From an uncultured Candidatus Saccharibacteria bacterium (GTDB taxonomy: Bacteria; Patescibacteriota; Minisyncoccia; Minisyncoccales; 2-12-FULL-40-12): 64,000 nucleotides of DNA. The position numbers were made by a program, and so were the translations under genes. How positions within the stretch are numbered: position 1 is the stretch's first letter; every line of letters starts with the position of its first letter. Shown here one piece after another: positions 1 through 64,000 of this stretch. Under the pieces are notes generated by a model, which searched no databases, was not told the origin of the DNA, and saw only the letters and a program-made list of their open reading frames with translations. The DNA lies in the NCBI GenBank assembly GCA_964518135.1, contig CAZFEY010000001.1, forward strand, positions 2,856 through 66,855, in the 5' to 3' direction.

Positions 1-47
1 AGTTTTTATTGCCTTAACCAACATTTTCGTTATATCAAGGATTTCTG

Positions 48-80
48 CTACCTGGCGTACCAGGTAGTGAAAGTTCAACT
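48..80. repeat. left boundary of GIY-YIG cassette: 12-bp direct repeat 'ctacctggcgta' (48-59) followed by inverted-repeat arm 'ccaggtagtgaaagttcaac'
   Basis: Same 12-mer recurs at 375-386; 48-67 forms perfect hairpin ctacctgg-cgta-ccaggtag; arm is imperfect inverse of 360-382. Confidence 0.5.
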
Positions 81-352
81 TAATTTTTCAGCTTATTTTC
101 GTAGAAATGTTCTTTCAACGTGCGCTTCAACAATCTAGACCCTTGGTTCGTTTTAAGATATTCTTCTCTACGCTTAGCATCTTTATCGTTAAGATACGCC
201 TCATAATGAATCAACTGCCATGGTCTATGTGATTTTGTTGAAAAATTCAATCCGCGATTATGTTCTAAAAACCGTTCTTTTAACTTGGTAGTATAGCCGA
301 TATACAAATCTAAATAATTTCTACTCGACAAAACGTAAACATAATGAAACAT
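80..352 (-). CDS. small GIY-YIG nuclease-domain protein (90 aa)
   Basis: N-terminal 'YVYVL...YIGYT' GIY-YIG motif; size and sequence typical of stand-alone GIY-YIG catalytic-domain proteins; paralog of 14399..14647. Confidence 0.75.
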   Translation of the reverse strand: MFHYVYVLSSRNYLDLYIGYTTKLKERFLEHNRGLNFSTKSHRPWQLIHYEAYLNDKDAKRREEYLKTNQGSRLLKRTLKEHFYENKLKN

Positions 353-359
353 AATCGCT

Positions 360-386
360 GGTGTCGAATTTCTACTACCTGGCGTA
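360..386. repeat. right boundary of GIY-YIG cassette: inverted-repeat arm 'gtcgaatttctactacctgg' + 12-bp direct repeat 'ctacctggcgta' overlapping rny stop codon
   Basis: Reverse complement 'ccaggtagtagaaattcgac' matches left arm 'ccaggtagtgaaagttcaac' (about 16/20); 12-mer encodes YAR* of RNase Y and is duplicated at 48-59. Confidence 0.5.
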
Positions 387-1904
387 TTCTATAATTTTCT
401 TTTCTCGAATCAAATTAACTTTTATTTCACCCGGGTACTTCAACTCATCTTGAATTCTGTCAGCTATCTCTCGAGCCATTTTCTTGGCAGCGTAATCATC
501 AATTTCATCCGGCCTTACAAAAATCCTGATTTCGCGCCCCGCTTGAATAGCATAACTTTTATCAACACCCGAAAAAGAATTGGCAATGGCTTCCAAATCG
601 CCCAGTCTCTTTAGATAATTTTCAGCAGTATCTTTCCTTGCGCCAGGCCTTGCTCCAGAAATTGCATCTGCTGCATGCACGAGAACTGCTTCTAGATTAC
701 CGTAGGGATATGTTTCGTGATGAGATCTCATTGCTAAGATTATATCCTCTTCAACGTGGAACTTTTCTAAAATTTTCATTCCAATCTCAAGGTGAGATCC
801 TTCGACCTGATGATCAACTGCCTTTCCGATATCGTGCAGAAGTCCTGCTTTTTTAGCCACCTTTACGTTTCCTCCAAGATCAGCCGCCAGAGCCCCGGCA
901 AGGAAGCCCACCTCCATAGAATGCAACAAAACGCTTTGGCCATAGCTTGTGCGAAAGCGTAGTCTGCCAAGCAACTGCACTAATTTTGGGTCAAGATCTA
1001 AAATACCCATTTCGTAAACCGCTTGCTCGCCAGCTTCTTTCATTTGAGAATTTATTTCCTGCTCTGCCCAAACAACCACATCTTCGATCCTGGCAGGTTG
1101 AATTCGACCGTCTTTAATGAGTTTCTCCAAGGCCAACCTTGCTACTTGGCGACGTACTGGGTCAAAAGAAGAAATAATAACTGTCTCTGGCGTATCATCA
1201 ACCATTAACTCCACACCGGTCAACTTTTCAAAAGTTCTAATATTTCTTCCTTCCTTACCGATTATTCTTCCTTTTATTTCCTCTGACGGCAAGCTAATGG
1301 TAGTAGTTGAAAGCTCCTGCGCCTGATGAGCAGAATACCTTTGAATAGCTGTTGCTAACAATTCTTTTGATTTCTTTTCGTAAGCTTCGGCTCCAGCCGT
1401 TTCTAATTTTTTCATTCTTTCCAAGATGTCTTTTTGGTGGTCTTCTTCTATTTTTTCAAATAATTCTTTTTTCGCTTCGTTTTTGGACAATCCAGCTATT
1501 TTTTCCAGCTTCGCCCCTACCCTTTGTTCAGCACCCTCCAGGTTGGCTTTGATTTCTTTTAGCTTCTCTACTTTTTGATTGAAATCAACTTCTTTTCTTT
1601 CAAAGCCGGTTATCTTCTCGCCCAAAAGACTCTCTCTTTCTGTGAGGATTTTTTCTGTTTTGAGAAATTCGTCTCTTTTTACGTCTATCTCTTTTCTAGT
1701 GTCTTCTAGAACCTTACTGGCTTTTTCTTTGGCAGAAGCCAAAATAGATTCAGCTTCTTCTCTTGTTAGCTGAATTTTCTTCTGTAGTTTCGCCTCTATT
1801 GTGCGATGATCTCTTCTGGCTAGTGTTTGACGAGCGTAATAACCGGCAAAGACTCCCACAATTACAAAAGCCGTGCCTAAAAACGACAAAATTAATGGAT
1901 TCAT
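375..1904 (-). CDS. rny: ribonuclease Y (N-terminal TM, KH and HD domains)
   Basis: N-terminal membrane helix, coiled-coil, KH motif 'IGKEGRNIRTFEKLTGVEL', HD domain 'LLHDIGK'; length 509 aa. Confidence 0.9.
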   Translation of the reverse strand: MNPLILSFLGTAFVIVGVFAGYYARQTLARRDHRTIEAKLQKKIQLTREEAESILASAKEKASKVLEDTRKEIDVKRDEFLKTEKILTERESLLGEKITGFERKEVDFNQKVEKLKEIKANLEGAEQRVGAKLEKIAGLSKNEAKKELFEKIEEDHQKDILERMKKLETAGAEAYEKKSKELLATAIQRYSAHQAQELSTTTISLPSEEIKGRIIGKEGRNIRTFEKLTGVELMVDDTPETVIISSFDPVRRQVARLALEKLIKDGRIQPARIEDVVVWAEQEINSQMKEAGEQAVYEMGILDLDPKLVQLLGRLRFRTSYGQSVLLHSMEVGFLAGALAADLGGNVKVAKKAGLLHDIGKAVDHQVEGSHLEIGMKILEKFHVEEDIILAMRSHHETYPYGNLEAVLVHAADAISGARPGARKDTAENYLKRLGDLEAIANSFSGVDKSYAIQAGREIRIFVRPDEIDDYAAKKMAREIADRIQDELKYPGEIKVNLIREKKIIEYAR

Positions 1905-2076
1905 GAGTGAATTTTAGAGTTTGGGTATCTGACATTTAAGAAAATTGATTATGTTAATACCAAAAACTAATTAAAACAACTTGATAATTTCGATAAATAA
2001 ATCTTAGCAAAAAAAGGCGGGGGAGTCTACCCGGTAGTAGCCCCGCCATCTTTCGCACTATGCTTGCTATTTTCTA

Positions 2077-2658
2077 TTATTTTATCTTAATAACTTCATC
2101 AATGATCCCGTAGTCCTTAGCTTCTGGTGCTGATAAATAAAAATCTCTGTCAGTATCTTTTTCAATCTTATCGAGTGGCTGATTTGTGTGTTTTGCCAGA
2201 ATTTTATTGAGTTTTTCTTTGATTTTAACTATTTGCTTAGCCGTAATTTCAATTTCTATTGCCGCTCCCGTAGCCCCTCCCATAACTTGATGTAAAAGAA
2301 TCTCAGAGTTAGGTAGGGCGAAGCGCTTACCTTTTTGACCAGCTGCCAATATGGTGGCTGACATGGAAGCTGCCATACCTATGCAAACCGTTGAAACATC
2401 TGGTTTCACATATTGCATCGTATCATAAACCGCCAATCCCGCTGTTACCGACCCTCCCGGGCTATTAATATACAGTCTGATATCTTTATTAGGATCTTGA
2501 CTTGAGAGAAAAAGCAATTGAGCGATGACTGAATTCGCCAAGACATCTGTAACCGGTCCTGCCAAAAAAATAATTCTTTCTTTTAAAAGCCTGGAATAAA
2601 TATCGTAAGCTCTTTCTCCGTATTGGCCTTTTTCAATAACCGTAGGGATTAAATTCAT
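2077..2658 (-). CDS. clpP: ATP-dependent Clp protease proteolytic subunit
   Basis: Conserved ClpP core 'RIIFLAGPV...[20 protein letters not shown]...MGMAASMSA'. Confidence 0.9.
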
Positions 2659-2711
2659 ATAGTAAATATATAATTAATATAGCAGCAAATTTGATACAGG
2701 TAAAATTTTTA

Positions 2712-4031
2712 TTACTTCTCGGCTATGGCTTCTTTGTTATCTTTATCTTCTTTTTTCTTCTCTGATTTTTTCTTGGTTGTAGTTTTTTTGGTTTTTTTCT
2801 TTTCTGTGGTCTTCTCTTCTTTTTCTATCTTTTCTTTTTTTTCTTTCTCTGCTTCCTCTTCCTCTATTTCTTCTTCTATGTCTCCTGCCTGCTCTGCAGA
2901 TCTTACATCAATTTTCCAACCAGTTAATTTTGCGGCCAAACGAACGTTCTGCCCATCTCTACCAATAGCTAAGGACAACTGATCATCTGGCACAATCACC
3001 AAAGCCTTATTTCTTGGCAAGATTTTTACCTCTAAAACTTTGGCTGGGGCAATAGAATTAGCTATGAATTTTTCCGGATCGTCCGAATACTCAATGATGT
3101 CTATTTTTTCTCCACCCAATTCGCTTATTATGGCAGTAACCCTGGCTCCCCTCTGACCAACGGCGGAGCCAATTGGGTCTATGCTTTCTTCTGTAGAAAA
3201 CACGGCTATTTTTGATCTAAATCCAGCCTCCCTTGCGATGGCTCTTATTTGTACTTGACCGGCTGAAATTTCCGGTACTTCCAATTCGAAAAGTTTTGAA
3301 ACAAGTTTTGGATAAGCCCTGGACAAGAAAATCACGGGGCCTTTCGGGCTTTCTTCTGCTTTTAACAAAAATAATTTCAATCGCTGTCCTTGTCTGTAAA
3401 ATTCTCCCGGAACCTGTTCTTCTTTGGTCAAAATGCCTAAAGTTTTTCCAATATCTAAAAATATATTTCTTCCTTCAATTCTCTGTACAATCCCGGAAAC
3501 TATTTCTCCTTCCTTAGAGCGATATTCACCCAAAATAGTTTCTCTTTCAGCTTCTTTTATTTTCTGCAGAATTACCTGTTTGGCCGTTTGAGCAGCGATT
3601 CTACCATAATTACCTTTGGATTCTAGGGAACTTTCCAATTCTTCTCCTGGTTTAATTTTGGGATTAATTTTCTTTGCCTCGTCTAGCATTATATGTCTTT
3701 CGGGATTAAACCTAACCTTTTTAGCAACTCCTTCCTCCTCTTCTCTTGTTTCCATTCTTTCGTCTTGATCTAATTCTTGGGACATCTGTTCGAGTTCCTC
3801 TTCAGAATAAATCATTGATTCGTCAACCACGATTTTCACCTGCCAAAATTTAACGTCCCCAGTTTCCATATTCATCTTTGCCTTTACGATCTGTCCTTTT
3901 TTGCCGTAATCTTTTTTGTAAGCCACAGCCAAAGCCGACTCAATTGTTTCAATGATTTTCTCTGTGGGAATTTCTTTTTCCTCTGCGATCTGCGCAATAG
4001 CAGAAATGAATGCTTTAATGTCTAATTCCAT
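2712..4031 (-). CDS. nusA: transcription termination/antitermination factor NusA with K/E-rich C-terminal tail
   Basis: NusA N-terminal domain, S1 and tandem KH regions ('GEIVSGIVQRIEGRNIFLDIG', 'IGRDGQNVRLAAKLTGWKIDV'); low-complexity lysine tail. Confidence 0.9.
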   Translation of the reverse strand: MELDIKAFISAIAQIAEEKEIPTEKIIETIESALAVAYKKDYGKKGQIVKAKMNMETGDVKFWQVKIVVDESMIYSEEELEQMSQELDQDERMETREEEEGVAKKVRFNPERHIMLDEAKKINPKIKPGEELESSLESKGNYGRIAAQTAKQVILQKIKEAERETILGEYRSKEGEIVSGIVQRIEGRNIFLDIGKTLGILTKEEQVPGEFYRQGQRLKLFLLKAEESPKGPVIFLSRAYPKLVSKLFELEVPEISAGQVQIRAIAREAGFRSKIAVFSTEESIDPIGSAVGQRGARVTAIISELGGEKIDIIEYSDDPEKFIANSIAPAKVLEVKILPRNKALVIVPDDQLSLAIGRDGQNVRLAAKLTGWKIDVRSAEQAGDIEEEIEEEEAEKEKKEKIEKEEKTTEKKKTKKTTTKKKSEKKKEDKDNKEAIAEK

Positions 4032-4235
4032 ATTTTCTAATTTTCGTTTTATTATTAAATCTTTTTTAAGAATAATCTCCCTGTTATTTTTGGGACAAAG
4101 TTCGAAAAAAAGAATAAATCTCTGCGTTGTTTTTTTTGAAACTTCGTTTCAAAAAAAATAGCTCTCTATTTATGAGCTACTGTTATAATAACATCTTATT
4201 AAACAAGTAACTACCTGTCAACTGGCGCAAATTAA

Positions 4236-4268
4236 AAAGCCTCCTTTTAAAGGGAGAGCTTTTTTACT
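4236..4268. terminator. putative bidirectional hairpin terminator
   Basis: 'ctccttttaaagggag' short stem followed by T-run on + strand; A/T-rich run on both sides; downstream of minus-strand lipoprotein gene. Confidence 0.3.
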
Positions 4269-4282
4269 GGCCGAACAAGAGG

Positions 4283-5080
4283 TTATTCTCTAGCGGGCAC
4301 GGAGGCTGTGGAAAGATATTCCACCATCTGCGACAGAGCGTCATCGAAAGCTATCATCCAGATACTACGGATATCATAGCTCGCATCGCCCAATACAGGA
4401 CCTGTACGCTCCTGAACCGCTGCCTCTACGTAGAATGCTTTTTCAACATCGCCAGAATAGATTTCCTCTAAGGCAAAATCTATTCTGATAGAAGCGTGGC
4501 GCATTCTCACGCCCTGAATCTCAAAGGTAATTGGTCCAAATTGAGGATCGTTCTCGCTTGCCTCATAAAGGGTGACTGTTGCCGAGAAAGTATGAGTCAC
4601 CGGTCGCAGATGTCCCATTCTAGGAGCAGCGACAGGATCAATAAAACCTTCTCTGATCAAATCTTCTTGACGTTGAACATTTCCAAGAAACCTATCCTCC
4701 ATCGATTTAGCAATGACTATATCCATACCCGCGTTATACAGCGCTGTCACCAACATCGCATACAGAACGTCTTTACCGACTCCGGGAATTTCTACTCCCT
4801 CTACCGGCATCACGCCGACGACACGGATTGCTTCTGGCTGATTACGATCTGCGCGCAAAAGCGCGAGCTCGTCGCTTAACTGACCTACCTGGTCAGTAAG
4901 CGCCTGAATTTGCCCCAAGAGCTGCGAGTTGATTCCATCCTCCGAAGTGGAAACCTGAACCGATTCCTGGATCGTCTCGGACGTCGATTCCTCGGCCGAT
5001 TCTTCTCCGTCGGCCCTGGCGGGACAAGCCATAATCATGATTACAATAATCACGACCAATACTAGCACGATACTTTTCAT
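4283..5080 (-). CDS. hypothetical lipoprotein (signal peptide with lipobox-like '...IMAC'), compositionally GC-rich
   Basis: Hydrophobic N-terminus then acidic Ser/Glu-rich linker; no recognisable catalytic motif; GC visibly about 50% vs about 37% in neighbours. Confidence 0.5.
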   Translation of the reverse strand: MKSIVLVLVVIIVIMIMACPARADGEESAEESTSETIQESVQVSTSEDGINSQLLGQIQALTDQVGQLSDELALLRADRNQPEAIRVVGVMPVEGVEIPGVGKDVLYAMLVTALYNAGMDIVIAKSMEDRFLGNVQRQEDLIREGFIDPVAAPRMGHLRPVTHTFSATVTLYEASENDPQFGPITFEIQGVRMRHASIRIDFALEEIYSGDVEKAFYVEAAVQERTGPVLGDASYDIRSIWMIAFDDALSQMVEYLSTASVPARE

Positions 5081-5093
5081 TGTTATCGCGCCT

Positions 5094-5150
5094 CCTTATT
5101 TAGATTTAGGTTACTATATTAATTATAGCACACTTTATTAATTGATGTCA
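5094..5150 (-). promoter_or_regulatory. sigma70-like promoter (TTGACA-N17-TATAAT) with conserved downstream motif TTAATATAGTAACCTAA
   Basis: Minus strand reads TTGACATCAATTAATAAAGTGTGCTATAATTAATATAGTAACCTAA then AGGAGG RBS and ATG; near-identical arrangement upstream of SPFH gene at about 38990-39060. Confidence 0.45.
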
Positions 5151-5153
5151 AGC

Positions 5154-5546
5154 CTACTGGTAAGCATCGGCATTTTCGAAAAAAGAGATCTCTTGCTGTT
5201 TTTGATTATCGTCAAGCTCAATCGCAATAATATCAATTTGCCAAGGATTATCTAACGCAATTTTGTTTTGTATTAACCAGCACTCGGCGGCTTTTGCGAT
5301 TTTTTTTCTCTTTATCAAATCAACTCTATCTTCTGGAAAGAAAACATTTTCCCTGTTAGTAAAAGAGGTTTTTACCTCAACAAAATTAATGACATCATCT
5401 TTTTTACAGACGATGTCAATTTCCCCGGTTTGAGGACCGGCCAAAAAACCAACCTTAAAATTTTTATCTAAAATTTTATATCCCTTACCTTGAAGATAAT
5501 CCAAAGCAATTTTTTCGCCCAGAATACCAATTTCTTTTCCATTCAT
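5154..5546 (-). CDS. YraN/UPF0102 family endonuclease-like protein
   Basis: 'GEIDIVCKKDDVINFVEVKT' matches UPF0102 core (GE-D..VEVK); probable true start MNGKEIG (ORF as listed overlaps giant gene). Confidence 0.65.
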   Translation of the reverse strand: MNGKEIGILGEKIALDYLQGKGYKILDKNFKVGFLAGPQTGEIDIVCKKDDVINFVEVKTSFTNRENVFFPEDRVDLIKRKKIAKAAECWLIQNKIALDNPWQIDIIAIELDDNQKQQEISFFENADAYQ

Positions 5547-5553
5547 AACACAA

Positions 5554-8500
5554 CTAAATCGCGAATCTATTCTGAATGACTCCCGATTTAACATTCATGA
5601 CTTTCGAAGTAAAGATGTGGGAATAAGAGCCGTCGTCATTTTTCTTTTCGATCTTAAGGTAATATTTGCCTGGCGGAACAAGAATATAATATCTTCCATA
5701 TTGATTAGCGACTCTTTTTACCATCTCTTTGTCAACATCGGCATTAAATATTCTTAATATCGCAAATGACAAGGGAAGTCCGGTATCTTTTTCCGATAAA
5801 GTTCCAAAGGTTCTTGTTTTGATATTTAAAGATATAAGCACGCCCAAAAGCATATACAAAAGAACCACGATCAGGTTTGCGCGCTCGGGAGCCAAAAGAA
5901 CGCTTACTATTGCCGAGGCAAAACCAACAACAAATAAAATATCTGCCAACTGCCTAAAAGTAATTTCTGTTTGAGAATAAAGTTTCATCAAATTCTTTTG
6001 CTTTTTGGCAAATTCATTCCAGTCGAACTTTTCTCTATCTAACGGAATGTCTCTCGCGACAACGTCTCCTTTTTCACCCACCTCAACTTCGCCACCAAAA
6101 TAAAGATTACTATATATTTCATCGTTGCTTCTGCCGTAAAGTGCTTTTGATGGGAATTTATAGTGGGTTTTATTGGCTACCATGGTGTATTTACCAGGTT
6201 CTGCCAAAAATCCATACCGACCATCCAAATCAGTAATCGACGTGGTTACCTCCTCGCCTTTTTCGTTCTGTAACATTACATAGGCTGGGTCTAATGGCTG
6301 TTTTGTGATTGAGTCATAAACGGTACCCCAACCTTTGCTCTTACGCTTTAATCCAAACGCAATCATAAGCGATGACAGTAATCTTAGAAGTTGCAAGCCC
6401 CAATTAGCCGGTGAAATCGGTATAAACCCAATTAATCCCAACCCACTCACAATCAATCCAGTCATTGCAATTGCCTTGGCAGTATCCTCTGCTGCGGGAC
6501 TATTTAACCAGCCACGGACAATATCAATAATACCTTTCTGCTCTTCTTCCTCTTCTGGAACTGCTGGCACGCATCTCTCCTCGGTCCATTCTTCTATGGA
6601 AATATATTCTTGTTCGATCTCACACCATTGAGTACCCGGAGGAACACATCTGTCCACCGTCCACTCTTCTTCTGGCATATATCTTTGTTCAACTTCGCAC
6701 CATCTCGCTCCGTCGGTAACACATCTCCTTTCGGTCCAATCTTGTTCTGGTATATACTGCCTTTCTTTCATGCACCACTTAAGAATAGGAGTTATACACC
6801 TTCCTTCGGTCCACTGTTCTATCGGTATGTATTGTTTTTCCGCTCCGCACCATTTGGTGCCCGGGGGAGTACAACGTTCTTCTGTCCAATCTTGCTCTGG
6901 AATAAAATGCTGTTCAAACTCACACCACTTAGCGCCTTCGGGCACGCATCTCTCCTCGGTCCATTCGTCTTGAGGTATAAACCTTTGTTCGTCTTCGCAC
7001 CATACTGTTAATGGCGGAGGGACGCATCTATCAACGCTCCATTCTTCTTCGGGTATGAATTGCTGCTCGGCTTCGCACCAAAGAGTTCCGTCAGGCGCGC
7101 ATCTTTCCTCGGTCCATTCGTCTTGAGGTATAAATTGTTGTTCTTTCTCACACCATTGATTTACCGGCCCTCCACCACCTCCAGGGACATCACACCTTGC
7201 GCTTGTCCATTCTCCTTGAGGTATAAAAGCATTTTCTTTGACGCACCAGGTCATCACCGCAGCTGGGAACCAATTAATGTTATTGCCATTATCTACAAAA
7301 TGAACTGGATCAATCGGCAGAGCCGCTTGGTTAACCGAATTCCCAACGTTCACGAAATCAACATTCCAAGCAGCAGGATTAATATTCCATTGGTCAGCTC
7401 CGGCTCCTCCTGCTCTCTCAAGGTTAATATTGTTTCCAGCCGCTCCAGCAATTTCCCAACTAGCCGGGCTTGTAATTGTTTGAGTGGAGTCTGATTGGAA
7501 AGCCAAAGTTTTGCCCGGTGTCGTGCAGCTAAAATTCCAAAAAGTAGAGTTACCACTGATGGTTGAGGTTTGGGTCGCATCATTAAAGGTAACTGTGTTA
7601 TTGCTATGAGAAAATATTCCATTCTTAGTCCAATTACTACCCAAAGTGATATTTTTACCATCGGCATTAAGATTTGCGGCGGCATCTATTGTTAGACTGC
7701 CAGTTAAAGCATTGGCTCCGGTCAGATTTCCCACCGGAACATATGTTTCAGCTCCGGAAAACTGAATTGAATTATAGGTGGTGGTTGTAACATTAATATT
7801 TCCCGCAGCATTCGTTGCTGAATACTGAACAGTGGAATTAGTTCCAGGAGTCAAAGTGCCATTAACAGTTAAAACTGTTGCTACGGCTCCGGCATTGGCA
7901 AGGTTCAATATGTACCCATTAGAGGCGAGATCCAACGTATTGTTAGCATTAACGGTCATTATGTCCGCAGTCATTGAGGAAGCCAAGGTCAGCTCATTTC
8001 CTGCTCCTCCGCCAATAACTACTGCTCCAATATTTTGCTTAACCGCTGTGGAGTCGGTGTAGTTATTGTCTTCGACTCCATCAAAAGTTAAAGTTCCTCC
8101 TTTAGTGTAGGTAGTGCCTGCGTCTAAAGTAAAGTTGCCGGCATAATTCTGGCTCAAAGCATTGGTGTCAAAAGTACCAGCTGATTGTAAAAAATTTCCA
8201 TCAACATCTAAAGCATTGTTGGTTAATTGTAGGATTCCGGCTCCGGAGTGGGTTAGATGATTGAAAAGGAATCCCGCTCCTACTCCTCCGGAGTCCAGGG
8301 CTTGGGTGCCGGCGGCAGCGCTAAAAGTAACAAGACCCTCTCTTGGAGTAAATGTTCCATTATTATCCCAATTACCGGCCAGAGTAATATTATAATCACC
8401 ACCAAAAACAGCATCTAGGGTAGCGCCGTTATCAATGGTTAAGCTTCCCGTTAAAGCATTTGCGCCAGTATGATTACCTTCTAAAATATAAGTTTCAGCG

Positions 8501-11500
8501 CCAGAAAGTTGTAAGCTACTATAGGGCGTAATGGTAACGGTTATATTTATAGCGCCATTCACTCCTGAATATTGTACCGTAGAGGTGCCAGGATTAAGAG
8601 TCCCGGTTACTCTTAGTACGTGTGCGATTTCTGCAGGGTCAGCCCAAATACCACTAGATCCGCCTGCTAAATTTAAAGTATAGCTACCTACACCTAGATT
8701 TAAGGTAGTGCTAACATCTAAGGAATTCACGGTCATCGAAGAAGCCAATGTAATTTCCTTTCCAACGCCACCCCCAATAATAACCTCTCCGATATCTTGT
8801 TTTACAGCTGTTGAGTCCGTATAAATTGCCGTATCTGTTGCTCCATCAAAAGTTAGAGTTCCGCCTTTGGTATAAGTAGTGTCTGCATCAAGAGTAAAAC
8901 TGCCAGCGTAGTTTTGGTCTAAAGCGTTAGTATTAAAGGTACCTGCCTGAAGGCGAAAATTGCCATCCACATCAAGAGGACTGTTGGCAAGAGTTAACAT
9001 CCCGCCTCCTGTATAATCTATGGTTAGATTCCAAAAAGCGCTTGCTCCAGGGTCTAGGAGTGGAAAGGGCGGAGGAGCGCCGGGATAATCAAAAACAACT
9101 GTATTGTTGCCATGGGTGAAAATAGCTGAATTTGCCCAACCGCTACCACCACCAACATACATATCCTGCCCGTTAGCATTAAATATGCCTGCCGAATTAA
9201 TAAAACCACCATCTATGTCAACCGCATTCGTAATGAGTCTCAATGTTCCATCGCCAGAGTGAGTAAGACCATTAAAAGATTTGCCAGCGCCCACTCCTCC
9301 GGAATTCAAATCTTGAGTTCCAACTCCGGCATTAAAAGTAACAGTATTAGACCTTGGGGTAAATGTTCCGGCATTAGACCAATTACCAGCCAAAGTAATG
9401 TTGTAGTTTTGACCATCAACAGCGTCTAAGGTAGCGCCACTATCAATTGTTAAACTTCCAGTCAAAGCATTGCCGCCCGTAAGATTACCTAAAAGTTCAT
9501 AGGTTTCAGCTCCAGAAAACTGCAAAGAGTTATAAGTCGTAGTAGTAACCTCGATATTGTTGCCTACGATAACTCCGGAATATTTCACCGTGGAAGTACC
9601 CGGCGTAAGAGTACCTATTACGATTAGTGAATCCCCGACCCCATCCCCATGAACAGCAGCCGTAAGAACACCTTGTAAATCTAAGGTGTAGTTATTAGAA
9701 TTTAAATCTAAAACATTGTCTATGTTGATAGTCATCGTATCCACGGTCATACTGGATAGTAAAGTAAGCTGATTGTCTGGAGGGGCGGCGGCGGCGGACA
9801 ACAACCTAACCGTCCCTATGTTTTGTTTTGTGTCATTGGAATCAGTATAGGTTATCCCGAGACCATGATTAAAGGTAACTGTTCCGCCCTTAGTGTAAGT
9901 AGTGTTGGCTAAAAGCTCAACATCGCCAGAAAAAACTTGGCTCAATCCATTAGCATCGAAAGTTCCTCCTTGAAGCGAAAAAGTCCCATCTACATCTAAT
10001 AAGTTGGTGTCAAGTTGTTTAATTCCAGCGTTGCTTAAAGTAAGGTTATAAAAACTACTATTTGGACCGTTGTCTATGGTTTGAGTTCCAGCTGCGGCGT
10101 TGAAGGTAACTGTGCCACTTCCGGGAGTAAAAACCCAATTATTATCCCAATTGCCAGCTAAAGTAATTCCGTAGTTTTGAACGACATCAGCGCTCAAAGT
10201 TGAAACATTATCTATGGTTATATTTCCGGTTAAAGCGTTGGCGCCTGTTAAATTGCCCAATAATACATAAGTCTCGGCGCCAGAAACCTGAAGAGAATTG
10301 TAGGTGGTATTGGTAACTAGCATATTGCCCCCTCCAAAAACCGCTGAATACTTCACCGTGGAGGTTCCGGGAGTAAGGGTTCCGTCAACACGCAGCGAAT
10401 CCCTCTCGGCTGGATGCCCTGGCAGGGGCACTAAAAACACATCTTTTAAATCTAAAACATAACTATTCGAACCTAAATCGAGAGTGTTGTCGGCATCAAT
10501 CAACATTGTGTCCACGGTCATATTAGACGCAAGAGTAATCTTTTTCCCTGCTCCGCCACCGATAACAACGGTCCCAATATTTTGTGTCGCGGCCGTGGAA
10601 TCGGTATAAATCGCAGTATCTGTCGCTCCATCAAAGGTTAAAGCACCTCCTTTGGTATAACCAGTACCCAAATCCAAAGTAAAGCCACCTGCGTAATTTT
10701 GGTTTAGAGCGTTAGCGTTAAAGGTTCCATCCTGGAGACGGAAGTTGCCATCTACATCGAGATTATTGGTATCGAGAGCTATACTTCCACCTGCTCCGCT
10801 AAGATTTATGGTAAGATGCCAAAAAGAACTTGAACCGTTATTTAAGGTGTATACTGCGATTTCTGTACCATTGAATTCAACTGTGCTTGAACCGGGAGTA
10901 AAGGTACCGGAATTAGACCAGTTTCCTGAAAGAGTAGCAGTATAAGTTTCAGCGTTAAAATTTGCGCCGGCCTGGATAGTAACATCGTCAGAAATTAAGT
11001 TACCGCCCGGGGTATAAGTTTTATTCGTCCAGACAATAAAATCAACTCCCGCATCTAATGTTAGATCGCTACCAGCCACCGAAAAAGGAACTGCTAGCCC
11101 GCCTTCGCCAGTAGAAAAATCTGCATTTGTTATTGGCCCCGCTGTTTCATGTCTGGCAGTAACAGTATCAAGGCTGGAAACTGTAAAATCAGCTATGTTT
11201 GTGGTAGTCGTTGCAACAGTAACTATAGCCACATCTTCGCCAGCGCCGCCCGAGTAAAAAGTAATAATATCGCCATCGCTAAAATAATGCTGCATTGTAA
11301 AGGTAATGTTGGCGCCTGCCAATATATCGGATGTTGCTGGCACCAAGCTAGTGGGTAAACCCCCATTTATCGCTATTGTCGTGTCATTTAAATTATCTCC
11401 GCTATTATTAAATACAGTAATGTCTATCTGAAAAAGCCAATTGGTATTATTGTCAGAGTTAGTTGAGGTAATAGCCGTAACGGTTCCACCATTAATACTG

Positions 11501-12726
11501 TTAGAATCTTTAACGTCTACGTATGTAACCGAGACAGATGCGGCAGCGACAACATCTACCTCCCATTGACTTCCTGGCGTAGTACTCCTTAAGACAATTT
11601 GGTTGGCGCCGGCACCTCCAGTTAAAAGAAGATTGGTAATAGTCTGGGTTGTACCATCGGTGAAGGTAATTTGTTTGGCAGCGGTTATAGAAGTAAAGTT
11701 TTCGAATGTCGTAGAGCCAGAGATTGTTGACACCTTGCCACTGTCGTTAAAAGTCACCGAAGGATTTGCTCCATTAAAAGAACCACTCGTAAAAGCCCAA
11801 CTGCCAGATAATGCTATGGTACCGCCTACATTATATGTGGCGCCATTCAAAGTAAAATTCCCTGAAATAGTTAGTACGCTGGGATCGTTGAAGATCCCGC
11901 TAGTCAAATCAACATTACCAGTAACGCTCAATCTGTTGCCGAATACTTCTAAGACATTGTAAGTTCCGCCGGATTGGGTAAAATTACCACCGACAATAAG
12001 GTTTACAGCCACACTCAATCCTCCTCCAGATAAATCAACATTGCCAGTGGTCTCTGTATTCCCAGTACTTGTAAATGTTCCTCCTGCCACACTTAACGAA
12101 CTAGCCGTGATAGCATTACCCCCATCAGAAAAAGCAGCGATGCTGTTGGCACCAGCCATCGCGAAAGCTCCCATACCCGGTATTGCCACCGTCAAAGATA
12201 TTGAGCCGTCATATCCGTCTGTGGCACCCGCGTCGCCCGTAATAGTTAATGATTCTCCAGCTGATCCCCAAGTGCCGAGATTGTCAATGGTGACATTTTT
12301 ATCATTGGTGCTGTTAAAAGTTACTGTGTCTCCAGCGGCTGGGGCGCCATCTGGCAACCAGTTAAGATCATCTGACCAGTTTTCTGTTAATCCTTCACCG
12401 TCCCAAACTTTTGCTTCGGCCTTGACTAAAAAAGGAATAGAGGAAAACAATACCAGAATCAACAAAAATAATGTTCCAAATAAAGAAAGCCAGTGGGTAA
12501 TCTGGGCGTAAGGATTCAGATGCCAACGGTAATACGCAACTGATTTTCGTAATAAGTATCTATGCAAAGGAGCCAACTGCGGAATAGTGGTTTTTTTGGC
12601 AGAGTATGGAATCAGAAAAAGCCATTCGTTGAGCTCTTGGACTTTTTTTGAACGTTCCCTTTTCTCTTTCTCCATTTTAGCGATTCGCCTTTCTTCTTTT
12701 GTTTGAAAAATCCGCCCAAAGGCCAT
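5554..12726 (-). CDS. giant (2390 aa) membrane-anchored surface protein: N-terminal signal-anchor, long parallel beta-helix/autotransporter-like repeat region, 9x 25-aa Cys-pair repeats, C-terminal TM helices with two carboxypeptidase-regulatory-like beta-sandwich domains
   Basis: Repeated 'GNLTGANALTGSLTIDN...NITLAGNW.N.GTFTP...TVTFNA..GTQ' units; tandem WCE.EQ.FIP..EWTEERC.P repeats; 'GTVYDSITKQPLDPAYVMLQNEKGEEVTTSITDLDGRYGF...GKYTMV' CarboxypepD_reg-like; several hydrophobic helices near C-terminus. Confidence 0.8.
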   Translation of the reverse strand: MAFGRIFQTKEERRIAKMEKEKRERSKKVQELNEWLFLIPYSAKKTTIPQLAPLHRYLLRKSVAYYRWHLNPYAQITHWLSLFGTLFLLILVLFSSIPFLVKAEAKVWDGEGLTENWSDDLNWLPDGAPAAGDTVTFNSTNDKNVTIDNLGTWGSAGESLTITGDAGATDGYDGSISLTVAIPGMGAFAMAGANSIAAFSDGGNAITASSLSVAGGTFTSTGNTETTGNVDLSGGGLSVAVNLIVGGNFTQSGGTYNVLEVFGNRLSVTGNVDLTSGIFNDPSVLTISGNFTLNGATYNVGGTIALSGSWAFTSGSFNGANPSVTFNDSGKVSTISGSTTFENFTSITAAKQITFTDGTTQTITNLLLTGGAGANQIVLRSTTPGSQWEVDVVAAASVSVTYVDVKDSNSINGGTVTAITSTNSDNNTNWLFQIDITVFNNSGDNLNDTTIAINGGLPTSLVPATSDILAGANITFTMQHYFSDGDIITFYSGGAGEDVAIVTVATTTTNIADFTVSSLDTVTARHETAGPITNADFSTGEGGLAVPFSVAGSDLTLDAGVDFIVWTNKTYTPGGNLISDDVTIQAGANFNAETYTATLSGNWSNSGTFTPGSSTVEFNGTEIAVYTLNNGSSSFWHLTINLSGAGGSIALDTNNLDVDGNFRLQDGTFNANALNQNYAGGFTLDLGTGYTKGGALTFDGATDTAIYTDSTAATQNIGTVVIGGGAGKKITLASNMTVDTMLIDADNTLDLGSNSYVLDLKDVFLVPLPGHPAERDSLRVDGTLTPGTSTVKYSAVFGGGNMLVTNTTYNSLQVSGAETYVLLGNLTGANALTGNITIDNVSTLSADVVQNYGITLAGNWDNNWVFTPGSGTVTFNAAAGTQTIDNGPNSSFYNLTLSNAGIKQLDTNLLDVDGTFSLQGGTFDANGLSQVFSGDVELLANTTYTKGGTVTFNHGLGITYTDSNDTKQNIGTVRLLSAAAAPPDNQLTLLSSMTVDTMTINIDNVLDLNSNNYTLDLQGVLTAAVHGDGVGDSLIVIGTLTPGTSTVKYSGVIVGNNIEVTTTTYNSLQFSGAETYELLGNLTGGNALTGSLTIDSGATLDAVDGQNYNITLAGNWSNAGTFTPRSNTVTFNAGVGTQDLNSGGVGAGKSFNGLTHSGDGTLRLITNAVDIDGGFINSAGIFNANGQDMYVGGGSGWANSAIFTHGNNTVVFDYPGAPPPFPLLDPGASAFWNLTIDYTGGGMLTLANSPLDVDGNFRLQAGTFNTNALDQNYAGSFTLDADTTYTKGGTLTFDGATDTAIYTDSTAVKQDIGEVIIGGGVGKEITLASSMTVNSLDVSTTLNLGVGSYTLNLAGGSSGIWADPAEIAHVLRVTGTLNPGTSTVQYSGVNGAINITVTITPYSSLQLSGAETYILEGNHTGANALTGSLTIDNGATLDAVFGGDYNITLAGNWDNNGTFTPREGLVTFSAAAGTQALDSGGVGAGFLFNHLTHSGAGILQLTNNALDVDGNFLQSAGTFDTNALSQNYAGNFTLDAGTTYTKGGTLTFDGVEDNNYTDSTAVKQNIGAVVIGGGAGNELTLASSMTADIMTVNANNTLDLASNGYILNLANAGAVATVLTVNGTLTPGTNSTVQYSATNAAGNINVTTTTYNSIQFSGAETYVPVGNLTGANALTGSLTIDAAANLNADGKNITLGSNWTKNGIFSHSNNTVTFNDATQTSTISGNSTFWNFSCTTPGKTLAFQSDSTQTITSPASWEIAGAAGNNINLERAGGAGADQWNINPAAWNVDFVNVGNSVNQAALPIDPVHFVDNGNNINWFPAAVMTWCVKENAFIPQGEWTSARCDVPGGGGGPVNQWCEKEQQFIPQDEWTEERCAPDGTLWCEAEQQFIPEEEWSVDRCVPPPLTVWCEDEQRFIPQDEWTEERCVPEGAKWCEFEQHFIPEQDWTEERCTPPGTKWCGAEKQYIPIEQWTEGRCITPILKWCMKERQYIPEQDWTERRCVTDGARWCEVEQRYMPEEEWTVDRCVPPGTQWCEIEQEYISIEEWTEERCVPAVPEEEEEQKGIIDIVRGWLNSPAAEDTAKAIAMTGLIVSGLGLIGFIPISPANWGLQLLRLLSSLMIAFGLKRKSKGWGTVYDSITKQPLDPAYVMLQNEKGEEVTTSITDLDGRYGFLAEPGKYTMVANKTHYKFPSKALYGRSNDEIYSNLYFGGEVEVGEKGDVVARDIPLDREKFDWNEFAKKQKNLMKLYSQTEITFRQLADILFVVGFASAIVSVLLAPERANLIVVLLYMLLGVLISLNIKTRTFGTLSEKDTGLPLSFAILRIFNADVDKEMVKRVANQYGRYYILVPPGKYYLKIEKKNDDGSYSHIFTSKVMNVKSGVIQNRFAI
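6540..7290. repeat. about 9 diverged tandem about 75-bp repeats (encode 25-aa WCE...ERCVP units on minus strand)
   Basis: Periodic recurrence in protein and in spurious plus-strand ORFs (repeated '...LSSVHSS...'). Confidence 0.7.
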
Positions 12727-12882
12727 TTTAAAGATTATTAATTAATACCTATCTAAAGATTTGACCACGAACACAAAACAAATCTCAATCTCGAAACTTT
12801 ATCTATATTATAAAATAATAACACAACGCAAGATAAAAAAAACGGCATTTCTGCCGTTCTTAAAGTCGCGCTCTTGGCAAGA

Positions 12883-13353
12883 TCATCCGTCGTCCAACAA
12901 TCTTGCATCGATTGGACCATCGAGAGAATCTTTGAATTTTAACAACTCTTCATCCCCTTGATCAAATCTCTCTTCTATGCTTCTTGCGACCTCTGCCATC
13001 AGCATAGAGACAACGATTTTCTTCACCACTTCTTCGCGCTTTCTCTTGTTGCTGTCGTCAACAAAAGAGCTGCCCGTTATCAACCTGCATAGCACAGCAT
13101 CCTCCTCCAGAACCTTTCTGATCGCAGGATAATTACCCCACACAAAGAACTCCGTAAATGCCCTATAACTTTCGAGGTCCAAGGAGCCCCTATTGAGGAC
13201 GTCGCACAGACGAAGTAGCGTTTCTCTGCAGCGCAGCAAATGATCTCTGGCGGCTTCGGGACTACCCTTCTCATTGGGGAAATGGTCTTCTTTTCTGTTT
13301 TTTCTATTTTTTGCCACTGGCGCACCTCTTTTAGACGTTAAAGTTACTAACAC
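12883..13353 (-). CDS. hypothetical protein, GC-rich (about 50%)
   Basis: No recognisable motifs; composition departs from neighbours. Confidence 0.4.
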   Translation of the reverse strand: MLVTLTSKRGAPVAKNRKNRKEDHFPNEKGSPEAARDHLLRCRETLLRLCDVLNRGSLDLESYRAFTEFFVWGNYPAIRKVLEEDAVLCRLITGSSFVDDSNKRKREEVVKKIVVSMLMAEVARSIEERFDQGDEELLKFKDSLDGPIDARLLDDG

Positions 13354-13412
13354 AAATCATACCAAAGGCTAGCGCAAAAACAATCCAATACGCTATTTGA
13401 CACGATTAATGT

Positions 13413-14126
13413 TTAATTACGGTCTCGAAGAAAATAAATGCCGACATAAGACAAAGGAGTATAAACAGCTCCCATTGCTACCTTATAAAGCCACCAAGTA
13501 ATAATAATGCTTATGAGCGTAGGCGTTGAATACACTCCCGCAAACGCTATTACCATAAAAATTACCGTATCTAGAAATTGCGACCAAAGATTAGAAAGCA
13601 TTGATCTTAACCAGAAAAATTTCACGCCCATTTTTTCTCGCAAAAAGAAAAACGAAAATACATCTTGATATTCTGCAATTAGGAATGCAGCCAAAGAAGC
13701 TACGGCAATACGAACAGAAACACCAAAGACCTGATTATATCCTTCTTTTACCCATTCACCGTCAGCAGACCATGGTAGCGCAATCGAAAGAAGAGAATAA
13801 ACAATAAACAATGCCGTACTGATAAAACCGGCTAAAACAAAAAACTTTGCAGTTTTCTTTCCATAAACTTCTCCAATAACATCTGTCATCAAAAAAACAA
13901 CCGGAAAAGAAAATACAGCCACAGACAAATGAGAACCGAACAAAAATGGCATTATTTTCAACCCCAAAGTATTTGCCGCAAACAAAGAAGTAAGATAAAT
14001 CGCAAGAGCAATAAGAATTTTTTTGAATGATTTTTCAGGAAATTGAAACATAAAAATAAATAATTTAGTTGATAATAAATAAGTTTGTTTTTTCAAATAA
14101 AAAACCGCCTGATAGGGCAGAAACAA
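13413..14126 (-). CDS. YhhQ/VUT-family (queuosine-precursor transporter-like) integral membrane protein
   Basis: 6-7 TM helices, 'FPVVFLMTDVIGEVYGKK' resembles YhhQ/DUF165 signature (F..TD.I.E.YG...A); real start probably later Met. Confidence 0.55.
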   Translation of the reverse strand: MFLPYQAVFYLKKQTYLLSTKLFIFMFQFPEKSFKKILIALAIYLTSLFAANTLGLKIMPFLFGSHLSVAVFSFPVVFLMTDVIGEVYGKKTAKFFVLAGFISTALFIVYSLLSIALPWSADGEWVKEGYNQVFGVSVRIAVASLAAFLIAEYQDVFSFFFLREKMGVKFFWLRSMLSNLWSQFLDTVIFMVIAFAGVYSTPTLISIIITWWLYKVAMGAVYTPLSYVGIYFLRDRN

Positions 14127-14246
14127 ACTAATTCAAAATCTACCCTACGGTCTAAAAGAATGAAACTTCATATACAAACCCAGACCAAGTTTTAATCCTA
14201 TAGTTATGAAGCATATATTTTAGTTGTAGTTAAACATATTTAATCT

Positions 14247-14289
14247 TGATGGACCTAGCCAGAATCGAACTGGCGACTGATTAATGTCC
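14247..14289 (-). pseudogene. tRNA-like 3' fragment (T-arm GCCAG-TTCGATT-CTGGC + acceptor 3' strand TAGGTCC)
   Basis: Reverse complement gives canonical T-arm and acceptor strand but no complete 5' half; lies immediately 3' of tRNA-Ala. Confidence 0.35.
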
Positions 14290-14385
14290 CGACAGTTCTG
14301 GTGGACCCAGGCGGACTCGAACCGCCGTTTCCGCAATGCGAATGCGACGTCTTACCGCTGGACCATGGGCCCGCCAGAACTGTCG
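14290..14385. repeat. perfect 12-bp inverted repeat (cgacagttctgg / ccagaactgtcg) bracketing tRNA-Ala
   Basis: Arms at 14290-14301 and 14374-14385; arms include the CCA end; would form 12-bp leader/trailer stem around the pre-tRNA. Confidence 0.7.
14299..14372 (-). tRNA. tRNA-Ala (anticodon CGC), CCA encoded
   Basis: RC: GGGCCCA-TG-...-TCGCA-TTCGCAT-TGCGG-AAAC-GGCGG-TTCGAGT-CCGCC-TGGGTCC-A-CCA; G3:U70 alanine identity pair present. Confidence 0.85.
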
Positions 14386-14398
14386 AGGATCCTCGTAT

Positions 14399-14647
14399 TT
14401 ATAAATTTTTTGAAATTAATCCTTCGATCGCACGTCTCTTTTTCCAAGATTTAATCTGCAACTCTCTTTCTTTGGCATCTTTTAATAATCTATACTCTTC
14501 TTTATGCACAATTTCCCAGGGAATATATCTTTTCGTAGATTTAACTAGGCCTTTGTTATGTAAGCTAATTCTTATTTCCAAATCTTCACAACTACCGATA
14601 TAAAATGAATTATTTTTCTCAGATTTTAAAATGTATGTATAAAACAT
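14399..14647 (-). CDS. small GIY-YIG nuclease-domain protein (82 aa)
   Basis: 'MFYTYILKSEKNNSFYIGSCEDLEIRISLHNKG' GIY-YIG motif; paralog of 80..352. Confidence 0.75.
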   Translation of the reverse strand: MFYTYILKSEKNNSFYIGSCEDLEIRISLHNKGLVKSTKRYIPWEIVHKEEYRLLKDAKERELQIKSWKKRRAIEGLISKNL

Positions 14648-14715
14648 TTTAAAAAATTTATAAATCGGGACGAATGCGCCGTTCTGCCATTTAACTACAG
14701 GCCCTACTATATATA

Positions 14716-14812
14716 TGTCGGGGTGCCGGGAATTCCCGCCTGCCTATCACTATCGCTTTAGGCGATGGCGGGCAGGGAACCCGAATTACTGACTTTCACC
14801 TACCGTCGCCTT
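14716..14812 (-). other. tRNA-like conserved element (acceptor-like stem + T-arm-like CGGG-TTCCCTG-CCCG); uninterrupted copy of the element that hosts tRNA-Arg at 16795-16945
   Basis: Shares 'GGGTTCCCTGCCCGCCAT...AGGCAGGCGGG' with 16821-16931; contains 'GGTAGGTGAAAGT' similar to GIY-YIG cassette inverted repeat; the spurious ORFs beginning 'MAGREP' are its translation. Confidence 0.35.
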
Positions 14813-14820
14813 ATTTTGTC

Positions 14821-14893
14821 GGGGTACCCAGATTCGAACTGGGGTCACACGAACCCGAATCGTGTATACTACCACTGTACTATACCCCGTATC
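14821..14893 (-). tRNA. tRNA-Pro (anticodon CGG), no encoded CCA
   Basis: RC: CGGGGTA-TA-GTAC..GTAT-A-CACGA-TTCGGGT-TCGTG-TGAC-CCCAG-TTCGAAT-CTGGG-TACCCCG-A; fully Watson-Crick acceptor, U8, G37. Confidence 0.8.
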
Positions 14894-14894
14894 A

Positions 14895-15160
14895 GGCTTA
14901 TGGCGGACGAGGCCGAAGCCAGCGTAATACCGTTATACCACACCCCGAAAAACTCCCCCAGACAAGATAATATGGATTTTGGGACAATCCGCAACCTTCA
15001 ACAAAACAAATCCTCAAGAGCAAGGGATTTTATTGCTTGGGGAACATCCGCAGGCAAATTGCATGGTTCCGCGAAGCGGAAATTTGCCGAGGAACCGAGC
15101 TTGTCCCGCGCTGGCGGGACAGGGCGTATCCCCAAATATAAAATCCTTGAAGCTCCCCCC
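14895..15160. ncRNA. candidate structured non-coding RNA (GC-rich, nested hairpins and a pseudoknot), family unknown
   Basis: GGCAAATT...AATTTGCC 8-bp inverted repeat enclosing CCGC-GAAG-GCGG hairpin; loop GGTTCC pairs with downstream GGAACC; GTCCCGC-GCTG-GCGGGAC hairpin; GC about 48%; no convincing ORF. Confidence 0.3.
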
Positions 15161-16692
15161 TAACTCACCCAATACTTTTTCTTCGTCATCTCATCCTTTT
15201 TTACTATCAATTGTTCTTTGTCTTTCCTAGATTTTTTAACTAAAGACGTTAATTCTTTATCGGACAACTTACCTAGCTTTTCAGTTTCTTTTTTTAAAAA
15301 CGCTTTTTTGTTGTTTTTTGGATCTTCCAAGATAATCCCCAATAAAATATCCAAAATTTGTCCAACTTTCGGTCCTGGTTTCATTTTCAGAATTTTCATA
15401 ACATCATTCCCTGAAACCTTCAGCATTTTTGCCGAAATCGGGTCTTGCGAGACTTTATCAATGATATATTTAAGATGTCTTAATTTGTATGGTTCGGCCT
15501 TGGGAACGCCAGAACCAATTCTATCTGCCATTCTTAATTGCAAAAGTTCTTCCATATTTTCTATTCCTACCTGACGAACCAGCCTGCGCACAGACGACTC
15601 TCCAACCTCGTCCACATTATAATAAAATAGGTGATAACGAACTAGTTTTGTTATTTTCTCAATGTCTTTATTGGAAAATCTAAGACGATCTAGAATCTGA
15701 CGAGCCATTTTGGCCCCGACAATTTCGTGCCCATAAAAAGTTGAATCTGACCCTTCGCCATGCTTAACTCTTGGCTTTGCAATATCGTGCAACAAAGAGG
15801 CTATTCTTACGTTCTTGTTAAAATTTTTCTTTGCGGCAAAGTCGAGCGCCCTCATATTATGCTCATAACAAGAGTATATATGATGTTTATTCTGACCAAT
15901 ATTATAACCCTCTTCAAGTTCTGGCAAGATATGTTTCAAGAGCGAAAGTTCTCTTAACAACTCTATCCCGCCCATTGCACTTTCTGACATTATAATTTTC
16001 GAAAACTCGTCTCTTATTCTTTCTTGCGAAATATACCTAATCAAATCAGAGTTTTCCTTAATGGCTTTGGCCGTTTCATTTTCTATGTTCCAACCCATTG
16101 TGGTCGCAAAACGAACAGCCCTCATCATTCTCAAAGCGTCTTCTGAAAACCTTTCTCTGGGATTTCCAACGGCTCTAATCAGCTTTTGTTGTAAATCTTC
16201 CTGCCCATTAAAAAGATCTACGACCTTAAAACCTAAATCTTGAAGCTTAAAATCTGAATCTTTTTTTGTCGGTGCTTTAAGCTTTAAGCTTCGCGCTTCA
16301 AGGCCTAACGCTATTGCGTTTACTGTAAAATCGCGCCTAGCTAAATCTTCTTCAAGATTTTTAGCAAAACCGATGTTGTCTGGATGGCGCTTGTCCGTGT
16401 ATTTCGCTTCTTTTCGGAAGGTAGTAATTTCAACTTCTTTCAGTGAAACTTTTTTGCTGCCAGTTTGAACTGTTACCGTAAGAAATTTATTTTCACAAAA
16501 ACTATCTGGGAATATCTTTTGTATCTCTTCTGGCTTAGCATCGGTAGTTATGTCCCAATCCTCGGGATCTGCTCCTCGTAAAATATCCCTAACACACCCT
16601 CCTACAACATAGGCACCATATCCGCTTTTATGAAGTTTTTGGATAATATTCTTTATTTCCTTCGGTATTTCTATTTTTACCATTAAAATCAT
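15160..16692 (-). CDS. cca: CCA-adding enzyme / poly(A) polymerase family nucleotidyltransferase with HD domain
   Basis: 'GAYVVGGCVRDILRG...DWDITT' Pol-beta NT motif, 'RDFTVNAIA', HD domain 'LLHDIAKP'. Confidence 0.85.
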   Translation of the reverse strand: MILMVKIEIPKEIKNIIQKLHKSGYGAYVVGGCVRDILRGADPEDWDITTDAKPEEIQKIFPDSFCENKFLTVTVQTGSKKVSLKEVEITTFRKEAKYTDKRHPDNIGFAKNLEEDLARRDFTVNAIALGLEARSLKLKAPTKKDSDFKLQDLGFKVVDLFNGQEDLQQKLIRAVGNPRERFSEDALRMMRAVRFATTMGWNIENETAKAIKENSDLIRYISQERIRDEFSKIIMSESAMGGIELLRELSLLKHILPELEEGYNIGQNKHHIYSCYEHNMRALDFAAKKNFNKNVRIASLLHDIAKPRVKHGEGSDSTFYGHEIVGAKMARQILDRLRFSNKDIEKITKLVRYHLFYYNVDEVGESSVRRLVRQVGIENMEELLQLRMADRIGSGVPKAEPYKLRHLKYIIDKVSQDPISAKMLKVSGNDVMKILKMKPGPKVGQILDILLGIILEDPKNNKKAFLKKETEKLGKLSDKELTSLVKKSRKDKEQLIVKKDEMTKKKYWVS

Positions 16693-16781
16693 TCTATCTT
16701 AAAAATTGATTTTTTCAATCTTTTGAGTTAGGCTTAAAAACAGCATAACGGTTAATATTTCCTAGCAAAATTATCTTATGC

Positions 16782-16950
16782 CCCCGTGGCAAGGCGCCTC
16801 GCTTCGGACGAGAAAATTGAGGGTTCCCTGCCCGCCATATTTGCCTCCATAGTGAAACGGATATCATACATGGCTTCGGACCATGAGTTCCGGGTTCGAA
16901 TCCTGGTGGAGGTACGGCAAGGCAGGCGGGGAGTCCTTTTGGGGGTACGA
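16782..16950 (+). other. degenerate tRNA-Arg-like outer element (acceptor GCCCCCG/TGGGGGT, anticodon-loop CTTCGGA) interrupted by intact tRNA-Arg
   Basis: Outer sequence has anticodon stem-loop CTCG-CTTCGGA-CGAG identical in loop to inner tRNA; halves 'GGGTTCCCTGCCCGCCAT' and 'AGGCAGGCGGG' are contiguous in the 14716-14812 copy. Confidence 0.3.
16843..16914 (+). tRNA. tRNA-Arg (anticodon TCG), no encoded CCA
   Basis: GCCTCCA-TA-GTGA..TCAT-A-CATGG-CTTCGGA-CCATG-AGTT-CCGGG-TTCGAAT-CCTGG-TGGAGGT-A; G1:U72 wobble. Confidence 0.8.
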
Positions 16951-17035
16951 TTATTTATTTTTGAGCGTAGCGAGAAAACATTTATTTTTATCGTAAAATG
17001 ATATATAATCCGAGAAGAATAATCCATATTGCAAG

Positions 17036-17455
17036 ATGAAAAAGATAATCCTAAATATAATTTTATTGTCTTTTATAATCGGCCTACCCTACATTGCTAA
17101 CGCACAACCAGTTGGCTTAGTGCCTTGCGGTAACATTGGCGAACCACCCTGTCAACTCTGCCACATATTTATTCTCTTTAATAACATTATCTCATTCTTG
17201 CTTGTTCCTGGTAATCCCTTTGGGGGATTCCCTGTGGTACTTGCTATCGCTGGACTAATGATATTATGGTCAGGATTCTTATATATAATGAGCTTTGGGG
17301 ACCCTAAGAACCTAATCAAATCAAGAGAAATACTAAAAGCAACGGGCCTTGGATTGTTAATAGTTTATGGCGCTTGGGCTGCTGTTAACACATTGTCATG
17401 GTTCGGCATTATTCCGAATAACTGGTTTACGATTAACTGCCCTATTATTCCTTAA
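17036..17455 (+). CDS. secreted VirB2/TrbC-like pilin-like protein (stand-alone, 139 aa)
   Basis: Sec signal peptide, then hydrophobic helices separated by short polar loop 'SFGDPKNLIKSREILKATG'; paralogous to N-termini of 27978.. and 33753.. proteins. Confidence 0.45.
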   Translation: MKKIILNIILLSFIIGLPYIANAQPVGLVPCGNIGEPPCQLCHIFILFNNIISFLLVPGNPFGGFPVVLAIAGLMILWSGFLYIMSFGDPKNLIKSREILKATGLGLLIVYGAWAAVNTLSWFGIIPNNWFTINCPIIP

Positions 17456-17462
17456 AAAACAA

Positions 17463-17496
17463 CGCGCCCGTAGCTCAATTGGCCCCGCACCCTCCA
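17463..17496 (+). pseudogene. tRNA 5' fragment (acceptor GCGCCCG + D-arm GCTC-AATTGG) directly abutting tRNA-Lys
   Basis: Canonical acceptor/D-arm start without remainder; partial complementary strand 'TAGGCGC' found 3' of tRNA-Lys (17590-17597). Confidence 0.35.
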
Positions 17497-17570
17497 TGCC
17501 CCCATAGCTTAATTGGTAAAGCAGGAACCTCTTAAGTTCAAGAGTCCAGGTTCGAGCCCTGGTGGGGGCA
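17497..17570 (+). tRNA. tRNA-Lys (anticodon CTT), no encoded CCA
   Basis: GCCCCCA-TA-GCTT-AATTGGTA-AAGC-A-GGAAC-CTCTTAA-GTTCA-AGAGT-CCAGG-TTCGAGC-CCTGG-TGGGGGC-A. Confidence 0.8.
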
Positions 17571-17655
17571 TAGAGCGTACGGGGCAAACCTAGGCGCAAT
17601 ACAATAATCAAGTCGAGATAATTAAGGTATTACTGTTAAACAACATACATTATAT

Positions 17656-17922
17656 ATGCTAAGCAACGAGGAAAAAGGAAAGATAATATCAAAACACAAA
17701 ATCCACGAGAAAGACACTGGATCTGCCGAGGTGCAAATCGCTTTACTTTCCGAGGAGATAGATAAGCTTCTTTTGCATCTTAAAAGCCACGCAAAAGATT
17801 TTCATTCAAAGCGGGGTCTTTTGAAAATGGTATCAAGAAGAAGGAAGCTTTTGAGCGTCTTGAAAGAAGAAGACGAAAAAAGATATAATAGTATTATAAA
17901 AAAAGTTGGTCTTAAAAAATAG
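17656..17922 (+). CDS. rpsO: 30S ribosomal protein S15
   Basis: '[50 protein letters not shown]' S15 signature. Confidence 0.9.
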
Positions 17923-18030
17923 CAACCGTTTCGTTGTTTTTTCTGGTGCGATTCTAAAAATAACCCGCCGGTCATCACGAACATTCATTAGTTTTTAAAG
18001 TTTATTCATAGTGATCGGTAGTATCTATTT

Positions 18031-18615
18031 GTGATCATAAAACATTTAGGACAAAGAGTTGGAGTATTTATAGATATTCAAAACCTTTATCATTCTGCTA
18101 AAAATCTTTACCAGTCTAGGGTTAATTTTGAAGAAGTTCTCAAATTCGCCATTGGCGGACGTAGCCTGATAAGGGCTTTTGCTTATGTGGTTAGAACCAA
18201 AACGGGCGAAGAAAGGCCTTTTTTTGACGCGCTAGTGAGTCTCGGCATTGAAACACGTATCCGCGATTTACAAGAGTTTTTTGGCGGTCAAAAAAAAGCC
18301 GACTGGGACGTTGGTATTGTAATTGACGCCATACGAATAGCTCCAAGCGTTGATACTATCGTTCTGGCATCGGGAGATGGAGATTTTATATCTCTCGTTG
18401 AATACTTAAAAAACCAGGGGAAAAGAGTAGAAGTTATTGCTTTCGACAGATCAGCATCAAAAGGATTAAAGGAAATAGCTGATGAATTTATTGATATGGA
18501 AAAAAATACGGATAAATATCTTTTACACGCAAAACGCAATTTGTTTAATCTCAAAATTGGCAAAATTAATATAAGAAAAACTGACCCGAAACCAAAATGG
18601 AAAAATTCAAATTAA
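18031..18615 (+). CDS. NYN-domain (LabA-like/DUF88) putative RNase
   Basis: 'VGVFIDIQNLY' N-terminal Asp motif and 'LASGDGDFISLVEYLKNQGKRVEV' typical of NYN/LabA fold. Confidence 0.65.
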   Translation: MIIKHLGQRVGVFIDIQNLYHSAKNLYQSRVNFEEVLKFAIGGRSLIRAFAYVVRTKTGEERPFFDALVSLGIETRIRDLQEFFGGQKKADWDVGIVIDAIRIAPSVDTIVLASGDGDFISLVEYLKNQGKRVEVIAFDRSASKGLKEIADEFIDMEKNTDKYLLHAKRNLFNLKIGKINIRKTDPKPKWKNSN

Positions 18616-20711
18616 AACTGGGTGAACGCGAACTCGTGGTTGAAATTAAAAATCTCGCCGAACAAGCCAATGGTTCTTTATTAATAAGATACGGCGATAC
18701 CTTGATTCTAGCTACTTGCGTAATGTCAAAATTAGAAAAAGAAAATCTTGATTTCTTCCCCTTGATTGTTGATTACGAAGAAAGATACTATGCTGCCGGA
18801 AAAATTAGGGGTGGAAGATTTATGAAGAGAGAAGGAAAACCTTCAGACGAAGCAATATTGGTATCGAGACTGATCGATCGCCCAATCAGGCCGCTGTTTC
18901 CAAAAAATCTTAATCGCGAAGTCCAAGTACTCCTAACTTGTCTTTCTTGGGACGCAGAGAATGATCCAGACATAATAGGTATTATTGGTGCATCTCTCTC
19001 TCTTTCGATATCTGATATTCCCTGGTCTGGGCCAATATCATCTGTCAGAGTGGCAAGAATCGACGATCGGTTCGTCATAAATCCAACCTATCAACAAAGA
19101 GAACAAAGCCAATTCGATTTAGTTCTTACGGGGGTAGAGCAAAAAGGAGAAATCTTAACAAATATGATCGAGGGTGGATTTGATGAAACATCAGAAGAAT
19201 TGCTTTCTGGCGCTTTCGAATTTGCTATTCCTTATTTAAAACAAGCTATTGATTTTCAAAAAGAAATTATGGAAACAGTAGGGAAAACGAAAGTTACCAT
19301 CCAAGAAAAACAAAAAGATACGGAGCTAGAAGAAGAAGTGCGATACATTATAAAGGATAGATTAGAGGAAGCGCTATACCAAACCAATAAGGCGAAAAGG
19401 ATTGCCAGTGTTGATGAAATCAAGCAAGAAGTTTCTACCATTATCGGAGAAAAAGATCCTTATAAAATCAAAAGTGCATTGGCTTTGGTAGATGACGAAA
19501 TCGAAAAAATAATACATAACAATATAGTCCAGAACGGAAAAAGGCCCGACGGCAGAAAAATTGACGAAATTAGACAGCTTCATGTCGAGGCAGGATTACT
19601 CCCAAGAACTCATGGCTCCGGCCTTTTCGAAAGAGGGCAGACTAAAAGTTTGTCTATTTTAACTTTAGGATCGCCTGGCGACCAGCAGCTTTTAGAAGGA
19701 ATGGAAATAGTTGGTAAAAAACGTTTTATGCACCATTATAATTTCCCTCCTTATTCCGTAGGAGAGATAAAACCAATGAGGGGACCTGGTAGAAGAGAAA
19801 TTGGACATGGCATGCTCGCTGAAAAAGCTTTGCTTCCTCTTATTCCTTCTTTTGAGGAATTTCCCTACACCATCAGAGTAGTATCTGAAATACTCTCCTC
19901 TAATGGTTCTAGCTCTATGGCTGCTGTTTCTTCTTCTTCTCTCGCATTAATGGATGCGGGCGTACCTATTAAAGGACCCGCCACCGGCATCGCCATTGGG
20001 TTAATGACTGATCAATCTTCTATTGTTGATAACCCCAATAAAAAATATAAAATTTTAGCAGATATCCAAGGGCCAGAAGATCACTATGGCGATATGGATT
20101 TTAAAATCGCTGGCACAAGAAACGGCATCACAGCTATTCAAATGGATGTTAAAATAAAGGGAATCAGCCACAATATATTTAAAGAGGCTTTAAGTCTTGG
20201 TCAAAAAATAAGAGCGCAGATTCTAGACGAAATAGAAAAAACGCTCGCAAAACCCAGAGAAAATCTCTCCCCCTACGCTCCCCGCATAATAACAATTAAA
20301 ATCAACCCAGAAAAAATTAGAGAAGTAATAGGACCCGGGGGCAAGGTAATCAATGAAATTATAGCGAACACCGGAGCCGCAATAGATATTGACCAATCCG
20401 GATTGGTTTTTATTACATCAGAAAACCAAGAGGGTGCGCAAAAAGCCGCTGACATAATCGAAGGAATAACCAGAGAAGTGCAAATCGGAGAAACTTTTAA
20501 TGGCAAGGTAAAACGCTTGATAGACTTTGGCGCATTTGTAGAAATACTGCCCAATCAAGAAGGATTAATACATATATCTCAATTATCAACAAATAGGGCA
20601 AAAAAAATAAACGAGCTCGCCAAGGTAGGAGATGTTATACCGGTAAAGGTCATAAGTATAGACGAGCAGGGAAGAATCAATCTTGCTCCGGAAAAATCAG
20701 CAAAGAGATAA
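18597..20711 (+). CDS. pnp: polynucleotide phosphorylase
   Basis: Two RNase PH domains, KH and S1 domains; classic rpsO-pnp arrangement. Confidence 0.95.
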   Translation: MEKFKLKLGERELVVEIKNLAEQANGSLLIRYGDTLILATCVMSKLEKENLDFFPLIVDYEERYYAAGKIRGGRFMKREGKPSDEAILVSRLIDRPIRPLFPKNLNREVQVLLTCLSWDAENDPDIIGIIGASLSLSISDIPWSGPISSVRVARIDDRFVINPTYQQREQSQFDLVLTGVEQKGEILTNMIEGGFDETSEELLSGAFEFAIPYLKQAIDFQKEIMETVGKTKVTIQEKQKDTELEEEVRYIIKDRLEEALYQTNKAKRIASVDEIKQEVSTIIGEKDPYKIKSALALVDDEIEKIIHNNIVQNGKRPDGRKIDEIRQLHVEAGLLPRTHGSGLFERGQTKSLSILTLGSPGDQQLLEGMEIVGKKRFMHHYNFPPYSVGEIKPMRGPGRREIGHGMLAEKALLPLIPSFEEFPYTIRVVSEILSSNGSSSMAAVSSSSLALMDAGVPIKGPATGIAIGLMTDQSSIVDNPNKKYKILADIQGPEDHYGDMDFKIAGTRNGITAIQMDVKIKGISHNIFKEALSLGQKIRAQILDEIEKTLAKPRENLSPYAPRIITIKINPEKIREVIGPGGKVINEIIANTGAAIDIDQSGLVFITSENQEGAQKAADIIEGITREVQIGETFNGKVKRLIDFGAFVEILPNQEGLIHISQLSTNRAKKINELAKVGDVIPVKVISIDEQGRINLAPEKSAKR

Positions 20712-20736
20712 AATTCAGTTTTAAAAATTAGAAAGT

Positions 20737-23616
20737 ATGGTACAAGGCCAACAACAAACGGATAACCAAGATATTCTTAAGAAGGCCGAGATAAAAACAA
20801 TGCAGGCTGATATTTTGGCTGCCCAAAAAATATCTGACAAGAACGACCTAGCTACTCGAGAAAGAGAAATGGCAAGAAAAATAACAGAACAGAAAAGGGC
20901 CGAGGAAGAACGTAAAAAGATTGCCGCTCAAACCATAAAGAAAACTTTACCGACGCAAACTAAAAAAATTGACGAAAAAAAAGTGATCAATGATGGAGAA
21001 GAAGCTATTAAAAAATTTGAGGCGGATAGGAGGAAAGAAGAATCAGATGTTATAGCGAAAACAAACGTAAAAATCCAAGAAGAACAAAGAAAAAAAGAAA
21101 TAGCCGAACGGAAGGCCGCTGAAGAAAGGCGTCTCGAAGAAGAAAAAAAACAGAGAAATGCAGAAAAAGAAAAATTAAAACAAATAGAAGAAGCCCGAAA
21201 AAAAGAGATCGTAGCAATACGACAAAGAGAAGAAGCGATACTCGCGGCCAAAGAAGCAAGACGCATCAGGGAAAGGGAAATACTGCAATTAGAAGAAGAA
21301 AAAATATTATTAGAAAAAGGGCTTCAAGATATTTTGAGCAGAAGAGTTCCGCTAGAAACAGAAATAAACCAGCTTGCCAAGCGAGAATCTCAATTGCAGG
21401 AAAATTTGAATGAAGTCTCGAAAAGAGAAGATGAGGTTGAAAGAGAAGTAAAAACAATTGAAGCTAAGGAAAAATCGGCCGACACAGAAGAGAAGAAGAA
21501 ACTTGAACAACAAAGATGGGAAATTGAAGAGAAGAGAAGGAGAGTAGAGAAAGAAAGGTGGGAATGGGAGGCAGAAATCGGTAAAGTAAAGGACCAAAAA
21601 AGAGAGGTTAGTTTAAGGTATAATAGACTTTTGACTAACGAAGAGGAAATCCTAGAGAGAAAAAGGGCAATCGCTGACAAACAAGAAGAAATTAAAATAG
21701 AAAATGAGAAAATAGAATTAGAAAAAGAATTACAAAGGTTAAAAGAGAAAAAATCTCCCCTAGAGATAGAGATTAATGCCATTTTGGAGAGAGAATCTCA
21801 ACTCCAAGCGAAACTAGACAGCGTTTCGAGTAAAGAGAATGACATTGAAAGAGAAATAAGCTCAATTGAAGACAGAGAAAAATCTACTGGCGTGACCGAG
21901 GGGAAAAAAGAGCTTGAACAACAAAGATGGGAGATTGAAGAGAAAAGAAGGGGAGTGGAAAAAGAGAGGTGGGAATGGGAGGCAGAAATCGGAAAAGTAA
22001 AGGACGACCTAAAAAGAATAGAAAATGAGTATCAAAAAATTCTCTTAAGAGAAAAGGAATTATTATTAAAACTACACCCAGAACAAATAACTAATTTATC
22101 TAACCGATTGGAAGAGGAAGAGAAAGCTACAATACCTACAAAAACAACACCTCCCTTACAAAAAAGAGAAAGGGCAGATGTTAAAATTTCCGAAAACAAA
22201 CCCGTAAAACCAGAACCCCAGAACAAGGAAGAAAACCTTGCCGACTCGACTATTTCTCAAAAGACAGCCGCGCCAGAAAAAACGCAACTGGACAACCATC
22301 AAGAGAAACAACATCTAGACGAGACAATAAATAGACAAATGGAAGTGCTAAAAGAGATCGAACGTCTTAAGGCAGAAACAGAAAAAGAAAAACAACAGAC
22401 AAGAAACGAAGGAGAGGTAGCGCAAACACAGGTAAATATAACCGTTGAATCAGCCCACGAGCAAGAGTCTGGGCAGACAACAACCATCCAATCCCAACCA
22501 GAACCGGCACTAGATCAGGAAGAGATAACCACGCATCAAGTACCACCCCAACCAATACCCATTAAACCGCAGAAATTCTGGATGAAAGAAGAGGCTAAAG
22601 CATTTGAAACGCAAACCAGAGATCCTCAAAAAGAAAGCGAGATTAAAAAGCGACTTGATGAAATCCAACAACAAGAAGAAATAGAAAGAAAAGAATTTTT
22701 AGAAAGGATTCAAGGAAGTGAATCGAAAAAATCGACCATTGGAAGAATTAATAAAGAAAATATTCCTATCAAGCCTCAACCAGAAACACCTGAAATTATT
22801 ACATCTATAGCGCCTCGGCCCTCTGCTTTTGGTAAATTCTGGTCAAGAATTTTAGCAACAATGATAGTTGTCGCCATCTTCGCTGGTGTGTTTTGGTTAA
22901 TTTACTGGACATTCTTTATCCGAAAAGCGCAAATCAAAACAACCTGGTGTGAAAACGAAAAAGTCCAGATACCGCAATCTGAATTCTCTCCAGAAAGATG
23001 CGTTCCGCCACCCATCGTGATTCCTGAAATTCGCGTTCCGCCAGATTTAATTAGTATTGCAACCAGAAAGGAAATTGTTGTTCCGGAAAAAGGAGATCCA
23101 TTAAAGGAGCTGGCAAGATTTTTAGAGGAAAATGGCGAAGAACTAGAACAAAATAAGCCTACCAGGATAGTAATAAAGAGCCTCGATAAAAAGGAAGTGC
23201 TTGGTTTTGAGGATTTTTTCAATCTTTTTAAGGCAACTGTGCCAGATGGTTTTTATTCTAAAATCAACAAAGACTTTAATCTTCTTATCTACCCACAGAA
23301 AGAAGGACGAAGATGGGGCATAATAAGCCAAATTACAACCCAAGAAGGCGTTGATGTTGTTGGCGAAACAGTAACTATGCTTCGGCTTTGGGAAGACAAA
23401 ATGGATCAAAATCTCCAAACTCTTTTTGTATTTTTTGGAAAAACAGAACCAGCCATAAATGATTTCTTCACCAGAGTGCCGTATGGAAACATAAACATAC
23501 GTTGCCAGACTTTCAGCAAAGAGGATTTTGGCGATTGCTACGCTATAAAAGGAAACAGTTTCGTTTTAACCACCTCCTTAGAAAGTATAAAAAAAATATT
23601 AGACGAAATAAAATAA
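20737..23616 (+). CDS. K/E-rich coiled-coil membrane protein (959 aa) with internal about 136-aa duplication, one TM helix, and C-terminal domain bearing the WCENE...ERCVPPP Cys-pair motif
   Basis: Heptad-like charged repeats; 'QQRWEIEEKRR.VEKERWEWEAEIGKVKD' present twice; TM 'ILATMIVVAIFAGVFWLIYWTFFI' followed by motif shared with giant protein. Confidence 0.65.
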   Translation: MVQGQQQTDNQDILKKAEIKTMQADILAAQKISDKNDLATREREMARKITEQKRAEEERKKIAAQTIKKTLPTQTKKIDEKKVINDGEEAIKKFEADRRKEESDVIAKTNVKIQEEQRKKEIAERKAAEERRLEEEKKQRNAEKEKLKQIEEARKKEIVAIRQREEAILAAKEARRIREREILQLEEEKILLEKGLQDILSRRVPLETEINQLAKRESQLQENLNEVSKREDEVEREVKTIEAKEKSADTEEKKKLEQQRWEIEEKRRRVEKERWEWEAEIGKVKDQKREVSLRYNRLLTNEEEILERKRAIADKQEEIKIENEKIELEKELQRLKEKKSPLEIEINAILERESQLQAKLDSVSSKENDIEREISSIEDREKSTGVTEGKKELEQQRWEIEEKRRGVEKERWEWEAEIGKVKDDLKRIENEYQKILLREKELLLKLHPEQITNLSNRLEEEEKATIPTKTTPPLQKRERADVKISENKPVKPEPQNKEENLADSTISQKTAAPEKTQLDNHQEKQHLDETINRQMEVLKEIERLKAETEKEKQQTRNEGEVAQTQVNITVESAHEQESGQTTTIQSQPEPALDQEEITTHQVPPQPIPIKPQKFWMKEEAKAFETQTRDPQKESEIKKRLDEIQQQEEIERKEFLERIQGSESKKSTIGRINKENIPIKPQPETPEIITSIAPRPSAFGKFWSRILATMIVVAIFAGVFWLIYWTFFIRKAQIKTTWCENEKVQIPQSEFSPERCVPPPIVIPEIRVPPDLISIATRKEIVVPEKGDPLKELARFLEENGEELEQNKPTRIVIKSLDKKEVLGFEDFFNLFKATVPDGFYSKINKDFNLLIYPQKEGRRWGIISQITTQEGVDVVGETVTMLRLWEDKMDQNLQTLFVFFGKTEPAINDFFTRVPYGNINIRCQTFSKEDFGDCYAIKGNSFVLTTSLESIKKILDEIK

Positions 23617-23984
23617 TGATCAAAGATAAAAAGTTTATCCAACGACAAAAAGAAAAATTAGAACAAGAAAAAAGTGATATCGAGAATTCTTTGAAGAGTT
23701 TCGCTACGAAAGACAAAAAATTAACGGGCGACTGGGATACTAAATTTCCTCAATTTAATAGCTCTGACCTGGAAGATTCTTCCGACGAGGTAGAAGAGTA
23801 CGAAAACCTCTTACCAATTGAATTCTCGCTGGAGAAAAGATTAAATGCAGTAAATACGGCATTAAATAATATAAAAGAAGAGAAATACGGCTATTGCATA
23901 AAATGCGAAAAAGAAATTCCCGTAGAAAGACTAGAAGCTCATCCTTCTGCCCAAACTTGTAATCAGTGCGATTCTAAAAAGTAA
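23616..23984 (+). CDS. DksA/TraR-family C4 zinc-finger protein
   Basis: C-terminal 'CIKCEKEIPVERLEAHPSAQTCNQCD' four-Cys finger after coiled-coil; probable start ATG overlapping upstream stop (listed ORF extends upstream). Confidence 0.65.
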   Translation: MIKDKKFIQRQKEKLEQEKSDIENSLKSFATKDKKLTGDWDTKFPQFNSSDLEDSSDEVEEYENLLPIEFSLEKRLNAVNTALNNIKEEKYGYCIKCEKEIPVERLEAHPSAQTCNQCDSKK

Positions 23985-24015
23985 TTTTCTATGCCTAAAT
24001 TAAGTTTTAAAAAAT

Positions 24016-25572
24016 ATGCCGTCTAAGGTTTTCTCGGCAGCTATCTGCGGGCTGGATGCCCAAATTATAGAGGTGGAGGTTGATTGCAGTTATGGCCTCC
24101 GCTATTTTAATATAGTCGGATTACCAGATAAAAGCGTAGAAGAAGCAAGAGAAAGAGTGGGGTCTGCGATAAAAAGCATTAAGCTTTCTTCCCCACAACA
24201 AAAACCTCTGCGCGTTTTAGTAAATCTGGCTCCAGCCGACCTAAAAAAAGAAGGGAGCTTATACGACCTACCTATTGCTTTAGGATTTTTACTTGCGTCA
24301 AAACAAACTAATTTTAACCCAGAACAAAGAATATTCATGGGTGAATTATCGTTAGACGGAAAACTAAGGCCGATAAAAGGCGCCTTGTCTGTTGCCTTGA
24401 TGGCACAAGGTAAATTCTCCGAAATAATTCTTCCGAAGGATAATGCCGCAGAGGCTGCTATCATACTAAGTGATAAACCAGATCAAAAAATAAACAAGTT
24501 TGTTCCTAACGGAATAAAGATTATTGGAGCCGAAACGTTAAGCGAGGTTCTAGCGCACATAGAAGGGAGGAAAGAAATCGCACCTACTGTCGCAGATTTT
24601 TCAAATTATGCGCCAAAAGATAATTTCTCTTCCGAAATCAACTTCATAAAAGGACAGGAATATGCAAAAAGAGCATTGGAGATAGTGGCCGGAGGCAGTC
24701 ATAATTTATTAATGATTGGCCCGCCAGGATCCGGTAAGACATTACTGGCCAAAGCACTGCCTTATTTAATGCCACCCCTCACATTTAAAGAGGCTTTGGA
24801 GGTAACGAAAATTTACAGCGTTGCCGGTATATTACCAAAAGAACAACCAATTATCGGATTAAGGCCGTTTAGAAGCCCTCACCATACGACGTCCGAAACG
24901 GCTCTTATCGGAGGCGGCAATCCGCCAAGGCCTGGAGAAATAACTTTAGCCCATAAAGGCGTGCTTTTTCTGGATGAATTTCCAGAATTTCACCGCGATG
25001 CGTTAGAAAGTTTACGGCAACCAATAGAAGAGGGAAGAATTACTATTTTGCGCGCAAAGCACTCTTTAACATTGCCTGCCAGATTCACCTTGGTATCGGC
25101 AGCAAATCCTTGTCCTTGCGGCCATTTTAATAACCCAGACAGGGAATGCGTGTGCAATAGTTCTCAAATACAATCCTACAGAAGAAAACTGTCTGGTCCT
25201 TTGATGGATAGGATAGATCTTGTGGTTGAGGTTCCCCAGATTAAATACGAAAAGTTAGTAGCGCCTGAACAAAATCATCCCTGGAATGAAATTAAACAAA
25301 AAATCAAAAACGCACGAGTCATACAACAACAAAGATTCGGCAAAGACTCAACGAATGCTGAAATGACAATGCAACACATAAAAAAGTTTTGCGAAATTGA
25401 TAGTAAGTCTCAAAATCTTTTAAGGAAATACGTTGATTCTGGTAAGTTGTCGGCAAGGGGATACCATAGAATACTTAAAATTGCTAGAACCATTGCCGAT
25501 CTAGAGGTAACCGAAAAAATATCCTACGAACACATAGGTGAAGCCTTAATATATAGAACAAAAGAGGTGTAA
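24016..25572 (+). CDS. YifB/ComM-family Mg-chelatase-like AAA+ ATPase
   Basis: Lon-like N-domain, Walker A 'GPPGSGKT', 'FLDEFPEF' Walker B, C-terminal MgChelatase domain. Confidence 0.85.
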   Translation: MPSKVFSAAICGLDAQIIEVEVDCSYGLRYFNIVGLPDKSVEEARERVGSAIKSIKLSSPQQKPLRVLVNLAPADLKKEGSLYDLPIALGFLLASKQTNFNPEQRIFMGELSLDGKLRPIKGALSVALMAQGKFSEIILPKDNAAEAAIILSDKPDQKINKFVPNGIKIIGAETLSEVLAHIEGRKEIAPTVADFSNYAPKDNFSSEINFIKGQEYAKRALEIVAGGSHNLLMIGPPGSGKTLLAKALPYLMPPLTFKEALEVTKIYSVAGILPKEQPIIGLRPFRSPHHTTSETALIGGGNPPRPGEITLAHKGVLFLDEFPEFHRDALESLRQPIEEGRITILRAKHSLTLPARFTLVSAANPCPCGHFNNPDRECVCNSSQIQSYRRKLSGPLMDRIDLVVEVPQIKYEKLVAPEQNHPWNEIKQKIKNARVIQQQRFGKDSTNAEMTMQHIKKFCEIDSKSQNLLRKYVDSGKLSARGYHRILKIARTIADLEVTEKISYEHIGEALIYRTKEV

Positions 25573-25576
25573 ACAA

Positions 25577-25600
25577 AAAATCCCTCGCAGGGATTTTTAC
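25577..25600. terminator. bidirectional Rho-independent terminator
   Basis: AATCCCT-cgc-AGGGATT stem followed by TTTTT; A-run on opposite side; between convergent genes. Confidence 0.6.
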
Positions 25601-25662
25601 TTTTTACTTCCTATTTTCCAGATTCTATTTCCTATTTCCTATATCTTAAGTCCTAAATCCCA

Positions 25663-26790
25663 TTACCTAGCGAATGGGTTTGTCCCTCCTCTCACTTCAA
25701 AGTGCAAGTGACAACCAGTTGAAATTCCTGCACCACTCATTCCTGGCTTACCGCCCGTTAAGGCTATAACCTGACCTTGCGAAACTTGCTCGCCCGGACC
25801 CACCATGCTTGTAGCTAAGTGACCATAAAAAGTAACTAGTCCATTGGGATGTAAAATCATAATGTAATTTCCTGCTCCACCGTTCCAGCCATATCTTACT
25901 CTTTGTACTTGTCCTCCGGCCGCTGCATAGATTGGACTATTGCATTTACTGGCAAAATCAACGGCGTTGTGCCAGTGTAAACCTTGAGTTAAAGAGCAAG
26001 ACCCAACAACAGGACATATAAAATAGCTTGAACCGACCGGTATTTGATTCGATGGAACTATTGGCTTGGCAGCTACTGATTGTGACGGCATTTTTCCGCC
26101 CGGCACAACCAAGATGTCTCCTATATAAATATCTTCTTCTTCGGCTAACTCGTTAAAAGCAATAATATCATTCGTCTCTACTTTATAGGTTTTAGCAATA
26201 GCGGCCAAAGTATCGCCCTTTTTAACATAATGTGCCACGCCAGAAATAGGCAAGATGATCAATGACTGGCCCGGCTTTATCTTTGCGCCCCTGCCTAGCT
26301 CATTAGCCCAAAGCAATGTTTCTAAAGTGATATCGAACTTTTCGGCTATACTATTCAAGCTATCTCCATCTTCAACAATATACTCAACAATTTCTGCTCT
26401 GTCGCTCGAAAAATCTTCTTCTTCTCCGATTATCGCACCAAGCGTCTGGCCCGTTGTCATTACCGGAGGAGTAAAAGCCACCAAGCTGTTATTTTGCACA
26501 AATAGCGTATCTGGAGTTTCTTTAACTGCATCGGTCGTCGCCAGACCAACAAAAAGATCGGTTTTATTAACCGAACTTTTTATATCTTCATCCAATAATA
26601 TATTTAACAAATCAACGTTTAATAACGATGCTTGTAAATTATCCTTGACCAATAAGGCGCTTGTTTTCCGCGCAGAAAAAACATTGAAAACAGTAGCGAA
26701 TAAAAGCAAAATTACTACCACCAGCCATAAATGGGAAAAAGGGTCTTTGGCAGATCCTTTTCTCTTAAGCAAACTGATTGTTTTTCTCAT
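25663..26790 (-). CDS. LysM-domain M23 family peptidoglycan endopeptidase
   Basis: Two LysM repeats ('GDSLNSIAEKFDITLETLLWANEL', 'GDTLAAIAKTYKVETNDIIAFNEL'); M23 core 'HNAVDFA...GNYIMILHPNGLVTFYGHL...GCHLHFEV'; start taken at MRKTISLL signal anchor. Confidence 0.85.
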   Translation of the reverse strand: MRKTISLLKRKGSAKDPFSHLWLVVVILLLFATVFNVFSARKTSALLVKDNLQASLLNVDLLNILLDEDIKSSVNKTDLFVGLATTDAVKETPDTLFVQNNSLVAFTPPVMTTGQTLGAIIGEEEDFSSDRAEIVEYIVEDGDSLNSIAEKFDITLETLLWANELGRGAKIKPGQSLIILPISGVAHYVKKGDTLAAIAKTYKVETNDIIAFNELAEEEDIYIGDILVVPGGKMPSQSVAAKPIVPSNQIPVGSSYFICPVVGSCSLTQGLHWHNAVDFASKCNSPIYAAAGGQVQRVRYGWNGGAGNYIMILHPNGLVTFYGHLATSMVGPGEQVSQGQVIALTGGKPGMSGAGISTGCHLHFEVRGGTNPFAR

Positions 26791-26935
26791 TAAAGAGGCT
26801 AAAGCCTCAAAAGAGATTTGTTGTCTAGGAATATTTCTTAAAAATCTTTCAAAAAAATCTTTCCCGACTAGCCTAAGTGGCACGACGCACCACCGGCAAA
26901 CTATGTTTATTAGTTTATCACTACCAGGCATTAAG

Positions 26936-27060
26936 TCAACCCCGTTAGAAACCATCTGTGAAAATTTGCTTACTAAGCATAGAAGCCGTGAGGCGACTCC
27001 GTCTCATAGCTCTCTGTAAAATCGATGGCCATCGCGGGCTTCTAACGGGGTCAACTCCGA
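26936..27060. promoter_or_regulatory. structured element: perfect 11-bp inverted repeat (ccccgttagaa / ttctaacgggg) closing about 100 nt containing 12-bp palindrome cgatggccatcg; candidate riboswitch/leader or small RNA
   Basis: Arms at 26940-26950 and 27040-27050; internal hairpins (gcttagtaagc); lies in 5' leader region of M23 peptidase (minus) and upstream of rsmA (plus). Confidence 0.35.
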
Positions 27061-27118
27061 TAGTGGAAAGCGATTGTGGTCTTATTTTGCATGATTTTCT
27101 GTTAAGATATATTAAGTA

Positions 27119-27955
27119 ATGACATCATCCATATTAAGGGAAACCGAAAAACTGTTAAAAGAGTCTAGAATAAGACCATCTAAAGGGTTGGGGCAGAATT
27201 TTCTGATTAGCGAAGCTGTCATCGAAAACATAATACAAACTGCCGACCTAGGACCAAATGACATCGTGCTAGAAATAGGTGCTGGCACAGGCATTCTAAC
27301 CAAAGAGCTAGCCAAGAAAGCTAAAAGAGTAATTACTATAGAAAAAGACGCTAGGATGGTAGCAATTTTACAAAAAGAGTTAGAGAAATTTAAAAATGTT
27401 AAGGTAGTTCATGGCGATACTTTGAGAATCCGCGACGACGAACTACCGACCATTAGCTACAAGCTGATTGCCAATTTACCCTACTATATAACAACTCCTG
27501 TAATCAGGAAGTCCCTAGAGTCAAGTAGGCCGCCAAAAACAATGGTTTTAATGGTTCAAAAAGAGGTTGCGCAAAAAATCGTAGCCAAGCCGCCAAAAAC
27601 AAACCTACTGGCAGTATCTGTGCATATATATGCGCGCCCTAAGATTGTATCGTTCGTCTCTAAAGAATCTTTCTGGCCAAAACCAAGAGTTGATTCCGCG
27701 ATCCTCCAAATTACTCCACTAATTAACGCTGATAAAAAACTAATAAACACTAATGCATTTTTCAAAATACTGAAGGCAGGATTCTCCCAGCCAAGGAAAC
27801 AGCTTCTTAATAATTTTTCAAATGTGTTAAAATTAAAAAAGGAAGTGACAAAAAACTTATTAATAAAACAAGGGATAGACCCAACAAGAAGAGCGGGAAC
27901 CATAACTATAGAAGAGTGGATCCAGTTGACAGAAAACTTCTCTAGTATTTTATAA
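27119..27955 (+). CDS. rsmA: 16S rRNA (adenine1518/1519-N6)-dimethyltransferase
   Basis: 'LGQNFLISEAVIENI...VLEIGAGTGILTKELA' SAM-binding motif; length 278 aa. Confidence 0.9.
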   Translation: MTSSILRETEKLLKESRIRPSKGLGQNFLISEAVIENIIQTADLGPNDIVLEIGAGTGILTKELAKKAKRVITIEKDARMVAILQKELEKFKNVKVVHGDTLRIRDDELPTISYKLIANLPYYITTPVIRKSLESSRPPKTMVLMVQKEVAQKIVAKPPKTNLLAVSVHIYARPKIVSFVSKESFWPKPRVDSAILQITPLINADKKLINTNAFFKILKAGFSQPRKQLLNNFSNVLKLKKEVTKNLLIKQGIDPTRRAGTITIEEWIQLTENFSSIL

Positions 27956-27977
27956 TTCGTTGCTATAAAATATATCA

Positions 27978-30533
27978 ATGGCTAATAAAAAAATAGTTCT
28001 AGCAATGCTGCTCGCCGTAGTTATTGTTCCTGTATTCTTTTCTTTTGCTTGGGCACAGAACGATAGAGAGCTAGAAGTTGACTACCCGGACATTGGCGGA
28101 ATAGCAGGACCAACCAAAGTTACCGTAGGGCTTCCAGAATACATTAGATATATTTTTAATTTCGTTGTTGGGTTTGCTGGTGTTATTTTATTATACGCCC
28201 TGATAAGGGGAGGCCTTTCTTATTTAGCCTCGGGGGCAAATGTGGCAAAATTAAAAACGGCAAGAGAGCAACTCGGCTCTGTCTTTTTGGGAATAGTAAT
28301 CCTTTTGTCATCTTACATCATCTTAACTACCATTAATCCTCAATTGGCTATTTTAAACCTTCCAATTTTTAGCAATCTGAATTTGGGAGGAGGAACTCCT
28401 GCAACATTCACCACAGACGAAGCGTCTATAATCTATTATGAGATTCCGATTGGACAAATGATAAAAAATGGGGTCTGGAAAACGAGCGCGATAGAAGCAA
28501 TGACCAACATAGATGAAACGGGAATATTAGACGAATTTGAAAAATTTATTACAAGCGAAATTACCACAAGAGATGGAATTTCTATTAAAAGAATCTCTGA
28601 TTTAAATAAATACCTTAAAACATTAGCCGAGAGTTGTAGCTGTAGTGAGATGTCTCCGATCTGTACCAAGCCTAAAAACTTTACCATTGATGTTGGCTGT
28701 ACCGGAGATCCTTGTGAAAAAAATAGAGACAAAATAGAAGACGTCCTAGACATCAATAGCAAGCTAATAGAAAATCCTGACGAGCCAATAAATAGCCTTA
28801 AAGAATTCAATGACAAAATAAAGGATAATCCTGATGAGCCAATAAATAGCCTTAAAGAATTCCTAGAAGAACAAGATAAATTTTTTAACAATCTTGATGT
28901 CCAAGAAAAATTTTCTGAGTGCTTAGAGACTGGGTTTTTAATAACACAGGGTGAATATTTACAATCCGTACGCTACTACGAAGATCAAGGAATTAAAACA
29001 GAGGTCGTCCAGAGCTATATGCCTTCTAAAGGCGACCCATTTACATTTTATTGCACCGTTGGCGGCACAATGATGGATATACCGATAAAGCAAGACGAAC
29101 TTTCCGTACCTATATCGGGTGGAACTGGGTTTGACTTACCGCCATCCGCAACAGAAGAGCCTGAACCATTGAGCTGTCCCGGCGTGGTGCCTATTGGCGA
29201 AATAATAGACGTTGTTGGATCTGCTTCTGTGATATCGAATGAAAACTTAACAGGGCTTACGGAGTTAATCGACGAACTAACAATCGAGATGAGAGATATG
29301 GCCGATAGAATATCGGAGTGCAACGAAGACAGTTGCAAATCACCACAGACTGGCAAGAATGCTGCTAATTGTAAGTGCTTTCCTAATCCTTGTTATATAC
29401 CTCCCGGCGTCCCCTGTCCTCCCGGTTTGGGATTTTGCGTTGGACAGATGTGCATGACCCCTTGTCTCAAGCCATCTCCTGGTAGTTGTGAGGCTAAAAA
29501 TTTTGATGCCCCAAACTATGGCTCACCATGCCCTTTGGGAAGATTGGCTGAATCTTCTGAACCAGGAGATCCCCCAGACATAAAGTCAATGGAAAAAACC
29601 ATTAAAGACATTAAGAGAACTGAAAATACAATTCTTGAAGCTATCGAAGGGCTAAGGCAAGGCTTTTCCAATACGCCCTACGTTGTTGAAACTCCGCAAC
29701 AAATCCCAATAGACTTAGTAGAGGGAGTCAAATGGGTTATGGGATTTTGTAGAAATGAAGATATTGTCAATCCAACCTGGGCAATGGTAAATTGCGGCTT
29801 GGCTACCGGCAATATAGGACCTGATGGCAATGAAATTGCTGGATGCGATCTGCGAAGTTTCTTTTGCTGTACTGGCGATAGGGCAGCAGCAGAAAACGCA
29901 AGACTATCATATTCTAGCGGTGGAGGTGGAGGCGGGGGTGGACAATATGCCGCAACCTATTACACCCCATACGTTGGTCCACCAGTAGCGACTGATGGCG
30001 CATGCAACCAAAGAATCATTACGCAAGCATCAAAATATGACGGAATACTTTATAGTCAAGGATGGAATAAGTCAACATATCCTGCTGAATGCCGAACTCG
30101 AAGTAGGGGCCATTGTTACACGGCTGCGGAAAATAAAGGACCAGAAGGAGTACAATGCCTAGATTGTTCTGGTTTCGCTAGTCGCGTTTATAGAGATCTT
30201 GGTATTCTCCCGCTAGCACCAACTGACCCGAGCGCAGGATGGTGTCATCATGTAGCAGCAATAATAGCCAATAGGTCATATTTCTACGAAATATCAGCGC
30301 AAGATATATTACCAGGAGATTTAGTTACGAATGGCTCTGGTTCTGAAGGAGACCCTATGCATGTTGTTATTTATGAAAGCGGTGATGCCTCAAGAAGATT
30401 TTGGACGTGGCAAGAAGGAGGCGGAGGCGGTGGTGGCCTTCCCGGCTGTAATGGTAAAGTATGTAGAACAGAAAGGACCGCGCGAAGCAATCAGCGATAC
30501 TGGAGAAGAGTAAATGAATGCGATACGTTCTAA
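27978..30533 (+). CDS. secreted fusion protein: VirB2/TrbC-like two-helix pilin-like N-domain + Cys-rich ectodomain + C-terminal NlpC/P60 peptidoglycan hydrolase domain flanked by Gly8 runs
   Basis: Signal peptide; 'YIRYIFNFVVGFAGVILLY...ASGANVAKLKTAREQLGSVFLGIVILLSSYI..TINPQL'; NlpC/P60 Cys 'CLDCSGFASRVY' and His 'GDLV...HVVIY'; GGGGGGGG at aa about 650 and about 815. Confidence 0.6.
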   Translation: MANKKIVLAMLLAVVIVPVFFSFAWAQNDRELEVDYPDIGGIAGPTKVTVGLPEYIRYIFNFVVGFAGVILLYALIRGGLSYLASGANVAKLKTAREQLGSVFLGIVILLSSYIILTTINPQLAILNLPIFSNLNLGGGTPATFTTDEASIIYYEIPIGQMIKNGVWKTSAIEAMTNIDETGILDEFEKFITSEITTRDGISIKRISDLNKYLKTLAESCSCSEMSPICTKPKNFTIDVGCTGDPCEKNRDKIEDVLDINSKLIENPDEPINSLKEFNDKIKDNPDEPINSLKEFLEEQDKFFNNLDVQEKFSECLETGFLITQGEYLQSVRYYEDQGIKTEVVQSYMPSKGDPFTFYCTVGGTMMDIPIKQDELSVPISGGTGFDLPPSATEEPEPLSCPGVVPIGEIIDVVGSASVISNENLTGLTELIDELTIEMRDMADRISECNEDSCKSPQTGKNAANCKCFPNPCYIPPGVPCPPGLGFCVGQMCMTPCLKPSPGSCEAKNFDAPNYGSPCPLGRLAESSEPGDPPDIKSMEKTIKDIKRTENTILEAIEGLRQGFSNTPYVVETPQQIPIDLVEGVKWVMGFCRNEDIVNPTWAMVNCGLATGNIGPDGNEIAGCDLRSFFCCTGDRAAAENARLSYSSGGGGGGGGQYAATYYTPYVGPPVATDGACNQRIITQASKYDGILYSQGWNKSTYPAECRTRSRGHCYTAAENKGPEGVQCLDCSGFASRVYRDLGILPLAPTDPSAGWCHHVAAIIANRSYFYEISAQDILPGDLVTNGSGSEGDPMHVVIYESGDASRRFWTWQEGGGGGGGLPGCNGKVCRTERTARSNQRYWRRVNECDTF
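28773..28863 (+). repeat. two 36-bp near-identical direct repeats (aatcctga[c/t]gagccaataaatagccttaaagaattc) 55 bp apart, in-frame (ENPDEPINSLKEF x2)
   Basis: Direct reading of sequence; 1 mismatch. Confidence 0.8.
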
Positions 30534-30592
30534 AAAATCTTAGCGGAAATATTTTAATAACCCCACTTTGAGTTGTTGATAAAATATTATTT

Positions 30593-33500
30593 ATGAATAA
30601 AAAAAGTATTTATAATGTATTTAAAAAAACTAGCGGCCTGACCATCCCTCTTTTCGCATTAATCTTAGCCACGATTGCGATCTTGTTAGTTGCAACCAAA
30701 AGTGCGGCTCAAATACCATCTCTTTTTCTGCCAAATTTTCCAAGCAGATTAATGTATTTATCGGACGCGATAGCTAATACTAGCCAAGAATTAATCAGTC
30801 CAAATCAAGACATGATAGATCTTGTTAATGAATGTAGCTGCGAATTCTCACAATCCCAATGCAAACAAATTATAACAAATGGACAACCGTCTGGCTGTGT
30901 AACGATTGGGGCTATCGGTAAACCTTGTTCTTTGGTATCTCCAGGAGAAGAAACAGAACCTACGATCCGCAGTTTACAGCGAAAATCTCGTAATTTGGCA
31001 TTGGATTTATCTTACTTGCGAAAACTTCTAATTAAAGAAAAAGAGGCGGGACTAGAAAGACAACTTGAAACATTAAGAAAAGATCCAAGTGCGGGCATTG
31101 ACGACGCTCAAGACCTAAGAGATGCAATTAATATCATCCTTGGAACTTCTGCCGATTACGCAGACGGCGCCCTTTCTAAGGTCATAACAAAAGCGGAGGC
31201 TAATCTAGAAAGACCAAAACAGTGCTCGACCAATGCTTGTACCCCTCATTGCGGCCCAGGAGATAGTTTCTCTTTAAGTGAGTATATGTGTTTACCAGCT
31301 CTTACCTTCGAACTTGGCGAGGTAAAACCAACCGTTATTAATTTCCATGCTGGAATTGAGATTGAGGATTGGGAGCTTGGCAAGATAGAAATAACCAATG
31401 TTAAATTAAATCTTCCAGAGTCAATTGACATACCCGAACTTCCGGGACTAAAAATGCCATCTTTTTCGATATCTGTGCCGGAAATCAAAATTGACTGTCC
31501 AACCAAAAAACAAGAAATTTCCTTCCAAACTCCACAACCCTCTCTGCCAAAAACACCGACGATGAAATTATCCTGCCCAACCTATAATACGACTGCTAGC
31601 TATCAATACCCATCAGACCTTCAACCGGGCAGTGAAAAGTATCGAGAATTCGAATGGTTTTTGGAAACTTTCTCTTGGTTATCGGGCATATGTATGGATG
31701 CGGTATGGGGAGATGGAGATTTACCGGATAGCCAAAAAATGCAATACCCCGATAAATTCAATCAGTCTTTAACTACTTGTTTCGACCCATTTAATGTTGC
31801 TAATAAATTAATACAGGAGTGTAACGAACAGTATGCGAACTATCATCCATCCAACCCACCAAGCGGTCCACCGCCAGTTTATCCTGCCTGTGAATATTGG
31901 GTTAACAAACAACCGGCCGAGTTTGGCAGTATAACAGAAGAACATTGTTTTAAATTTTTTGAAGGATTTGCCGATCCATCAGGAACGCAGGGGTGGGAAG
32001 ATATCGACGGAAACCCTGCAACGAACGATCCAAAAACATTTGACCCTGGAACAAAAGATAAAATATATGACTATCTCGAGCAAAAATACGGAATCACAAT
32101 AGACGACGAACCCCAAGACCAATGTCGTGATAAACTAGACCCTCTACCAACCCTTATTGATTCTTGCAATAAACTTCGCGAGCTACATCCCCAGAAACAA
32201 GCTATAGAATTCCCCGATCAATGTAAGATCTTACCAATATTTTACAATCTTCCAGACTATATCCCTCCCCATCAAATTGCTAGTCCAGAAGTTCTTGAGT
32301 TATTTGCTCAATCTCAATTATTATCAGGGCAACAAATGAACGACCTGCCAAGCAAATCGATTTCCGGTTGCCCCTCTATTGGAGCTCCTTCAATACCTAA
32401 AATACCATTATCTAAGTACTCGATAATTATTCCCGATATCAAGCTACCAACTTTTAAATTGGGTCCGTTCTTCAGAATAAAATTACCTAGTCTAATTTTT
32501 GAGGATTTGATATTTGAAGATATTGAACTATGCAATCTGGATGATTGCCAATTCAAATTCCCCAATTTAAACTTTGAAGCACCAACGTTAACAATACCTC
32601 AAATAGACGTTCCATCGATTAAGCTTGAGAGCTTTAACGTACCTGGCATTCCTAACGATATCGGCAAGGGCATAGAGATAAGTATAAGCCCTATGGAATT
32701 TCAGCCATTTGATTTTGACTTTTCACAGCTGATTAATTTAAATTCTCTGGTTTCTCCAGAATTCCAGACTCCCGATATTTCTCTCCCCAAACCGAAACTG
32801 ACGTTTGGCTTTGAGGGACTTGATATTGATTTCACAAGTTTGCTATCTGGATTATTTGATTTTAACCTTCCGCCAAACCCTGGTCTCGCATGCCTCCCAG
32901 AATTTTGGAATATAGATGGCATACCTATCGCATTCGACTTCCCTGACTATATTTTTTCTTGGCCTGCATTCCCAGATATCCCTGAAATTCCTGGCTGCGC
33001 GGATGCTAAAAAATTCTGCAAAGACATCAATGGTTCTATTCAGAAAATAACTGAACAGGCTGGAGAAATTCAAGAAGTTGTTAATGGCACTATCCAAACT
33101 GAAATCCAAGGCGTTCTTAATATGTTCAAAAATGAGATAGAAAACCAATTAACGGGCGCTATCGAAAGCAAGCTTAACGATATCGCAACAGAAATTAAAA
33201 AAGAAATTTACAATTGGATCCAAAGCAATGCTCCACCATCAACAAGCCTACCCTCAGCTCCGATACCGGGAGTATTCCCAGTAGCTGATGGGCTTTCTTG
33301 TCAAGGACTACCGCCTTTAACTATTGACCTAAAAGATATTCTTGGCGACCTATATATTAACACGATAGAATTGGAAGATTATTTACCACCGGGGTTGAAT
33401 CTGGAAAAAATTTCTATTCCCTGGCCAGATGAGTTAAAAAACTTAGATCTTTCAACGATAAACAATCCTCTATGCTCGGACTGTAAAGGATTAAGTTATG

Positions 33501-33766
33501 AACTACCAACCGTTCCTCTCTCTGGTCTTAAATATGAAAAAAGTGTACCAATTGAGCTCCCCGGATTCCAATATCCTTCTCCACAAATTAATTTCGGGAG
33601 TCCTTTACCAAATGCAACTGCCTGTGTTAGCCAACCGCCGACTGGGAACGCTTGCGGCGCAGCTCCTGGCGACATGCAAACCGACCTTACTGGTTCTGAT
33701 GGCATACAAGAGCTCAGCCAAAAACTTAACGATGCTTCTAAAAAGATAAGGGATGTATTACAATAA
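30593..33766 (+). CDS. large (1057 aa) N-terminally membrane-anchored Cys-rich extracellular protein
   Basis: Single N-terminal TM; shares 'ECSC...C...GC...PC' module with 27978.. protein; many Pro/Cys; no catalytic motif recognised. Confidence 0.55.
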   Translation: MNKKSIYNVFKKTSGLTIPLFALILATIAILLVATKSAAQIPSLFLPNFPSRLMYLSDAIANTSQELISPNQDMIDLVNECSCEFSQSQCKQIITNGQPSGCVTIGAIGKPCSLVSPGEETEPTIRSLQRKSRNLALDLSYLRKLLIKEKEAGLERQLETLRKDPSAGIDDAQDLRDAINIILGTSADYADGALSKVITKAEANLERPKQCSTNACTPHCGPGDSFSLSEYMCLPALTFELGEVKPTVINFHAGIEIEDWELGKIEITNVKLNLPESIDIPELPGLKMPSFSISVPEIKIDCPTKKQEISFQTPQPSLPKTPTMKLSCPTYNTTASYQYPSDLQPGSEKYREFEWFLETFSWLSGICMDAVWGDGDLPDSQKMQYPDKFNQSLTTCFDPFNVANKLIQECNEQYANYHPSNPPSGPPPVYPACEYWVNKQPAEFGSITEEHCFKFFEGFADPSGTQGWEDIDGNPATNDPKTFDPGTKDKIYDYLEQKYGITIDDEPQDQCRDKLDPLPTLIDSCNKLRELHPQKQAIEFPDQCKILPIFYNLPDYIPPHQIASPEVLELFAQSQLLSGQQMNDLPSKSISGCPSIGAPSIPKIPLSKYSIIIPDIKLPTFKLGPFFRIKLPSLIFEDLIFEDIELCNLDDCQFKFPNLNFEAPTLTIPQIDVPSIKLESFNVPGIPNDIGKGIEISISPMEFQPFDFDFSQLINLNSLVSPEFQTPDISLPKPKLTFGFEGLDIDFTSLLSGLFDFNLPPNPGLACLPEFWNIDGIPIAFDFPDYIFSWPAFPDIPEIPGCADAKKFCKDINGSIQKITEQAGEIQEVVNGTIQTEIQGVLNMFKNEIENQLTGAIESKLNDIATEIKKEIYNWIQSNAPPSTSLPSAPIPGVFPVADGLSCQGLPPLTIDLKDILGDLYINTIELEDYLPPGLNLEKISIPWPDELKNLDLSTINNPLCSDCKGLSYELPTVPLSGLKYEKSVPIELPGFQYPSPQINFGSPLPNATACVSQPPTGNACGAAPGDMQTDLTGSDGIQELSQKLNDASKKIRDVLQ

Positions 33767-33776
33767 CATAACATCA

Positions 33777-35465
33777 ATGAAGCAGGAAAAAGATAAAATT
33801 AATAAAACCGTCTTTCTTGTGATCGCAATTTTGTTTTTGTCTTTTTCTTTTAGCGATTATGCAGTAGCGGCATTAGCTAAAAAATGTGGCCCCGATAATC
33901 CTAGCGACCCCGCTTGTCTCCCCGGACAAAAGTGCGTAGAACAAGAATTGGGATCACCACCCGAAACAGAGTGGAGGTGTGCCAGGCCATTGGAAATTAT
34001 TTACCCTCAAATCCCAGGACAACCTGCGACAACAACGCCAGAAACGGTTGCTACTGGCCTCTCTCAATACTTTAGATATATTTTCCTATTTGCAGTTTTT
34101 CTTATCGGATTAGTAATCCTGGCCGTTTTTGTTTATTACGGAACAAGATATATGTCGTTGGCTTCGACCGGAAACGTGTCCGGACTCGCCGATGCCAAGC
34201 AAGGTATTAGCGCGGCTCTATTAGGAACTGCAATCTTGGTGTGCTCCTATGTTATATTTAATACTATAAATCCACAACTAACTATCCTTTCATTGCCAAG
34301 CGCGGCAATCTTAGAACAAGTAATCCCACCCGGCGTTTACGTCTGCAATTACGAATACAGCGGTAATTCAGTTACAAGCAAGGCTGTCAGTGAAAATCTT
34401 ATAGCCGATGACAGTATTGGCACTATTCTGTCTGCTTACATTTCTAAAGCAGGGGAAGAGCAAATCGAGATTGTTAAATTAATGCAAAGCATATTTGTTG
34501 ATCCGGACAATAATGATCATACCTGTCCAAAGGTCAATTTTTCTGGTAATTTCCAAAACTTTGCAGTCGAAGAAAAGAATACAATGTTTGTTGTCCCATC
34601 TATAAGATTTTCTGCTCAACTTAAAGCTGGTAGTACCGACGAATACGAGTATGTAAAAAAACCGTCCTACGAATACGGCTTGATTTTACACGAGAAAGAT
34701 GATTTAAGAGGTAAATGTTTAGAATATCCGAATATTAACGATTACGGTGGACAAATTTACACCGAGGTCACGTTTGAAAATGGAAGAATGATGATTGGCG
34801 ATACTCCTTATAGCACCGGAGGGACATATGTGAATCCAATAAAGGACTTTGAGGCGGGGGTGGGAATTCCAAACAATAACTTTTCCAAGAATCGCGCCAG
34901 ATCAATAACAATTTTTAAAAGACCAGAAATAAAACCATCCTCAACAGCCCAAGGATTAACATTACATATGTGCGCTGATTACGACAGAACCGGAATGTGT
35001 CCACAGTCTCTGTATGATGCTGGGGCAATAGACACGACAACGGGGGAACCTAAATATCCAGCTAGTGCTAATTTCCCACCTAACTTAGCACCGCCAGCAG
35101 ACCCTAAAGATACAGACGTTTATTCTCTTTATTCCAGTGATCCCAATTTGCCCATCGACCCTCGCTTAGAGAACGTAGCTCCGGGGACAGGAAACGGTTA
35201 TGGTATACGATCAACTCGAATCGATCCCGACAATTCAGTATTCGCGATTTTAATGGATGCCGAGAATAATTGCTCGATTCTTAAAGGCGATAATCCCGAT
35301 ATTGGAAATATAGCAATCAATAAATGTGATTTTGACGTCGATCAACAGGTAGGCGGTCGCTGTGACTCAAAACACGGTCTTTTGTGGTGGCACTGGGGCG
35401 GATTCACTGATAAATGCGTGCCCTGCGTTACCACAATACAAGTTTTTGAAGGTAAAGTATTGTAA
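33777..35465 (+). CDS. secreted fusion protein: VirB2/TrbC-like pilin-like domain + about 400-aa C-terminal ectodomain
   Basis: Signal peptide, 'YFRYIFLFAVFLIGLVILAVFVYY...ASTGNVSGLADAKQGISAALLGTAILVCSYVIFNTINPQL' aligns with 27978.. N-domain; start taken at MKQEKDK. Confidence 0.55.
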   Translation: MKQEKDKINKTVFLVIAILFLSFSFSDYAVAALAKKCGPDNPSDPACLPGQKCVEQELGSPPETEWRCARPLEIIYPQIPGQPATTTPETVATGLSQYFRYIFLFAVFLIGLVILAVFVYYGTRYMSLASTGNVSGLADAKQGISAALLGTAILVCSYVIFNTINPQLTILSLPSAAILEQVIPPGVYVCNYEYSGNSVTSKAVSENLIADDSIGTILSAYISKAGEEQIEIVKLMQSIFVDPDNNDHTCPKVNFSGNFQNFAVEEKNTMFVVPSIRFSAQLKAGSTDEYEYVKKPSYEYGLILHEKDDLRGKCLEYPNINDYGGQIYTEVTFENGRMMIGDTPYSTGGTYVNPIKDFEAGVGIPNNNFSKNRARSITIFKRPEIKPSSTAQGLTLHMCADYDRTGMCPQSLYDAGAIDTTTGEPKYPASANFPPNLAPPADPKDTDVYSLYSSDPNLPIDPRLENVAPGTGNGYGIRSTRIDPDNSVFAILMDAENNCSILKGDNPDIGNIAINKCDFDVDQQVGGRCDSKHGLLWWHWGGFTDKCVPCVTTIQVFEGKVL

Positions 35466-35486
35466 TATTGAATATTTAAAAAACCG

Positions 35487-37070
35487 ATGATAGAGCGTCT
35501 TATCGCCGTATTCACGGCTATCCCAACCCTTATAATTGCGGCTATCTATCTGCTCTTTATTTTGATTACTGGGTTTTTTGTGTCTGTGGCAAGTGGTCTT
35601 TTAGAATGGATAATCAGCCCAAACTTTATTTCTTTAAGCTATACCAAGCCCTGTCTAGCAATCAACAATTACCAGCCTACCGGATCCGCAGATACTTGCA
35701 ACCCCGTAATTGGGCTTGGTTTAGATACTATCCAGCAATTTGTTAACATGTTATTGGTGTTGATACTAATATATATAGCGCTCTCAATAGCCCTTAGAGC
35801 TGGCGGAGGCAAAGCTGAAAAATTATTTCCGCAACTAATCATTGTGGCTCTCTTAGTCAATTTCGCTCCAGTTTTCATAGGTTTAGTTGTTGATGCGGCC
35901 AATATTTTAATGAATTATTTCTTAACCCCTTTACAGGGCGGATTTAGCCAGATCGGGGCTCAGTTATCTGTATTTTGGGATGCGATAGTAAAAAACTTCT
36001 CGAAAATATGGTCTGACCTACCAAGCCAAATGACGCTATTGGGCATGGGATCTGTAATAGTATTTGTAAATATTACCGTGGCGACGATCTTATTCTTGTT
36101 CGCAGGAATCCTTTTTGTCAGGTTTATAGCTATCTGGGTAATTGTCATCTTGTCTCCTCTGGCTTTTGTCTTTTCGATCCTACCTCAAACCAATAATCTG
36201 TATAAAATGTGGGAAAAACAGCTAGTCCAGTGGTCATTTGTAGGAATACCGATCGCGTTTTTTATGTATCTCGGCGTTTCAAGCCTATCTGTACTAACGC
36301 AGAACTTTAATGCCGCCTCGATACAAGCCCCGAATTTAAATTCTTCAGTATCGCAGCTTTTGAGTCAATTACTCCCTTATTTCACTGTGGTTATTTTCTT
36401 GGTAATAGGACTCTTTGTGGGAATTTCCATGTCGGCGATGGGCGCTAACGCTGTCGTAAAAGGTATGGGAAAGGGAGCCGCTGCGGTTGGGAACTGGAGC
36501 AAAGGAAAGATTGGCGACTTAGGAAACAGGGTCAGGCAAGGCGCAAAGAATCGGGCAGGGCAATTCACATTTGCTCAAAGACAATCTATGAATGCCGGAA
36601 GAACAAAATTACAAGCCTTTACGTCTGGAACAATGGCAGCGGCTGGTTGGACTCATTCGAAACAGAAAAGCACCGGTATGGTATACCGTGCCGCAAGAAA
36701 AACAGGCTACGGAAAATTGCGCGCAGCATGGGCAACTACCGCTGCGACCACTGGTCTCAATAGAGGTATAAATACTGCTTTAAGAGGTCAAATTAAGCTT
36801 CAAGCATATAAAAAGGGACTGGCGCAAGGCATGACCAAAAAACAAGCAGTTAAGTACGCCCAACAATACACCGCGCTCTTGCAAAAACTACCTCAAAAAC
36901 GAAAAGATAGTGCGAAAAAGGCATTTAAGAAGGGAGCTGGAACAATATTATGGAGAGCTCCCATGGCGGTAACTAGAGGAATGAGTGGCGCTATCTTATT
37001 GGCTTTAAAAGAAATATATAAAGAATTAAGCAAAAAGAAGAAAACAAAAAAAACGAAAAAAAAGCCATAA
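35487..37070 (+). CDS. polytopic membrane protein, VirB6/TrbL-like by architecture (6-7 TM + basic hydrophilic C-tail)
   Basis: Multiple hydrophobic helices then long Lys/Ala/Gly-rich tail ending KKKTKKTKKKP; position within T4SS-like locus. Confidence 0.4.
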   Translation: MIERLIAVFTAIPTLIIAAIYLLFILITGFFVSVASGLLEWIISPNFISLSYTKPCLAINNYQPTGSADTCNPVIGLGLDTIQQFVNMLLVLILIYIALSIALRAGGGKAEKLFPQLIIVALLVNFAPVFIGLVVDAANILMNYFLTPLQGGFSQIGAQLSVFWDAIVKNFSKIWSDLPSQMTLLGMGSVIVFVNITVATILFLFAGILFVRFIAIWVIVILSPLAFVFSILPQTNNLYKMWEKQLVQWSFVGIPIAFFMYLGVSSLSVLTQNFNAASIQAPNLNSSVSQLLSQLLPYFTVVIFLVIGLFVGISMSAMGANAVVKGMGKGAAAVGNWSKGKIGDLGNRVRQGAKNRAGQFTFAQRQSMNAGRTKLQAFTSGTMAAAGWTHSKQKSTGMVYRAARKTGYGKLRAAWATTAATTGLNRGINTALRGQIKLQAYKKGLAQGMTKKQAVKYAQQYTALLQKLPQKRKDSAKKAFKKGAGTILWRAPMAVTRGMSGAILLALKEIYKELSKKKKTKKTKKKP

Positions 37071-37095
37071 AATAATAAATTTAAAATAAAAAACT

Positions 37096-37566
37096 ATGCC
37101 CGAAGAATTTGATATTCAAAAAGTAAAAGAAAATTACCCTGAAATACTAGAGATAATACCATCAGAAATCATAGACCTAGCCACTTCGGAAGATACTCAA
37201 AATAGCATCGCTGGTATTTGTATTGATAACGACATAGAAAGCGAAGAGATCATTGAAAATATTGCTTATTATATAGGTCTATCTTTGTTGGGCGAGTTGC
37301 CTATTCAACAATTAACAGACACTCTTGTTGAGAAAGTAGGATTAGAGCATGGCTTAGCGGAAAAAATATATACAGAAATCGATCAGGTAATATTTGATAA
37401 GGTTCGAAGTTCTTTGGAAGAATTATACAAGAAAAGAGATCAAGAAATAACAGAAGGAGAAATCGATGAATTATCCGAAGAACAAGAAGATTCTAGCGCG
37501 CCAGAAACGCAAAAAGCAGGAGATCAAGAATCAACAAAAGACACTTACCGAGAAAATATTGAATAA
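37096..37566 (+). CDS. acidic hypothetical protein
   Basis: pI clearly acidic, no motifs. Confidence 0.45.
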   Translation: MPEEFDIQKVKENYPEILEIIPSEIIDLATSEDTQNSIAGICIDNDIESEEIIENIAYYIGLSLLGELPIQQLTDTLVEKVGLEHGLAEKIYTEIDQVIFDKVRSSLEELYKKRDQEITEGEIDELSEEQEDSSAPETQKAGDQESTKDTYRENIE

Positions 37567-37634
37567 GTAAACTCAATTCCTCCGGAATTAAACAGGCTTG
37601 ATTCTGACGAATAAAAAAGAGGGCGAGATTCCTC

Positions 37635-37997
37635 TCACCCTTCTTCATCTTCATCCTCCTCTTCGTCTTCATCCTCCTCCTCTTTTCTTCGAGGTTTAGG
37701 TTTAGACGATTTGAACTTAGATCGTTTTTTGTTGGTACCTTTCTTGGGTTTCTCATCGATCTCTACCTGGAAAACAGCTTCTAGGAAACCGATGATTATC
37801 ATCCAAATAATGTACCAAATTGCCATGATCGCGATCAGTAAACCGCTACCTATCGCGATCAAAATATTACCACCCATTTTCCAGCCAGAACCATTTCTGG
37901 TTGTTCTGCGAGGGATACGTCCGTAACGAGACTTTCTTCTATTGACGCGTCCACCGACATCAACAATGTCCTCCCCAAACTGTTCTTCATCCGTCAT
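37635..37997 (-). CDS. small membrane protein with poly-Glu/Asp tail (possible NfeD-like partner of SPFH protein)
   Basis: Two TM helices; translationally coupled (overlap) with upstream SPFH gene. Confidence 0.4.
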   Translation of the reverse strand: MTDEEQFGEDIVDVGGRVNRRKSRYGRIPRRTTRNGSGWKMGGNILIAIGSGLLIAIMAIWYIIWMIIIGFLEAVFQVEIDEKPKKGTNKKRSKFKSSKPKPRRKEEEDEDEEEDEDEEG

Positions 37998-38974
37998 TAT
38001 TTGCCTCCCTTAGCTAAGGAAATGAGCTGGGCAAGCGTAGCATCTACACCTTGCCCACCAGCGAATTCGACTCTCTGGCCGGCATTTGCAGCATATGCTA
38101 TCTGGGCCGGAGTGAGATCGATAGCCGCCTTGTAAAGCATCTGCTTAAGCGCTGGATCCTTGTTAATCTCTTTTTGCAGATCGATTGTCGACTTGCCAGA
38201 GATTTTTTCCAGGGCTCGCATTATTGCCCCAACTCCACCCTTAGTAATAGCTTCTGCTTCATGTTCAGCGGCATCGGCTTTACGCAAAGCAGTCTGAACG
38301 AGGGCTCGTGCCTCTAATAGATCTTCGCTTAGGTCAAAATCACGAATAGTGATTTGTTCCAGGTGAATACCTATTTTATCGAGAGCCTCAATGATTTTCG
38401 CGAGCTCTCCTTGCGGTAGCTGATTTTTCAAATCAACCCCAGAACCCTTCATTGTTAAGCCTTCATCTAAGTGCAGTGTGTTGAGGTAGGCTCGGATAGC
38501 GTTTTCGAAAAGATTTCGAGCAACACTCATCCAATTCTCAACAGAGTAGGTTGCTCTGTACGCGCCTGACCAAGAGTTGCCAGTTGCGTCTTCGTACGCT
38601 TCATCTGGACTTTTGACCCGTACTTGCGCTATCACACCGCGAGGTGTCGCGCTCCCATCTTTGAAATCTACCTCAATCGAAGTATCTCCTTCGAAAAGTT
38701 TGACCTCTTGGATCCAAATCGGAATAATATTCCGAATTGTTTCTATGCCCGGAATGATCCATTGCAACCCGGGACGAAGTGATCGGAAAAATTTTCCAAA
38801 TAGCTCCGTTACAAATCTCTCTTCTTCGCCGATTGATCTGAATCCATAGAAAACCGAGATCAACACAACGGTCAAGATACCACCGCCCCAATAATGACCG
38901 GCTCGAAACAGCACAAGGTCGATGATCGCACCAATAATGATAGCGATAATCATAAAGACAGTTAGAGTAGGCAT
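37997..38974 (-). CDS. SPFH/band-7 (stomatin/HflK-like) membrane protein
   Basis: N-terminal TM then band-7 core 'VTELFGKFFRSLRPGLQWIIPGIETIRNI...IEVDFKD'. Confidence 0.8.
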   Translation of the reverse strand: MPTLTVFMIIAIIIGAIIDLVLFRAGHYWGGGILTVVLISVFYGFRSIGEEERFVTELFGKFFRSLRPGLQWIIPGIETIRNIIPIWIQEVKLFEGDTSIEVDFKDGSATPRGVIAQVRVKSPDEAYEDATGNSWSGAYRATYSVENWMSVARNLFENAIRAYLNTLHLDEGLTMKGSGVDLKNQLPQGELAKIIEALDKIGIHLEQITIRDFDLSEDLLEARALVQTALRKADAAEHEAEAITKGGVGAIMRALEKISGKSTIDLQKEINKDPALKQMLYKAAIDLTPAQIAYAANAGQRVEFAGGQGVDATLAQLISLAKGGK

Positions 38975-38989
38975 TGTTTTCTCCTTATC

Positions 38990-39062
38990 GGTGTATTTTA
39001 CCTATTAGGTACTATATTAAGTATAGCACCTTATGGTTTTTTTGTCAATACCAAGTGGGGCA
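38990..39062 (-). promoter_or_regulatory. sigma70-like promoter (TTGACA-N17-TATACT) with conserved downstream TTAATATAGTACCTAA motif
   Basis: Minus strand: TTGACAAAAAAACCATAAGGTGCTATACTTAATATAGTACCTAATAGG...AAGGAG...ATG; near-identical to 5094-5150 element. Confidence 0.45.
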
Positions 39063-39114
39063 TACTTAAAACTGGCTTTTTTGAATGTATTTTGTGTTAT
39101 AATTTAAGAAGTGA

Positions 39115-39180
39115 TAAACTTATAGAACAAGTTTGTTCCTGATGAAATAGAATAAGTTTGTTATTAGCGCAATAAAGCAA
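39115..39180. promoter_or_regulatory. three 25-bp-phased direct repeats with core AAGTTTGTT inside short palindromes (gAACAAGTTTGTTc / aatAAGTTTGTTatt / agcAAGTTTGTTgct); candidate operator array
   Basis: Cores at 39119, 39144, 39169 (exact 25-bp spacing); same palindrome family at 63066-63098. Confidence 0.5.
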
Positions 39181-39205
39181 GTTTGTTGCTAATGCAATAA
39201 AGCAT

Positions 39206-39622
39206 ATGCAATTTGATGTCCCTCAATTTGTTGAGTCTGAAACCAAAATAGCTGGATCTTTAACATTTAGACAGGTTTTATATCTTGCTGCTGCTGGTAT
39301 TGTCGTAATGGTTTCTTATTTCGGCCTGGCCAAAACCAACCTTGGTTTATTTATATTTATTACTGTTTTGGCAATCGTTTTTGGTTTGGCGTTCGCATTC
39401 CTTAAGATTGGTGGATTCTCTCTGGCAGTCTTTCTGAAGAATCTAATATTTTTCTTGATATCTTCCAAGGTTTATCTGTGGAGAAAACCTGCTGTGGCAC
39501 CCAAGGTTATCCAGAAAAGAATCGCTTCACCAGCAGAAGCAGAGAAAGAGAAAACCCTTAAAATGGGTGGAGAAAGCCGACTTAACAAGCTTTCAACCCA
39601 AATAGAAACAAACACCCAATAA
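39206..39622 (+). CDS. PrgI/VirB3-like small two-TM protein
   Basis: 'LTFRQVLYLAAAGIVVM' then second TM; size and position immediately upstream of VirB4 as in Gram-positive T4SS. Confidence 0.45.
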   Translation: MQFDVPQFVESETKIAGSLTFRQVLYLAAAGIVVMVSYFGLAKTNLGLFIFITVLAIVFGLAFAFLKIGGFSLAVFLKNLIFFLISSKVYLWRKPAVAPKVIQKRIASPAEAEKEKTLKMGGESRLNKLSTQIETNTQ

Positions 39623-39627
39623 CAACT

Positions 39628-40272
39628 ATGGCCGAACTTACTACGCAAAAGTTTTTAGAAATATCTCAAATCAAGGAAGGTGTTATCGTTCTGCGAAATA
39701 AAGCTCTGCGAGGAATCTTAATGGTGTCTTCGGTTAACTTCGCGTTGAAGTCTACTGACGAACAAAGCGCTATCCTGTATCAATTCCAAAGTTTTTTAAA
39801 TGCGCTCGATTTTTCGTGTCAAATAGTTGTTCAATCAAGAAGATTAAATATCACCGGTTATTTAGAAAAGTTGGAAGAACTAGAACAAAAACAAAAAAAT
39901 AAACTTTTAAAATTACAAACGAAAGAGTATAAAGATTTTATTAAACAATTGGTTGAAGAGAAAGAAATACTAACTAAAAGTTTCTTTGTGGTTGTACCAT
40001 ATTCTATTTCGGAAATGATTGGTCCTGAATCTTCCCAGAAAGGATTATTAGCGCAAGCTAAATTGCCAACTTTGACAGAAGAAAATTTCCAAAGATGCAA
40101 AACGCAACTATGGCAAAGGATGGAGTATGTGGCTCTAGGATTAAGAAGGTGCGGACTTCAATCTGTCCCCCTGACAACGCCCGAAATCGTCGAGCTTTTT
40201 TGGAGCTTACATCATCCTAAAGAAGCAGAAGTGGGATTTTACCCGGAATTTCCAATGGAATTAATTGTGTAA
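39628..40272 (+). CDS. VirB4/TrbE N-terminal-domain-like protein (separate ORF)
   Basis: 'LRGILMVSSVNFALKSTDEQSAILYQFQSFLNALDFSCQIVVQS' resembles N-terminal region of VirB4-family ATPases. Confidence 0.45.
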   Translation: MAELTTQKFLEISQIKEGVIVLRNKALRGILMVSSVNFALKSTDEQSAILYQFQSFLNALDFSCQIVVQSRRLNITGYLEKLEELEQKQKNKLLKLQTKEYKDFIKQLVEEKEILTKSFFVVVPYSISEMIGPESSQKGLLAQAKLPTLTEENFQRCKTQLWQRMEYVALGLRRCGLQSVPLTTPEIVELFWSLHHPKEAEVGFYPEFPMELIV

Positions 40273-40279
40273 TCCAATA

Positions 40280-42067
40280 ATGAAACTACCATTTTTTAAA
40301 AAAAGAGGTGAAGACCAATTAGTCGCTGAGGTTGCGCTACCAGAAACAGTGGGAATTAGCGACATTATAGCACCTTCTTCGATCGAGGTATCTCCTAATT
40401 ATGTAAAGATAGGAGAAAGATTAGCCAAAACATTTTTTATCTTTTCTTATCCTAGCTCCTTAACAACTGGGTGGTTTTCGCCAATTATCAATTTAGACAC
40501 AACAATGGATATTGGTATTTTTATTCACCCAGTAGATATGGCGCAGGTTCTTAAGCAGTTAAGGAAAAAAGTTACCGAAGTGCAGGCCGATATAATAGAA
40601 AGAGAGGAAAAAGGTTTAATTCGAGACCCTCAAACAGAAATGGCATTCCGTAATTTAGAAGAATTGCGAGAAAAATTCATATCAGCGCAAGAAAGAATGT
40701 TTAGGGTGGGTATATATATAACAATTTATGCCGACAGCGAAAAACAACTTACCGAAACCGAAGTGTTCTTAAGATCGGCGATAGAGGGTAGATTGGTTTA
40801 TTCAAAACCTGCAACGTTCCAGCAAAAAAAAGGCTTTATTTCAACTTCTCCTTACGGGATAGACGCTTTGCAAATTACCACCTCAATGAATACAGCTCCG
40901 GTATCTAGTGCTTTTCCGTTTGTATCTTTCGATTTGAGCTCGAACGACGGTATTTTATACGGAATCAACCAGCATAATAATTCCTTAATTTTATTCGATA
41001 GATTTACGCTGGAAAACTCCAACGCTGTTATCTTCGGAACTTCAGGCTCTGGAAAAAGCTATTTGGTAAAGTTGGATGCCTTACGATCTCTAATGATTGG
41101 CGCTAATGTTATTATTATTGACCCCGAAAATGAATACAAGGCCTTAGCTGATACGGTCGGAGGTTCTTTCTTTAACATTTCCCTATCTTCTAATGACCGA
41201 ATTAACCCATTTGACTTACCCCCACCAAGAGAAGGAGAAAGACCGGAAGACGTCTTAAGGTCTAACACAATGAATTTGGTCGGATTATTAAGGATTATGC
41301 TAGGAGGATTAACGCCCGAAGAAGATGCAATAATAGACAGAGCCCTTACTGAAACTTATGCCGCCAAAGACATCACGCCAGATAGTGATTTTTCTGCGGC
41401 TACACCTCCATTACTTTCGGACTTAGAAGATGTTCTATCGACAATGGAGGGTGCAGAAAACTTAACTATAAAGCTAAGAAAGTTTACTCAAGGCACTTAC
41501 TCATCGTTCTTTAATCAGCACTCTAATGTTTCTATGGATAACAATATGATCGTTTTTGGCATAAGAGACATGGAAGAACAATTAAGGCCGATTGCGATGT
41601 ATATAATTATGAGGTATATCTGGAATCAGGTTAGATCTATACTAAAAAAAAGGGTTTTGATTATAGATGAAGCATGGTGGCTTATGCAAACAGAAGATGG
41701 TGCATCTTTCTTGTATGGATTAGTAAAAAGGTCTAGAAAGTACTGGCTAGGAGTCACAACAATAACTCAAGACGTTGGCGATTTTATGAAGTCAGAATAT
41801 GGAAAACCTATCATTACCAACTCTGCATTGAAGATTTTGATGAAGCAATCTCCGGCCACAATCAATCTTGTTCAACAAACGTTTAACCTTACAGAAGAAG
41901 AAAAATATATTCTGCTTGAACCGTCTGTGGGAGAGGGCATATTCTTTGCCGGGCAAAAACATGTAGCCATAAAAGTTATGGCATCTTACACTGAAGACCA
42001 AATTATAACTACGGACCCGGGGCAATTAGCGAAAATCAAAAGAGCAAAAGCAGATTTAACCGAATAA
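40280..42067 (+). CDS. VirB4/TrbE/CagE-family type IV secretion ATPase (ATPase domain)
   Basis: Walker A 'GTSGSGKS', Walker B/'DEAW' hallmark 'VLIIDEAWWLM'; start at internal ATG. Confidence 0.85.
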   Translation: MKLPFFKKRGEDQLVAEVALPETVGISDIIAPSSIEVSPNYVKIGERLAKTFFIFSYPSSLTTGWFSPIINLDTTMDIGIFIHPVDMAQVLKQLRKKVTEVQADIIEREEKGLIRDPQTEMAFRNLEELREKFISAQERMFRVGIYITIYADSEKQLTETEVFLRSAIEGRLVYSKPATFQQKKGFISTSPYGIDALQITTSMNTAPVSSAFPFVSFDLSSNDGILYGINQHNNSLILFDRFTLENSNAVIFGTSGSGKSYLVKLDALRSLMIGANVIIIDPENEYKALADTVGGSFFNISLSSNDRINPFDLPPPREGERPEDVLRSNTMNLVGLLRIMLGGLTPEEDAIIDRALTETYAAKDITPDSDFSAATPPLLSDLEDVLSTMEGAENLTIKLRKFTQGTYSSFFNQHSNVSMDNNMIVFGIRDMEEQLRPIAMYIIMRYIWNQVRSILKKRVLIIDEAWWLMQTEDGASFLYGLVKRSRKYWLGVTTITQDVGDFMKSEYGKPIITNSALKILMKQSPATINLVQQTFNLTEEEKYILLEPSVGEGIFFAGQKHVAIKVMASYTEDQIITTDPGQLAKIKRAKADLTE

Positions 42068-42074
42068 TAAGACC

Positions 42075-42473
42075 ATGCCAGAAGAAATCGAGGAATCGCA
42101 AGAACCACAAGAAACAGAAGAAATCCAGGAGAGTGGCGGAGCAATGAACCTTTTAAGCCCAGAAGGGCTTGTAATGATGTCTGTGGCAGTAGTTATTGAC
42201 TTGATCGGCTTGATTATAGTGTGCGTAGGATTAGATGATTTTGGCATCACCGATATAATAGGTATGATTTTTATAGGCTCTTGGATGTTTTTCAGGTCTG
42301 GCGCAATGCCAGAAAGAAAAACTCCCTCGAAAAAATCGAAGGGAGCTGGGAAAACGGCAGAGCGAAATGTATTAAAAAGATTCGGCCTAACAGGGCTAGC
42401 CGAGCTAATCCCGTACTTAGGCGCACTACCTTGGTGGACTATAATGGTTTATAAAGAATTAACCGAAAGCTAA
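42075..42473 (+). CDS. small acidic-N-terminus membrane protein
   Basis: Two hydrophobic helices; last gene of plus-strand block. Confidence 0.45.
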   Translation: MPEEIEESQEPQETEEIQESGGAMNLLSPEGLVMMSVAVVIDLIGLIIVCVGLDDFGITDIIGMIFIGSWMFFRSGAMPERKTPSKKSKGAGKTAERNVLKRFGLTGLAELIPYLGALPWWTIMVYKELTES

Positions 42474-42979
42474 CCTGCTAAAGCGCCCGACTTAAGCCTT
42501 ATAGCTATTCTTCTGTTCGGATTTTCTCCAATGCTTTCGGTAATAATATTTTCGTTATTGGATAATTCCATATGAACAACCCTTCTTTCGTAAGCCGACA
42601 TCTGTGGTAAAACTATTTCCTTTTTGGATAAAATAACTTCTTCTGCTGAAAGCCGAGCTAGCTCTTTTAAGTACTCGGATTTTTTCTTTTTATAGCTATT
42701 GATGTCTAATTCGAATAAAAACTGTTTATCCGTTTTCTTTCTCAACACGCACCTAATCAAGTGTTGGATCTCCATTAGCGCCTGGCCACGCTCGCCAATC
42801 AAAACCTGTGGCTCCTGGGCATGGACGTCAACCGAAACAACATCTGCCGGGACAGCATTTTTGTCTTGCGCAGAAGTACTGCCTAGCACCAAAGAGCCAA
42901 GTTCAACTTCAAATCCTGTTTTTTGGAAAAATTCTTGGATTAAGTTTTTTATTATTTTTAATTCGTTGCTGTTTATCAT
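42470..42979 (-). CDS. Jag/KhpB-like RNA-binding protein (KH + R3H)
   Basis: R3H motif 'ERRVVHMELSNNENI', conserved synteny downstream of yidC. Confidence 0.8.
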   Translation of the reverse strand: MINSNELKIIKNLIQEFFQKTGFEVELGSLVLGSTSAQDKNAVPADVVSVDVHAQEPQVLIGERGQALMEIQHLIRCVLRKKTDKQFLFELDINSYKKKKSEYLKELARLSAEEVILSKKEIVLPQMSAYERRVVHMELSNNENIITESIGENPNRRIAIRLKSGALAG

Positions 42980-43701
42980 TTTGTATTATTTTTTAATAAA
43001 CTTTTTTGTTGAAAAGTAGAAAATAAAGAAGTTACTATCCAATATAATGCCAGAGCAGACGGCAACTTCCAAAGTATCATAACAGTAAATAAAGGGAAAA
43101 AATAAAGCATTTGTTTCTGCATCATTGAAGACATTTGTGCCTGGGCGTCTTTTTTATTTCTGCCGGTATTTTTTGTGGCAGGGGTCATTGTTTTAGCCTG
43201 GAAAAATTGGCCTATACCAGCCATCAATGCCAATGCGACTGATGGTTCTCCGAGGTTTAATATGCCCAGAAACATCGGGTCAATAAAATCGGGGGCCGGC
43301 AAAAAGGAATAAATATCATTTAGCTGTTCCGGCTGAAATCCTCTCCAAAAAATACGCCAAAGAGCAATCAATATCGGTACCTGGACCAACGAAAGAACTA
43401 ACCCGGAAAAAGGATTTACCCTTGCTTGTTTGTAAAGATCCATTACCTCCGTCGCTTGTTTTTGCTTATCGTTTTTGTATTTTTCTTGCAATTCTTTCAC
43501 CTTAGGCTGGAGATCCTGCACTGCCTTTTGAATTTTAATAGCTTCCGACCCCAATGGGTAAAGCGCTAATTTGATCAAAATAGTTAAAGCGACGATGGCT
43601 ATCCCAAAATCTTTACCCGGTAAAAATTGATACAATAAAATCAAAAGATTAAATAATGGCTGATAAAGTGCTACGTGAAAAAAATTTATTAATACATCCA
43701 T
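42976..43701 (-). CDS. yidC: membrane protein insertase YidC (short form)
   Basis: YidC/Oxa1 core helices 'LYPLGSEAIKIQKAVQDLQPKVKELQEKYKND...MDLYKQARVNP'. Confidence 0.85.
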   Translation of the reverse strand: MDVLINFFHVALYQPLFNLLILLYQFLPGKDFGIAIVALTILIKLALYPLGSEAIKIQKAVQDLQPKVKELQEKYKNDKQKQATEVMDLYKQARVNPFSGLVLSLVQVPILIALWRIFWRGFQPEQLNDIYSFLPAPDFIDPMFLGILNLGEPSVALALMAGIGQFFQAKTMTPATKNTGRNKKDAQAQMSSMMQKQMLYFFPLFTVMILWKLPSALALYWIVTSLFSTFQQKSLLKNNTK

Positions 43702-43719
43702 AATAATCTACCTTTAGTT

Positions 43720-44043
43720 TTAAACTGCTTTTTTCAATAGTTGCTCAACGATTTTTTTTAAATCTGCAAAGCTTTTACGCTCTAATCCTGATTGAGCCAC
43801 AAAAACCATATCAAAACCATTGTCGCTACTTAATTCCGCCAACGTTTTCAATCTCCTTCTTAAGCGATTGCGAACAACCGCTTTTTTTGAAACATCCTTA
43901 CTTATAACAAAGCCTTGGCGGTTATAACCAAGACGATTGGCAGCAACTTGAAGAAACAAACAATCTCCCTTAGTTCTCTTTCCTTTCTTAAAAACAATTC
44001 CAAAATCTCTCTTTCGCCTTAACCGATTAATTTTTGACAACAT
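43720..44043 (-). CDS. rnpA: ribonuclease P protein component
   Basis: 'LRRKRDFGIVFKKGKR' and 'RNRLRRRLK' RnpA signatures; start set at MLSKINRL. Confidence 0.8.
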   Translation of the reverse strand: MLSKINRLRRKRDFGIVFKKGKRTKGDCLFLQVAANRLGYNRQGFVISKDVSKKAVVRNRLRRRLKTLAELSSDNGFDMVFVAQSGLERKSFADLKKIVEQLLKKAV

Positions 44044-44065
44044 TAATTGGGTTGTAAAAACAAAA

Positions 44066-44199
44066 TCACGCAACCAGTCGCTGCCTTCCCTTTCTTCTAC
44101 GCCTAGCTACAACCTTTCTTCCTCCCTTAGTCGACTTCCTTTTTCTAAAGCCGTGTGTTTTTTTTCTTTTTCTTTTCTTTGGTTGATATGTAATACTCA
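44066..44199 (-). CDS. rpmH: 50S ribosomal protein L34
   Basis: Translates to [44 protein letters not shown]; not in ORF track (<60 aa). Confidence 0.85.
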
Positions 44200-44459
44200 T
44201 AGACCCTACGTAATACACTTGTGGATTATGTAATACTTATAAATTTCAAACAACACCCTTAAAACCTTAGACAACTCTGTTTTAGAATAACAAAAAAATG
44301 ACCCCAAGTCAAACCCGCGCCAATAATTATTTATATACACAGCTTTTGCCCAGTTTCTTAACAGTGAAATTAGCTTTTGCCTTAATTTACCTTAAATTTG
44401 CACTTAATTTTCTTTTTGATGGCCCTGTGATATAATCAAAAATCTTAAATCTAACCCTT

Positions 44460-45806
44460 ATGAGCAAAGAAGAGCTTTGGCAAGCTGTTTTGGCCCAAAT
44501 ACAACTAAACATATCTCCTGCCAATTTCAATACGTGGTTTAAAAGCACCTCGATTATTTCCTTGGAAGAGGGACAAGTTACGGTTTCTGTCCCAAGTTTA
44601 TTTGTTAAGGGTTGGTTAGAGCAAAAATACAACAAAACCATATTTAAAATATTGAGAGATCTCAATCCTGAAATCCGAGATGTAAAATACATTGTGGGAA
44701 GTTTTAAGCCAAAAGTCGCAAAAAAAGAATACTCAACCCCTGAAACCAGCGAACAATCTGGTTTTTTTGAGTTAAAAACAAACAAAGAAACAAACCTCAA
44801 CCCTAGATACACCTTTGAAAGTTTTGTGGTGGGATCTTTTAATGAACTATCTCACGCAGCAGCTTTAGCCACGGCGGAAAGCCCGGGTAGTATGTATAAT
44901 CCTCTTTTTATATATGGGGGGGTGGGGCTTGGAAAAACACATCTTTTGCAGGCGACGGGCAACGAGATTACGCAAAAGTTTCCCAACAAAAAAATAAAGT
45001 ATGTTTCTTCTGAAAAATTCACCTCTGAGGTTGTAGCCTCTATGAGAAACAAGACTATGGATAACATTAAGTCGAAATACAGGACGGTTGACGTCTTAAT
45101 TATAGATGATGTTCAGTTTTTATCAGGAAAAGAAAGAACGCAAGAAGAATTTTTTCACACATTTAACCATCTTTACGAAAAAAACAAGCAAATAATATTA
45201 TCTTCTGACAGACCTCCTAAAGCCATCTCGTCTCTTACCGAAAGATTAAGATCTAGGTTTGAAGGGGGTATGATTACTGATATTAGCTACCCAGACCTTG
45301 AAACAAGAATGGCTATTTTAAAACAAAAAGCTCAAGAAAAAAATATTGTCTTGCCAGACGAAATCATCGCCTTAGTGGCAACAAAAATACAAAAAAACAT
45401 CAGAGAATTAGAGGGCGCTCTTAATAGACTTTTGGTTCATTATAAAGTTAACAGCGCGTTTGGGACAGACGACGCAATGGTTGTTTTAAAAAAGACCCTT
45501 ATCGCCCCAACAAGAACCACCACCCCTAAAAAAATAATCCAGGCAGTGGCTGATTTTTACGACATTAAAGAAAAAATACTTTCCACAACATCTCGTAAAA
45601 AAGAAATAGTAAAACCAAGACAAGTAGCGATGTTTTTGTTGCGAGAAGATTTAAAATGTTCCTTCCCTTTTATTGGGCAAAAATTTGGGGGGAAGGATCA
45701 CACAACAGCGATACATTCTTACGAAAAAATTAATAAAGAATTTTTAATAAACAACGACCTAAAAGAGGAAATTGAGTTAATAAGGCAAAACGTATCTAAT
45801 TTATAA
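44460..45806 (+). CDS. dnaA: chromosomal replication initiator protein DnaA
   Basis: AAA+ 'GGVGLGKTHLL', 'LIIDDVQFL', C-terminal DNA-binding domain 'VAMFLLRE...'. Confidence 0.95.
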   Translation: MSKEELWQAVLAQIQLNISPANFNTWFKSTSIISLEEGQVTVSVPSLFVKGWLEQKYNKTIFKILRDLNPEIRDVKYIVGSFKPKVAKKEYSTPETSEQSGFFELKTNKETNLNPRYTFESFVVGSFNELSHAAALATAESPGSMYNPLFIYGGVGLGKTHLLQATGNEITQKFPNKKIKYVSSEKFTSEVVASMRNKTMDNIKSKYRTVDVLIIDDVQFLSGKERTQEEFFHTFNHLYEKNKQIILSSDRPPKAISSLTERLRSRFEGGMITDISYPDLETRMAILKQKAQEKNIVLPDEIIALVATKIQKNIRELEGALNRLLVHYKVNSAFGTDDAMVVLKKTLIAPTRTTTPKKIIQAVADFYDIKEKILSTTSRKKEIVKPRQVAMFLLREDLKCSFPFIGQKFGGKDHTTAIHSYEKINKEFLINNDLKEEIELIRQNVSNL

Positions 45807-45960
45807 TCTGTGTAAAACCAATTATTGACTTGTGGAAAAATAAATAATTTAAAATTAAATTTATTATCCACAAAAAATAAACAACAAAAAACATCAAAAA
45901 AAACAACTTTTAAAGCTTAATAATAATTAAAGATTATTATCCACACAAACAACTATAATA
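45807..45960. promoter_or_regulatory. oriC-type region: two perfect DnaA boxes TTATCCACA (45868-45876, 45941-45949) plus degenerate box, AT-rich
   Basis: Exact consensus 9-mers read in sequence; classical dnaA-dnaN intergenic location. Confidence 0.7.
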
Positions 45961-47097
45961 ATGAAAATAACTATTTTAAAAGAAAAATTACAAGAAGGAC
46001 TCAACGCCATTTCTAGAATTGTCGGAAAAAACACATCATTGCCAATACTTTCTAATGTTTTAATTGAATCAGATAGCAACACAATAATTCTTTCCGCGAC
46101 AGACTTGGAGATTGGTATAAAATATCGAATTCTTTCTCGGGTGGATAAAAAAGGGAAGGTGGCTATTCCCTTGGTAACTTTTCTTGGTGTTGTAGGAGCA
46201 TTGCCCAAAAAACCAATCAATATTGAATCTGAATCTACACTTTTGATTGTTAAGTCTGAAAATTTTGAAATAAACATAAAAGGATTGCCGGTCGAAGATT
46301 TTCCAATTATCCCCAACTTAATAAATGGCGAGACGGTTAATATCTCCGCTAGTGTTTTTTGCGACGCCATATCTTCTGTTTGTGATTTAGCCTCAACGTC
46401 TTCTATTAGGCCAGAAATATCAGGGGTTTTAGTTTCTTTTCTTGGTAAGACGCTAAAAACCGTTGCGACAGACAGCTTTCGCTTAGCAGAAAAAAGCGTT
46501 TCTTGTGGAATTGATCTTGGTAGCCATTCTTTTATTTTGCCACAAAGATCAGCGAAAGAGGTTGTTGGTATTTTTGGGGGGAAGGATAGCGTTGGAGAAT
46601 TAAAAATTACACTTGACCAAAACCAAATATCTATAGAGTCTTTGCCTTCCGGGGCTGACCAATCAACAATATATTTAACCTCAAAAATTATCGACGGAGA
46701 GTACCCTAATTATAAAGAAATTATTCCATCTTCTGGCGAGGCACAAGTTGTGTTGGACAGGGGTGGTTTTTTGGACCAAATTAAACTTGCTTCGTTTTTT
46801 TGCGGCAAAACGGGGGAAGTTAGGTTGGGCATTGACAACAAGCGAGGCGGATTAAGTATCTATAGCCAAAACCAAGAATCGGGAGAACATTCGTCTTTTT
46901 TGCCCGGACAAGTAAAGGGTAAGGGAGATGAGGCCTCTTTTAATTGCAGGTTTTTACTTGATGGGCTTTCAAAAATCAAGAGTTCGGAGGTTGTTTTTGA
47001 GCTAACTAAGCGTAATGGTGATTTGGGCCCAGGAGTTTTAAAACCAATAGGAGATCAGAGTTTTATTTATATTTTAATGCCTCTTAATTTGGGATAG
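45961..47097 (+). CDS. dnaN: DNA polymerase III beta sliding clamp
   Basis: Three-domain beta-clamp pattern, 378 aa, follows dnaA. Confidence 0.9.
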   Translation: MKITILKEKLQEGLNAISRIVGKNTSLPILSNVLIESDSNTIILSATDLEIGIKYRILSRVDKKGKVAIPLVTFLGVVGALPKKPINIESESTLLIVKSENFEINIKGLPVEDFPIIPNLINGETVNISASVFCDAISSVCDLASTSSIRPEISGVLVSFLGKTLKTVATDSFRLAEKSVSCGIDLGSHSFILPQRSAKEVVGIFGGKDSVGELKITLDQNQISIESLPSGADQSTIYLTSKIIDGEYPNYKEIIPSSGEAQVVLDRGGFLDQIKLASFFCGKTGEVRLGIDNKRGGLSIYSQNQESGEHSSFLPGQVKGKGDEASFNCRFLLDGLSKIKSSEVVFELTKRNGDLGPGVLKPIGDQSFIYILMPLNLG

Positions 47098-47098
47098 G

Positions 47099-49012
47099 CT
47101 AAAGAGTTTTTATTATCGCCTTTTCTATAAACGCTCTCCATATTGGCCCGGCAACAATAATGCCTGGCTCTTTTAGCATTGGAGTGTTGTCATTGTTTCC
47201 AACCCAAACACCGGCGACTATAGAAGGTGTGTAGCCGATTATCCACCCGTCTTTATAGTCTTGAGTTGTTCCTGTTTTTGCCGCGACCTGGTAATTTTCA
47301 AAATACATTGGGGATCTCCACCCAAAAACAGGCGCTCTAGCATTGTTATCTGATAAGATCGATGTAATAAGTCGTGTTATTTTTGAATCCAAAACTCTTT
47401 TTGGAGTGTTAATATTCTCTTCTATTGTATTATCATCTGAATCTAGTATTTTTATCACTGCCATTGGTGGCAACCTGAGGCCATCAGTAGAGAATACTCC
47501 ATAAACCGAGACCATATCTAAAAGCTTCACACTTCCACCCCCTAATACAAGTGGTAGCCCGTAAAATGTTGATGGTTCGGTAAGACTTGTTATGCCAAGT
47601 CTTTGGGCCATTTGGATGCTGTATTCTAGGCCTGCCAAATTCGCTAAAACCTTAACTGAAGGAATATTAAGCGATTGTGCTAGGGCTTGTCTTAAAGTTA
47701 CTGGCCCACGAAAAAAACCGTCATAATTTTGTGGCGTATATGGATTAGACAATGTGCCAAAATTTGTGAACTCATCAACTACAACCGTTTCGTCGTTATA
47801 TCCTTTTTCAAATGCAGCGGCGTAAACTATCGGCTTAAAAGATGATCCCGGTTGACGAACACGGATAGACACATTAGGATGTGGTTCAAAAAAACAGTTC
47901 TTTCCAGGAGAGCATCCTTTCGGCAATGACTCACCAAAGTAATCAACAGACCCAACCATCGCCATTATCTCTCCGGTCTTAGGATCTATCGCGACCAAAC
48001 TAGCATTAAAAGCTCGATAATAGCTTCTATTAGCTATAATTCCTTCTTTAACAGCCTGCTCAGCCGCTTTCTGTAGGTCCCAATCCAGGGAGGTATATAC
48101 TTTTAGCCCTTTTTCTTGTAAAAATTGTTCCCCATATTTATTCTCAAGATATTCTTTAACATACATCACAAAATGTGGCGCTTGAATAAGTTGCGATGGT
48201 TTTGCAAAAGCTATTTCAGTGTTTTTGGCTTTTTGCCATTCTTCCTCTAGGATAAATTGCGCTGTCTTCATCCGATCCAAGATACTGTCTTTTCTTTGCA
48301 ATAATTCTTCCTTGTGTTCGCCATAGGGAGATAGAAAGCTGGGAGCCTTAATAATGGCGGCCAAAACCGCTGCCTCTTCGAGAGACGCCTCGGATACCGG
48401 TTTTTTAAAATAAGTTAACGATGCCGCTTGGACTCCGTAAGTATTTGATCCAAATGGTACCTGGTTGAGATAGAATTCCAATATTTCTTCTTTTGAGTAT
48501 TGTCTTTCTAGCTCTATGGTTAGTATCAGCTCTCTTATTTTTCTTCCGATTGTTTTCTCTCTAGTTAACAAAGAAGAGCGAATAAGTTGTTGAGATATAG
48601 TTGATGCTCCTTGGGTTGGGCTCAATAGCCTCAAATTTGTTAAAATCGCCCTCGTAACGCCTTTAAAATCCACACCAGCATGTTTGTAAAAATTAATATC
48701 TTCAGCCGCGAGTACTGCCTTAATAACATTTTCGGGAACTCTGTCTATCGGGATGATTTCTCTTTTTTCTTCTCCATACATTTCATATAATAATACCTCT
48801 CCTGTTTTGTCGTAAATTTTCGTAGATTCGGTAAATGGTCTTTCGGTGAATTTTTCAGGTCTGGGCAAGTCTTTTGCATAATACACAAACAAAGACAAAA
48901 CAATTAAAGCAAAAAACAAAAAACAAAGCCCCACAAGGCCCAAAACCGATAAAAAGAGACCTAACTTGGTACTCTTTTTAAATATTTGACGATGAAACCT
49001 CCTTCTTGGCAT
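47099..49012 (-). CDS. class A penicillin-binding protein (glycosyltransferase GT51 + transpeptidase)
   Basis: GT51 'EDINFYKHAGVDFKGV...GASTISQQL', TP 'SSFKP' and 'KTGTT'. Confidence 0.9.
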   Translation of the reverse strand: MPRRRFHRQIFKKSTKLGLFLSVLGLVGLCFLFFALIVLSLFVYYAKDLPRPEKFTERPFTESTKIYDKTGEVLLYEMYGEEKREIIPIDRVPENVIKAVLAAEDINFYKHAGVDFKGVTRAILTNLRLLSPTQGASTISQQLIRSSLLTREKTIGRKIRELILTIELERQYSKEEILEFYLNQVPFGSNTYGVQAASLTYFKKPVSEASLEEAAVLAAIIKAPSFLSPYGEHKEELLQRKDSILDRMKTAQFILEEEWQKAKNTEIAFAKPSQLIQAPHFVMYVKEYLENKYGEQFLQEKGLKVYTSLDWDLQKAAEQAVKEGIIANRSYYRAFNASLVAIDPKTGEIMAMVGSVDYFGESLPKGCSPGKNCFFEPHPNVSIRVRQPGSSFKPIVYAAAFEKGYNDETVVVDEFTNFGTLSNPYTPQNYDGFFRGPVTLRQALAQSLNIPSVKVLANLAGLEYSIQMAQRLGITSLTEPSTFYGLPLVLGGGSVKLLDMVSVYGVFSTDGLRLPPMAVIKILDSDDNTIEENINTPKRVLDSKITRLITSILSDNNARAPVFGWRSPMYFENYQVAAKTGTTQDYKDGWIIGYTPSIVAGVWVGNNDNTPMLKEPGIIVAGPIWRAFIEKAIIKTL

Positions 49013-49076
49013 TATAAAAATAATACTAGATTAAAAGCCGATTTGCAACCAAGCTCTTGTTTGTTATGATTAAAAA

Positions 49077-50285
49077 ATGAATAGTTCCAAAGACCGAAAA
49101 ATTAAAAATATTTTAACAAGGGGCGTGGAAAAGATCTACCCTAATAGCGCTGCTCTAGAGGCGGTTTTGAGATCTAGTAAGAAAATCCGGCTTTACAATG
49201 GAATTGACCCGACTGGTCATTTGCACTTAGGCCACTTATCTGTTTTGAAAAAATTACGCCAATTTCAGGATTTAGGTCATGAGGTTATTGTTTTGATAGG
49301 TGATTTCACCGCGACAATTGGTGATCCTACCGATAAATATGCGGCCAGAAAGCCTCTAACTAGGAAACAAGCACTGGAAAATGCCAAAAATTATAAAATC
49401 CAAATTGGTAAAGTCCTAGATTTTAAAAAACCCAACGTCAGATTTTTGCATAATGCAAAATGGATTAATAAATTAAAACCAAACGATTTGCTTAAAATAT
49501 TTTCCCAGTTTACTGTGGCTCGGCTCTTGGAAAGAGATATGTTTCAAAAGAGAATAAGTGAGGGCAGAGATATTTTATTGCATGAATTTGTGTATCCGGT
49601 TTTTCAGGCTTATGACGGCTTGGTTATGAGCGTGGATTTAGAGATTGGCGGTAACGACCAAACCTTTAATATGCTTCGCGGCAGAGATTTAATGAAAAAA
49701 ATCAAAAACAAGGAAAAATTTATAATGGCCTTAAAATTACTAACCGATTCTACTGGCAAAAAAATGGGCAAAACCGATGGTAACTTTGTGTCTTTGTCTG
49801 AAGGCCCAGAAGAGATATTTGGTAAAATTATGGCTTGGCCAGATTCTTTATTGGCAAGCGGCCTTGAGCTTTTAACAGATATTTTTCAAGAAGAGATAGA
49901 AAAAATCCTAACCAACCCTAAAAAAGCAAAGGTTTTATTGGCAAAAGAGATTGTCCGAATTTGTCATAGCGACAAAGAGGCAAATTTGGCCGAAAAAGAG
50001 TTTAAAAGGGTTTTTGAAGACAAGCAGGTTCCTTTCAAAGTGCCAGAAGTTAGAATTGCCCAAAATACACTTTCAATCCTAGATTTATTGGTAAAAATCA
50101 AACTAGCCTCATCAAAATCAGAAGCGAAGAGATTGATTTTACAAGGAGGGGTAAAAATAGACGGAGTTTTACAAAAAGACTGGAAAGAAATAATTGAAAC
50201 AAAAAAAGCCGCCGGAGGCGAGTCTCGTAATAAGCGGGGACAAATTGTCCAAGTTGGCAAGAGAAAGTTTGCAAAAATAATTTAA
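49077..50285 (+). CDS. tyrS: tyrosyl-tRNA synthetase
   Basis: HIGH 'HLGHL', KMSKS 'KMGKT', C-terminal S4-like domain. Confidence 0.85.
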   Translation: MNSSKDRKIKNILTRGVEKIYPNSAALEAVLRSSKKIRLYNGIDPTGHLHLGHLSVLKKLRQFQDLGHEVIVLIGDFTATIGDPTDKYAARKPLTRKQALENAKNYKIQIGKVLDFKKPNVRFLHNAKWINKLKPNDLLKIFSQFTVARLLERDMFQKRISEGRDILLHEFVYPVFQAYDGLVMSVDLEIGGNDQTFNMLRGRDLMKKIKNKEKFIMALKLLTDSTGKKMGKTDGNFVSLSEGPEEIFGKIMAWPDSLLASGLELLTDIFQEEIEKILTNPKKAKVLLAKEIVRICHSDKEANLAEKEFKRVFEDKQVPFKVPEVRIAQNTLSILDLLVKIKLASSKSEAKRLILQGGVKIDGVLQKDWKEIIETKKAAGGESRNKRGQIVQVGKRKFAKII

Positions 50286-50767
50286 GCTTCTTTTATTGCA
50301 TAAGTTAGAGCTACGGCTAAGGCGTCGGCAACGTCATCTGTTCGAAGCTGTTCTTTTCTGGGATTGAGCAGTTTTTTTATTTTTTTTTGGATTTCTTTCT
50401 TTTCAGCCCTTCCGAATCCAGTCATGGTCATTTTGACTTGTAGAGGTGTGAAGCTGAAAACAGGAATTTTATTTTTAGCCGCTGTTAATAATATTACGCC
50501 ACTTGCTTGGCTTACCGGTATAGCGGTTTTTAAGTTTTTGAAAAAATAAATATTTTCTATGGCCATAACGTTTGGTTTGTGTCTTTTAATCAGTCTGCTA
50601 AGGTCGTTATTTATTTTTTTTAATCTGTCTGGTCTCTCTAATTTTGGGGTGGTTGTAATAAGCCCACACTCTAAACATTTAAAAGGCAATTTATTGTTGC
50701 CTTTATTGTGCTTTACTACGCCATATCCGATACTTGCTAGTCCCGGATCGATTCCCAGAATAATCAT
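50282..50767 (-). CDS. ruvC: Holliday junction resolvase RuvC
   Basis: 'ILGIDPGLASIGYGVV' RuvC N-terminal catalytic motif. Confidence 0.9.
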   Translation of the reverse strand: MIILGIDPGLASIGYGVVKHNKGNNKLPFKCLECGLITTTPKLERPDRLKKINNDLSRLIKRHKPNVMAIENIYFFKNLKTAIPVSQASGVILLTAAKNKIPVFSFTPLQVKMTMTGFGRAEKKEIQKKIKKLLNPRKEQLRTDDVADALAVALTYAIKEA

Positions 50768-50769
50768 AA

Positions 50770-51504
50770 TTAATTTTTAAGATTGGAGTACACCTCTTGG
50801 ACCGAATCTAGTTCATCTAAACCTTCAAAAAGCTTTTGGCAAGCGTTTTTCTTTTCTGGGTCTATGTCGATTTCTTCTTTAGCTACCCAATCGAGAGACA
50901 TGGAATTTGTTTTTATTCCTTGGCTTTCGAGTTTATTCTTTACCTGGTTTAACTCCTCGGGATTTGTATATACATAAAACTCATCATCGTTCTGCTTAAA
51001 ATCTTGAGCCCCAGATTCTATCGCTGCTATTTCCAACTTTTCTTTATCTTGAAAATCTTTTTCTTGTTCTTCGACGCTTAAAACAATACAACCTTTCTTT
51101 TCAAACATCCACCTTACAGCGCCCTCGCTTGCTAATTTGGAATTATTCTGGTTAATAACCTGTTTAATCTCTCCCAATGACCGGTTTTTGTTATCGGTTA
51201 TACCTTCAATAATGACAGCAATCCCCCCTGGCCCGAAAAGTTCAAAAGTCATCGCTTCTAGTTGTTCTCCAGCCAACTCTCCCGTGCCTTTCTTGATTGC
51301 CCTTTCGATATTGTCTTTGGGCATATTACATTCCTTAGCTTTTTCAATAGCCAGTCTCAATCCCGCATTAGTTATGGGGTCTCCCCCTCTTTCTTTTGCT
51401 GCGATAGATATGGCCTTGGAGAGTTTAGAAAAAATCTTGCCGCGCTTATTGTCGGCAATCTCTTTTTTGTATTTAATTGTTTTAAAATGCGAATGACCAG
51501 ACAT
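50770..51504 (-). CDS. yebC: YebC/PmpR family transcriptional regulator
   Basis: 'MSGHSHFKTIKYKKEIADNKRGKIFSKL' characteristic N-terminus. Confidence 0.9.
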   Translation of the reverse strand: MSGHSHFKTIKYKKEIADNKRGKIFSKLSKAISIAAKERGGDPITNAGLRLAIEKAKECNMPKDNIERAIKKGTGELAGEQLEAMTFELFGPGGIAVIIEGITDNKNRSLGEIKQVINQNNSKLASEGAVRWMFEKKGCIVLSVEEQEKDFQDKEKLEIAAIESGAQDFKQNDDEFYVYTNPEELNQVKNKLESQGIKTNSMSLDWVAKEEIDIDPEKKNACQKLFEGLDELDSVQEVYSNLKN

Positions 51505-51556
51505 GTTGCAGGCTTATTCTATTGCAATTACAAGAATAAAACAAGCATTATTTAAT

Positions 51557-52798
51557 TCAAGAATCCTTTTGAGGCGCGGATCTGCTTAAGATTAGTATTA
51601 TAATGCTGGAGATAATCGCTATAATTAGGGCGATAATTGCAGTAGAGAATATACCCCCATTGTTGAAAAACAGAGAACCAACAGTTGCGAGACTAGCTTG
51701 GTTATTGTCCGTATTTCTTACCGTCGATTTTTCGTTCGTGTCGTTTTTTACCACGCTGTCGGTATTAGTTTTTCCAGGGGTTAAATCTTGGCTCCACGCC
51801 CAATCATCGCTAAAACGATTGAACGATTTTCCCTTGGGAGCCGATAAATACTCAACTTTATCAACGGCTGTGCTATTGGGAGAAAACAAAATTAACCCAT
51901 CAGAATCGTTGTTAAGAGTAATTTTTGTTTGTGATTTTGGTAATAACAGAAATTCTTGGGCTGGGATAATGGCTCCTGTTGGTATTTTGTATTTGATAAT
52001 TTTGCCCTCTATGTCTTGGATCAGCCAGCCAGACACATTTGCGTCAAAAACATTTTGATTAAAAAGTTCAATCCATTCTTCCTGTTGAGTAGACGAATCG
52101 GGGGCCGGTAAAAATTCGTTGATTATAATACCGTTTTCTGTATTACTTCCCGCCACCACTTCGTTATCGAGATTAATACTTAATTCTGTTTTGATTTGTA
52201 AGTTCTCGATCACGCCGCTGCTGTTTTGTATTTTTGGCGTGCCCCCAGGGCTTTGGCTGGTTTGCCAATTAACGCCATCGGAACCTGCCATAAGCGGGCT
52301 TTTTCGCTCCATTGTTTGTTTTGTAGAATTGTCTCCCATAAGCCACTCGCCAGAGCCATTGATCTCATCAACAATTGCCTCCGAAGCGTCCTGTAATTGC
52401 AGATACTCGCCATTATTACTTAAGGATCCGGTATATATTTGGTCCGCGACAATACCAATAACGGAATTGTCATCTGTTCTTTCGAGCAAGAAGTATCCGT
52501 TTGCCGGGATAACTCCAGAAAGCTTGATGAGCGGGGTTTTGTCTGTTGATTTTAATATCCAACCCGTAATATCAATATTGGAGGAGGTATTATTATAAAG
52601 CTCTATCCATTCGTCATTTGCCGATGTGGTTGTGCCCATCCATGCTATTTCATTGATAACAACGCTTGTAGTGGCAAGAATTGGCATTGGCAACACAACA
52701 AGACACATTGCCCCAAAAAATAATTTTACATACTTTGCATTCATTTTTGCGTATTGTATCAGAAAGGGTTGGGTTGGGCGAGAATCTGGTTTAACCAC
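51557..52798 (-). CDS. secreted protein with two lamin-tail domains and C-terminal TM anchor
   Basis: 'VVINEIAWMGTTTSANDEWIELYN' and 'IIINEFLPAPDS...EEWIELFN' LTD signatures; hydrophobic C-terminus. Confidence 0.7.
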   Translation of the reverse strand: MVKPDSRPTQPFLIQYAKMNAKYVKLFFGAMCLVVLPMPILATTSVVINEIAWMGTTTSANDEWIELYNNTSSNIDITGWILKSTDKTPLIKLSGVIPANGYFLLERTDDNSVIGIVADQIYTGSLSNNGEYLQLQDASEAIVDEINGSGEWLMGDNSTKQTMERKSPLMAGSDGVNWQTSQSPGGTPKIQNSSGVIENLQIKTELSINLDNEVVAGSNTENGIIINEFLPAPDSSTQQEEWIELFNQNVFDANVSGWLIQDIEGKIIKYKIPTGAIIPAQEFLLLPKSQTKITLNNDSDGLILFSPNSTAVDKVEYLSAPKGKSFNRFSDDWAWSQDLTPGKTNTDSVVKNDTNEKSTVRNTDNNQASLATVGSLFFNNGGIFSTAIIALIIAIISSIIILILSRSAPQKDS

Positions 52799-53122
52799 TC
52801 TCCCTTGTTTTTATCTTGAAAATAGAATAGCATTGAAAGATATTGGGTTTAGAAACTGGAAAAATGATGTTATGGGAAATAAAAAACTACCAAAAAGCGT
52901 AAAGATATATATCAGAAAAGAAAAAGCGCGTATCCGCCGTGAAATTTTTGATACACAAAAACAAAAAGAGTTGATAAAAAAGATTTATCAGGACTTGCAA
53001 TCAGTAGGGTCCGCAAAAGGACACAGTATCTCTAATTAGAGGTTCGAATCCGTTTAGTTACCTCTTCAGTGAATTTAGGGCAAGGTCTGACAATGCTTGT
53101 CAAAATCTAAGATATCAAATAA

Positions 53123-53146
53123 TCGCCTTCTGGGCGGTTTTTTGGT
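53123..53146 (+). terminator. Rho-independent terminator (cgcc-ttct-ggcg + TTTTTT)
   Basis: Read directly. Confidence 0.55.
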
Positions 53147-53159
53147 AAATTAGAATAAT

Positions 53160-54065
53160 ATGCCATTTATTACTCAAGGTAAAACTAACTGGAAATTTAT
53201 TTTAGTCGTAGTTGCGTTGGCTTTGGTTGCCGCTGGTGGGATTCTAGTTCATCAGAATCAATGGTCTCGAGAAAAATACGTGAACATATCCAACGTTACT
53301 ACGAATTGCGCTAACGAAGGTGAGCGGGTCAGGGTTGATGGACAAGGTTTTCCTGCAATTTGCTGTTTGAATTTAAAGCCTATGTACGGTTCTGACAGAG
53401 AGGACTGTGCCTTACCAGATATGCCTGGCGATATCGGGGTTTGTAGTAATTGCGGTGATGGCGTTTGCGAACCACAGAATAATGAAAATAAATGTAATTG
53501 CTCGCAGGATTGTTCAGGCATCGAAACAATTAATTGGAAAACTTATAAAAACGAAGAATTTGAATTTGAGTTTAATTATCCAAATGATTGGATGAAAACA
53601 GGAGAGCCTTGCGATTGGCGGCCGTTTTGTCTCTATGTCATTGCTTATAACAAATTACCAGACGAGAGCGAAGAAGGTATTTGTCTTGGAGGAATCGATA
53701 TATGTTACAAGAAAGGATTTGATAGTTATAAAAATGCTTTTTCAGAGAGCCGCCTACCACCTAATTATTCCAAAGACAGTTTAATGAAATTCATTAATAT
53801 TGACGGAAAGAATGCAGGCCAATTAATCAGTTACGATGTTCACGGAGGCGATTATGTAATTGAAACACTACTTTTTACTGACGATGTTCGTATTCAGCTT
53901 TCACTTGTGTTACCCGTTGAACCATATAAGCCTCTTCCTGATAACCTTGAGAAGAACCAGGACAGAGAGAAAGATTTGAACAGAGGCATATTTCCCGACG
54001 AAGAAACAAAGGAAATGGTGTTAATATATAATCAGATGTTAAAGAGTTTTCGATTCTTACCTTAG
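53160..54065 (+). CDS. secreted Cys-rich hypothetical protein
   Basis: N-terminal TM/signal anchor; Cys cluster 'CSNCGDGVCEPQNNENKCNCSQDCSG'. Confidence 0.55.
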   Translation: MPFITQGKTNWKFILVVVALALVAAGGILVHQNQWSREKYVNISNVTTNCANEGERVRVDGQGFPAICCLNLKPMYGSDREDCALPDMPGDIGVCSNCGDGVCEPQNNENKCNCSQDCSGIETINWKTYKNEEFEFEFNYPNDWMKTGEPCDWRPFCLYVIAYNKLPDESEEGICLGGIDICYKKGFDSYKNAFSESRLPPNYSKDSLMKFINIDGKNAGQLISYDVHGGDYVIETLLFTDDVRIQLSLVLPVEPYKPLPDNLEKNQDREKDLNRGIFPDEETKEMVLIYNQMLKSFRFLP

Positions 54066-54172
54066 AAACAGGTTCTAATATTATCCGATATCCGCAGTAT
54101 GTTGAAATTAATTAAAATAATTGGTCGCTCTTGTCGAGCAACCAATTGTTTATGTGTTGTTTTTCCAGTCTA

Positions 54173-54496
54173 TCATTTTCTGGTTTGGTTTGGCCTGTAG
54201 CCTTCTTTTTTCCATCCCATCATTTCTTCGAACATGGGATCTTTTTCAGTGGCTGAAGGTTTTTTGGCCGGAGATTGGCCTGGTGGTTGTTTAGGCTTAT
54301 TTTCGCCTTTTTTGAAATTCTCGCTGACAGAAAGTCTTGCGCCGTAATCCGATGGCAAATCGGATGTTGGAGTGGTGGTTGGCGGTTTGGGTACCGCATC
54401 TTTCTTGTGCGGATCGTGCATAGATGGTCCTCTATTGGCTATTTTTGCCACAACAATAATAGCTACTATTATTGCGCCTATGATTAACCATGTCAT
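54173..54496 (-). CDS. small Pro/Lys-rich membrane protein
   Basis: Single N-terminal TM. Confidence 0.45.
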   Translation of the reverse strand: MTWLIIGAIIVAIIVVAKIANRGPSMHDPHKKDAVPKPPTTTPTSDLPSDYGARLSVSENFKKGENKPKQPPGQSPAKKPSATEKDPMFEEMMGWKKEGYRPNQTRK

Positions 54497-54887
54497 AGCG
54501 GGTCTCCTTTTTTTTGCGTACTTTGGACTATGGTGAGCTGATTTTATTTATACCTTAGAGAGATTTTTTGTCAATTAAAGGGTTTGACAAGGTACTAGAT
54601 TTTGATAAATTTAGATTGAGGGGGGTGCGGCATTGATTGCCTAAGGGCGCGGAATTTAATAAAGGAGGATAGAAAAGACGCGTCGCCAGCGATGCCCAAG
54701 CTGACAAGCTTATTCTAGTCGATTTTATTAAGTCCGATCTCCCCTTACCAAAGAAGAGATTTTTCGCTAGTTGGAAGAGGTTAAAAGACCTCTTTTTTGG
54801 TTGGCGAGAATGTATTATAATAAAATAAAGGTCGCACTTTTATTTTCTAGCACTGGGAGAAAGCATTTATTTGTATTTTTTACCTTT

Positions 54888-55157
54888 ATGGACAAAGAGA
54901 ATCTTCCAAAAGAAAAGGACTTGATCGGGAAAATAACGCACTATTTTGACCATATAGGGGTAGCGGTTATTGAACTTTCAAACCCTCTTAATGTTGGAGA
55001 TAACGTAAGAGTGGTTGGTGGCGAGACCGACTTTACCCAACAAATAGAATCCATAGAGCATGACCATAAAAAGATTGATAAGGCCATGCCTGGCGATTCT
55101 ATCGGTATTGCGATCGGTCAGAAGGTTAGAGATGGGTATAGAGTTTACAGGGTATAA
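54888..55157 (+). CDS. small beta-barrel hypothetical protein (EF-Tu domain-2-like pattern)
   Basis: 'GKITHYFDHIGVAVIELSNPLNVGDNVRVVGG...GDSIGIAIG' resembles translation-factor beta-barrel; start at MDKEN. Confidence 0.3.
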   Translation: MDKENLPKEKDLIGKITHYFDHIGVAVIELSNPLNVGDNVRVVGGETDFTQQIESIEHDHKKIDKAMPGDSIGIAIGQKVRDGYRVYRV

Positions 55158-55197
55158 AGATTTTAAATTCTAATAAATTTTAACTTCCCCATTTTTT

Positions 55198-55656
55198 ATG
55201 GAGCTTTTAAATAATTTTTCAATAGAGATTTTGTGGCAACTATTCTTCGCTGCGGCGTTAGGCGCCTTGATTGGAACAGAGAGAGAATACAAAAGAAAGG
55301 GTGCTGGGTTGCAAACTTATAGCCTGGTTGCTTTGGGATCTTGTCTTTTTACTGTCGTTTTTGTAACTATGTCTTCTTCCGTAGATTCAACAGGAAGTTC
55401 TACTGCGTATGAATCAGCTCGCTTGATTCAAGCCATTGCTACTGGTATTGGTTTTATAGGGGCGGGAGGGATTTTTAGGCAGGCGTCTGGCCCAATAGGG
55501 TTAACTACAGCTACTGGACTGTGGGTTGTGGCTGCGATTGGGGTTGCGGCGGGGTTTCAACTTTACTTTTTGGCAATAATAGTAGCTATTTTAACCATCG
55601 CTATTTTGTTGGGGCTTGGAAGAATAGAAGAAAAATTTTTTAAATCAAGAGAATAA
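55198..55656 (+). CDS. MgtC/SapB family membrane protein
   Basis: 'LGALIGTEREYKRKGAGLQTYSLVALGSCLFT' MgtC signature. Confidence 0.8.
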   Translation: MELLNNFSIEILWQLFFAAALGALIGTEREYKRKGAGLQTYSLVALGSCLFTVVFVTMSSSVDSTGSSTAYESARLIQAIATGIGFIGAGGIFRQASGPIGLTTATGLWVVAAIGVAAGFQLYFLAIIVAILTIAILLGLGRIEEKFFKSRE

Positions 55657-55660
55657 ATTT

Positions 55661-56017
55661 GTGCAAGGTCAAAAGATAATTGGTTTGATTCTATTAATAC
55701 TTGGCATGGCAATTATAGTTTATATTCTTTGGTATTCGTTTAATATTTTTACCGCAAAGATATCGCCTCCAGAGATTTTTAAGACCACAACAGAAAGTAA
55801 TGATAATATTCCTGCGCCCTCTTTAAATTTACAAGGACTAGGAATTGATTTAGAAAAATTAGCAGGAGAACAAATCCAAAAACAGATAGAATCTGTTATG
55901 CCAATGAACGCCGTCCCAAGACTGCTCAACTTGATAAGTTGGTCCATTCTTGCCGGGATTTTCATTTTGGGTGGAAGCCAGATTGCCAACATGGGCATAA
56001 ATTTGATTAAGAAATAG
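55661..56017 (+). CDS. small membrane protein
   Basis: Two hydrophobic helices. Confidence 0.45.
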   Translation: MQGQKIIGLILLILGMAIIVYILWYSFNIFTAKISPPEIFKTTTESNDNIPAPSLNLQGLGIDLEKLAGEQIQKQIESVMPMNAVPRLLNLISWSILAGIFILGGSQIANMGINLIKK

Positions 56018-56032
56018 GTTGTTGGAAAATAT

Positions 56033-57283
56033 ATGCAATTTGTTGCGGATCTTCATATTCATAGTAAATATTCAAGGGCAACGAGTAGAAGTTTAGACTT
56101 AGAAAATTTAGATAAGTGGGCACGCATTAAGGGTATCAAGGTGTTGGCCACGGGCGACTTTACCCATCCGGAATGGTTCAAGGTCCTTAAGGATAAATTA
56201 CGGCCATCGGCTCCGGGTCTTTACTGTTTGAAAACACAACCAGGGGATTCTGGTACTTTTTTTATCTTGAGTGTTGAGATCAGTTGCATCTATTCAAAAG
56301 GCGGCAAGGTAAGAAAGATTCACATTGTAGTATTGGCTCCATCTCTTGAGATTTGCGAGAAAATAAATGCCCGTTTGGGATTTATCGGGAATTTAAAAGC
56401 AGATGGTCGGCCGATTTTGGGGCTTGATGCCAAGGAATTAGTGAAAATAGTTCTAGGCGTTTCTCCAGAGTGCCTAGTGATACCGGCGCACGCTTGGACT
56501 CCTTGGTTTTCCATTTTTGGTTCTCGCTCCGGGTTCGATACTATCGAAGAGTGTTTCGAAGAATATTCTAAATATATCTATGCGATCGAGACTGGGCTAT
56601 CAAGCGATCCGGCAATGAACTGGCGGCTCTCGGCCCTAGACAAAATAACTCTAATCAGTTGTTCAGATGCTCACTCTCCGGCAAAAATAGGCAGAGAGGC
56701 AACAGTTTTTAATTCTGAAATTAGTTATAGCGCAATAATAGAAGCTATTAAAACAAAAGATTTAAACCGCCTTTTGTATACTATCGAATTTTTCCCAGAA
56801 GAAGGAAAATATCATTATGATGGCCATCGTCTTTGCGATGTAAGTTTTCATCCAGGTGAAACAAAAAAATATAATAATATTTGTCCAAAATGCAAAAAGC
56901 TTTTAACAATAGGGGTGCTAAGTAGGGTTAATGAATTGGCCGACAGGAAAGAAGGATTTAAGCCGGAGAATACAGTCCCTTTTAAAAGCCTGATTCCACT
57001 AGAGGAAGTTATTGCTAGTTCTTTTGGCGTAACTGTTGCCTCGAAAAGAGTTCAGAATGAGTATGAAAATCTAATTAAAAAAATTGGCAGCGAATTCAAA
57101 ATTTTACTGTCAGCCTCGGTAGAAGATTTGAATTCTGTTACTTTCCCCGAGGTTTCAGAAGGTATTTTAAAGGTAAGAGATGGAAAAGTTGATATTATTC
57201 CGGGGTATGATGGTGTTTTTGGAAGAATTAATATTCCAAGATCTGCAGGAGAAGCCTTGCTTGATCAAAAAAGCTTATTCTAG
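56033..57283 (+). CDS. PHP-domain protein, endonuclease Q (EndoQ/TIGR00375)-like
   Basis: 'ADLHIHSKYSRATS...VLATGDFTHPEW' PHP N-terminus and 'CPKCKK' zinc-finger-like element as in EndoQ. Confidence 0.55.
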   Translation: MQFVADLHIHSKYSRATSRSLDLENLDKWARIKGIKVLATGDFTHPEWFKVLKDKLRPSAPGLYCLKTQPGDSGTFFILSVEISCIYSKGGKVRKIHIVVLAPSLEICEKINARLGFIGNLKADGRPILGLDAKELVKIVLGVSPECLVIPAHAWTPWFSIFGSRSGFDTIEECFEEYSKYIYAIETGLSSDPAMNWRLSALDKITLISCSDAHSPAKIGREATVFNSEISYSAIIEAIKTKDLNRLLYTIEFFPEEGKYHYDGHRLCDVSFHPGETKKYNNICPKCKKLLTIGVLSRVNELADRKEGFKPENTVPFKSLIPLEEVIASSFGVTVASKRVQNEYENLIKKIGSEFKILLSASVEDLNSVTFPEVSEGILKVRDGKVDIIPGYDGVFGRINIPRSAGEALLDQKSLF

Positions 57284-57303
57284 TTGAAGAGATTTGAATA
57301 GGG

Positions 57304-57380
57304 GTTGACAAGTTTAATACAGGGAGTATTATGAAAATAGGAAACTATAGTATTGACATGCGAATCGCTAGACACTACAA
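57304..57380 (+). promoter_or_regulatory. tandem sigma70-like promoters upstream of greA (TTGACA-N17-TATTAT; TTGACA-N17-TACAAT) followed by about 160-nt structured leader
   Basis: Hexamers read directly; leader contains hairpins (ctgccctttgcatcaaggcag). Confidence 0.45.
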
Positions 57381-57544
57381 TAGACCAACCGAAAAAGAAG
57401 TACTTACAACTAAGGTATGGTTTTTTTCTGCCCTTTGCATCAAGGCAGATTACCAACACGAGGGGGTCTAGAAGAAATGAAACACCAGCTTATGGCCAAA
57501 AAAGATGATCTTCGCCTCCTCGCCCAGGGAGGCCTTTTACTCCT

Positions 57545-58024
57545 ATGATGAATCAAAAAAAGTTTTATTTAACAAAAGATGGGTTGGAAAAGATCAAAAA
57601 AGAGTACGATAAGCTCAAAAATCTTCGATTGATGAAGATTAAAAATGAAGCGCCCCGTACTTGGCAGTCAGAAGATTTAAATCCTGAATACCTTGCTTTT
57701 CAGGAAGATTTGAGTTTCTTTGAATCTAGGATTTACGAGCTAGAACACGTTCTAAAAAATGTAGAACTAATCAAAACCCCTCCAAAAGCGACGCAAGACG
57801 CAGTTCAACTGGGGGCCACGGTGACTCTTGAGGAAGAAGGAGGTAGAGTTAACGAGTTCGTAATCGTTGGGATGCTTGAAGCAAGTCCTGGAGAGGGAAA
57901 AATCTCTTCCGATTCTCCTGTTGGCAAAGCTTTGATAAATAAAAAGAAAGGAGAGGAGGTGGTTATTACTTCTCCTATCAGAGTGGTTTATAGAATTAAG
58001 AATATAAAATATCATCTTTCTTAG
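57545..58024 (+). CDS. greA: transcription elongation factor GreA
   Basis: 'YLTKDGLEKIKKEYDKL' coiled-coil N-domain and FKBP-like C-domain. Confidence 0.9.
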   Translation: MMNQKKFYLTKDGLEKIKKEYDKLKNLRLMKIKNEAPRTWQSEDLNPEYLAFQEDLSFFESRIYELEHVLKNVELIKTPPKATQDAVQLGATVTLEEEGGRVNEFVIVGMLEASPGEGKISSDSPVGKALINKKKGEEVVITSPIRVVYRIKNIKYHLS

Positions 58025-58047
58025 ATCGGTCGTCTAGTTTGAAAATG

Positions 58048-58086
58048 TGTTAAAATGAGCTTACTTAAATAGTGAGCTCATTTTCT
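58048..58086 (+). terminator. hairpin (AATGAGCTT / GAGCTCATT, 9 bp) followed by TTTTCT
   Basis: Read directly; weak U-tract. Confidence 0.4.
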
Positions 58087-59436
58087 ATGAAAGCCATTAT
58101 TGATTTATTATTAAAGACCAAGAAGATAGAAGAGCTGCGTCGAGTAGGTTGGGTTTTGATGCGGGTTAAAGACCCAGAAACCGTCACTGAGCACACCTTC
58201 CGTCTTTCCATACTTACAACTTTATTTGCAGAGATGATGGGATTAAACGTTGAAAAGGCGATTAAGATTGCCATTTTCCATGATCTTTGCGAAATTCACA
58301 GCGGAGACATTACCACGCTTCTTTATCATCCCGAATTCCGTAATGTTAAAAACGCAAAAGATCGAAAAAAGATCGAAATGAAATGGGCCCGACTTTCTGC
58401 ACGGGAAAAGAAAAAGATAGGCGGATTAAAGTTTAGAAAAGAGAAAAATGCCCTAGAGAAATTAATAAAATATTTACCAAACAAGATAAGGCACGAAATT
58501 TTTTCTTATTGGGTAGAATATGAAAAGGGTGTCTCAAAAGAAGGTCGGCTGGTAAGACAGCTTAATAGCGTAGAAACCCTGATTCAGTCTATTGAGTATT
58601 TTGGAGCAAACGAGAAGAAATCTGGCAGTACGTGGTGGGAATCAACTGAAGAAATCGCAGAGGACCATTTAGTGCTGGAATTTTTAGAGGTGATACAAGA
58701 AAAGTTATATCATGGCAAAAGAGTAAAGACAAAAAAGAACTTGGAAGGCATTTTAGATTTTATTATGGCGGTTGGTAAATTAAAAAAGATCCCGCGCAAG
58801 GGATGGGTTTTGAGAGGAGTCAAAAACCCGGAAACAGTAGCGGCACACAGCTTTAGCATGTCTTTGATGGCGTGGTTGATTTTAAGATCCAGAAACTTAA
58901 AATTACACCAAGAGAAATTGCTGAAAATGGTGCTTTATCATGAGCTTTCCAGGGTTTATTCAGAAGAAATGACGCCCTACGATAGCGTGTTGACGGGTAG
59001 AAATGCCAAGACCAAAAAGGATATTTTAAAACAATGGGTTCGATTATCCAGAAAAGAGAAATCAGAAACCTTCCTTAGGGATTATCGTAAAGAAAAAATT
59101 GCTATAAAGAAATTAGCATCCATTTTGGATGATAAGCGCAGAGAAGAAATAATGCTACTTTGGGAAGAATTTAAAGCCGGTAGTTCTTCGGAGGGATATT
59201 TCTTAAACCAAATAGAGGCCGTATCTACTCTTTTTAAGTCTCTAGTGTATTTTAGTGAAAAAAATAGTTCTTTTGTTGGACCGTTTTGGGAGTGGGCTTT
59301 TGAATCAGTTGACAATCCTGCGATTATTGAATTTATGGATGAATTAAAGAAAAAATTCAACAAAAAAAATCTATTTTCTGCTCCTCTCGTTTTCCTGTCT
59401 TTTTTGCAGGAGCGTTTCAATAAAAAAATAAAATGA
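58087..59436 (+). CDS. tandem HD-domain protein (two YfbR-like 5'-deoxynucleotidase-type HD domains)
   Basis: Two copies of 'RVGWVLMRVKDPETV.EHTFR' / 'RKGWVLRGVKNPETVAAHSF' and H..D metal motifs. Confidence 0.65.
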   Translation: MKAIIDLLLKTKKIEELRRVGWVLMRVKDPETVTEHTFRLSILTTLFAEMMGLNVEKAIKIAIFHDLCEIHSGDITTLLYHPEFRNVKNAKDRKKIEMKWARLSAREKKKIGGLKFRKEKNALEKLIKYLPNKIRHEIFSYWVEYEKGVSKEGRLVRQLNSVETLIQSIEYFGANEKKSGSTWWESTEEIAEDHLVLEFLEVIQEKLYHGKRVKTKKNLEGILDFIMAVGKLKKIPRKGWVLRGVKNPETVAAHSFSMSLMAWLILRSRNLKLHQEKLLKMVLYHELSRVYSEEMTPYDSVLTGRNAKTKKDILKQWVRLSRKEKSETFLRDYRKEKIAIKKLASILDDKRREEIMLLWEEFKAGSSSEGYFLNQIEAVSTLFKSLVYFSEKNSSFVGPFWEWAFESVDNPAIIEFMDELKKKFNKKNLFSAPLVFLSFLQERFNKKIK

Positions 59437-59508
59437 AATTCCCAATCTCAACCAAAAGGGATAACGACGTAATTGATATAATGGTTAACATAATAAAAAC
59501 CGTCTAAA

Positions 59509-60153
59509 ATGCAGCAACTAATTAATAAAGTAATAAAAGTTTTGATTTTGTCTGATATTGTTCTATTGACTGGTTTTGGTTTCGTGACACCAATTTTCGC
59601 AATTTTCTTAAGCGAGAATATCAGAGGGGGTAACGTTGAGGTTGCTGGTTTTGCCTCCGCGGTTTATTGGATAGTGATGTCGATAGTTGTTATTCCGCTT
59701 GGTAAATATTTAGACAGTTCTCGTGGAGAAAAAGATGACCTTTGGTTTGTGGTAATAGGTAATCTTCTAGCTGCTTTTGCTGTCTTTGGATACATCTTTT
59801 CTAAGCTTCCTTGGCACATCTATTTTTTGCAGGCTATTTATGCTATTGGAATGGGGATGAATGTACCCGGTTACTCTGCTATCTTCACTAGACACATTGA
59901 TAAGGGAAGAGAGGCTTTGGGCTGGAGCGTAAGAACGGCTTTAGTTGGGATGGGTGCGGGTGCAGCAGGAGCTCTAGGAGGAATGATTGCCTCCCGTCTC
60001 GGCTTTACATTTCTTTTTGTGATAGTAGGGATAATTATTCTTATTAGCGCCATTTTGCCTCTTTTAATTTCAAAAGAGATATTTTCTAAAGATGGAATAA
60101 TGCCGAGTATTCATAAAATTACAACAATCCAACCGCCATCTCCAAAAGAATGA
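59509..60153 (+). CDS. polytopic membrane protein (transporter fragment-like, 6 TM)
   Basis: Hydrophobicity pattern only. Confidence 0.45.
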   Translation: MQQLINKVIKVLILSDIVLLTGFGFVTPIFAIFLSENIRGGNVEVAGFASAVYWIVMSIVVIPLGKYLDSSRGEKDDLWFVVIGNLLAAFAVFGYIFSKLPWHIYFLQAIYAIGMGMNVPGYSAIFTRHIDKGREALGWSVRTALVGMGAGAAGALGGMIASRLGFTFLFVIVGIIILISAILPLLISKEIFSKDGIMPSIHKITTIQPPSPKE

Positions 60154-61874
60154 AAAATCAGGTATTAGCCAAAATACTTAACGAGATTGCAGATTATCTA
60201 TCAACAGAGGAAACTGCATTTAAGCCATATGCTTACCAAAGAGCTGCTTTATCTATAGAGTCTCTTAAGGATGACGTAGGGGATATTTACCGCGCAGGAG
60301 GAATAAAGGCTCTAGAGGAAATTCCGGGCGTTGGTAAAAGTATTGCCGAGAAAATAGAAGAATATATAAAGACTGGAAAAATAAAATATCATCAACAACT
60401 TAAAAAACGTTTACCTTTAGATATCGAAGGAATTATTGCGGTCGAGGGCATGGGTCCTAAAAAAGCAAAGGCGCTTTATCAAAAATTGGGGGTGCGAGAC
60501 GTTAAAGATTTAGAAAAAGCGGCGAAACAACATAAGATAGCGTCGCTTTTTGGTTTTGGCGAAAAAACGGAAAAGAATATTTTAGAAAGCATAACTTTCC
60601 TCAAGAGAAACAAGGGTAGATTTCTGTTAGGTGAAATTTTCCCCAAGGTGAAAGAAGTATTCGATGAATTATCAGTATTAGAAGACGTAGAAAATATATC
60701 TTTGGCGGGATCTGTTAGGCGCAGAGAAGAAACAATTGGCGATGTAGATTTTTTGGTTATTTCCAAAAATCCCGAGAGAATAATGGATTATTTTGTATCT
60801 CTGCCGGGCGTAGTTAAAATTTGGGGCAAGGGTCGGACAAAATCATCTGTAAGAACGGCAGAAGGATTCGATATGGATATTAGGGTGGTACCAGCTAAAT
60901 CTTATGGCGCAGCCCTACAGTATTTTACCGGCTCCAAAGAGCATAATATCGTTGTTCGTACTATTGCCATGAATAAAGGGTTGAAGCTTTCAGAGTACAG
61001 TCTTTTTAAGGGTCAAAGAATGATCGCCAGCGAAACAGAAGAAGAGATTTATAAGATTTTGGGCATGCAAACGCCTCCGCCAGAAATAAGGGAAAACAAG
61101 GGGGAAATAGAAGCTGCTATCCAGGGTAAATTACCAAAATTGATAGAACAAAGAGATATAAAAGGAGATTTGCATTGTCATTCTGATTGGGACGGTGGGG
61201 CTAATTCTGTTTTAGAATTAGCAAAAGCCGCTAAAGAGATGAGCTATGAGTATATTGGGATTTCCGACCATACCAAATTCTTGCGGATCGAAAAAGGCCT
61301 TAACGAACAACAATTACTGCGCCAGAGCAAGGAAATAAAAAAAATCAATGATAAATTTCGTACTTCTAGGTCCAAATTTTGTATTTTGCACGGCTGCGAA
61401 GCTAATATTATGCCTAATGGTTCAATAGATATCAAGGATGAAGTTTTACAAGGATTAGATTATGTTATTGCAGGGGTCCACTCTAGCTTGAAAATGGATA
61501 AAACAAAAATGACAGATAGAATTATTAATGCCATGAAGAATCCAAACGTAGATATTATTTCTCATCCCACGGGGAGACTCATCAATAGAAGGGATGAGTA
61601 TCGGATGGATTTTGATAAAATTCTTAAGGTTGCAAAAGAAACGGAAACGATTTTAGAAATTAACTCCTCGCCAGTCAGACTGGATTTAAAAGATCAGGAC
61701 ATCCGTTACGCCAAAGAGGTTGGTGTTAAAATGATTATCAATACGGATTCGCATCATAAAGACCAACTGCGATTTATGGAGTTTGGCGTATCTCAAGCTA
61801 GGCGCGGTTGGGCAGAGAAAAAAGATATTATAAATACTAATTCAGTAGAAGAATTGCTTAAATTTTTTGAATAA
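60150..61874 (+). CDS. polX: family X DNA polymerase with C-terminal PHP domain
   Basis: HhH motifs, 'GSVRRREETIGDVDFLV' Pol-beta palm, PHP 'GDLHCHSDWDGG'. Confidence 0.85.
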   Translation: MKNQVLAKILNEIADYLSTEETAFKPYAYQRAALSIESLKDDVGDIYRAGGIKALEEIPGVGKSIAEKIEEYIKTGKIKYHQQLKKRLPLDIEGIIAVEGMGPKKAKALYQKLGVRDVKDLEKAAKQHKIASLFGFGEKTEKNILESITFLKRNKGRFLLGEIFPKVKEVFDELSVLEDVENISLAGSVRRREETIGDVDFLVISKNPERIMDYFVSLPGVVKIWGKGRTKSSVRTAEGFDMDIRVVPAKSYGAALQYFTGSKEHNIVVRTIAMNKGLKLSEYSLFKGQRMIASETEEEIYKILGMQTPPPEIRENKGEIEAAIQGKLPKLIEQRDIKGDLHCHSDWDGGANSVLELAKAAKEMSYEYIGISDHTKFLRIEKGLNEQQLLRQSKEIKKINDKFRTSRSKFCILHGCEANIMPNGSIDIKDEVLQGLDYVIAGVHSSLKMDKTKMTDRIINAMKNPNVDIISHPTGRLINRRDEYRMDFDKILKVAKETETILEINSSPVRLDLKDQDIRYAKEVGVKMIINTDSHHKDQLRFMEFGVSQARRGWAEKKDIINTNSVEELLKFFE

Positions 61875-61876
61875 TC

Positions 61877-62323
61877 ATGCCCATTAGAAAATCTGCTGGA
61901 GCAATAATTTTTCATAAAGAGAATAATCAGGTTTATTATCTGCTTTTAGAATATCCATCTTCTTTGAGAAATGACAAAAAATATTGGGGATTTTCCAAGG
62001 GTACGATGGAGCAAGGAGAAGAAGAGATGGATACGATAATAAGAGAAATTAAAGAAGAGACAGGTCTCGAAGACTTAGATTTCGTAGAAGGATTTAAAGA
62101 GACAGAAAAATATTTTTTCAAAGAAGAGGGTAAAACTATTTTTAAAACAGTTAGCTATTTATTGGCAGAAACAAGGACTAAAGAGGTTAAAATTTCCCAC
62201 GAGCATTTAAGTTTTACTTGGTTATCCTATGAAGAAGCGTTGAAGAAATTAACATTTAAAAATGCCAAAGAAATTCTCAAAAAAGCCAATTCATACTTGA
62301 CAGATTGTAGTAGCAGTCCATAA
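61877..62323 (+). CDS. NUDIX hydrolase
   Basis: Nudix box 'GTMEQGEEEMDTIIREIKEETGL'. Confidence 0.8.
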   Translation: MPIRKSAGAIIFHKENNQVYYLLLEYPSSLRNDKKYWGFSKGTMEQGEEEMDTIIREIKEETGLEDLDFVEGFKETEKYFFKEEGKTIFKTVSYLLAETRTKEVKISHEHLSFTWLSYEEALKKLTFKNAKEILKKANSYLTDCSSSP

Positions 62324-62373
62324 TATAAATTATAATTATTTTGGAAAGAACCTTGGAGAAAGGAGGTATTAAA

Positions 62374-62547
62374 ATGAAAAAAGTGTTCCAAGGATTGAAG
62401 AACCCCTTCGCGCAAGGAGCCGTAATAATCATTATCTGTCTTGTTTTGGGAATATGGGATCCGGTGGGGTTCTTTGTTGGGATGATTGCCTTTATGGGTC
62501 TCGTTGCCATCTTCTGTGCAAAGAAAGCCGGATTAATCGATCTTTAA
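62374..62547 (+). CDS. small membrane protein (57 aa)
   Basis: AGGAGG RBS 8 nt upstream of ATG; two hydrophobic helices. Confidence 0.4.
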   Translation: MKKVFQGLKNPFAQGAVIIIICLVLGIWDPVGFFVGMIAFMGLVAIFCAKKAGLIDL

Positions 62548-62569
62548 CCCGGAGAATTCGCGAGATCAT

Positions 62570-62605
62570 TAAGCTTTCAGTATCTTGCTGAAAGCTTTTT
62601 CTTTT
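62570..62605 (+). terminator. Rho-independent terminator (aagctttcag-N7-ctgaaagctt + TTTTCTTTTCT)
   Basis: 10-bp perfect stem read directly. Confidence 0.65.
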
Positions 62606-62706
62606 CTAAAATTTTAAGAAATAAGATAAAATAAATTGACAAAAAAGGGTTATGATCAATAAAACTGCCGGGTGGCAGTTTTATTGTTAATTCTAGGGTT
62701 TAATTA

Positions 62707-63054
62707 TTATTTTTTAACTTCTTTGACGATTTTCTCAAAGATATCCGGATGTTTTTCTACGAGTTCTGATAGTATTTTTCGATTCAGCTCTATTTTTGCA
62801 TCTTTAAGGTTTTTTATGAATTTGCTATAGCTTAAACCGTATTTTTTACAAGTGGATCCGATTTTTGTTTGCCAAAGCTGTCTAGATGTTCTCTTTTTGA
62901 CCTTTCTATCGCGATAAGAATAAGTCCAAGCATGCTGCATTGCATCTTTTGCTAGTTTGTATTTTGATTTTCTACCCCAGCGAAAACCCTTGGCGTGTTT
63001 CAAAATGTTTTTTCTCCTCTTGTTGGCTGTTTTCCCTCTTTTTACTCTAGTCAT
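62707..63054 (-). CDS. rplT: 50S ribosomal protein L20
   Basis: 'MTRVKRGKTANKRRKNILKHAKGFRWGRK' L20 signature. Confidence 0.95.
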   Translation of the reverse strand: MTRVKRGKTANKRRKNILKHAKGFRWGRKSKYKLAKDAMQHAWTYSYRDRKVKKRTSRQLWQTKIGSTCKKYGLSYSKFIKNLKDAKIELNRKILSELVEKHPDIFEKIVKEVKK

Positions 63055-63065
63055 ATTATTTACGC

Positions 63066-63098
63066 AACAAGCTTGTTTATTGACATAACAAACTTGTT
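63066..63098. promoter_or_regulatory. two 12-bp palindromes AACAAGCTTGTT (63066-63077) and AACAAACTTGTT (63087-63098) between rpmI and rplT
   Basis: Second is exact reverse complement of AACAAGTTTGTT found at 39117-39128. Confidence 0.45.
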
Positions 63099-63286
63099 CA
63101 CTTTAAACTGATAAGTTTTTTGATTTTTTTCATCTCTGATTTTGATAATTGTATCCATTTTCTGCCTTTTCTGACAGCTTCTCCGGATTTTTTTGCGCGA
63201 TAATGGTCTTGTCCGGTGGGTCGTCTTAGAATCTTACCGGTCTTGGTTATTTTAAATCTTTTCGTGATCGATTTTCTTGTTTTCAT
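63098..63286 (-). CDS. rpmI: 50S ribosomal protein L35
   Basis: 'MKTRKSITKRFKITKTGKILRR' L35 signature. Confidence 0.9.
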   Translation of the reverse strand: MKTRKSITKRFKITKTGKILRRPTGQDHYRAKKSGEAVRKGRKWIQLSKSEMKKIKKLISLK

Positions 63287-63303
63287 GTTGTTTCTAATGG
63301 TAA

Positions 63304-63810
63304 TTATGTTTTTGATACTATAACGGTAAAACCCCTCGCCTCTCTTTTTAATTCTCTTTCTGTCTTAATTGGAACTAAATTTCCGAGACTATTGAGAAAT
63401 TGATTCATTTTTTCTTTTCCGATATCGGATAGCGATTTCTCTCTACCTCTTAAAACCAGTTCTACTCTTACCTTATGCCCTTTTTTTAAAAATTTTTCAG
63501 CCAATTTAACTTTGATTTCGGTATCGTGTTGAGAGGTTTTAAACCCTAGTCTTATATTCTTGATTTCATTATGTGTCCTTCCGACCGTCTTCTCTCTTTG
63601 TTTGACACGATATAAATATTTTCCGTAATTTCCTATCTTGCAAACTGGCGGATCAACCTTTTCTGTTACCTGTATTAAATCTAAATTGCGCTCCATCGAT
63701 ATGCGGAGCGCCTCTTGTGTTAATAGTACGCCTAACTGTTCGCCTAACTCGTCTACCACTCTTACCTTCTCTGCTCTTATTTGATTATTTACCAAGGGTC
63801 GTTTTATCAA
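63304..63810 (-). CDS. infC: translation initiation factor IF-3
   Basis: 'IRAEKVRVVDELGEQLGVL' N-domain, C-domain 'RELKREARGF'. Confidence 0.9.
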   Translation of the reverse strand: MIKRPLVNNQIRAEKVRVVDELGEQLGVLLTQEALRISMERNLDLIQVTEKVDPPVCKIGNYGKYLYRVKQREKTVGRTHNEIKNIRLGFKTSQHDTEIKVKLAEKFLKKGHKVRVELVLRGREKSLSDIGKEKMNQFLNSLGNLVPIKTERELKREARGFTVIVSKT

Positions 63811-63835
63811 AACTATTTATTTAAAAAATTTTTAT

Positions 63836-63960
63836 AGTGGAGGCGGAGGGGTTGAACCCTCGTCCGAAAATTAATTCAGAAATAAATCTACAAACTTAGC
63901 CAGGTTTGTTTTGGAACGAAAAGTATAAAATCTGGCAAAACCCTTTCGTTCTTTGCCTTT
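63836..63960 (-). promoter_or_regulatory. structured 5' leader of infC-rpmI-rplT operon (8-bp hairpin GAACGAAA/TTTCGTTC; tRNA-like T-arm + ...CCTCCA 3' end); possible L20-type autoregulatory leader
   Basis: RC contains GAGGG-TTCAAC-CCCTC T-arm-like hairpin adjacent to CGCCTCCA; no matching 5' acceptor strand, so not a complete tRNA. Confidence 0.3.
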
Positions 63961-64000
63961 GTTTTTGATAGCTCTCCAGGCACTAGAGTTATCTATCTCG

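Follow-up and report, generated by a model that had tools for sequence, protein, structure and literature searches.

A gene cluster resembling a type IV secretion system (T4SS) in a 64-kb stretch of DNA (the window, analysed over its full length) raises the question of whether it encodes conjugation machinery or a resident system that serves the cell in a different way. The original prediction had described a Gram-positive-style gene order with fused components and had read the cluster as a T4SS or surface appendage of monoderm style, without conjugative function, in a CPR cell. All ORFs listed earlier were recovered in the window at the same positions, and most of the assignments passed profile, fold or family-level tests: the products of the cluster include PrgI/VirB3, TrsD, VirB4 and VirB6, and three VirB2-like pilin-domain proteins are encoded in the window. 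The locus is very probably a vertically inherited chromosomal T4SS of a Patescibacteria-specific clade, derived from monoderm MPF-FATA (pGO1/CTn2-like) conjugation machinery and situated beside the origin of replication in a Parcubacteria/Paceibacteria genome. It is the origin-adjacent non-conjugative T4SS already published for ultra-small Patescibacteria (CPR) in 2023-2025 (PMC10633639, PMC12102498), the non-conjugative reading included, and the main claim, i.e. the system itself and its non-conjugative nature, is therefore already known and not new; the proposal of a non-conjugative system agrees with the tests described here as well as with the published conclusion.

Secretion backbone and chromosomal setting

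The backbone genes, the genes between and after them, and the presumptive origin are located as follows (positions in the window):
35487..37070, plus strand: VirB6/TrbL-like polytopic membrane protein, 527 aa, with a basic, disordered C-terminal tail
37096..37566, plus strand: acidic soluble protein, 156 aa (42 D+E), of no recognised family
37635..37997, minus strand: small membrane protein with a charged tail, 120 aa, co-transcribed with the SPFH gene
37997..38974, minus strand: SPFH/Band_7 membrane scaffold protein, 325 aa (E 2e-16), with a promoter-like site of its own at 39048-39020
39206..39622, plus strand: PrgI (VirB3-like) protein with two TM segments, 138 aa
39628..40272, plus strand: TrsD/TraC-like protein, 214 aa, homologous to the N-terminal domain of VirB4 but encoded on its own
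40280..42067, plus strand: VirB4 ATPase of the CD1110/MPF-FATA type, 595 aa, with the Walker A motif GTSGSGKS (residue 253) and the Walker B motif DEAW (residue 463)
42075..42473, plus strand: small membrane protein, 132 aa, the last gene of the prgI-trsD-virB4 operon
45807..45960, no strand: dnaA-dnaN spacer with perfect DnaA boxes at 45864 and 45937 and a 1-mismatch box at 45831

Both ATPase motifs by which VirB4 had been recognised are in place, and the protein scores 370 bits with the NF045971 (conju_CD1110) model against a cutoff of 325, with Thermoanaerobacter VirB4 as its best PDB match (E 4e-40). The best 119 non-identical homologues listed, out of 8000 significant ones, are 64-86% identical, which indicates strong purifying selection, and the nearest source-named homologues among the matches listed are all from Patescibacteria. 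Likewise, the predicted PrgI/VirB3-like protein matches the PrgI profile with 36.2 bits (GA 27). The next ORF, described earlier as VirB4 N-domain-like, is indeed homologous to that domain and aligns with monoderm VirB4 models over their N-terminal part, but it belongs to the known TrsD/TraD family (NF041427, E 3.5e-5; PF26593 TraC-like on record) and is an ordinary separate gene. A split or frameshifted VirB4 was rejected, since a stop and a 7-nt gap separate the 214-aa ORF from the 595-aa gene, the best 120 of the 8000 significant VirB4 homologues are 551-620 aa long, and TrsD is a family in its own right. The intergenic gaps in prgI-trsD-virB4 are 5 and 7 nt, and homologues of the terminal 132-aa membrane protein come after virB4 in about 10 related loci. 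The 527-aa protein is itself unmatched in Pfam; its predicted VirB6/TrbL identity is supported by 13 of 28 relatives that match PF04610 (best E 4e-10) and by an AF2 model resembling R388 TrwI/VirB6 (Foldseek probability 1.00, TM 0.57-0.59), while its profile found only spurious coiled-coil matches, caused by the basic tail, among PDB sequences. With these assignments upheld, the order of prgI before virB4, accompanied by a hydrolase and VirB6, corresponds to that of monoderm T4SSs, as had been proposed.

The two minus-strand genes had been regarded as an inserted SPFH operon. Instead, SPFH proved to be a conserved neighbour: among 36 related loci whose downstream sequence is long enough, 11 have it at this place between virB6 and prgI, as do both positional orthologue loci examined. 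The strongest terminator-like hairpin of the region (37641-37620) follows the 120-aa gene. The gene of the 156-aa protein lies directly 3' of virB6 in 13 of 36 related loci; PDB sequence searches with the 156-aa and 214-aa proteins were blank.

The cluster is flanked by ksgA on one side and by jag-yidC-rnpA-dnaA-dnaN on the other, and the dnaA-dnaN spacer, approximately 3.4 kb from the cluster end, is probably oriC. The same backbone was found at the same chromosomal site (ksgA...jag-yidC-rnpA-dnaA) in 66 other Patescibacteria species-level genomes, which indicates core DNA passed on by vertical descent instead of an ICE. Upstream of virB6 the neighbours are ksgA and M23/LysM (45/53 loci); downstream, 15 of 36 loci continue directly with PrgI-TrsD-VirB4 and another 15 have an origin-inverted arrangement, and in many relatives the cluster is broken up by inversions around the origin. 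No sizeable ORF within the 64 kb gave a Pfam or NCBIfam match for a relaxase, T4CP or integrase, or a sequence match for a VirB8/TcpC-like component, so that the predicted lack of relaxase and VirD4 genes was borne out over this range; profile support was at the same time obtained for the pilin-like, VirB3-like and VirB6-like families. In a published survey, most Patescibacteria genomes have T4CP homologues at a distance from virB4, and VirB8 was rarely detected (PMC12102498). The cluster could also be read as a decayed ICE that no longer has a relaxase, coupling protein or integrase, given that the VirB4, PrgI, TrsD and VirB6 families all stem from monoderm conjugative elements. However, the identical site in 66 genomes, the purifying selection on VirB4, the inconspicuous GC content of the region, the lack of an integrase, repeats or a tRNA-adjacent boundary in the window, and the single ancient acquisition in the published phylogeny (PMC12102498) make such a decayed element highly improbable, and an ICE or horizontally acquired island was rejected in view of synteny and composition.

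Pilin-domain proteins and exchangeable heads

The genes upstream of virB6, together with a short pilin gene 11 kb upstream of the cluster, encode the pilin-domain and Cys-rich proteins:
17036..17455, plus strand: stand-alone short VirB2-like pilin, 139 aa, signal peptide and two TM helices, with tRNA-Arg and tRNA-Lys genes either side
27978..30533, plus strand: pilin-stalk-hydrolase fusion, 851 aa, signal peptide aa 1-28
28065-28364, plus strand: VirB2-like two-helix pilin domain of the 851-aa protein (aa 30-129), ending in the motif TINPQL
28425-29873, plus strand: Cys-rich module of the 851-aa protein (aa ~150-632), followed by a Gly linker
29985-30530, plus strand: NlpC/P60 head of the 851-aa protein (aa ~670-851), catalytic Cys730 and His795
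30593..33766, plus strand: 1057-aa protein of a lineage-restricted family, N-terminal TM anchor and Cys-rich ectodomain (30 Cys)
33777..35465, plus strand: second extended pilin, 562 aa, with a signal peptide and a short Cys-rich N-segment before the pilin domain
33984-34298, plus strand: pilin domain of the 562-aa protein (aa 70-174), followed by a ~390-aa ectodomain of no known fold

The predicted combination of a secreted, VirB2/TrbC-like two-helix N-domain with an NlpC/P60 C-domain in the 851-aa protein, which alone stays below the Pfam thresholds, is supported by family-level profile matches and by an AF2 model of moderate confidence (pLDDT 71-72 for the 851- and 527-aa models). PF18895 was matched by 35/45 relatives and by 60/73 long relatives, and PF04956 (TrbC/VirB2) by 4/73 of the latter. 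The second pilin-like fusion also proved genuine, as the pilin domain of the 562-aa protein is homologous to that of the 851-aa protein (44% identity, E 2e-21). Both domains fit the VirB2/TrbC topology, while only the 139-aa ORF, the candidate major pilin of the system, has the size of a pilin; the 562- and 851-aa proteins may simply be membrane-anchored exoproteins. In this locus and the 66 related ones the in-cluster pilin genes are mostly long (300-1289 aa).

Judged from its sequence, the 851-aa protein has the predicted properties of a VirB1-type hydrolase, namely a membrane anchor, a place in a T4SS operon, a hydrolase domain and intact catalytic residues. In its positional orthologues the ~610 N-terminal residues are kept at 53-55% identity and the position in the locus is unchanged, while the head is of the NlpC/P60, M15 (M15_4), M74 or C39-like (C39_2) type. 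The TINPQL motif that closes the pilin domain is near-invariant and is followed by a disordered linker, and the next gene always encodes an anchored protein of ~1000-1150 aa. For the Cys-rich middle module generic helical bundles but no specific fold match were obtained. Heads of ~185 aa in 17 family members, unclassified at present, carry a suggestive H...D...HxH pattern; their assignment as LAS/M15 metallopeptidases was rejected, as they have no Pfam match and the hhalign comparisons to M15 and M74 tails were not significant.

The 1057-aa protein has the TM anchor and the Cys content attributed to it previously, and its sequence gave no Pfam or PDB match. A paralogous relationship to the 851-aa protein was rejected, since BLASTP was blank and profile-profile comparison yielded only a shared module of ~90 aa (residues 55-147 of the 1057-aa protein and 190-282 of the 851-aa protein). 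Profile-profile comparisons likewise gave no relationship between the C-terminal domain of the second extended pilin (562 aa) and either the 851- or the 1057-aa protein, and a PDB sequence search with the 562-aa protein was without match.

Possible functions of the system

The role of the T4SS has been rated "completely unknown" even for Saccharibacteria (PMC11665869), and what we infer about function starts from the components. PrgI, TrsD and a VirB4 hexamer would form a membrane motor seated on a VirB6 base, and VirB4 would pull pilin domains from the membrane to be stacked into a short pilus or stalk crossing the cell's own wall, with the 139-aa pilin as the bulk subunit and the 851- and 562-aa extended pilins as minor or tip subunits. 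By topology, the C-termini of the latter would be extracellular and would present disulfide-rich ectodomains. The NlpC/P60 head may take the VirB1/PrgK/CD419 role, cutting peptide stems of the own peptidoglycan for assembly, and possibly also those of the host bacterium where the two cells touch. A role as stalk or adhesion component is probable for the 1057-aa protein, and SPFH may scaffold the membrane complex. Such a system would serve the epibiotic lifestyle by protein export or macromolecule exchange with the host, and not conjugation. Only tentatively, and with low confidence, the appendage of this Paceibacteria sub-lineage can be viewed as an "enzymatic pilus", in which a VirB2-like hairpin enters the filament, a disulfide-rich stalk follows, and a plug-in peptidoglycan-peptidase head (NlpC/P60, M15, M74, C39-like) is exchanged to suit the chemistry of the host wall; exchange of this kind would make the appendage the epibiont's wall-breaching device.

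The same head exchange is accommodated by a second reading, in which the 851-aa protein, like its orthologues with other heads, would be neither a structural pilin nor an assembly hydrolase but a polymorphic effector directed against the host. VirB4 would recognise or extract it by the pilin-like domain, and its variable peptidoglycan-hydrolase head would be delivered to the host wall and lyse or perforate it. Peptidoglycan-hydrolase effectors delivered by Xanthomonas-type T4SSs kill bacteria and offer a precedent, the swapped heads sit on a conserved N-terminal part at a constant position, and TINPQL with its disordered linker could be a processing site. This proposal is nevertheless doubtful, as no immunity gene is evident alongside, the place next to the fusion always being taken by the large anchored protein, and there is no sign of cleavage or release. 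It is also rather unlikely that the cluster is a DNA-uptake machine like H. pylori ComB or archaeal Ced, importing host DNA or nucleotides for a cell unable to make them. The gene for the transformation-associated helicase ComM lies upstream (24016-25572), as it does in many related loci, T4SS loci of the class ABY1 carry comF, recG and radA (PMC12102498), nucleotide acquisition was put forward as a candidate role in a PNAS perspective, and VirB4 has a weak, sub-threshold similarity to CedB (66 bits, cutoff 700). However, this similarity reflects generic ATPase homology and the conjugative CD1110 family is a far better match, ksgA and an opposite-strand M23/LysM gene stand between comM and the cluster, and the cluster contains no ComEC-like channel or DNA-binding component. 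Moreover, deletion of comEC in S. epibionticum kills competence without affecting viability, while the T4SS is essential there.

Comparison with known systems

The Patescibacteria T4SS clade possesses TrsD, PrgI, VirB6 and VirB2-like pilins without a relaxase and lies near dnaA/dnaN/rnpA/ksgA (PMC12102498). The present locus resembles it in all of these features as well as in a VirB4 that falls within MPF-FATA and is immediately preceded by TrsD and PrgI, and in a VirB1 of the CD419 type, which accompanies virB4 in Paceibacteria (Quinonero-Coronel et al. 2025, PMC12102498; PMC10633639). The sole genetically tractable relative, S. epibionticum, cannot grow epibiotically without the T4SS (SEML1_0006-0019) and its pilins (Wang et al. 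2023, PMC10633639). While Saccharimonadia have arrays of short divergent pilins, those of this locus and the 66 related ones are mostly fusions of 300-1289 aa, and the hydrolase otherwise scored as VirB1 is here part of a pilin fusion. Although the locus adds nothing to the published headline, pilin-like subunits fused to large Cys-rich stalks, one with an interchangeable cell-wall-cutting enzyme at its end, are apparently undescribed in the literature on this T4SS. The long in-cluster pilins, the head swap, the conserved SPFH neighbour, the origin-inversion splits and the putative pilin-enzyme fusion class were not found in the publications consulted here; the main text of PMC12102498 mentions neither the SPFH neighbour nor pilin fusions. 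In Parcubacteria-type genomes pilin and cell-wall hydrolase are one polypeptide with an exchangeable catalytic head, which offers a concrete way of testing whether the cell's own wall or that of the host is the target of the machine.

The pGO1/pSK41 trs and CTn2 (CD1110) T4SSs of Firmicutes (MPF-FATA) share with this locus the order VirB3-like, TrsD, VirB4, a VirB4 that passes the CD1110-family model, a membrane-anchored NlpC/P60-type hydrolase and a VirB6-like polytopic protein. In contrast to them, the present cluster has no relaxase, T4CP or oriT context within the 64 kb, contains pilin-domain proteins, and occupies a core chromosomal site at the origin instead of a mobile element. To our knowledge, Gram-positive systems are without VirB2. 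The hydrolases PrgK (pCF10), TraG (pIP501), CD419 and Tn916-like Orf14/CTn1-Orf17 are, like the 851-aa protein, large and T4SS operon-encoded, carry a membrane segment at the N-terminus and end in a catalytic NlpC/P60 or CHAP domain; here, however, the membrane segment is a two-helix pilin domain of the VirB2 type, a Cys-rich module of ~480 aa without known fold separates it from the catalytic head, and unrelated peptidase folds replace this head in positional orthologues. Finally, the pilin domains share with diderm VirB2/TrbC/TraA pilins the signal peptide and two hydrophobic helices joined into a hairpin by a short cytoplasmic loop, but the putative filament subunits of this locus measure 562-851 aa, compared to ~70-120 aa for the mature diderm pilins, and carry long C-terminal domains predicted to be extracellular.

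Gene content and putative motor components

The region 27978-42473 holds eleven ORFs in three transcription units, all present as originally predicted.

First plus-strand unit (five genes, gaps 10-59 nt):
27978-30533, plus strand: 851-aa protein
30593-33766, plus strand: 1057-aa protein
33777-35465, plus strand: 562-aa protein
35487-37070, plus strand: 527-aa VirB6-like protein
37096-37566, plus strand: 156-aa protein
Minus-strand unit:
37635-37997, minus strand: 120-aa membrane protein
37997-38974, minus strand: SPFH protein
Second plus-strand unit (four genes, gaps 5-7 nt):
39206-39622, plus strand: PrgI
39628-40272, plus strand: TrsD, 214 aa
40280-42067, plus strand: VirB4, 595 aa
42075-42473, plus strand: 132-aa protein

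The best promoter-like site in the region lies 5' of the minus-strand pair (39048-39020) and the best terminator-like hairpin 3' of it (37641-37620).

VirB4, which starts with the ATG at 40280, carries the predicted ATPase motifs GTSGSGKS (residue 253) and DEAW (residue 463), exceeds the cutoff of 325 bits for NCBIfam NF045971 (CD1110 family) with a score of 370 and matches the Thermoanaerobacter VirB4 structure 4AG5 (E 4e-40). The 214-aa ORF preceding it had been described as VirB4 N-domain-like; it does match the N-terminal ~100-230 positions of monoderm VirB4 models, and it also matches the TrsD/TraD family, with PF26593 (TraC-like) recorded for it. A frameshifted VirB4 N-terminus is ruled out by the stop codon and 7 nt between the two genes, and the length of the best 120 of 8000 significant homologues (551-620 aa) argues against a VirB4 truncated by frameshift. 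The PrgI/VirB3-like assignment at 39206 was borne out by a profile search, in which this protein exceeded the Pfam threshold. The VirB6/TrbL-like protein gave no Pfam match itself; its assignment gains support from 13/28 relatives with a TrbL/VirB6 match and from its AF2 model (pLDDT 71), which is closest to TrwI/VirB6 of the R388 T4SS (prob 1.00, TM 0.57-0.59, ~260 columns). In one related locus (L056) a VirB4-matching ORF of 1272 aa suggests fusion to another domain in a more distant relative.

Chromosomal setting and synteny

The VirB4 and VirB6-like sequences match, with 100% identity, proteins deposited at NCBI for Parcubacteria group bacterium GW2011_GWA1_36_12, and the contig's reads come from groundwater metagenome SRR1658343 / PRJNA268031. 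Core housekeeping genes flank the cluster, encoding PNPase, a DksA-like protein, ComM, an M23/LysM peptidase and KsgA upstream and Jag, YidC, RnpA, DnaA, DnaN, PBP1, TyrRS and RuvC downstream. The 154-nt dnaA-dnaN spacer contains DnaA boxes at 45831-45945, two perfect (TTATCCACA) and one with one mismatch; judged by these boxes it is probably oriC, which would place the cluster end ~3.4 kb from the origin. GC content, at 0.39-0.42, does not stand out within the window. Family searches for relaxases, T4CPs, VirB8/TcpC and integrases gave no match in any sizeable ORF of the 64 kb, in agreement with the predicted absence of a relaxase, a VirD4 coupling ATPase and a VirB8/TcpC-like gene. Further genes of interest lie upstream:

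17036-17455, plus strand: short stand-alone VirB2-like pilin, 139 aa, the third pilin of the window
20737-23616, plus strand: 959-aa protein (p959)
24016-25572, plus strand: ComM, transformation-associated Mg-chelatase-like helicase
25663-26955, minus strand: M23/LysM peptidase

With a VirB6-like profile, 66 related loci were retrieved from one-genome-per-species Patescibacteria assemblies, including Nealsonbacteria, Wildermuthbacteria, Gribaldobacteria and Minisyncoccales. Mapping of the window proteins onto these loci gave the following backbone, in which extended pilins are long proteins with a pilin domain and a large C-terminal extension:

5' half: [short pilin] [959-aa coiled-coil TM protein] [comM] M23/LysM(-) ksgA {extended pilins} virB6
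After virB6: [156-aa] [SPFH(-)] prgI trsD virB4 [132-aa] {extended pilins} jag(-) yidC(-) rnpA(-) dnaA dnaN

In 45/53 loci with enough upstream sequence, ksgA and M23/LysM are found no more than 9 kb 5' of virB6. Where 4 kb or more follow downstream (36 loci), prgI comes next in 15, and in another 15 dnaN-dnaA comes next in the orientation opposite to that of the window. The split-type loci (L007, L011-L013, L017, L018, L025, L026, L030, L035, L037, L039, L045, L053) read virB6, with or without SPFH, then dnaN(-) dnaA(-) rnpA(+) yidC(+) jag(+), and past jag carry on the minus strand either extended-pilin genes or, in the three dnaN-dnaA-type loci reaching far enough (L007, L011, L012), virB4. 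This arrangement indicates an inversion about the putative origin that left T4SS genes on both sides of oriC. The SPFH operon, originally regarded as inserted, is instead a conserved neighbour, found at the same position in 11/36 loci and also in the two separately retrieved loci of positional orthologues. On the evidence of this conserved backbone and position, we infer that the cluster is an anciently fixed core locus rather than a mobile element.

In most related loci comM and the M23/LysM gene lie directly 5' of ksgA and the T4SS; either may be functionally linked to it, comM through DNA uptake and the M23/LysM gene as a second wall hydrolase. p959, which had no Pfam match, consists of ~700 aa of highly charged, internally duplicated coiled coil (the block EQQRWEIEEKRR.VEKERWEWEAEIGKVKD occurs twice), a single TM helix at 700-729 and an ectodomain of ~230 aa; in related loci its gene is kept next to that of the short pilin, and it may belong to the extended T4SS. 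Elsewhere in the window, a giant 2390-aa ORF (5554-12726, minus strand), possibly a large surface protein, has only marginal Pfam matches (CarboxypepD_reg-like, deoxyhypusine-synthase fragment), and a 413-aa protein (51557-52798, minus strand) has two lamin-tail (LTD) domains (E 4e-27).

Pilin fusions and their exchangeable heads

The 851-aa protein has a signal peptide followed by a hydrophobic two-helix hairpin, 33 cysteines and a C-terminal NlpC/P60 head with the catalytic motifs DCSGF and HVVIY; 35/45 relatives match PF18895 (T4SS_pilin). It shares with the 562-aa protein the pilin domain only (44% identity, E 2e-21; hhalign E 1.6e-39). The 1057-aa protein, anchored at its N-terminus and containing 30 cysteines, has no known domain, and its family is small, with 94 representatives in 1.84 billion proteins; its segment 55-147 shows homology to positions 190-282 of the 851-aa protein (hhalign prob 95.8%, E 7e-9). 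The 139-aa pilin, with signal peptide ANA|Q, a Cys-containing N-segment and two TM helices, is encoded 11 kb from the main cluster between tRNA-Arg (16843-16915) and tRNA-Lys (17497-17571), and in many related loci its homologues adjoin a p959-like gene 5' of comM and ksgA. Altogether 91 pilin-domain ORFs were found, 88 in related loci and three being copies of the 562-aa gene on the source contig. Most of those in related loci (78/88) are long, at 299-1289 aa, and carry the pilin domain at the N-terminal end; ORFs of 126-198 aa are mostly of the upstream stand-alone type. Long ORFs matched PF18895 in 60/73 cases and TrbC/VirB2 in 4/73. The unusual lengths in L064 and L067 (1126 and 1289 aa) suggest that more distant relatives have extended pilins of very great length.

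Within the 851-aa family the N-part of ~610 residues (pilin, linker and a Cys-rich module with ~20 invariant cysteines) is kept, while the 180-230-aa head after a Gly linker differs between members. Among 45 members the heads are Peptidase_C39_2 (16), NlpC/P60 (7), M15_4 (2) and M74 (1). About 17 are unclassified (~185 aa; P0139, P0142, P0146-P0153, P0156, P0158, P0160, P0161, P0163-P0165) and share a conserved SAHYGG...SYAIDI...HIHI pattern that recalls LAS (M15/M74) zinc peptidases; they had no Pfam match, and profile comparison with the M15 and M74 heads was not significant. In the N-part the window protein shares as much identity with the two M15_4 members (53-54%) as with NlpC/P60 members (53-55%), but its head is unrelated to the M15_4 heads (18-19%). 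Since M15_4 and C39_2 proteins also keep the locus order ksgA, X, ~1100-aa protein, pilin fusion, virB6, small gene, SPFH(-), these proteins are positional orthologues with swapped catalytic heads.

Possible function and relation to known systems

By analogy with the R388 architecture, PrgI, TrsD and VirB4 would form a cytoplasmic-membrane motor on a VirB6 base, with VirB4 dislocating the pilin domains from the membrane. Once the signal peptide is cleaved off, both hairpin termini would lie outside, so that the fused C-terminal domains would be extracellular, in keeping with their many cysteines. The short pilin would be the natural bulk subunit, and the long fusions might serve only as minor, tip or base subunits or remain membrane-anchored. 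For the hydrolase head, a VirB1/PrgK/CD419 role in opening the producer's own wall would be the most economical reading; alternatively it may be aimed at the host's wall, a possibility raised by the swapping of heads on a constant stalk. DNA import by the T4SS is a live rival because comM is conserved nearby and competence and recombination genes occur in ABY1 loci (PMC12102498).

Long pilin-domain fusions, exchanged heads on a constant N-part and the conserved SPFH neighbour were not met with in full-text searches of the literature or in term searches within the papers cited below. The system itself is already described. In the Saccharibacterium S. epibionticum, Wang et al. (2023; PMC10633639) describe a T4SS (SEML1_0006-0019) that is essential and most like Gram-positive conjugative systems; its pilin genes are essential, and neither a coupling protein nor a relaxase is recognisable. 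A survey of 3,035 genomes (Quinonero-Coronel et al., 2025; PMC12102498) places ~98% of VirB4s in a Patescibacteria clade nested within MPF-FATA; virB4 is accompanied by TrsD, PrgI/VirB3, VirB6 and VirB2-like pilins, and by VirB1 (CD419-type) mainly in Paceibacteria; relaxases are nearly absent, T4CP homologues lie at other sites, and the commonest neighbours in Paceibacteria and Microgenomatia are dnaA, dnaN, rnpA, ksgA and rpmH. Both a FEMS review (2025) and a PNAS perspective (2024) give the same picture and call the function unknown. The locus is real and was correctly read as a monoderm-style, non-conjugative T4SS or appendage, an interpretation already published (PMC10633639, PMC12102498); the remaining interest of this member of a known system is in its pilin-stalk-enzyme fusions with modular heads.

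Follow-up and report, generated by a model that had tools for sequence, protein, structure and literature searches.

Can one protein serve a T4SS both as a pilin-like membrane anchor and as the enzyme that opens the cell wall? The question is raised by a gene at 27978..30533 in the window (the whole stretch of DNA analysed here, 64,000 nucleotides; this gene and all features described below lie on the plus strand). It encodes an 851-aa protein in which a pilin-like anchor, a Cys-rich module and an NlpC/P60 domain are fused, as delineated by the open reading frame list, by 46 homologues, which are found in the ultrasmall Patescibacteria, and by three identical assemblies. On balance we consider it probable that the gene product is a membrane-tethered extracytoplasmic cell-wall peptidase and a built-in part of a chromosomal T4SS locus of Paceibacteria/Parcubacteria-type Patescibacteria.

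The catalytic domain and its glycine runs

According to Pfam, a family profile and Foldseek, the C-terminal region (about aa 673-851; 29994..30530) is an NlpC/P60-type cysteine peptidase domain. An earlier note had assigned the C-terminal ~200 aa to this class from a catalytic Cys context, CLDCSGFASRVY, and a His context, GDLV...HVVIY. Both are present, the latter as GDLV...MHVVIY, and the Pfam, profile and fold matches together with the conserved columns bear out a peptidase with a Cys-His-polar triad. The Pfam match itself depends on the segment that is searched: the full-length protein matches NLPC_P60 (PF00877, papain-like clan, MEROPS C40) with E=2e-4 and 21.8 bits, slightly under the cut-off of 23, while the C-terminal 225 aa alone reach 24.5 bits and pass it. 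All of the NlpC-type homologues (8/8) match NLPC_P60, with a best E of 1.2e-8. The family profile matches MepS/Spr (E=7e-4), aligning DCSG and HV-IY to the corresponding MepS/Spr motifs, and Tn916-like CTn hydrolases are among its weak PDB profile matches. Hits of the C-terminal 227 aa to engineered receptors in a phmmer search of the PDB arise from the poly-Gly linker and were discarded as spurious.

The AF2 model of the domain has a pLDDT of 69 and a pTM of 0.70. Its top Foldseek matches in the PDB are CHAP/NlpC/P60 peptidoglycan hydrolases (among them 4olk, 7cfl, 4csh, 3pbi and 3i86; probability 0.97-1.00), with a TM of up to 0.66 as normalised by target length; the matches also include RipD, a non-catalytic NlpC/P60 protein, and those in BFVD are CHAP domains and endolysins. 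The catalytic Cys730 (30165..30167) lies in the DCSG motif, which holds the catalytic Cys in MepS/Spr, and is the same in 8/8 long relatives and in every short one examined. His795 (30360..30362), in HVVIY, aligns with the His in RHVGIY, the catalytic His of MepS/Spr; it is retained in 7/8 long homologues and replaced by Tyr in P0007. The probable third residue, Gln812 (30411..30413), occupies a column in which the relatives have no residue other than Q, E or H, and its spacing of 17 from the His is shared by 20/25 relatives scanned. The earlier note had proposed to look for the triad in a predicted fold. As far as secondary structure and pLDDT tell, the model agrees: Cys730 is the first residue of helix 104-114, His795 opens β-strand 170-176 and Gln812 ends the next β-strand, 181-186. 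C730, H795 and Q812 probably form the triad, the Cys beginning a helix and the other two lying on adjacent strands.

E. coli MepS/Spr, mycobacterial RipA/RipB and the phage CHAP endolysins LysGH15 and LysK have the same fold class and Cys-His-polar arrangement, but their identity to the present domain is only 14-20%. Unlike them, it contains a Cys-containing insertion of ~35 residues between YSQG and DCSG, as well as a longer hairpin between the His and the third residue, followed by a poly-Gly loop.

The domain had been described as bracketed by two Gly8 tracts. Two Gly runs are indeed real: no other run of at least six Gly occurs in the 64-kb window, whatever the frame, and a run of seven was reached in just 1/20000 shuffles of the protein. 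The first is a Gly8 run (GGT GGA GGT GGA GGC GGG GGT GGA, codons 648-655) at 29919..29942, 6 nt away from where it had been placed. The supposed eighth codon of the second is ctt, a Leu, which leaves a Gly7 run (GGA GGC GGA GGC GGT GGT GGC, codons 814-820) at 30417..30437. Nor do the two flank the domain, as Gly8 alone precedes it and Gly7 sits inside, with two confidently modelled β-strands after it. Gly8 is a flexible linker that is not conserved in homologues; it opens the segment aa 648-672, where pLDDT is below 50, and coincides with the point at which the C-terminal modules of the family diverge. On the other hand, Gly7 is not a linker: codons, homologue alignment and model place it in an internal loop of the catalytic domain, an enlarged Gly-rich loop after the third triad residue that is conserved across the T4SS-linked NlpC/P60 clade. 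It begins two residues after Q812, at the site where relatives have 1-4 Gly within W-[QEH]-[SE]-GG(GG), is 3-6 residues longer than in any of them, and has low pLDDT at aa 816-819 only.

The pilin-like anchor and the Cys-rich module

A Sec signal peptide is predicted at aa 1-26 (MANKK, a hydrophobic core and AWA|Q; 27978..28055) from the sequence and from a helix at residues 2-24 of the AF2 model, with a putative cleavage site at its end. It is followed by a VirB2-like two-helix membrane hairpin (aa 30-129; 28065..28364), of the Pfam family T4SS_pilin, with helices 52-84 and 89-119 in the model. Together with the short, K/R-rich connecting loop ANVAKLKTAREQ, this gives the layout of VirB2/TrbC-like proteins. 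The match of the 851-aa protein to T4SS_pilin (PF18895) is weak, with E=0.032 and 14.7 bits against a cut-off of 26.6, but at the family level 36/46 homologues match with E<=0.01 (best E 2.6e-10), and the proposal that the peptidase is covalently joined to a pilin-like domain is upheld. All 33 Cys of the protein follow aa 130. Comparison of the N-terminal profile with PDB sequences returned non-significant transmembrane-hairpin matches only and no solved VirB2/TraA pilin, and a full-length Foldseek search gave no pilin among its matches.

With the VirB2/TrbC-like Patescibacteria pilins (PF18895) the protein shares a signal peptide, two hydrophobic helices, a short basic loop and a T4SS locus. 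T4SS pilins are small, however, and here ~730 residues lie C-terminal to the hairpin. The 851 aa amount to several times a typical VirB2-type pilin (a small pilin-like ORF in the window has 148 aa), and it is therefore doubtful that the protein polymerises into a pilus shaft.

Between hairpin and linker lies a conserved, Cys-rich middle module (aa 147-647, 24 Cys; 28416..29918), presumably extracytoplasmic, which is shared by each of the 46 homologues and in which many Cys are invariant. Fold searches against the PDB and BFVD gave no match outside the C-terminal domain. The module contains a 54-bp unit in two copies (28748..28862; 81-85% identity by TRF and a repeat finder), encoding the 18-aa duplication NPDEPINSLKEF-NDKIKD-NPDEPINSLKEF, which is missing from 9/9 homologues compared and is thus an insertion relative to them. 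What had been reported as 36-bp repeats at 28773-28863 are the near-identical cores of this unit: two stretches of 36 nt (28773-28808 and 28827-28862) that are 35/36 identical and 18 nt apart. The true unit is 54 bp long.

The T4SS locus and the exchangeable C-terminal module

That the gene belongs to a T4SS locus is supported by its neighbours. A VirB4 ATPase gene (40265-42067; NCBIfam VirB4 CD1110 family, 370 bits vs a cut-off of 325) follows at a distance of 9.7 kb in the same orientation, and the genes in between include those for a PrgI/VirB3-like protein (39206-39622; Pfam PrgI, E=8.8e-9), a TrsD-like protein (39628-40272; NCBIfam TrsD match) and a polytopic membrane protein that is weakly VirB6-like (35487..37070; CD3337/EF1877 family, NCBIfam E=0.0011, far below the cut-off) and is syntenic in related loci. 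A split or frameshifted VirB4 spanning 39628-40272 and 40265-42067 was considered and rejected, as the ORF at 39628-40272 matches TrsD/TraD, a family of its own and a regular T4SS component according to the literature (PMC12102498).

Immediately downstream lie two operon partners, a 1057-aa membrane-anchored Cys-rich protein without a recognised domain (30593..33766) and a 570-aa protein (33753..35465) in which a second pilin-like hairpin (custom HMM, E=1e-29) is combined with a different ectodomain. The 570-aa protein matches aa 30-129 of the 851-aa protein with a BLASTP E=9e-21, and its N-terminus is 44% identical. Homology between the 851-aa and 1057-aa proteins was also considered; sequence comparison gave no support. 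The order KsgA, 851-aa gene, 1057-aa gene, 570-aa gene, VirB6-like gene was kept in loci L001-L006, L034, L035 and L062. Two genes upstream of the 851-aa gene, also with conserved synteny, is a gene for a LysM+M23 peptidase. The locus adjoins dnaA, which is consistent with the published position of the Patescibacteria T4SS near dnaA and ksgA (PMC12102498). PADLOC defence models gave no match.

Across the homologues the first ~640 aa are conserved and the C-terminal module varies. Pfam assigns C39_2 to 16 of the 46, NlpC/P60 to 7, M15_4 to 2 and M74 to 1. The family combines a platform that stays constant, the N-terminal ~640 residues, with a catalytic cassette that can be exchanged. M15_4 and M74 are both dedicated murein peptidase families. 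C39_2 and M15_4 are listed among the lytic domains of phage lysins (PMC8223927). About 20/46 homologues carry a further C-terminal module without a Pfam match, and it is therefore not established for the family that this position always holds a wall hydrolase. This fifth module (A5) matched nothing in Pfam or the PDB; from its motifs we would guess at a LAS-type metallopeptidase.

Relatives of the NlpC/P60 clade were gathered by exhaustive profile search; a word-indexed domain search came back empty despite an identical sequence in P0001. T4SS genes accompany this NlpC/P60 subtype in 10/13 loci; the three exceptions are short contigs (<=7.5 kb). Stand-alone genes of the same clade occur one to three genes from virB4. 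These Patescibacteria proteins (P0050-P0064 type; profile E 1e-24 to 1e-36) share the DCSG...HVVIY...W[QEH][SE]GG(GG) signature and the 17-residue spacing from His to third residue. They differ in having 227-583 aa and a single N-terminal transmembrane segment, in being without the pilin-like hairpin or the Cys-rich module, and in a Gly run of 1-4 residues vs 7. Some contain a GPMQF motif that may be lytic-transglycosylase-like. We regard them as the equivalent of the peptidase and lysozyme homologues noted downstream of virB4 in Ca. S. epibionticum (PMC12102498).

The nearest known counterparts are the VirB1-type hydrolases of monoderm systems, such as PrgK (pCF10), TraG (pIP501), CwlT (ICEBs1) and Tn916 Orf14 / CTn Orf17. 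They likewise reside in a T4SS cluster with a VirB4 of the CD1110/MPF-FATA type, and likewise join an N-terminal membrane anchor to a CHAP/NlpC/P60 cysteine peptidase domain. Their anchor is a single transmembrane helix, whereas here it appears to be a cleaved signal peptide plus a VirB2-like hairpin; a 500-residue Cys-rich module is inserted, and close homologues can differ in their catalytic module, which is exchangeable. VirB1-type hydrolases of monoderm systems usually combine a glycosidase with CHAP/NlpC/P60. Unlike PrgK, TraG or CwlT, the 851-aa protein lacks a glycosidase domain: no lytic transglycosylase/SLT, muramidase, glucosaminidase or LytM domain was found, Pfam at E<=0.1 returning NLPC_P60 and T4SS_pilin only and NCBIfam nothing.

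Proposed function and alternatives

How could such a protein work? We propose that it is exported via Sec, with cleavage of the signal peptide behind AWA (aa 26). The VirB2-like hairpin (aa 52-119) would stay embedded in the membrane, its short K/R-rich loop facing the cytoplasm, which would place the ~730 downstream residues outside the cell. The 500-residue module, its 24 Cys presumably disulfide-bonded, could form a stalk or scaffold, and the disordered linker opened by Gly8 could let the C-terminal domain swing. The NlpC/P60 domain (C730, H795, Q812) would then cut peptidoglycan stem peptides locally, a VirB1-type job that may allow the T4SS channel or pilus to cross the wall. Against this reading count the full-length Pfam score of 21.8 vs 23, the weak pilin match and the lack of solved pilins among the profile matches, the missing glycosidase domain and the unassigned C-terminal module in about 20/46 homologues. 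The upstream LysM+M23 peptidase could also provide the wall-opening activity in place of the 851-aa protein.

Whose wall would be cut? An unlikely reading, yet one to be taken seriously, is that the enzyme is directed at a host: at the contact site the peptidase on its ~500-residue stalk would cut host peptidoglycan, with cassettes matched to host walls, and open the way for the T4SS or pilus without remodelling the cell's own wall. Reach would come from the length of the extracellular module and from the flexible G8 tether, and the constant platform presents three unrelated catalytic folds (papain-like NlpC/P60 and C39_2; M15_4; M74) besides the unmatched module. NlpC/P60-CHAP, C39_2 and M15_4 are moreover the types found in phage lysins, which act on the walls of other cells, and T4SS genes and pilins of Patescibacteria are essential for epibiotic growth (PMC10633639, PMC12857230). 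The present data nevertheless do not distinguish own from host wall, cassette swapping could equally follow changes in the cell's own peptidoglycan, and the stand-alone clade relatives beside virB4 look like ordinary VirB1-type enzymes. More speculatively, and rather improbably in our estimation, the VirB1 function reported as missing may, in Paceibacteria-type Patescibacteria, be built into the VirB2-like protein in such a way that the exchangeable cassette, at the tip of a disulfide-rich stalk on a pilin-derived anchor, breaches the host wall at the contact site, its type tracking host peptidoglycan, and that the protein forms, with the 570-aa and 1057-aa proteins, a novel T4SS superstructure outside the cell in place of a simple pilus.

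It is considerably harder to argue that the domain is not a wall hydrolase at all. The papain-like domain would in that case have proteins as its substrates, as a protease, transglutaminase or acyltransferase that might process or cross-link pilin-like subunits or operon partners, or else it would be a dead binding module like RipD. The NlpC/P60 superfamily includes enzymes that do not act on peptidoglycan, and C39, the namesake of the commonest C-terminal module of the family (C39_2), comprises bacteriocin-processing proteases; the Tyr in place of the catalytic His in P0007 and the non-catalytic RipD among the fold matches point the same way. However, Cys, His and a polar third residue are conserved here and in nearly all relatives, sister proteins bear M15_4 and M74 at the same position, and peptidoglycan hydrolases give the best matches in both sequence and fold. 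Both variants therefore seem improbable to us, and we return to a wall peptidase.

The arrangement of pilin-like anchor, large Cys-rich stalk and NlpC/P60 peptidase gives a T4SS-associated wall hydrolase a new architecture, and no description of it was found in the literature searched. Among monoderm systems, its VirB2-like pilins make the Patescibacteria T4SS unusual (PMC12857230), and in the sole system tested it is indispensable to the epibiotic lifestyle (PMC10633639). For one large lineage, the family offers an alternative to the reported absence of VirB1, a lytic enzyme fused to a VirB2-like domain, and searches that score pilin and hydrolase separately would be expected to miss the fusion. 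The exchangeable cassette on its 640-residue platform is a testable handle on which wall is cut, own or host, and the domains can be expressed for biochemistry although the organisms are uncultivated.

By comparison, the poly-Gly and repeat features are minor: a linker, an enlarged loop at the active site and a duplication specific to the lineage. The earlier note had suggested slippage-based length variation, which would make the gene a contingency locus with the GGN runs and the 54-bp duplication as replication-slippage hot spots that generate linker, loop and stalk length variants within a population; expansions have happened, given that Gly7 is 3-6 residues longer than in relatives and the 18-aa duplication is unique to the lineage, but the mixed Gly codons (longest perfect tandem tract 12 nt, longest G homopolymer 5), the merely 81-85% identical 54-bp copies, the 100% identity over 2556 nt of three independent full-length assemblies from different samples (L073, L074, L080) and the empty scan of metagenome contigs for exact Gly8 flanks with a variable spacer make this highly improbable. 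Assemblies do break at two of these features. At the 54-bp repeat, L075 stops at 28755 and L058 contains an N-gap at 28775; at Gly8, two assemblies from one and the same run are interrupted, L076 by its end at 29939 and L081 by its start at 29912. Assembler behaviour could explain this equally well. De Bruijn assemblies can be interrupted by GC-rich low complexity and by an exact word of 27 nt that is shared, even where there is no real variation. Further breaks cluster at 29069-29191 in a variable low-confidence loop (pLDDT below 50 for aa 369-393), inside which assembly L058 lacks an in-frame segment of 48 nt (29144..29191).

The C-terminal peptidase domain and the glycine runs

The 851-codon ORF at 27978-30533 on the + strand contains both C-terminal motifs quoted in the earlier note, QCLDCSGFASRVYRDLG and PGDLV...MHVVIYE. 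With the whole protein as query, Pfam NLPC_P60 (PF00877) scores 21.8 bits, just below the cut-off of 23, whereas the last 225 residues alone reach 24.5 bits, in agreement with the proposed assignment; the family is also matched by all eight homologues with the same type of C-terminus (best E 1.2e-8). A profile built from eight NlpC-type sequences retrieves E. coli MepS/Spr and other solved NlpC/P60 enzymes (E=7e-4), aligning the DCSG and RHV-I motifs with the same motifs in MepS/Spr, where they hold the catalytic Cys and His. Tn916-like conjugative-transposon wall hydrolases are among its weak matches.

According to an AlphaFold model of aa 627-851 (pLDDT 69, pTM 0.70), a helix begins with C730, a β-strand begins with H795 and the next strand ends with Q812. 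In a Foldseek search of the PDB, every one of the model's best matches is a CHAP or NlpC/P60 peptidoglycan hydrolase, among them LysGH15, Acd24020, LysK, RipB, MAP1204 and RipA (probabilities 0.97-1.00), and its viral structure matches are CHAP domains and endolysins. The catalytic Cys is invariant in the eight long homologues and the His is present in seven of them, while across the relatives scanned the Q812 position is always Q, E or H, 17 residues after the His in the window protein and in 20 of the 25 relatives. Conservation of these columns, together with their placement in the model, points to a Cys-His-polar triad (predicted C730/H795/Q812), the absence of which the earlier note had named as grounds against its own reading. 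In the homologue P0007, Tyr replaces the catalytic His at residue 735 (GPGYVVIF) in an otherwise well conserved NlpC/P60 domain; the variant may be inactive, or the Tyr a sequencing error.

The domain had been described as bracketed by two Gly8 runs. The first run, codons 648-655 (nt 29919-29942, +; GGT GGA GGT GGA GGC GGG GGT GGA in frame), indeed has eight glycines, 6 nt off the interval originally assigned, but the second, codons 814-820 (nt 30417-30437, +; GGA GGC GGA GGC GGT GGT GGC), has seven, the next codon being CTT for Leu. These runs, G8 and G7, are the only ones of at least six Gly in all reading frames of the 39%-GC, 64-kb window, and a run of seven arose once in 20000 shuffles of the protein; they are therefore not due to chance. 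The window's only other run of at least five Gly (G5) occurs in a giant 2390-aa ORF (5554-12726, -).

G8 serves as a linker between domains. Preceded by the invariant FFCC motif (aa 628-631) and a short helix, it opens a stretch of low model confidence (aa 648-672, pLDDT <50) that varies in length and sequence between homologues and marks the exact point at which the C-terminal modules of the family diverge; none of the homologues compared has a Gly run there. G7 lies two residues past Q812 and ahead of the last two β-strands of the domain, both confidently modelled. Every relative compared carries W/L-[QEH]-[SE]-G(1-4) at this place, with exactly GGGG in many stand-alone relatives. G7 is thus a 3-6-residue expansion of a clade-conserved Gly loop adjoining the active site, inside the catalytic domain, and the idea of a bracket falls.

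The pilin-like anchor and the modules of the family

Residues 1-26 resemble a Sec signal peptide (MANKK followed by a hydrophobic core and AWA|Q), and aa 52-84 and 89-119 form two long helices separated by a basic loop. The protein's own match to Pfam T4SS_pilin (PF18895) is weak (E=0.032), but 36 of the 46 full-length homologues match this family, with a best E of 2.6e-10. The hairpin is also 44% identical to the N-terminus of the adjoining 570-aa protein (E=9e-21). On the grounds of the family-level Pfam evidence, the topology and the locus, we call the N-terminus pilin-like. A profile of the hairpin region found no solved conjugative pilin, and with about 730 residues appended to the hairpin the protein is not a small polymerising subunit. 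If the signal peptide is cleaved and the basic loop is inside, everything past aa ~120 should be extracytoplasmic. All 33 Cys residues are found in this part. The conserved middle module (aa 147-647) contains 24 of the 33; it is moderately well modelled, but neither the PDB nor BFVD offered a similar fold.

What the 46 homologues have in common is the first ~640 residues, with about 20 Cys that are invariant or nearly so; their C-termini differ. Sixteen end in Peptidase_C39_2, seven in NLPC_P60, two in Peptidase_M15_4 and one in Peptidase_M74, a MepA-type murein endopeptidase. About 20 of the 46 (P0019, P0022, P0026-P0033 and P0036-P0045; alignment A5) carry a fifth module of ~160 residues with the motifs CP.GW.C, ISSISD, SAHYGG, SYAVD and H.H and an invariant His/Asp/His. 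It has no match in Pfam or among PDB sequences and may be an unrecognised metallopeptidase. Both C39_2 and M15_4 are listed among the enzymatically active domains that phage lysins use (PMC8223927).

The NlpC/P60 subtype itself is rare: when 1.84 billion representative proteins were searched exhaustively with its profile, 124 matched at E<=1e-3 and 15 at E<=1e-30. Apart from the long fusions, its carriers are proteins of 227-583 aa with one transmembrane segment, and some of these have a motif read as lytic-transglycosylase-like. Because VirB4 or other T4SS genes lie within 10 kb, often one to three genes away, at 10 of 13 loci with this subtype (the other three being contigs of at most 7.5 kb), the catalytic domain belongs to a T4SS-linked clade, which in the window's lineage has been joined to the pilin-like platform.

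The T4SS locus and the proposed role of the fusion

The gene is part of a tight same-strand series in the order KsgA, 851-aa protein, 1057-aa protein, 570-aa protein, VirB6-like protein and a 156-aa acidic protein, with successive gaps of 22, 59, -14, 21 and 25 nt. Its operon partner (30593-33766, +) codes for the Cys-rich, membrane-anchored 1057-aa protein. The 570-aa protein (33753-35465, +) has a hairpin at aa 78-182 that corresponds to aa 30-129 of the 851-aa protein, followed by a ~390-aa ectodomain which differs from that of its neighbour and has no Pfam match. Since it shares the hairpin and is syntenic in related loci, the operon codes for two large pilin-like fusions. The polytopic VirB6-like protein, third after the fusion gene, gives a weak CD3337/EF1877 match. 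Beyond the acidic protein follow PrgI/VirB3, TrsD and VirB4, the latter of the monoderm CD1110 family (370 bits), and then yidC, rnpA, dnaA and dnaN; jag/yidC/rnpA (-) and dnaA/dnaN (+), the replication origin region at 42470-47097, directly abut the T4SS locus. Genomes labelled Nealsonbacteria, Parcubacteria, Paceibacterota, Minisyncoccales and Wildermuthbacteria share this gene order, as does a metagenome contig (L062) with a full-length homologue of 37% identity.

This is the Patescibacteria T4SS of Quinonero-Coronel et al. 2025, which comprises MPF-FATA-like VirB4, TrsD, PrgI, VirB6 and VirB2-like pilins near dnaA and ksgA (PMC12102498), and its placement by the replication origin agrees with the published one. 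Two genes upstream of the fusion, and kept in many related loci, a gene for two LysM repeats and an M23 peptidase (25663-26955, -) encodes a second candidate wall hydrolase. A 148-aa ORF about 10 kb upstream of the operon (17009-17452, +) has a sub-threshold T4SS_pilin match (Pfam E=3.5e-4; custom HMM E=4e-7) and is possibly a stand-alone pilin. The 1057-aa protein and a 959-aa protein (20737-23616, +) have no Pfam, NCBIfam or PADLOC match; their synteny is kept across related Patescibacteria genomes.

Where would the peptidase act? From the domains, triad conservation, fold class, synteny and cassette variation we infer a topology, disulfides, a substrate and a role: the enzyme would be exported by Sec and held in the membrane by its VirB2-like hairpin, a disulfide-rich stalk and the Gly8 tether would place the NlpC/P60 peptidase, and this would cleave the stem peptides of peptidoglycan at the site where the T4SS has to traverse the wall. 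We consider such a VirB1-type function in a new architecture probable. The main rival, that the same enzyme targets the wall of the host cell, draws on the finding that the T4SS is essential for epibiotic growth (PMC10633639), on the reach that the stalk provides and on a swapping of cassettes like the modularity of phage lysins; we regard it as rather unlikely. Set beside a fold class of peptidoglycan hydrolases, a substrate other than peptidoglycan or an inactive module seems improbable.

The components are of known kinds. T4SS-encoded, membrane-anchored CHAP/NlpC/P60 hydrolases such as PrgK, TraG of pIP501 and CwlT are well known from monoderm conjugation systems (cited in PMC12102498), and Patescibacteria T4SSs with VirB2-like pilins have been published. 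In the searchable literature we found no covalent fusion in which a Cys-rich module of 500 residues connects a VirB2-like domain to a lytic enzyme, no exchangeable catalytic cassette and no operon with two such pilin-like fusions. The architecture is probably listed implicitly in domain databases, and the function of the protein is a predicted one. The 2025 survey infers that pilus biogenesis in most Patescibacteria proceeds without need for a VirB1 homologue (PMC12102498); the fusion family offers an alternative explanation to VirB1 dispensability, at least for Paceibacteria-type loci.

Repeats and assembly differences within the gene

The 36-bp repeats of the earlier note are real (28773-28808 and 28827-28862, 35/36 identical, 18 nt apart) but are the cores of a 54-bp unit, which TRF and a repeat finder report twice at 28748-28862 with 81-85% identity. 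The duplication codes for NPDEPINSLKEF-NDKIKD-NPDEPINSLKEF; in an alignment with nine homologues it shows as an 18-aa insertion against every one of them. The population has been assembled independently from several groundwater samples, NCBI GCA_000992935.1 being one such assembly. The whole gene is present in three of these assemblies (L073, L074 and L080), identical to the window at 2556/2556 nt and thus with no difference at either Gly run or the duplication. A pattern scan of metagenome contigs revealed no Gly8-length variants. As these assemblies are identical, the Gly codons mixed and no perfect tandem tract longer than 12 nt, the suggested slippage-based length variation is not borne out, and a slippage-driven contingency locus is most improbable.

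Contig ends and gaps within the gene are not randomly placed. At G8, one contig stops at 29939 (L076) and another begins at 29912 (L081), the two coming from the same run; at the 54-bp repeat, L075 ends at 28755. These breaks and those described below could reflect minor alleles, or they could have arisen where the assembler met a shared 27-nt word, a GC-rich low-complexity stretch or a dip in coverage. Scaffold L058, elsewhere 99.98-100% identical, has 33 nt of differing sequence (encoding KYIIEELKKES) and a 10-N gap ahead of its first repeat copy (L058 2124-2166; window 28775), in which NPEEP stands for NPDEP; the scaffold here either carries a longer, alternative allele or contains an artefact of scaffolding. 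A hot spot of disagreement between the assemblies is 29069-29191, within a poorly conserved loop of low model confidence (aa ~365-405). Contigs L077 and L078 stop at 29069, L072 is gapped over 29070-29135 (L072 11952-11961), and L058 lacks 48 nt in frame (29144-29191; L058 2537-2540), which removes the invariant C400 and P401. These differences may be population alleles.

Follow-up and report, generated by a model that had tools for sequence, protein, structure and literature searches.

The window analyzed here is a 64,000-nt stretch of DNA from a groundwater Patescibacterium and contains a T4SS-like operon. The operon begins with prgI (39206-39622, + strand; VirB3-like, PF12666), followed by a TraC-like gene (39628-40272), a VirB4-like ATPase gene (40265/40280-42067) and a gene for a 132-aa membrane protein. 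In the one experimental analysis so far, the Patescibacteria T4SS was essential for epibiotic growth (PMC12102498); the words "promoter" and "operon" are absent from the text of that paper. Ahead of prgI is an extended -10 promoter element, TGTTATAAT (P1; 39095-39103, + strand), which matches the consensus, and promoter prediction puts the transcription start of the operon at ~39110. The promoter block TTTTGTGYTATAATTTAAGAAGTG is identical in L088, the sole syntenic relative found, while the sequence flanking it has diverged. In both the window and L088, the conserved TGYTATAAT is positioned 7 nt ahead of the 5' arm of an inverted repeat, AGTGATAAACTT (39110-39121, + strand), so that the leader opens with AGTGATAAACTT-N7-AAGTTTGTTCCT. 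The 5' arm is retained in L088 but for one change, which is compensated, and doubles as a second extended -10-like element, TGATAAACT (39112-39120); an exact 10-mer of it recurs at 24469 and, on the minus strand, at 26913. Behind this arm is an array of short repeats, and its position downstream of the conserved extended -10 promoter would place it inside a ~95-nt prgI 5' leader. The leaders of other promoters of the same type in the window are 16-55 nt long.

The 9-nt core AAGTTTGTT occurs three times in the leader, at 39129-39137, 39154-39162 and 39179-39187. The first-pass annotation had described three cores exactly 25 bp apart, and the start-to-start distances of 25 and 25 (from 39129 to 39154 and from there to 39179) bear this out. 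Tandem Repeats Finder reports 39128-39204 with a period of 25, 3.1 copies and 73% matches; read directly, the array spans 39122-39204 and has 3.3 copies, so that the coordinates first given for it hold as far as they go but stop ~25 bp short of its end. The three full units, all on the + strand and each containing one core, are ATAGAACAAGTTTGTTCCTGATGAA (39122-39146), ATAGAATAAGTTTGTTATTAGCGCA (39147-39171) and ATAAAGCAAGTTTGTTGCTAATGCA (39172-39196), and a partial fourth copy of 8 nt, ATAAAGCA (39197-39204, + strand), abuts the prgI ATG at 39206. Two mini-ORFs are present: ATG AAA TAG (39142-39150), which begins in unit 1, and ATG CAA TAA (39192-39200), carried by unit 3. The core is unchanged in all three units, and 9 of the 16 remaining unit positions vary. 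Self-complementary flanks, which had also been claimed, are found in every unit, but their register shifts from unit to unit: unit 1 has GAACA/TGTTC around a central AGTT, unit 2 forms the local palindrome AATAA-GTTTG-TTATT and unit 3 forms AGCAA-GTTTG-TTGCT, the last two centered on GTTTG. The array shows no copy-number variation, and seven independent assemblies of this population all carry it unchanged, which rules out an assembly artefact. A cluster of exact DnaA boxes is located in the dnaA-dnaN spacer (45831-45945), ~6.7 kb from the array, and chromosomal T4SSs of Patescibacteria are widespread and usually found near oriC. An iteron array or oriC element was considered and rejected, there being no DnaA boxes in or beside the repeats.

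The promoter and 5' arm recur in the L088 leader together with one repeat unit, and the window leader is 51 nt longer. The L088 unit consists of the 3' arm plus the sequence behind it, 25 nt in all, of which the window carries 3.3 copies, and it is bounded by a 9-nt direct repeat, ATAAAACGA, at 9968-9976 and 9993-10001, 25 nt apart. The partial fourth copy in the window corresponds to the right-hand member of this direct repeat. The strict 25-bp period would thus be explained by slipped-strand duplication of an L088-like unit with direct repeats at its bounds, and on this comparison it is well supported that the array represents a lineage-specific tandem duplication of a short piece of promoter-leader. 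The single L088 unit, AACGAGTTTGATT, is not palindromic. The leader is found in just one relative, so the evidence for its conservation is thin; PrgI homologue identities drop from 99% straight to 70% and 67%, with no intermediates found, and the contigs of L001 and L002, the closest by VirB4, break at or before prgI. Alignment of the L088 leader with the start of the rplT gene of L088 gave a score of 26, which we take as chance.

In most related Patescibacteria only a few nt separate the prgI start from the stop codon of the gene before it, which encodes a protein with a "...DTYRE(P)IE" tail. A same-strand ORF ends no more than 60 nt from prgI in 45 of 68 related loci, and in 32 of those 45 it has a Y[RKHQ]E tail, as does the 156-aa protein of the window. 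Only in the window lineage and L088 does a divergently transcribed Band-7 gene pair separate prgI from the preceding gene, and through this separation prgI has gained an extended -10 promoter and a leader of its own. A role for the repeats as a Shine-Dalgarno substitute or translational enhancer of genes without a Shine-Dalgarno sequence was dropped, because a strong Shine-Dalgarno sequence is present in just 6 of 51 window genes, which makes prgI and rplT unremarkable.

Recurrences of the array motif elsewhere in the window, as listed in the first-pass annotation, are all present: the reverse complement of the 12-mer at 63087-63098, AACAAGCTTGTT at 63066-63077 and AATAAGTTTGTT at 14078-14089. 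A further exact 12-mer, AACAAGTTTGTT, missing from that list, is found at 24493-24504 in the comM/YifB ORF. The 9-mer occurs six times in the window against 1.57 expected, a count reached by 0 of 100 shuffles, and the 12-mer with at most one mismatch occurs eight times against 0.97 expected, so recurrence is above chance. These counts overstate independence, since three of the matches are one tandem array and one palindrome is counted on both strands; moreover, 21 other 12-mers are likewise present at least three times in this AT-rich window. A stronger test is to align the complete leader (39105-39215) locally with the window and to compare the scores with those of 30 simulations. The resulting scores were 42 for comM, 41 for the rpmI-rplT spacer and 35 for the region upstream of an M23 peptidase gene, compared with a best score of 29.0 ± 2.2 and a maximum of 34 in the simulated windows (n = 30). 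There are four significant copies, each in sense with respect to the gene at its site, and ~19 kb of extra genome beyond the window contained no further copies of the motif.

The comM/YifB copy, AAGTGATAAAC-N14-AACAAGTTTGTTCCTAACGGAATAAAG (24467-24519, + strand), covers codons ~151-168, which encode a variable linker loop. It shares an exact 11-mer and an exact 15-mer with the leader, the two arms being identical at 26 of 26 positions while the loops differ. At the DNA level the copy is absent from the comM genes of the relatives L101 and L102, and part of it overlies residues homologous to DQS-TDKF of a 75%-identical ComM. Insertion of the whole element in frame into comM is not supported, the loop being variable in relatives. 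The second copy, AGTGATAAACTAATAAACATAGTTTG (26891-26926, - strand; 23 of 27 positions match), is in the promoter of an M23/LysM peptidase gene, the true start of which is likely the ATG at 26790. In this copy TAAACT is the -10 of TTGACT-16-TAAACT, and the promoter TTGACT-16-(TGT)TAAACT is conserved in L101.

The recurrence of the motif between rpmI and rplT had been claimed previously, and it is borne out in the form of a two-unit copy, GAACAAGTTTGTTATGTCAATAAACAAGCTTGTTGCGTAA (63060-63099, - strand), that runs across the rpmI stop codon and the spacer and ends 5 nt ahead of the rplT ATG. Tandem Repeats Finder assigns it a period of 21 and 2.0 copies. Aligned with units 2 and 3 of the leader it matches in 36 of 44 columns, including the inter-unit linker CAATAAA(G)CAAG, and its 21-bp period would have arisen from the 25-bp unit through a 4-nt deletion. 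Because it keeps the linker, this copy would have been copied as a block rather than having arisen through separate evolution of individual binding sites. The corresponding spacers of the relatives L103, L104 and L105 lack it. A doubtful, degenerate copy, TGATAATAAATAAGTTTGTTTTT (14070-14092, + strand), is positioned between tRNA-Ala and the Vut_1 (yhhQ-like) gene, antisense to both; it contains the 12-mer with one mismatch, and its alignment score of 29 is at the noise level. Taken together, the copies suggest that pieces of the leader would have been copied in sense orientation to the comM loop, the M23/LysM promoter and the rpmI-rplT spacer.

The predicted fold of the leader has a free energy of -27.9 kcal/mol (z = -3.0). 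RNA folding gives the 5' arm two alternative partners, AAGTTTGTTCCT of unit 1 (9+2 bp) and unit 2 (14 bp). Reduced to its minimal form, the hairpin scores z ~ -2.1 in the window as well as in L088; in each it consists of a 2+9-bp stem and a 7-nt loop, and all four stem differences between them are structure-neutral, among them one A-U to U-A compensated pair, one A to G change that gives G-U and one change at a mismatch position. The G-U pairs of the hairpin fall on the sense strand. The second and third units have acquired differing complementary flanks at positions where L088 and unit 1 are non-complementary. The rpmI-rplT copy folds into a 13-bp hairpin (z = -2.75), and shuffled sequences are as stable as the hairpins of comM and M23 (z = 0.05 and 0.42). 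In an alignment of the four copies, 90.9% of cells are paired and two pairs change on both sides, values equaled by 43-64 of 500 shuffles, which makes the covariation signal from these four sequences statistically weak. No match at the gathering threshold was found in Rfam 15, where the leader and the rplT spacer returned noise only (E ~0.5 or more, with scores far below gathering thresholds). If the second -10-like element TGATAAACT is active, with a start at ~39127, the 5' arm would be untranscribed and no hairpin would form in the RNA; a twin of this element appears, by prediction, to act as the promoter of the M23 gene.

These observations lead us to a reading that we favor but hold tentatively, namely slipped-strand triplication in a young prgI promoter-leader, which would form RNA hairpins with modest or no regulatory effect. 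The array would be transcribed within the ~95-nt 5' UTR, where each of the three AAGUUUGUU-containing units could either serve as the partner of the single 5' arm or fold back on itself; together these options would yield a 5'-proximal hairpin with alternative stems. The hairpin, the alternative stems and the two AUG-stop mini-ORFs might plausibly tune the stability or translation of the prgI-virB4 message. A cis-regulatory role for the array is plausible, and our favored guess is that any function would be exerted at the RNA level, perhaps with a small effect.

The first-pass annotation had instead read the repeats as a helically phased, dyad-symmetric operator array for a dimeric transcription factor controlling the secretion locus. 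What stands of this is that the array is non-random, is promoter-proximal ahead of prgI and virB4 and recurs at rpmI-rplT; phasing, dyad symmetry, regulator and conservation do not. A period of 25 bp is 2.38 turns of B-DNA, a non-integral number, so successive cores would be on different faces of the helix (at 21 bp, the units of the rplT copy would be in phase). The core shared by all units lacks symmetry and is repeated in direct orientation, the flanks vary in both register and bases, and the L088 unit is single and non-palindromic. A Pfam search for a nearby HTH regulator, covering the 51 larger window ORFs and the flank genes with Pfam hits, found none; across ~83 kb (the window plus called flank genes) Pfam identified no HTH, RHH, winged-helix or other DNA-binding regulator, the only regulator candidates being a DksA/TraR zinc-finger protein, YebC and a receiver-only response regulator. 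Jag/KhpB (42470-42979) is a further predicted nucleic-acid-binding protein. Among 74 related loci the region ahead of prgI lacks a conserved copy of the motif, save for one doubtful case (L032); the motif is also absent at orthologous positions and is not enriched, with 28 9-mer matches in the 1.27 Mb of 80 related loci, approximately our own estimate from base composition. A match to TAAACT-N9-AGTTTG in L043 is antisense within dnaA and is taken as chance, and a literature search for the 12-mer returned only unrelated eukaryotic or Rickettsia primer-type matches. LexA of the Cheo type recognizes an SOS box, the palindrome GAAC-N4-GTTC upstream of SOS genes; such a box was rejected here, since GAAC...GTTC occurs in unit 1 alone and with a 6-nt spacer. 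A repressor might still bind the AAGTTTGTT direct repeats or AAACT-N9-AGTTT and co-regulate the T4SS operon and the M23/LysM gene. A protein that recognizes a direct repeat could equally explain why the 9-nt core never varies among the three units, the sites at +1 to ~+78 of the predicted transcript are where roadblock repressors act, and AAACT-N9-AGTTT occurs exactly twice in the window, in the prgI leader and the M23 promoter, each time over a -10-like element (expectation 0.25; 4 of 100 shuffles reach 2). Predicted promoters overlap or adjoin the prgI and M23 copies, but the comM-internal and rpmI-rplT copies are away from expected promoters, one inside an ORF and the other between cistrons. 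On balance we consider such an operator unlikely. A functionless by-product is somewhat easier to credit, although still improbable in our judgment: a young intergenic region would have been assembled from duplicated scraps and amplified by slippage, the dispersed copies would be filler or ectopic-repair patches, and nothing would read the motif. It would fit the strict lineage specificity, with the closest relatives lacking the motif at every orthologous site, the slippage substrate visible in L088, the second, independent tandem duplication of the same sequence at rplT, the incidental linker sequence shared by copies beyond the motif itself, the many unrelated 12-mers that also recur, and the absence of further copies in the ~19 kb of additional genome. 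It accounts less well for nine invariant core positions amid diverged flanks, for which our rough estimate under uniform neutral decay is ~0.01-0.1, and for the gain in units 2 and 3 of two new complementary flank pairs each, with different bases. The preservation of pairing by all four stem differences from L088, the identity of the comM and leader arms despite the differing loop, and the constant copy number of the array across the seven assemblies also weigh against it.

The dispersed, imperfectly palindromic and lineage-specific copies could also be viewed as a miniature mobile palindromic element (REP-, MITE- or RPE-like) or a competence-linked DNA-uptake sequence, and the in-frame position of the comM copy within a gene, as with Rickettsia palindromic elements, and the presence of comM and T4SS genes among the hosts would agree with this. 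However, there are just four loci in ~83 kb, with no terminal inverted repeats, target duplications or defined ends seen and no RAYT or IS200-type transposase found by Pfam, and the comM copy overlies residues homologous to the loop of relatives rather than being a clean insertion. Known DNA uptake sequences occur genome-wide at a density of ~1 per kb. An uptake sequence was rejected because the density here, ~0.09 per kb, is tenfold lower, with six 9-mer matches in 64 kb and none in the further ~19 kb. We regard this whole class of explanation as very improbable. Scans of viral contigs returned 39 and 12 matches, all unrelated. A metagenome scan for AAGTGATAAAC-N(2-32)-ACAAGTTTGTT returned seven unrelated matches; the source population was not among them, and the scan therefore says nothing about genome-wide copy number. 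Finally, a ~45-nt cassette of inverted repeat plus AAGUUUGUU units might constitute a cut-and-paste cis-regulatory module read by one hairpin- or repeat-binding factor, either an RNA-binding protein or a small RNA, which we think quite unlikely. If true, it would wire together the T4SS operon, a peptidoglycan hydrolase, the competence helicase ComM and ribosomal protein L20, with unit number setting the strength of control in a transcription-factor-poor Patescibacterium, and it would be the first cis-regulatory element described for a Patescibacteria T4SS.

The significance of the locus depends on whether the units affect expression. If they do, the conserved extended -10 promoter, the 5' hairpin and the choice of one or three units would provide a testable handle. 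If they do not, the locus would still clearly illustrate, on a small scale, how a reduced genome can put together a new promoter-leader once an operon has been split, through reuse of a -10/start cassette, amplification by slippage and ectopic copying to other genes. In either case, what looks like a "25-bp phased palindromic operator array" is not to be trusted at face value.

Operator arrays are known from conjugative T4SSs, for example, the PrgX sites at prgQ of pCF10 and the KorA/StbA boxes of IncW/IncP plasmids. The prgI leader resembles them in having short repeats between a promoter and the first transfer gene, but no cognate regulator gene was found here, the spacing is out of phase, the dyad is inconsistent and the array is absent in relatives; furthermore, the T4SS is chromosomal and without a relaxase (PMC12102498). 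Iterons and centromere-like arrays likewise consist of at least three direct repeats that keep a constant core and are spaced regularly by a little over 20 bp, but here there is no adjoining rep or par gene, and the array is away from oriC and inside a predicted transcribed leader. With REP/BIME, Correia and Rickettsia palindromic elements the copies share short imperfect palindromes, lineage-specific dispersal and one in-frame gene copy; they differ in their very low copy number, in the lack of defined ends and of a RAYT, and in varying in extent from one copy to another (hairpin only, units only or both). 5'-Terminal stem-loops stabilize bacterial mRNAs, as in the B. subtilis aprE and ermC leaders and the E. 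coli ompA 5' UTR. The hairpin here is similarly predicted at or within a few nt of the predicted 5' end and is kept in one relative through structure-neutral changes, but its 3' arm is triplicated, giving alternative pairings, and its AU-rich stems are weak, the minimal hairpin having a free energy of -6 to -7 kcal/mol. Putative mobile promoters were defined by at least 80% identity over at least 50 nt (Nijveen, Matus-Garcia and van Passel 2012; PMC3575422). The copies described here, at 26-45 nt, fall below that criterion, one of them is inside an ORF and one locus is tandemly amplified. As with putative mobile promoters, similar non-coding sequence precedes non-homologous genes in one genome (prgI, the M23/LysM peptidase gene and rplT), two copies include a -10 element and there is no associated transposase. 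By this analogy, the copying of leader pieces seen here and promoter reuse would be phenomena of the same kind.

Three copies of the 9-mer AAGTTTGTT (39129, 39154 and 39179) precede prgI at intervals of exactly 25 bp, as the first-pass annotation had claimed. TRF reports a 25-bp repeat across 39128-39204 (3.1 copies, 73% matches), and direct reading gives three full units (39122-39146, 39147-39171 and 39172-39196) plus an 8-nt partial copy abutting the prgI ATG at 39206. The array sequence is the same in seven independent assemblies. Within the 231-nt intergenic region, the Band-7 gene has its promoter (TTGACA-17-TATACT) on the minus strand, and the plus strand carries an extended -10 element, TGTTATAAT, at 39095-39103. 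The block TTTTGTGYTATAATTTAAGAAGTG is kept in L088, the only related locus with the same arrangement (PrgI 67% identical), where the surroundings have diverged. Transcription is predicted to start ~7 nt after the -10 element, roughly at 39110, which would place the entire array within a 5′ UTR of ~95 nt; elsewhere in the window, leaders behind promoters of this type are 16-55 nt long. The promoter-proximal, probably transcribed position of the array is well supported.

The L088 locus shares its promoter and first 30 nt with the window yet carries a single unit; the window sequence has an additional 51 nt. Two copies of a 9-nt direct repeat, ATAAAACGA, flank that L088 unit (9968-9976 and 9993-10001; 25 nt apart, the second overlapping the start codon), a classic substrate for slipped-strand duplication. 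The unit boundaries in the window (ATAGAACA, ATAGAATA, ATAAAGCA and again ATAAAGCA) represent the same repeat, and the units carry decayed remnants of the start region (ATG AAA TAG at 39142, ATG CAA TAA at 39192). The exact 25-bp period therefore results from tandem duplication, a well-supported origin that accounts for the spacing ascribed earlier to helical phasing; 25 bp corresponds to 2.38 turns and is out of phase. The contigs of the closest VirB4 relatives, L001 and L002 (78-79% identity), end at or just before prgI, where the leader would be, which could reflect assembly trouble at a repeat.

Of 68 related loci, 45 have an ORF on the same strand as prgI that ends no more than 60 nt from it, and 32 of those 45 ORFs encode a C-terminal Y[RKHQ]E tail, also present in the 156-aa protein of the window (37096-37566, ...DTYRENIE). 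In most of the relatives compared (L001-L080), the gene adjoining prgI encodes an acidic protein with the C terminus ...DTYRE(P)IE. The window and L088 alone have, between that gene and prgI, a divergent pair consisting of a Band-7/SPFH gene and a gene for a small membrane protein, by which the T4SS cluster is split into two transcription units. Since this pair is confined to the two loci, the promoter-leader is derived and belongs to a narrow lineage.

The leader begins with the inverted repeat AGTGATAAACTT-ATAGAAC-AAGTTTGTTCCT; for RNA of the window and of L088 alike, the prediction is a 7-nt loop on a 2+9-bp stem (minimal hairpin about -6.5 and -7.4 kcal/mol, respectively; z about -2.1). 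For the full leader, the predicted fold has -27.9 kcal/mol (z = -3.0), the 5′ arm (39110-39121) pairing with unit 2 over 14 bp. Four stem positions differ between the two loci, all structure-neutral: two form a compensated A-U to U-A pair, one is an A to G change producing a G-U pair, and one falls at a mismatch common to both. New complementary flanks, composed of different bases, have arisen in units 2 and 3, and the corresponding positions of unit 1 and L088 are non-complementary; the dyad symmetry proposed for a dimeric transcription factor is not supported. The structure-neutral changes, the new flanks and the G-U pairs of the sense strand favour nucleic-acid pairing over protein recognition of a fixed palindrome. 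A covariation test, weak with only four copies, found 90.9% of cells paired and two pairs changed on both sides, and 43-64 of 500 shuffles did as well.

Elsewhere in the window, every match that the first-pass annotation had reported outside the array is present, and an exact 12-mer that it had not listed lies within comM at 24493. The 9-mer occurs six times (1.57 in shuffles) and the 12-mer, allowing one mismatch, eight times (0.97 in shuffles), counts that are mutually dependent in an AT-rich window where 21 other 12-mers also occur at least three times. Because these raw matches are not independent, the whole leader (39105-39215) was aligned locally against the window, with 30 second-order Markov simulations as the null (best score per simulated window 29.0 ± 2.2, maximum 34). 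Scores of 42 in comM, 41 in the rpmI-rplT spacer and 35 upstream of the M23 gene exceed that maximum. The composite GATAAAC-N(2-25)-AGTTTG occurs three times (0.10 expected). Recurrence of leader sequence within the window is real; the site near 14078 scores at noise level, and ~19 kb of further sequence on the same contig yielded no additional leader copies.

All three copies, like the leader, are oriented sense to the local gene. The comM copy lies in a variable linker loop and combines exact AAGTGATAAAC with exact AACAAGTTTGTTCCT, the gap between them being 14 nt rather than the 6 nt of the leader; this DNA is absent from the comM genes of relatives with 70-75% identity. Clean insertion was rejected, as the segment partly overlies residues homologous to the loop of relatives. 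This linker (ComM residues ~150-170, between the ChlI-like and AAA+ domains) is hypervariable among Patescibacteria, with 0 to ~17 extra residues, the window version being the longest of 43 aligned sequences. The rpmI-rplT copy (minus strand, 40 nt) matches units 2-3, including the inter-unit linker, at 36 of 44 columns, has a 21-bp period through a 4-nt deletion, and is predicted to form a 13-bp hairpin; it must be younger than the tandem duplication. The copy is missing from the rpmI-rplT spacers of relatives, among them the L088 organism itself and one whose L20 is 91% identical. An 8-codon ORF in this copy (63060-63086, minus strand; ATG TCA ATA AAC AAG CTT GTT GCG TAA) ends 5 nt ahead of the rplT start codon.

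Upstream of the M23/LysM gene, the minus-strand copy AGTGATAAACTAATAAACATAGTTTG agrees with the leader in 23 of 27 columns, and its TAAACT forms the -10 of a predicted promoter, TTGACT-16-TAAACT with an upstream TG; that promoter is kept in the related locus L101. This gene probably starts at ATG 26790 (MRKTISLLKRK..., then a hydrophobic segment) rather than at the longest-ORF ATG; the L101 homologue aligns from residue 78, and the longest ORF (430 aa) is probably over-extended. The adjacent ksgA-M23/LysM intergenic region contains a near-perfect 21-bp inverted repeat, GAGTTGACCCCGTTAGAAGCC...GGTTTCTAACGGGGTTGACTT, around ~80 nt (26935-27057, minus strand), with only partial counterparts in L101 (CCCCGTTA); its right arm includes the -35 (TTGACT) of the predicted promoter. 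No Rfam family matches the 296-nt region, which has a predicted folding energy of -98.6 kcal/mol (z = -5.7); the element could be a MITE-like insertion, resemble a terminator or form a structured leader.

The DNA is chromosomal, from a groundwater Patescibacterium whose nearest named genomes are Wildermuthbacteria- and Nealsonbacteria-type Parcubacteria; sequence beyond the window came from NCBI GCA_000991295.1, contig LBRG01000002.1 (~19 kb extra). A DksA-like protein gene and comM/YifB (24016-25572, plus) precede the M23/LysM gene (25663-26955 as longest ORF, minus), ksgA with five large or unknown proteins (27978-37566, plus), the Band-7 and small membrane-protein genes (37635-38974, minus) and prgI (39206-39622, plus; PF12666), followed on the plus strand by TraC-like, VirB4-like ATPase and small membrane-protein genes, and then by jag, yidC, rnpA, dnaA and dnaN. 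L101 homologues of the five proteins have faint Pfam matches, including T4SS-pilin and TrbL/VirB6-type. Two exact DnaA boxes (TTATCCACA) cluster with a 1-mismatch box at 45831-45945, within the dnaA-dnaN spacer; this probable oriC is ~6.7 kb from the array and ~6 kb from the T4SS-like genes, in agreement with a Patescibacteria survey that described T4SS genes close to the origin, most such clusters being without relaxase (PMC12102498). The words "promoter" and "operon" are both absent from the survey text (PMC12102498).

Other repeats in the window include a 54-bp tandem repeat (28753-28862; two copies, 85% identical) within an 851-aa NlpC/P60-domain gene of the T4SS cluster, and a giant 2390-aa ORF (5554-12726, minus) with at least nine copies of a 75-bp unit at 6584-7248 and units of ~270 nt recurring at 8342-10396 with spacings of ~770-1010 bp. 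A strong Shine-Dalgarno sequence lies within 20 nt of the start in only ~6 of 51 window genes; A/T-rich sequence stands before most starts, which suggests that this organism generally initiates translation independently of an SD.

We tentatively prefer, at slightly less than even odds, a leader RNA that would have a modest effect, carrying mini-ORFs and a 5′-proximal hairpin for which three different 3′ partners are available. Its main weakness is that the 5′ arm would not be transcribed if TGATAAACT, rather than TGTTATAAT, were the active -10, and the twin of TGATAAACT at the M23 gene is apparently the active -10 there. Rfam has no match to the array leader. It is also possible, if somewhat doubtful, that the array is a functionless by-product of a young, duplication-built region; the slippage substrate in L088 and the narrow distribution are consistent with this, and the structure-neutral stem changes point the other way.

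Control of the secretion locus by a protein operator, as originally proposed, appears unlikely. It would most plausibly act at AAACT-N9-AGTTT, which occurs in the window only at the prgI and M23 promoters and overlaps the two -10 elements. The HTH regulator expected nearby was not found by Pfam among the 51 window ORFs or the called genes with Pfam matches in flanking loci, and the small ORFs adjoining the array encode membrane or acidic proteins. The 9-mer has 28 matches in 1.27 Mb of related genomes, without enrichment. Left of the window on the same contig, L109 (14866-21530) encodes two HisKA sensor kinases, one with PAS domains, a receiver-only response regulator, a HAMP protein and a PilB-type T2SSE ATPase, with no DNA-binding output domain seen in the cluster. 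A mobile palindromic element or uptake sequence would explain dispersed copies and is very improbable: a metagenome scan that missed the source population itself gave chance matches only, and viral-contig scans gave unrelated matches only. The literature yielded nothing on the motif. The closest known phenomenon is promoter reuse by "putative mobile promoters" (PMC3575422), although the leader copies are shorter than the 50-nt criterion of that study.
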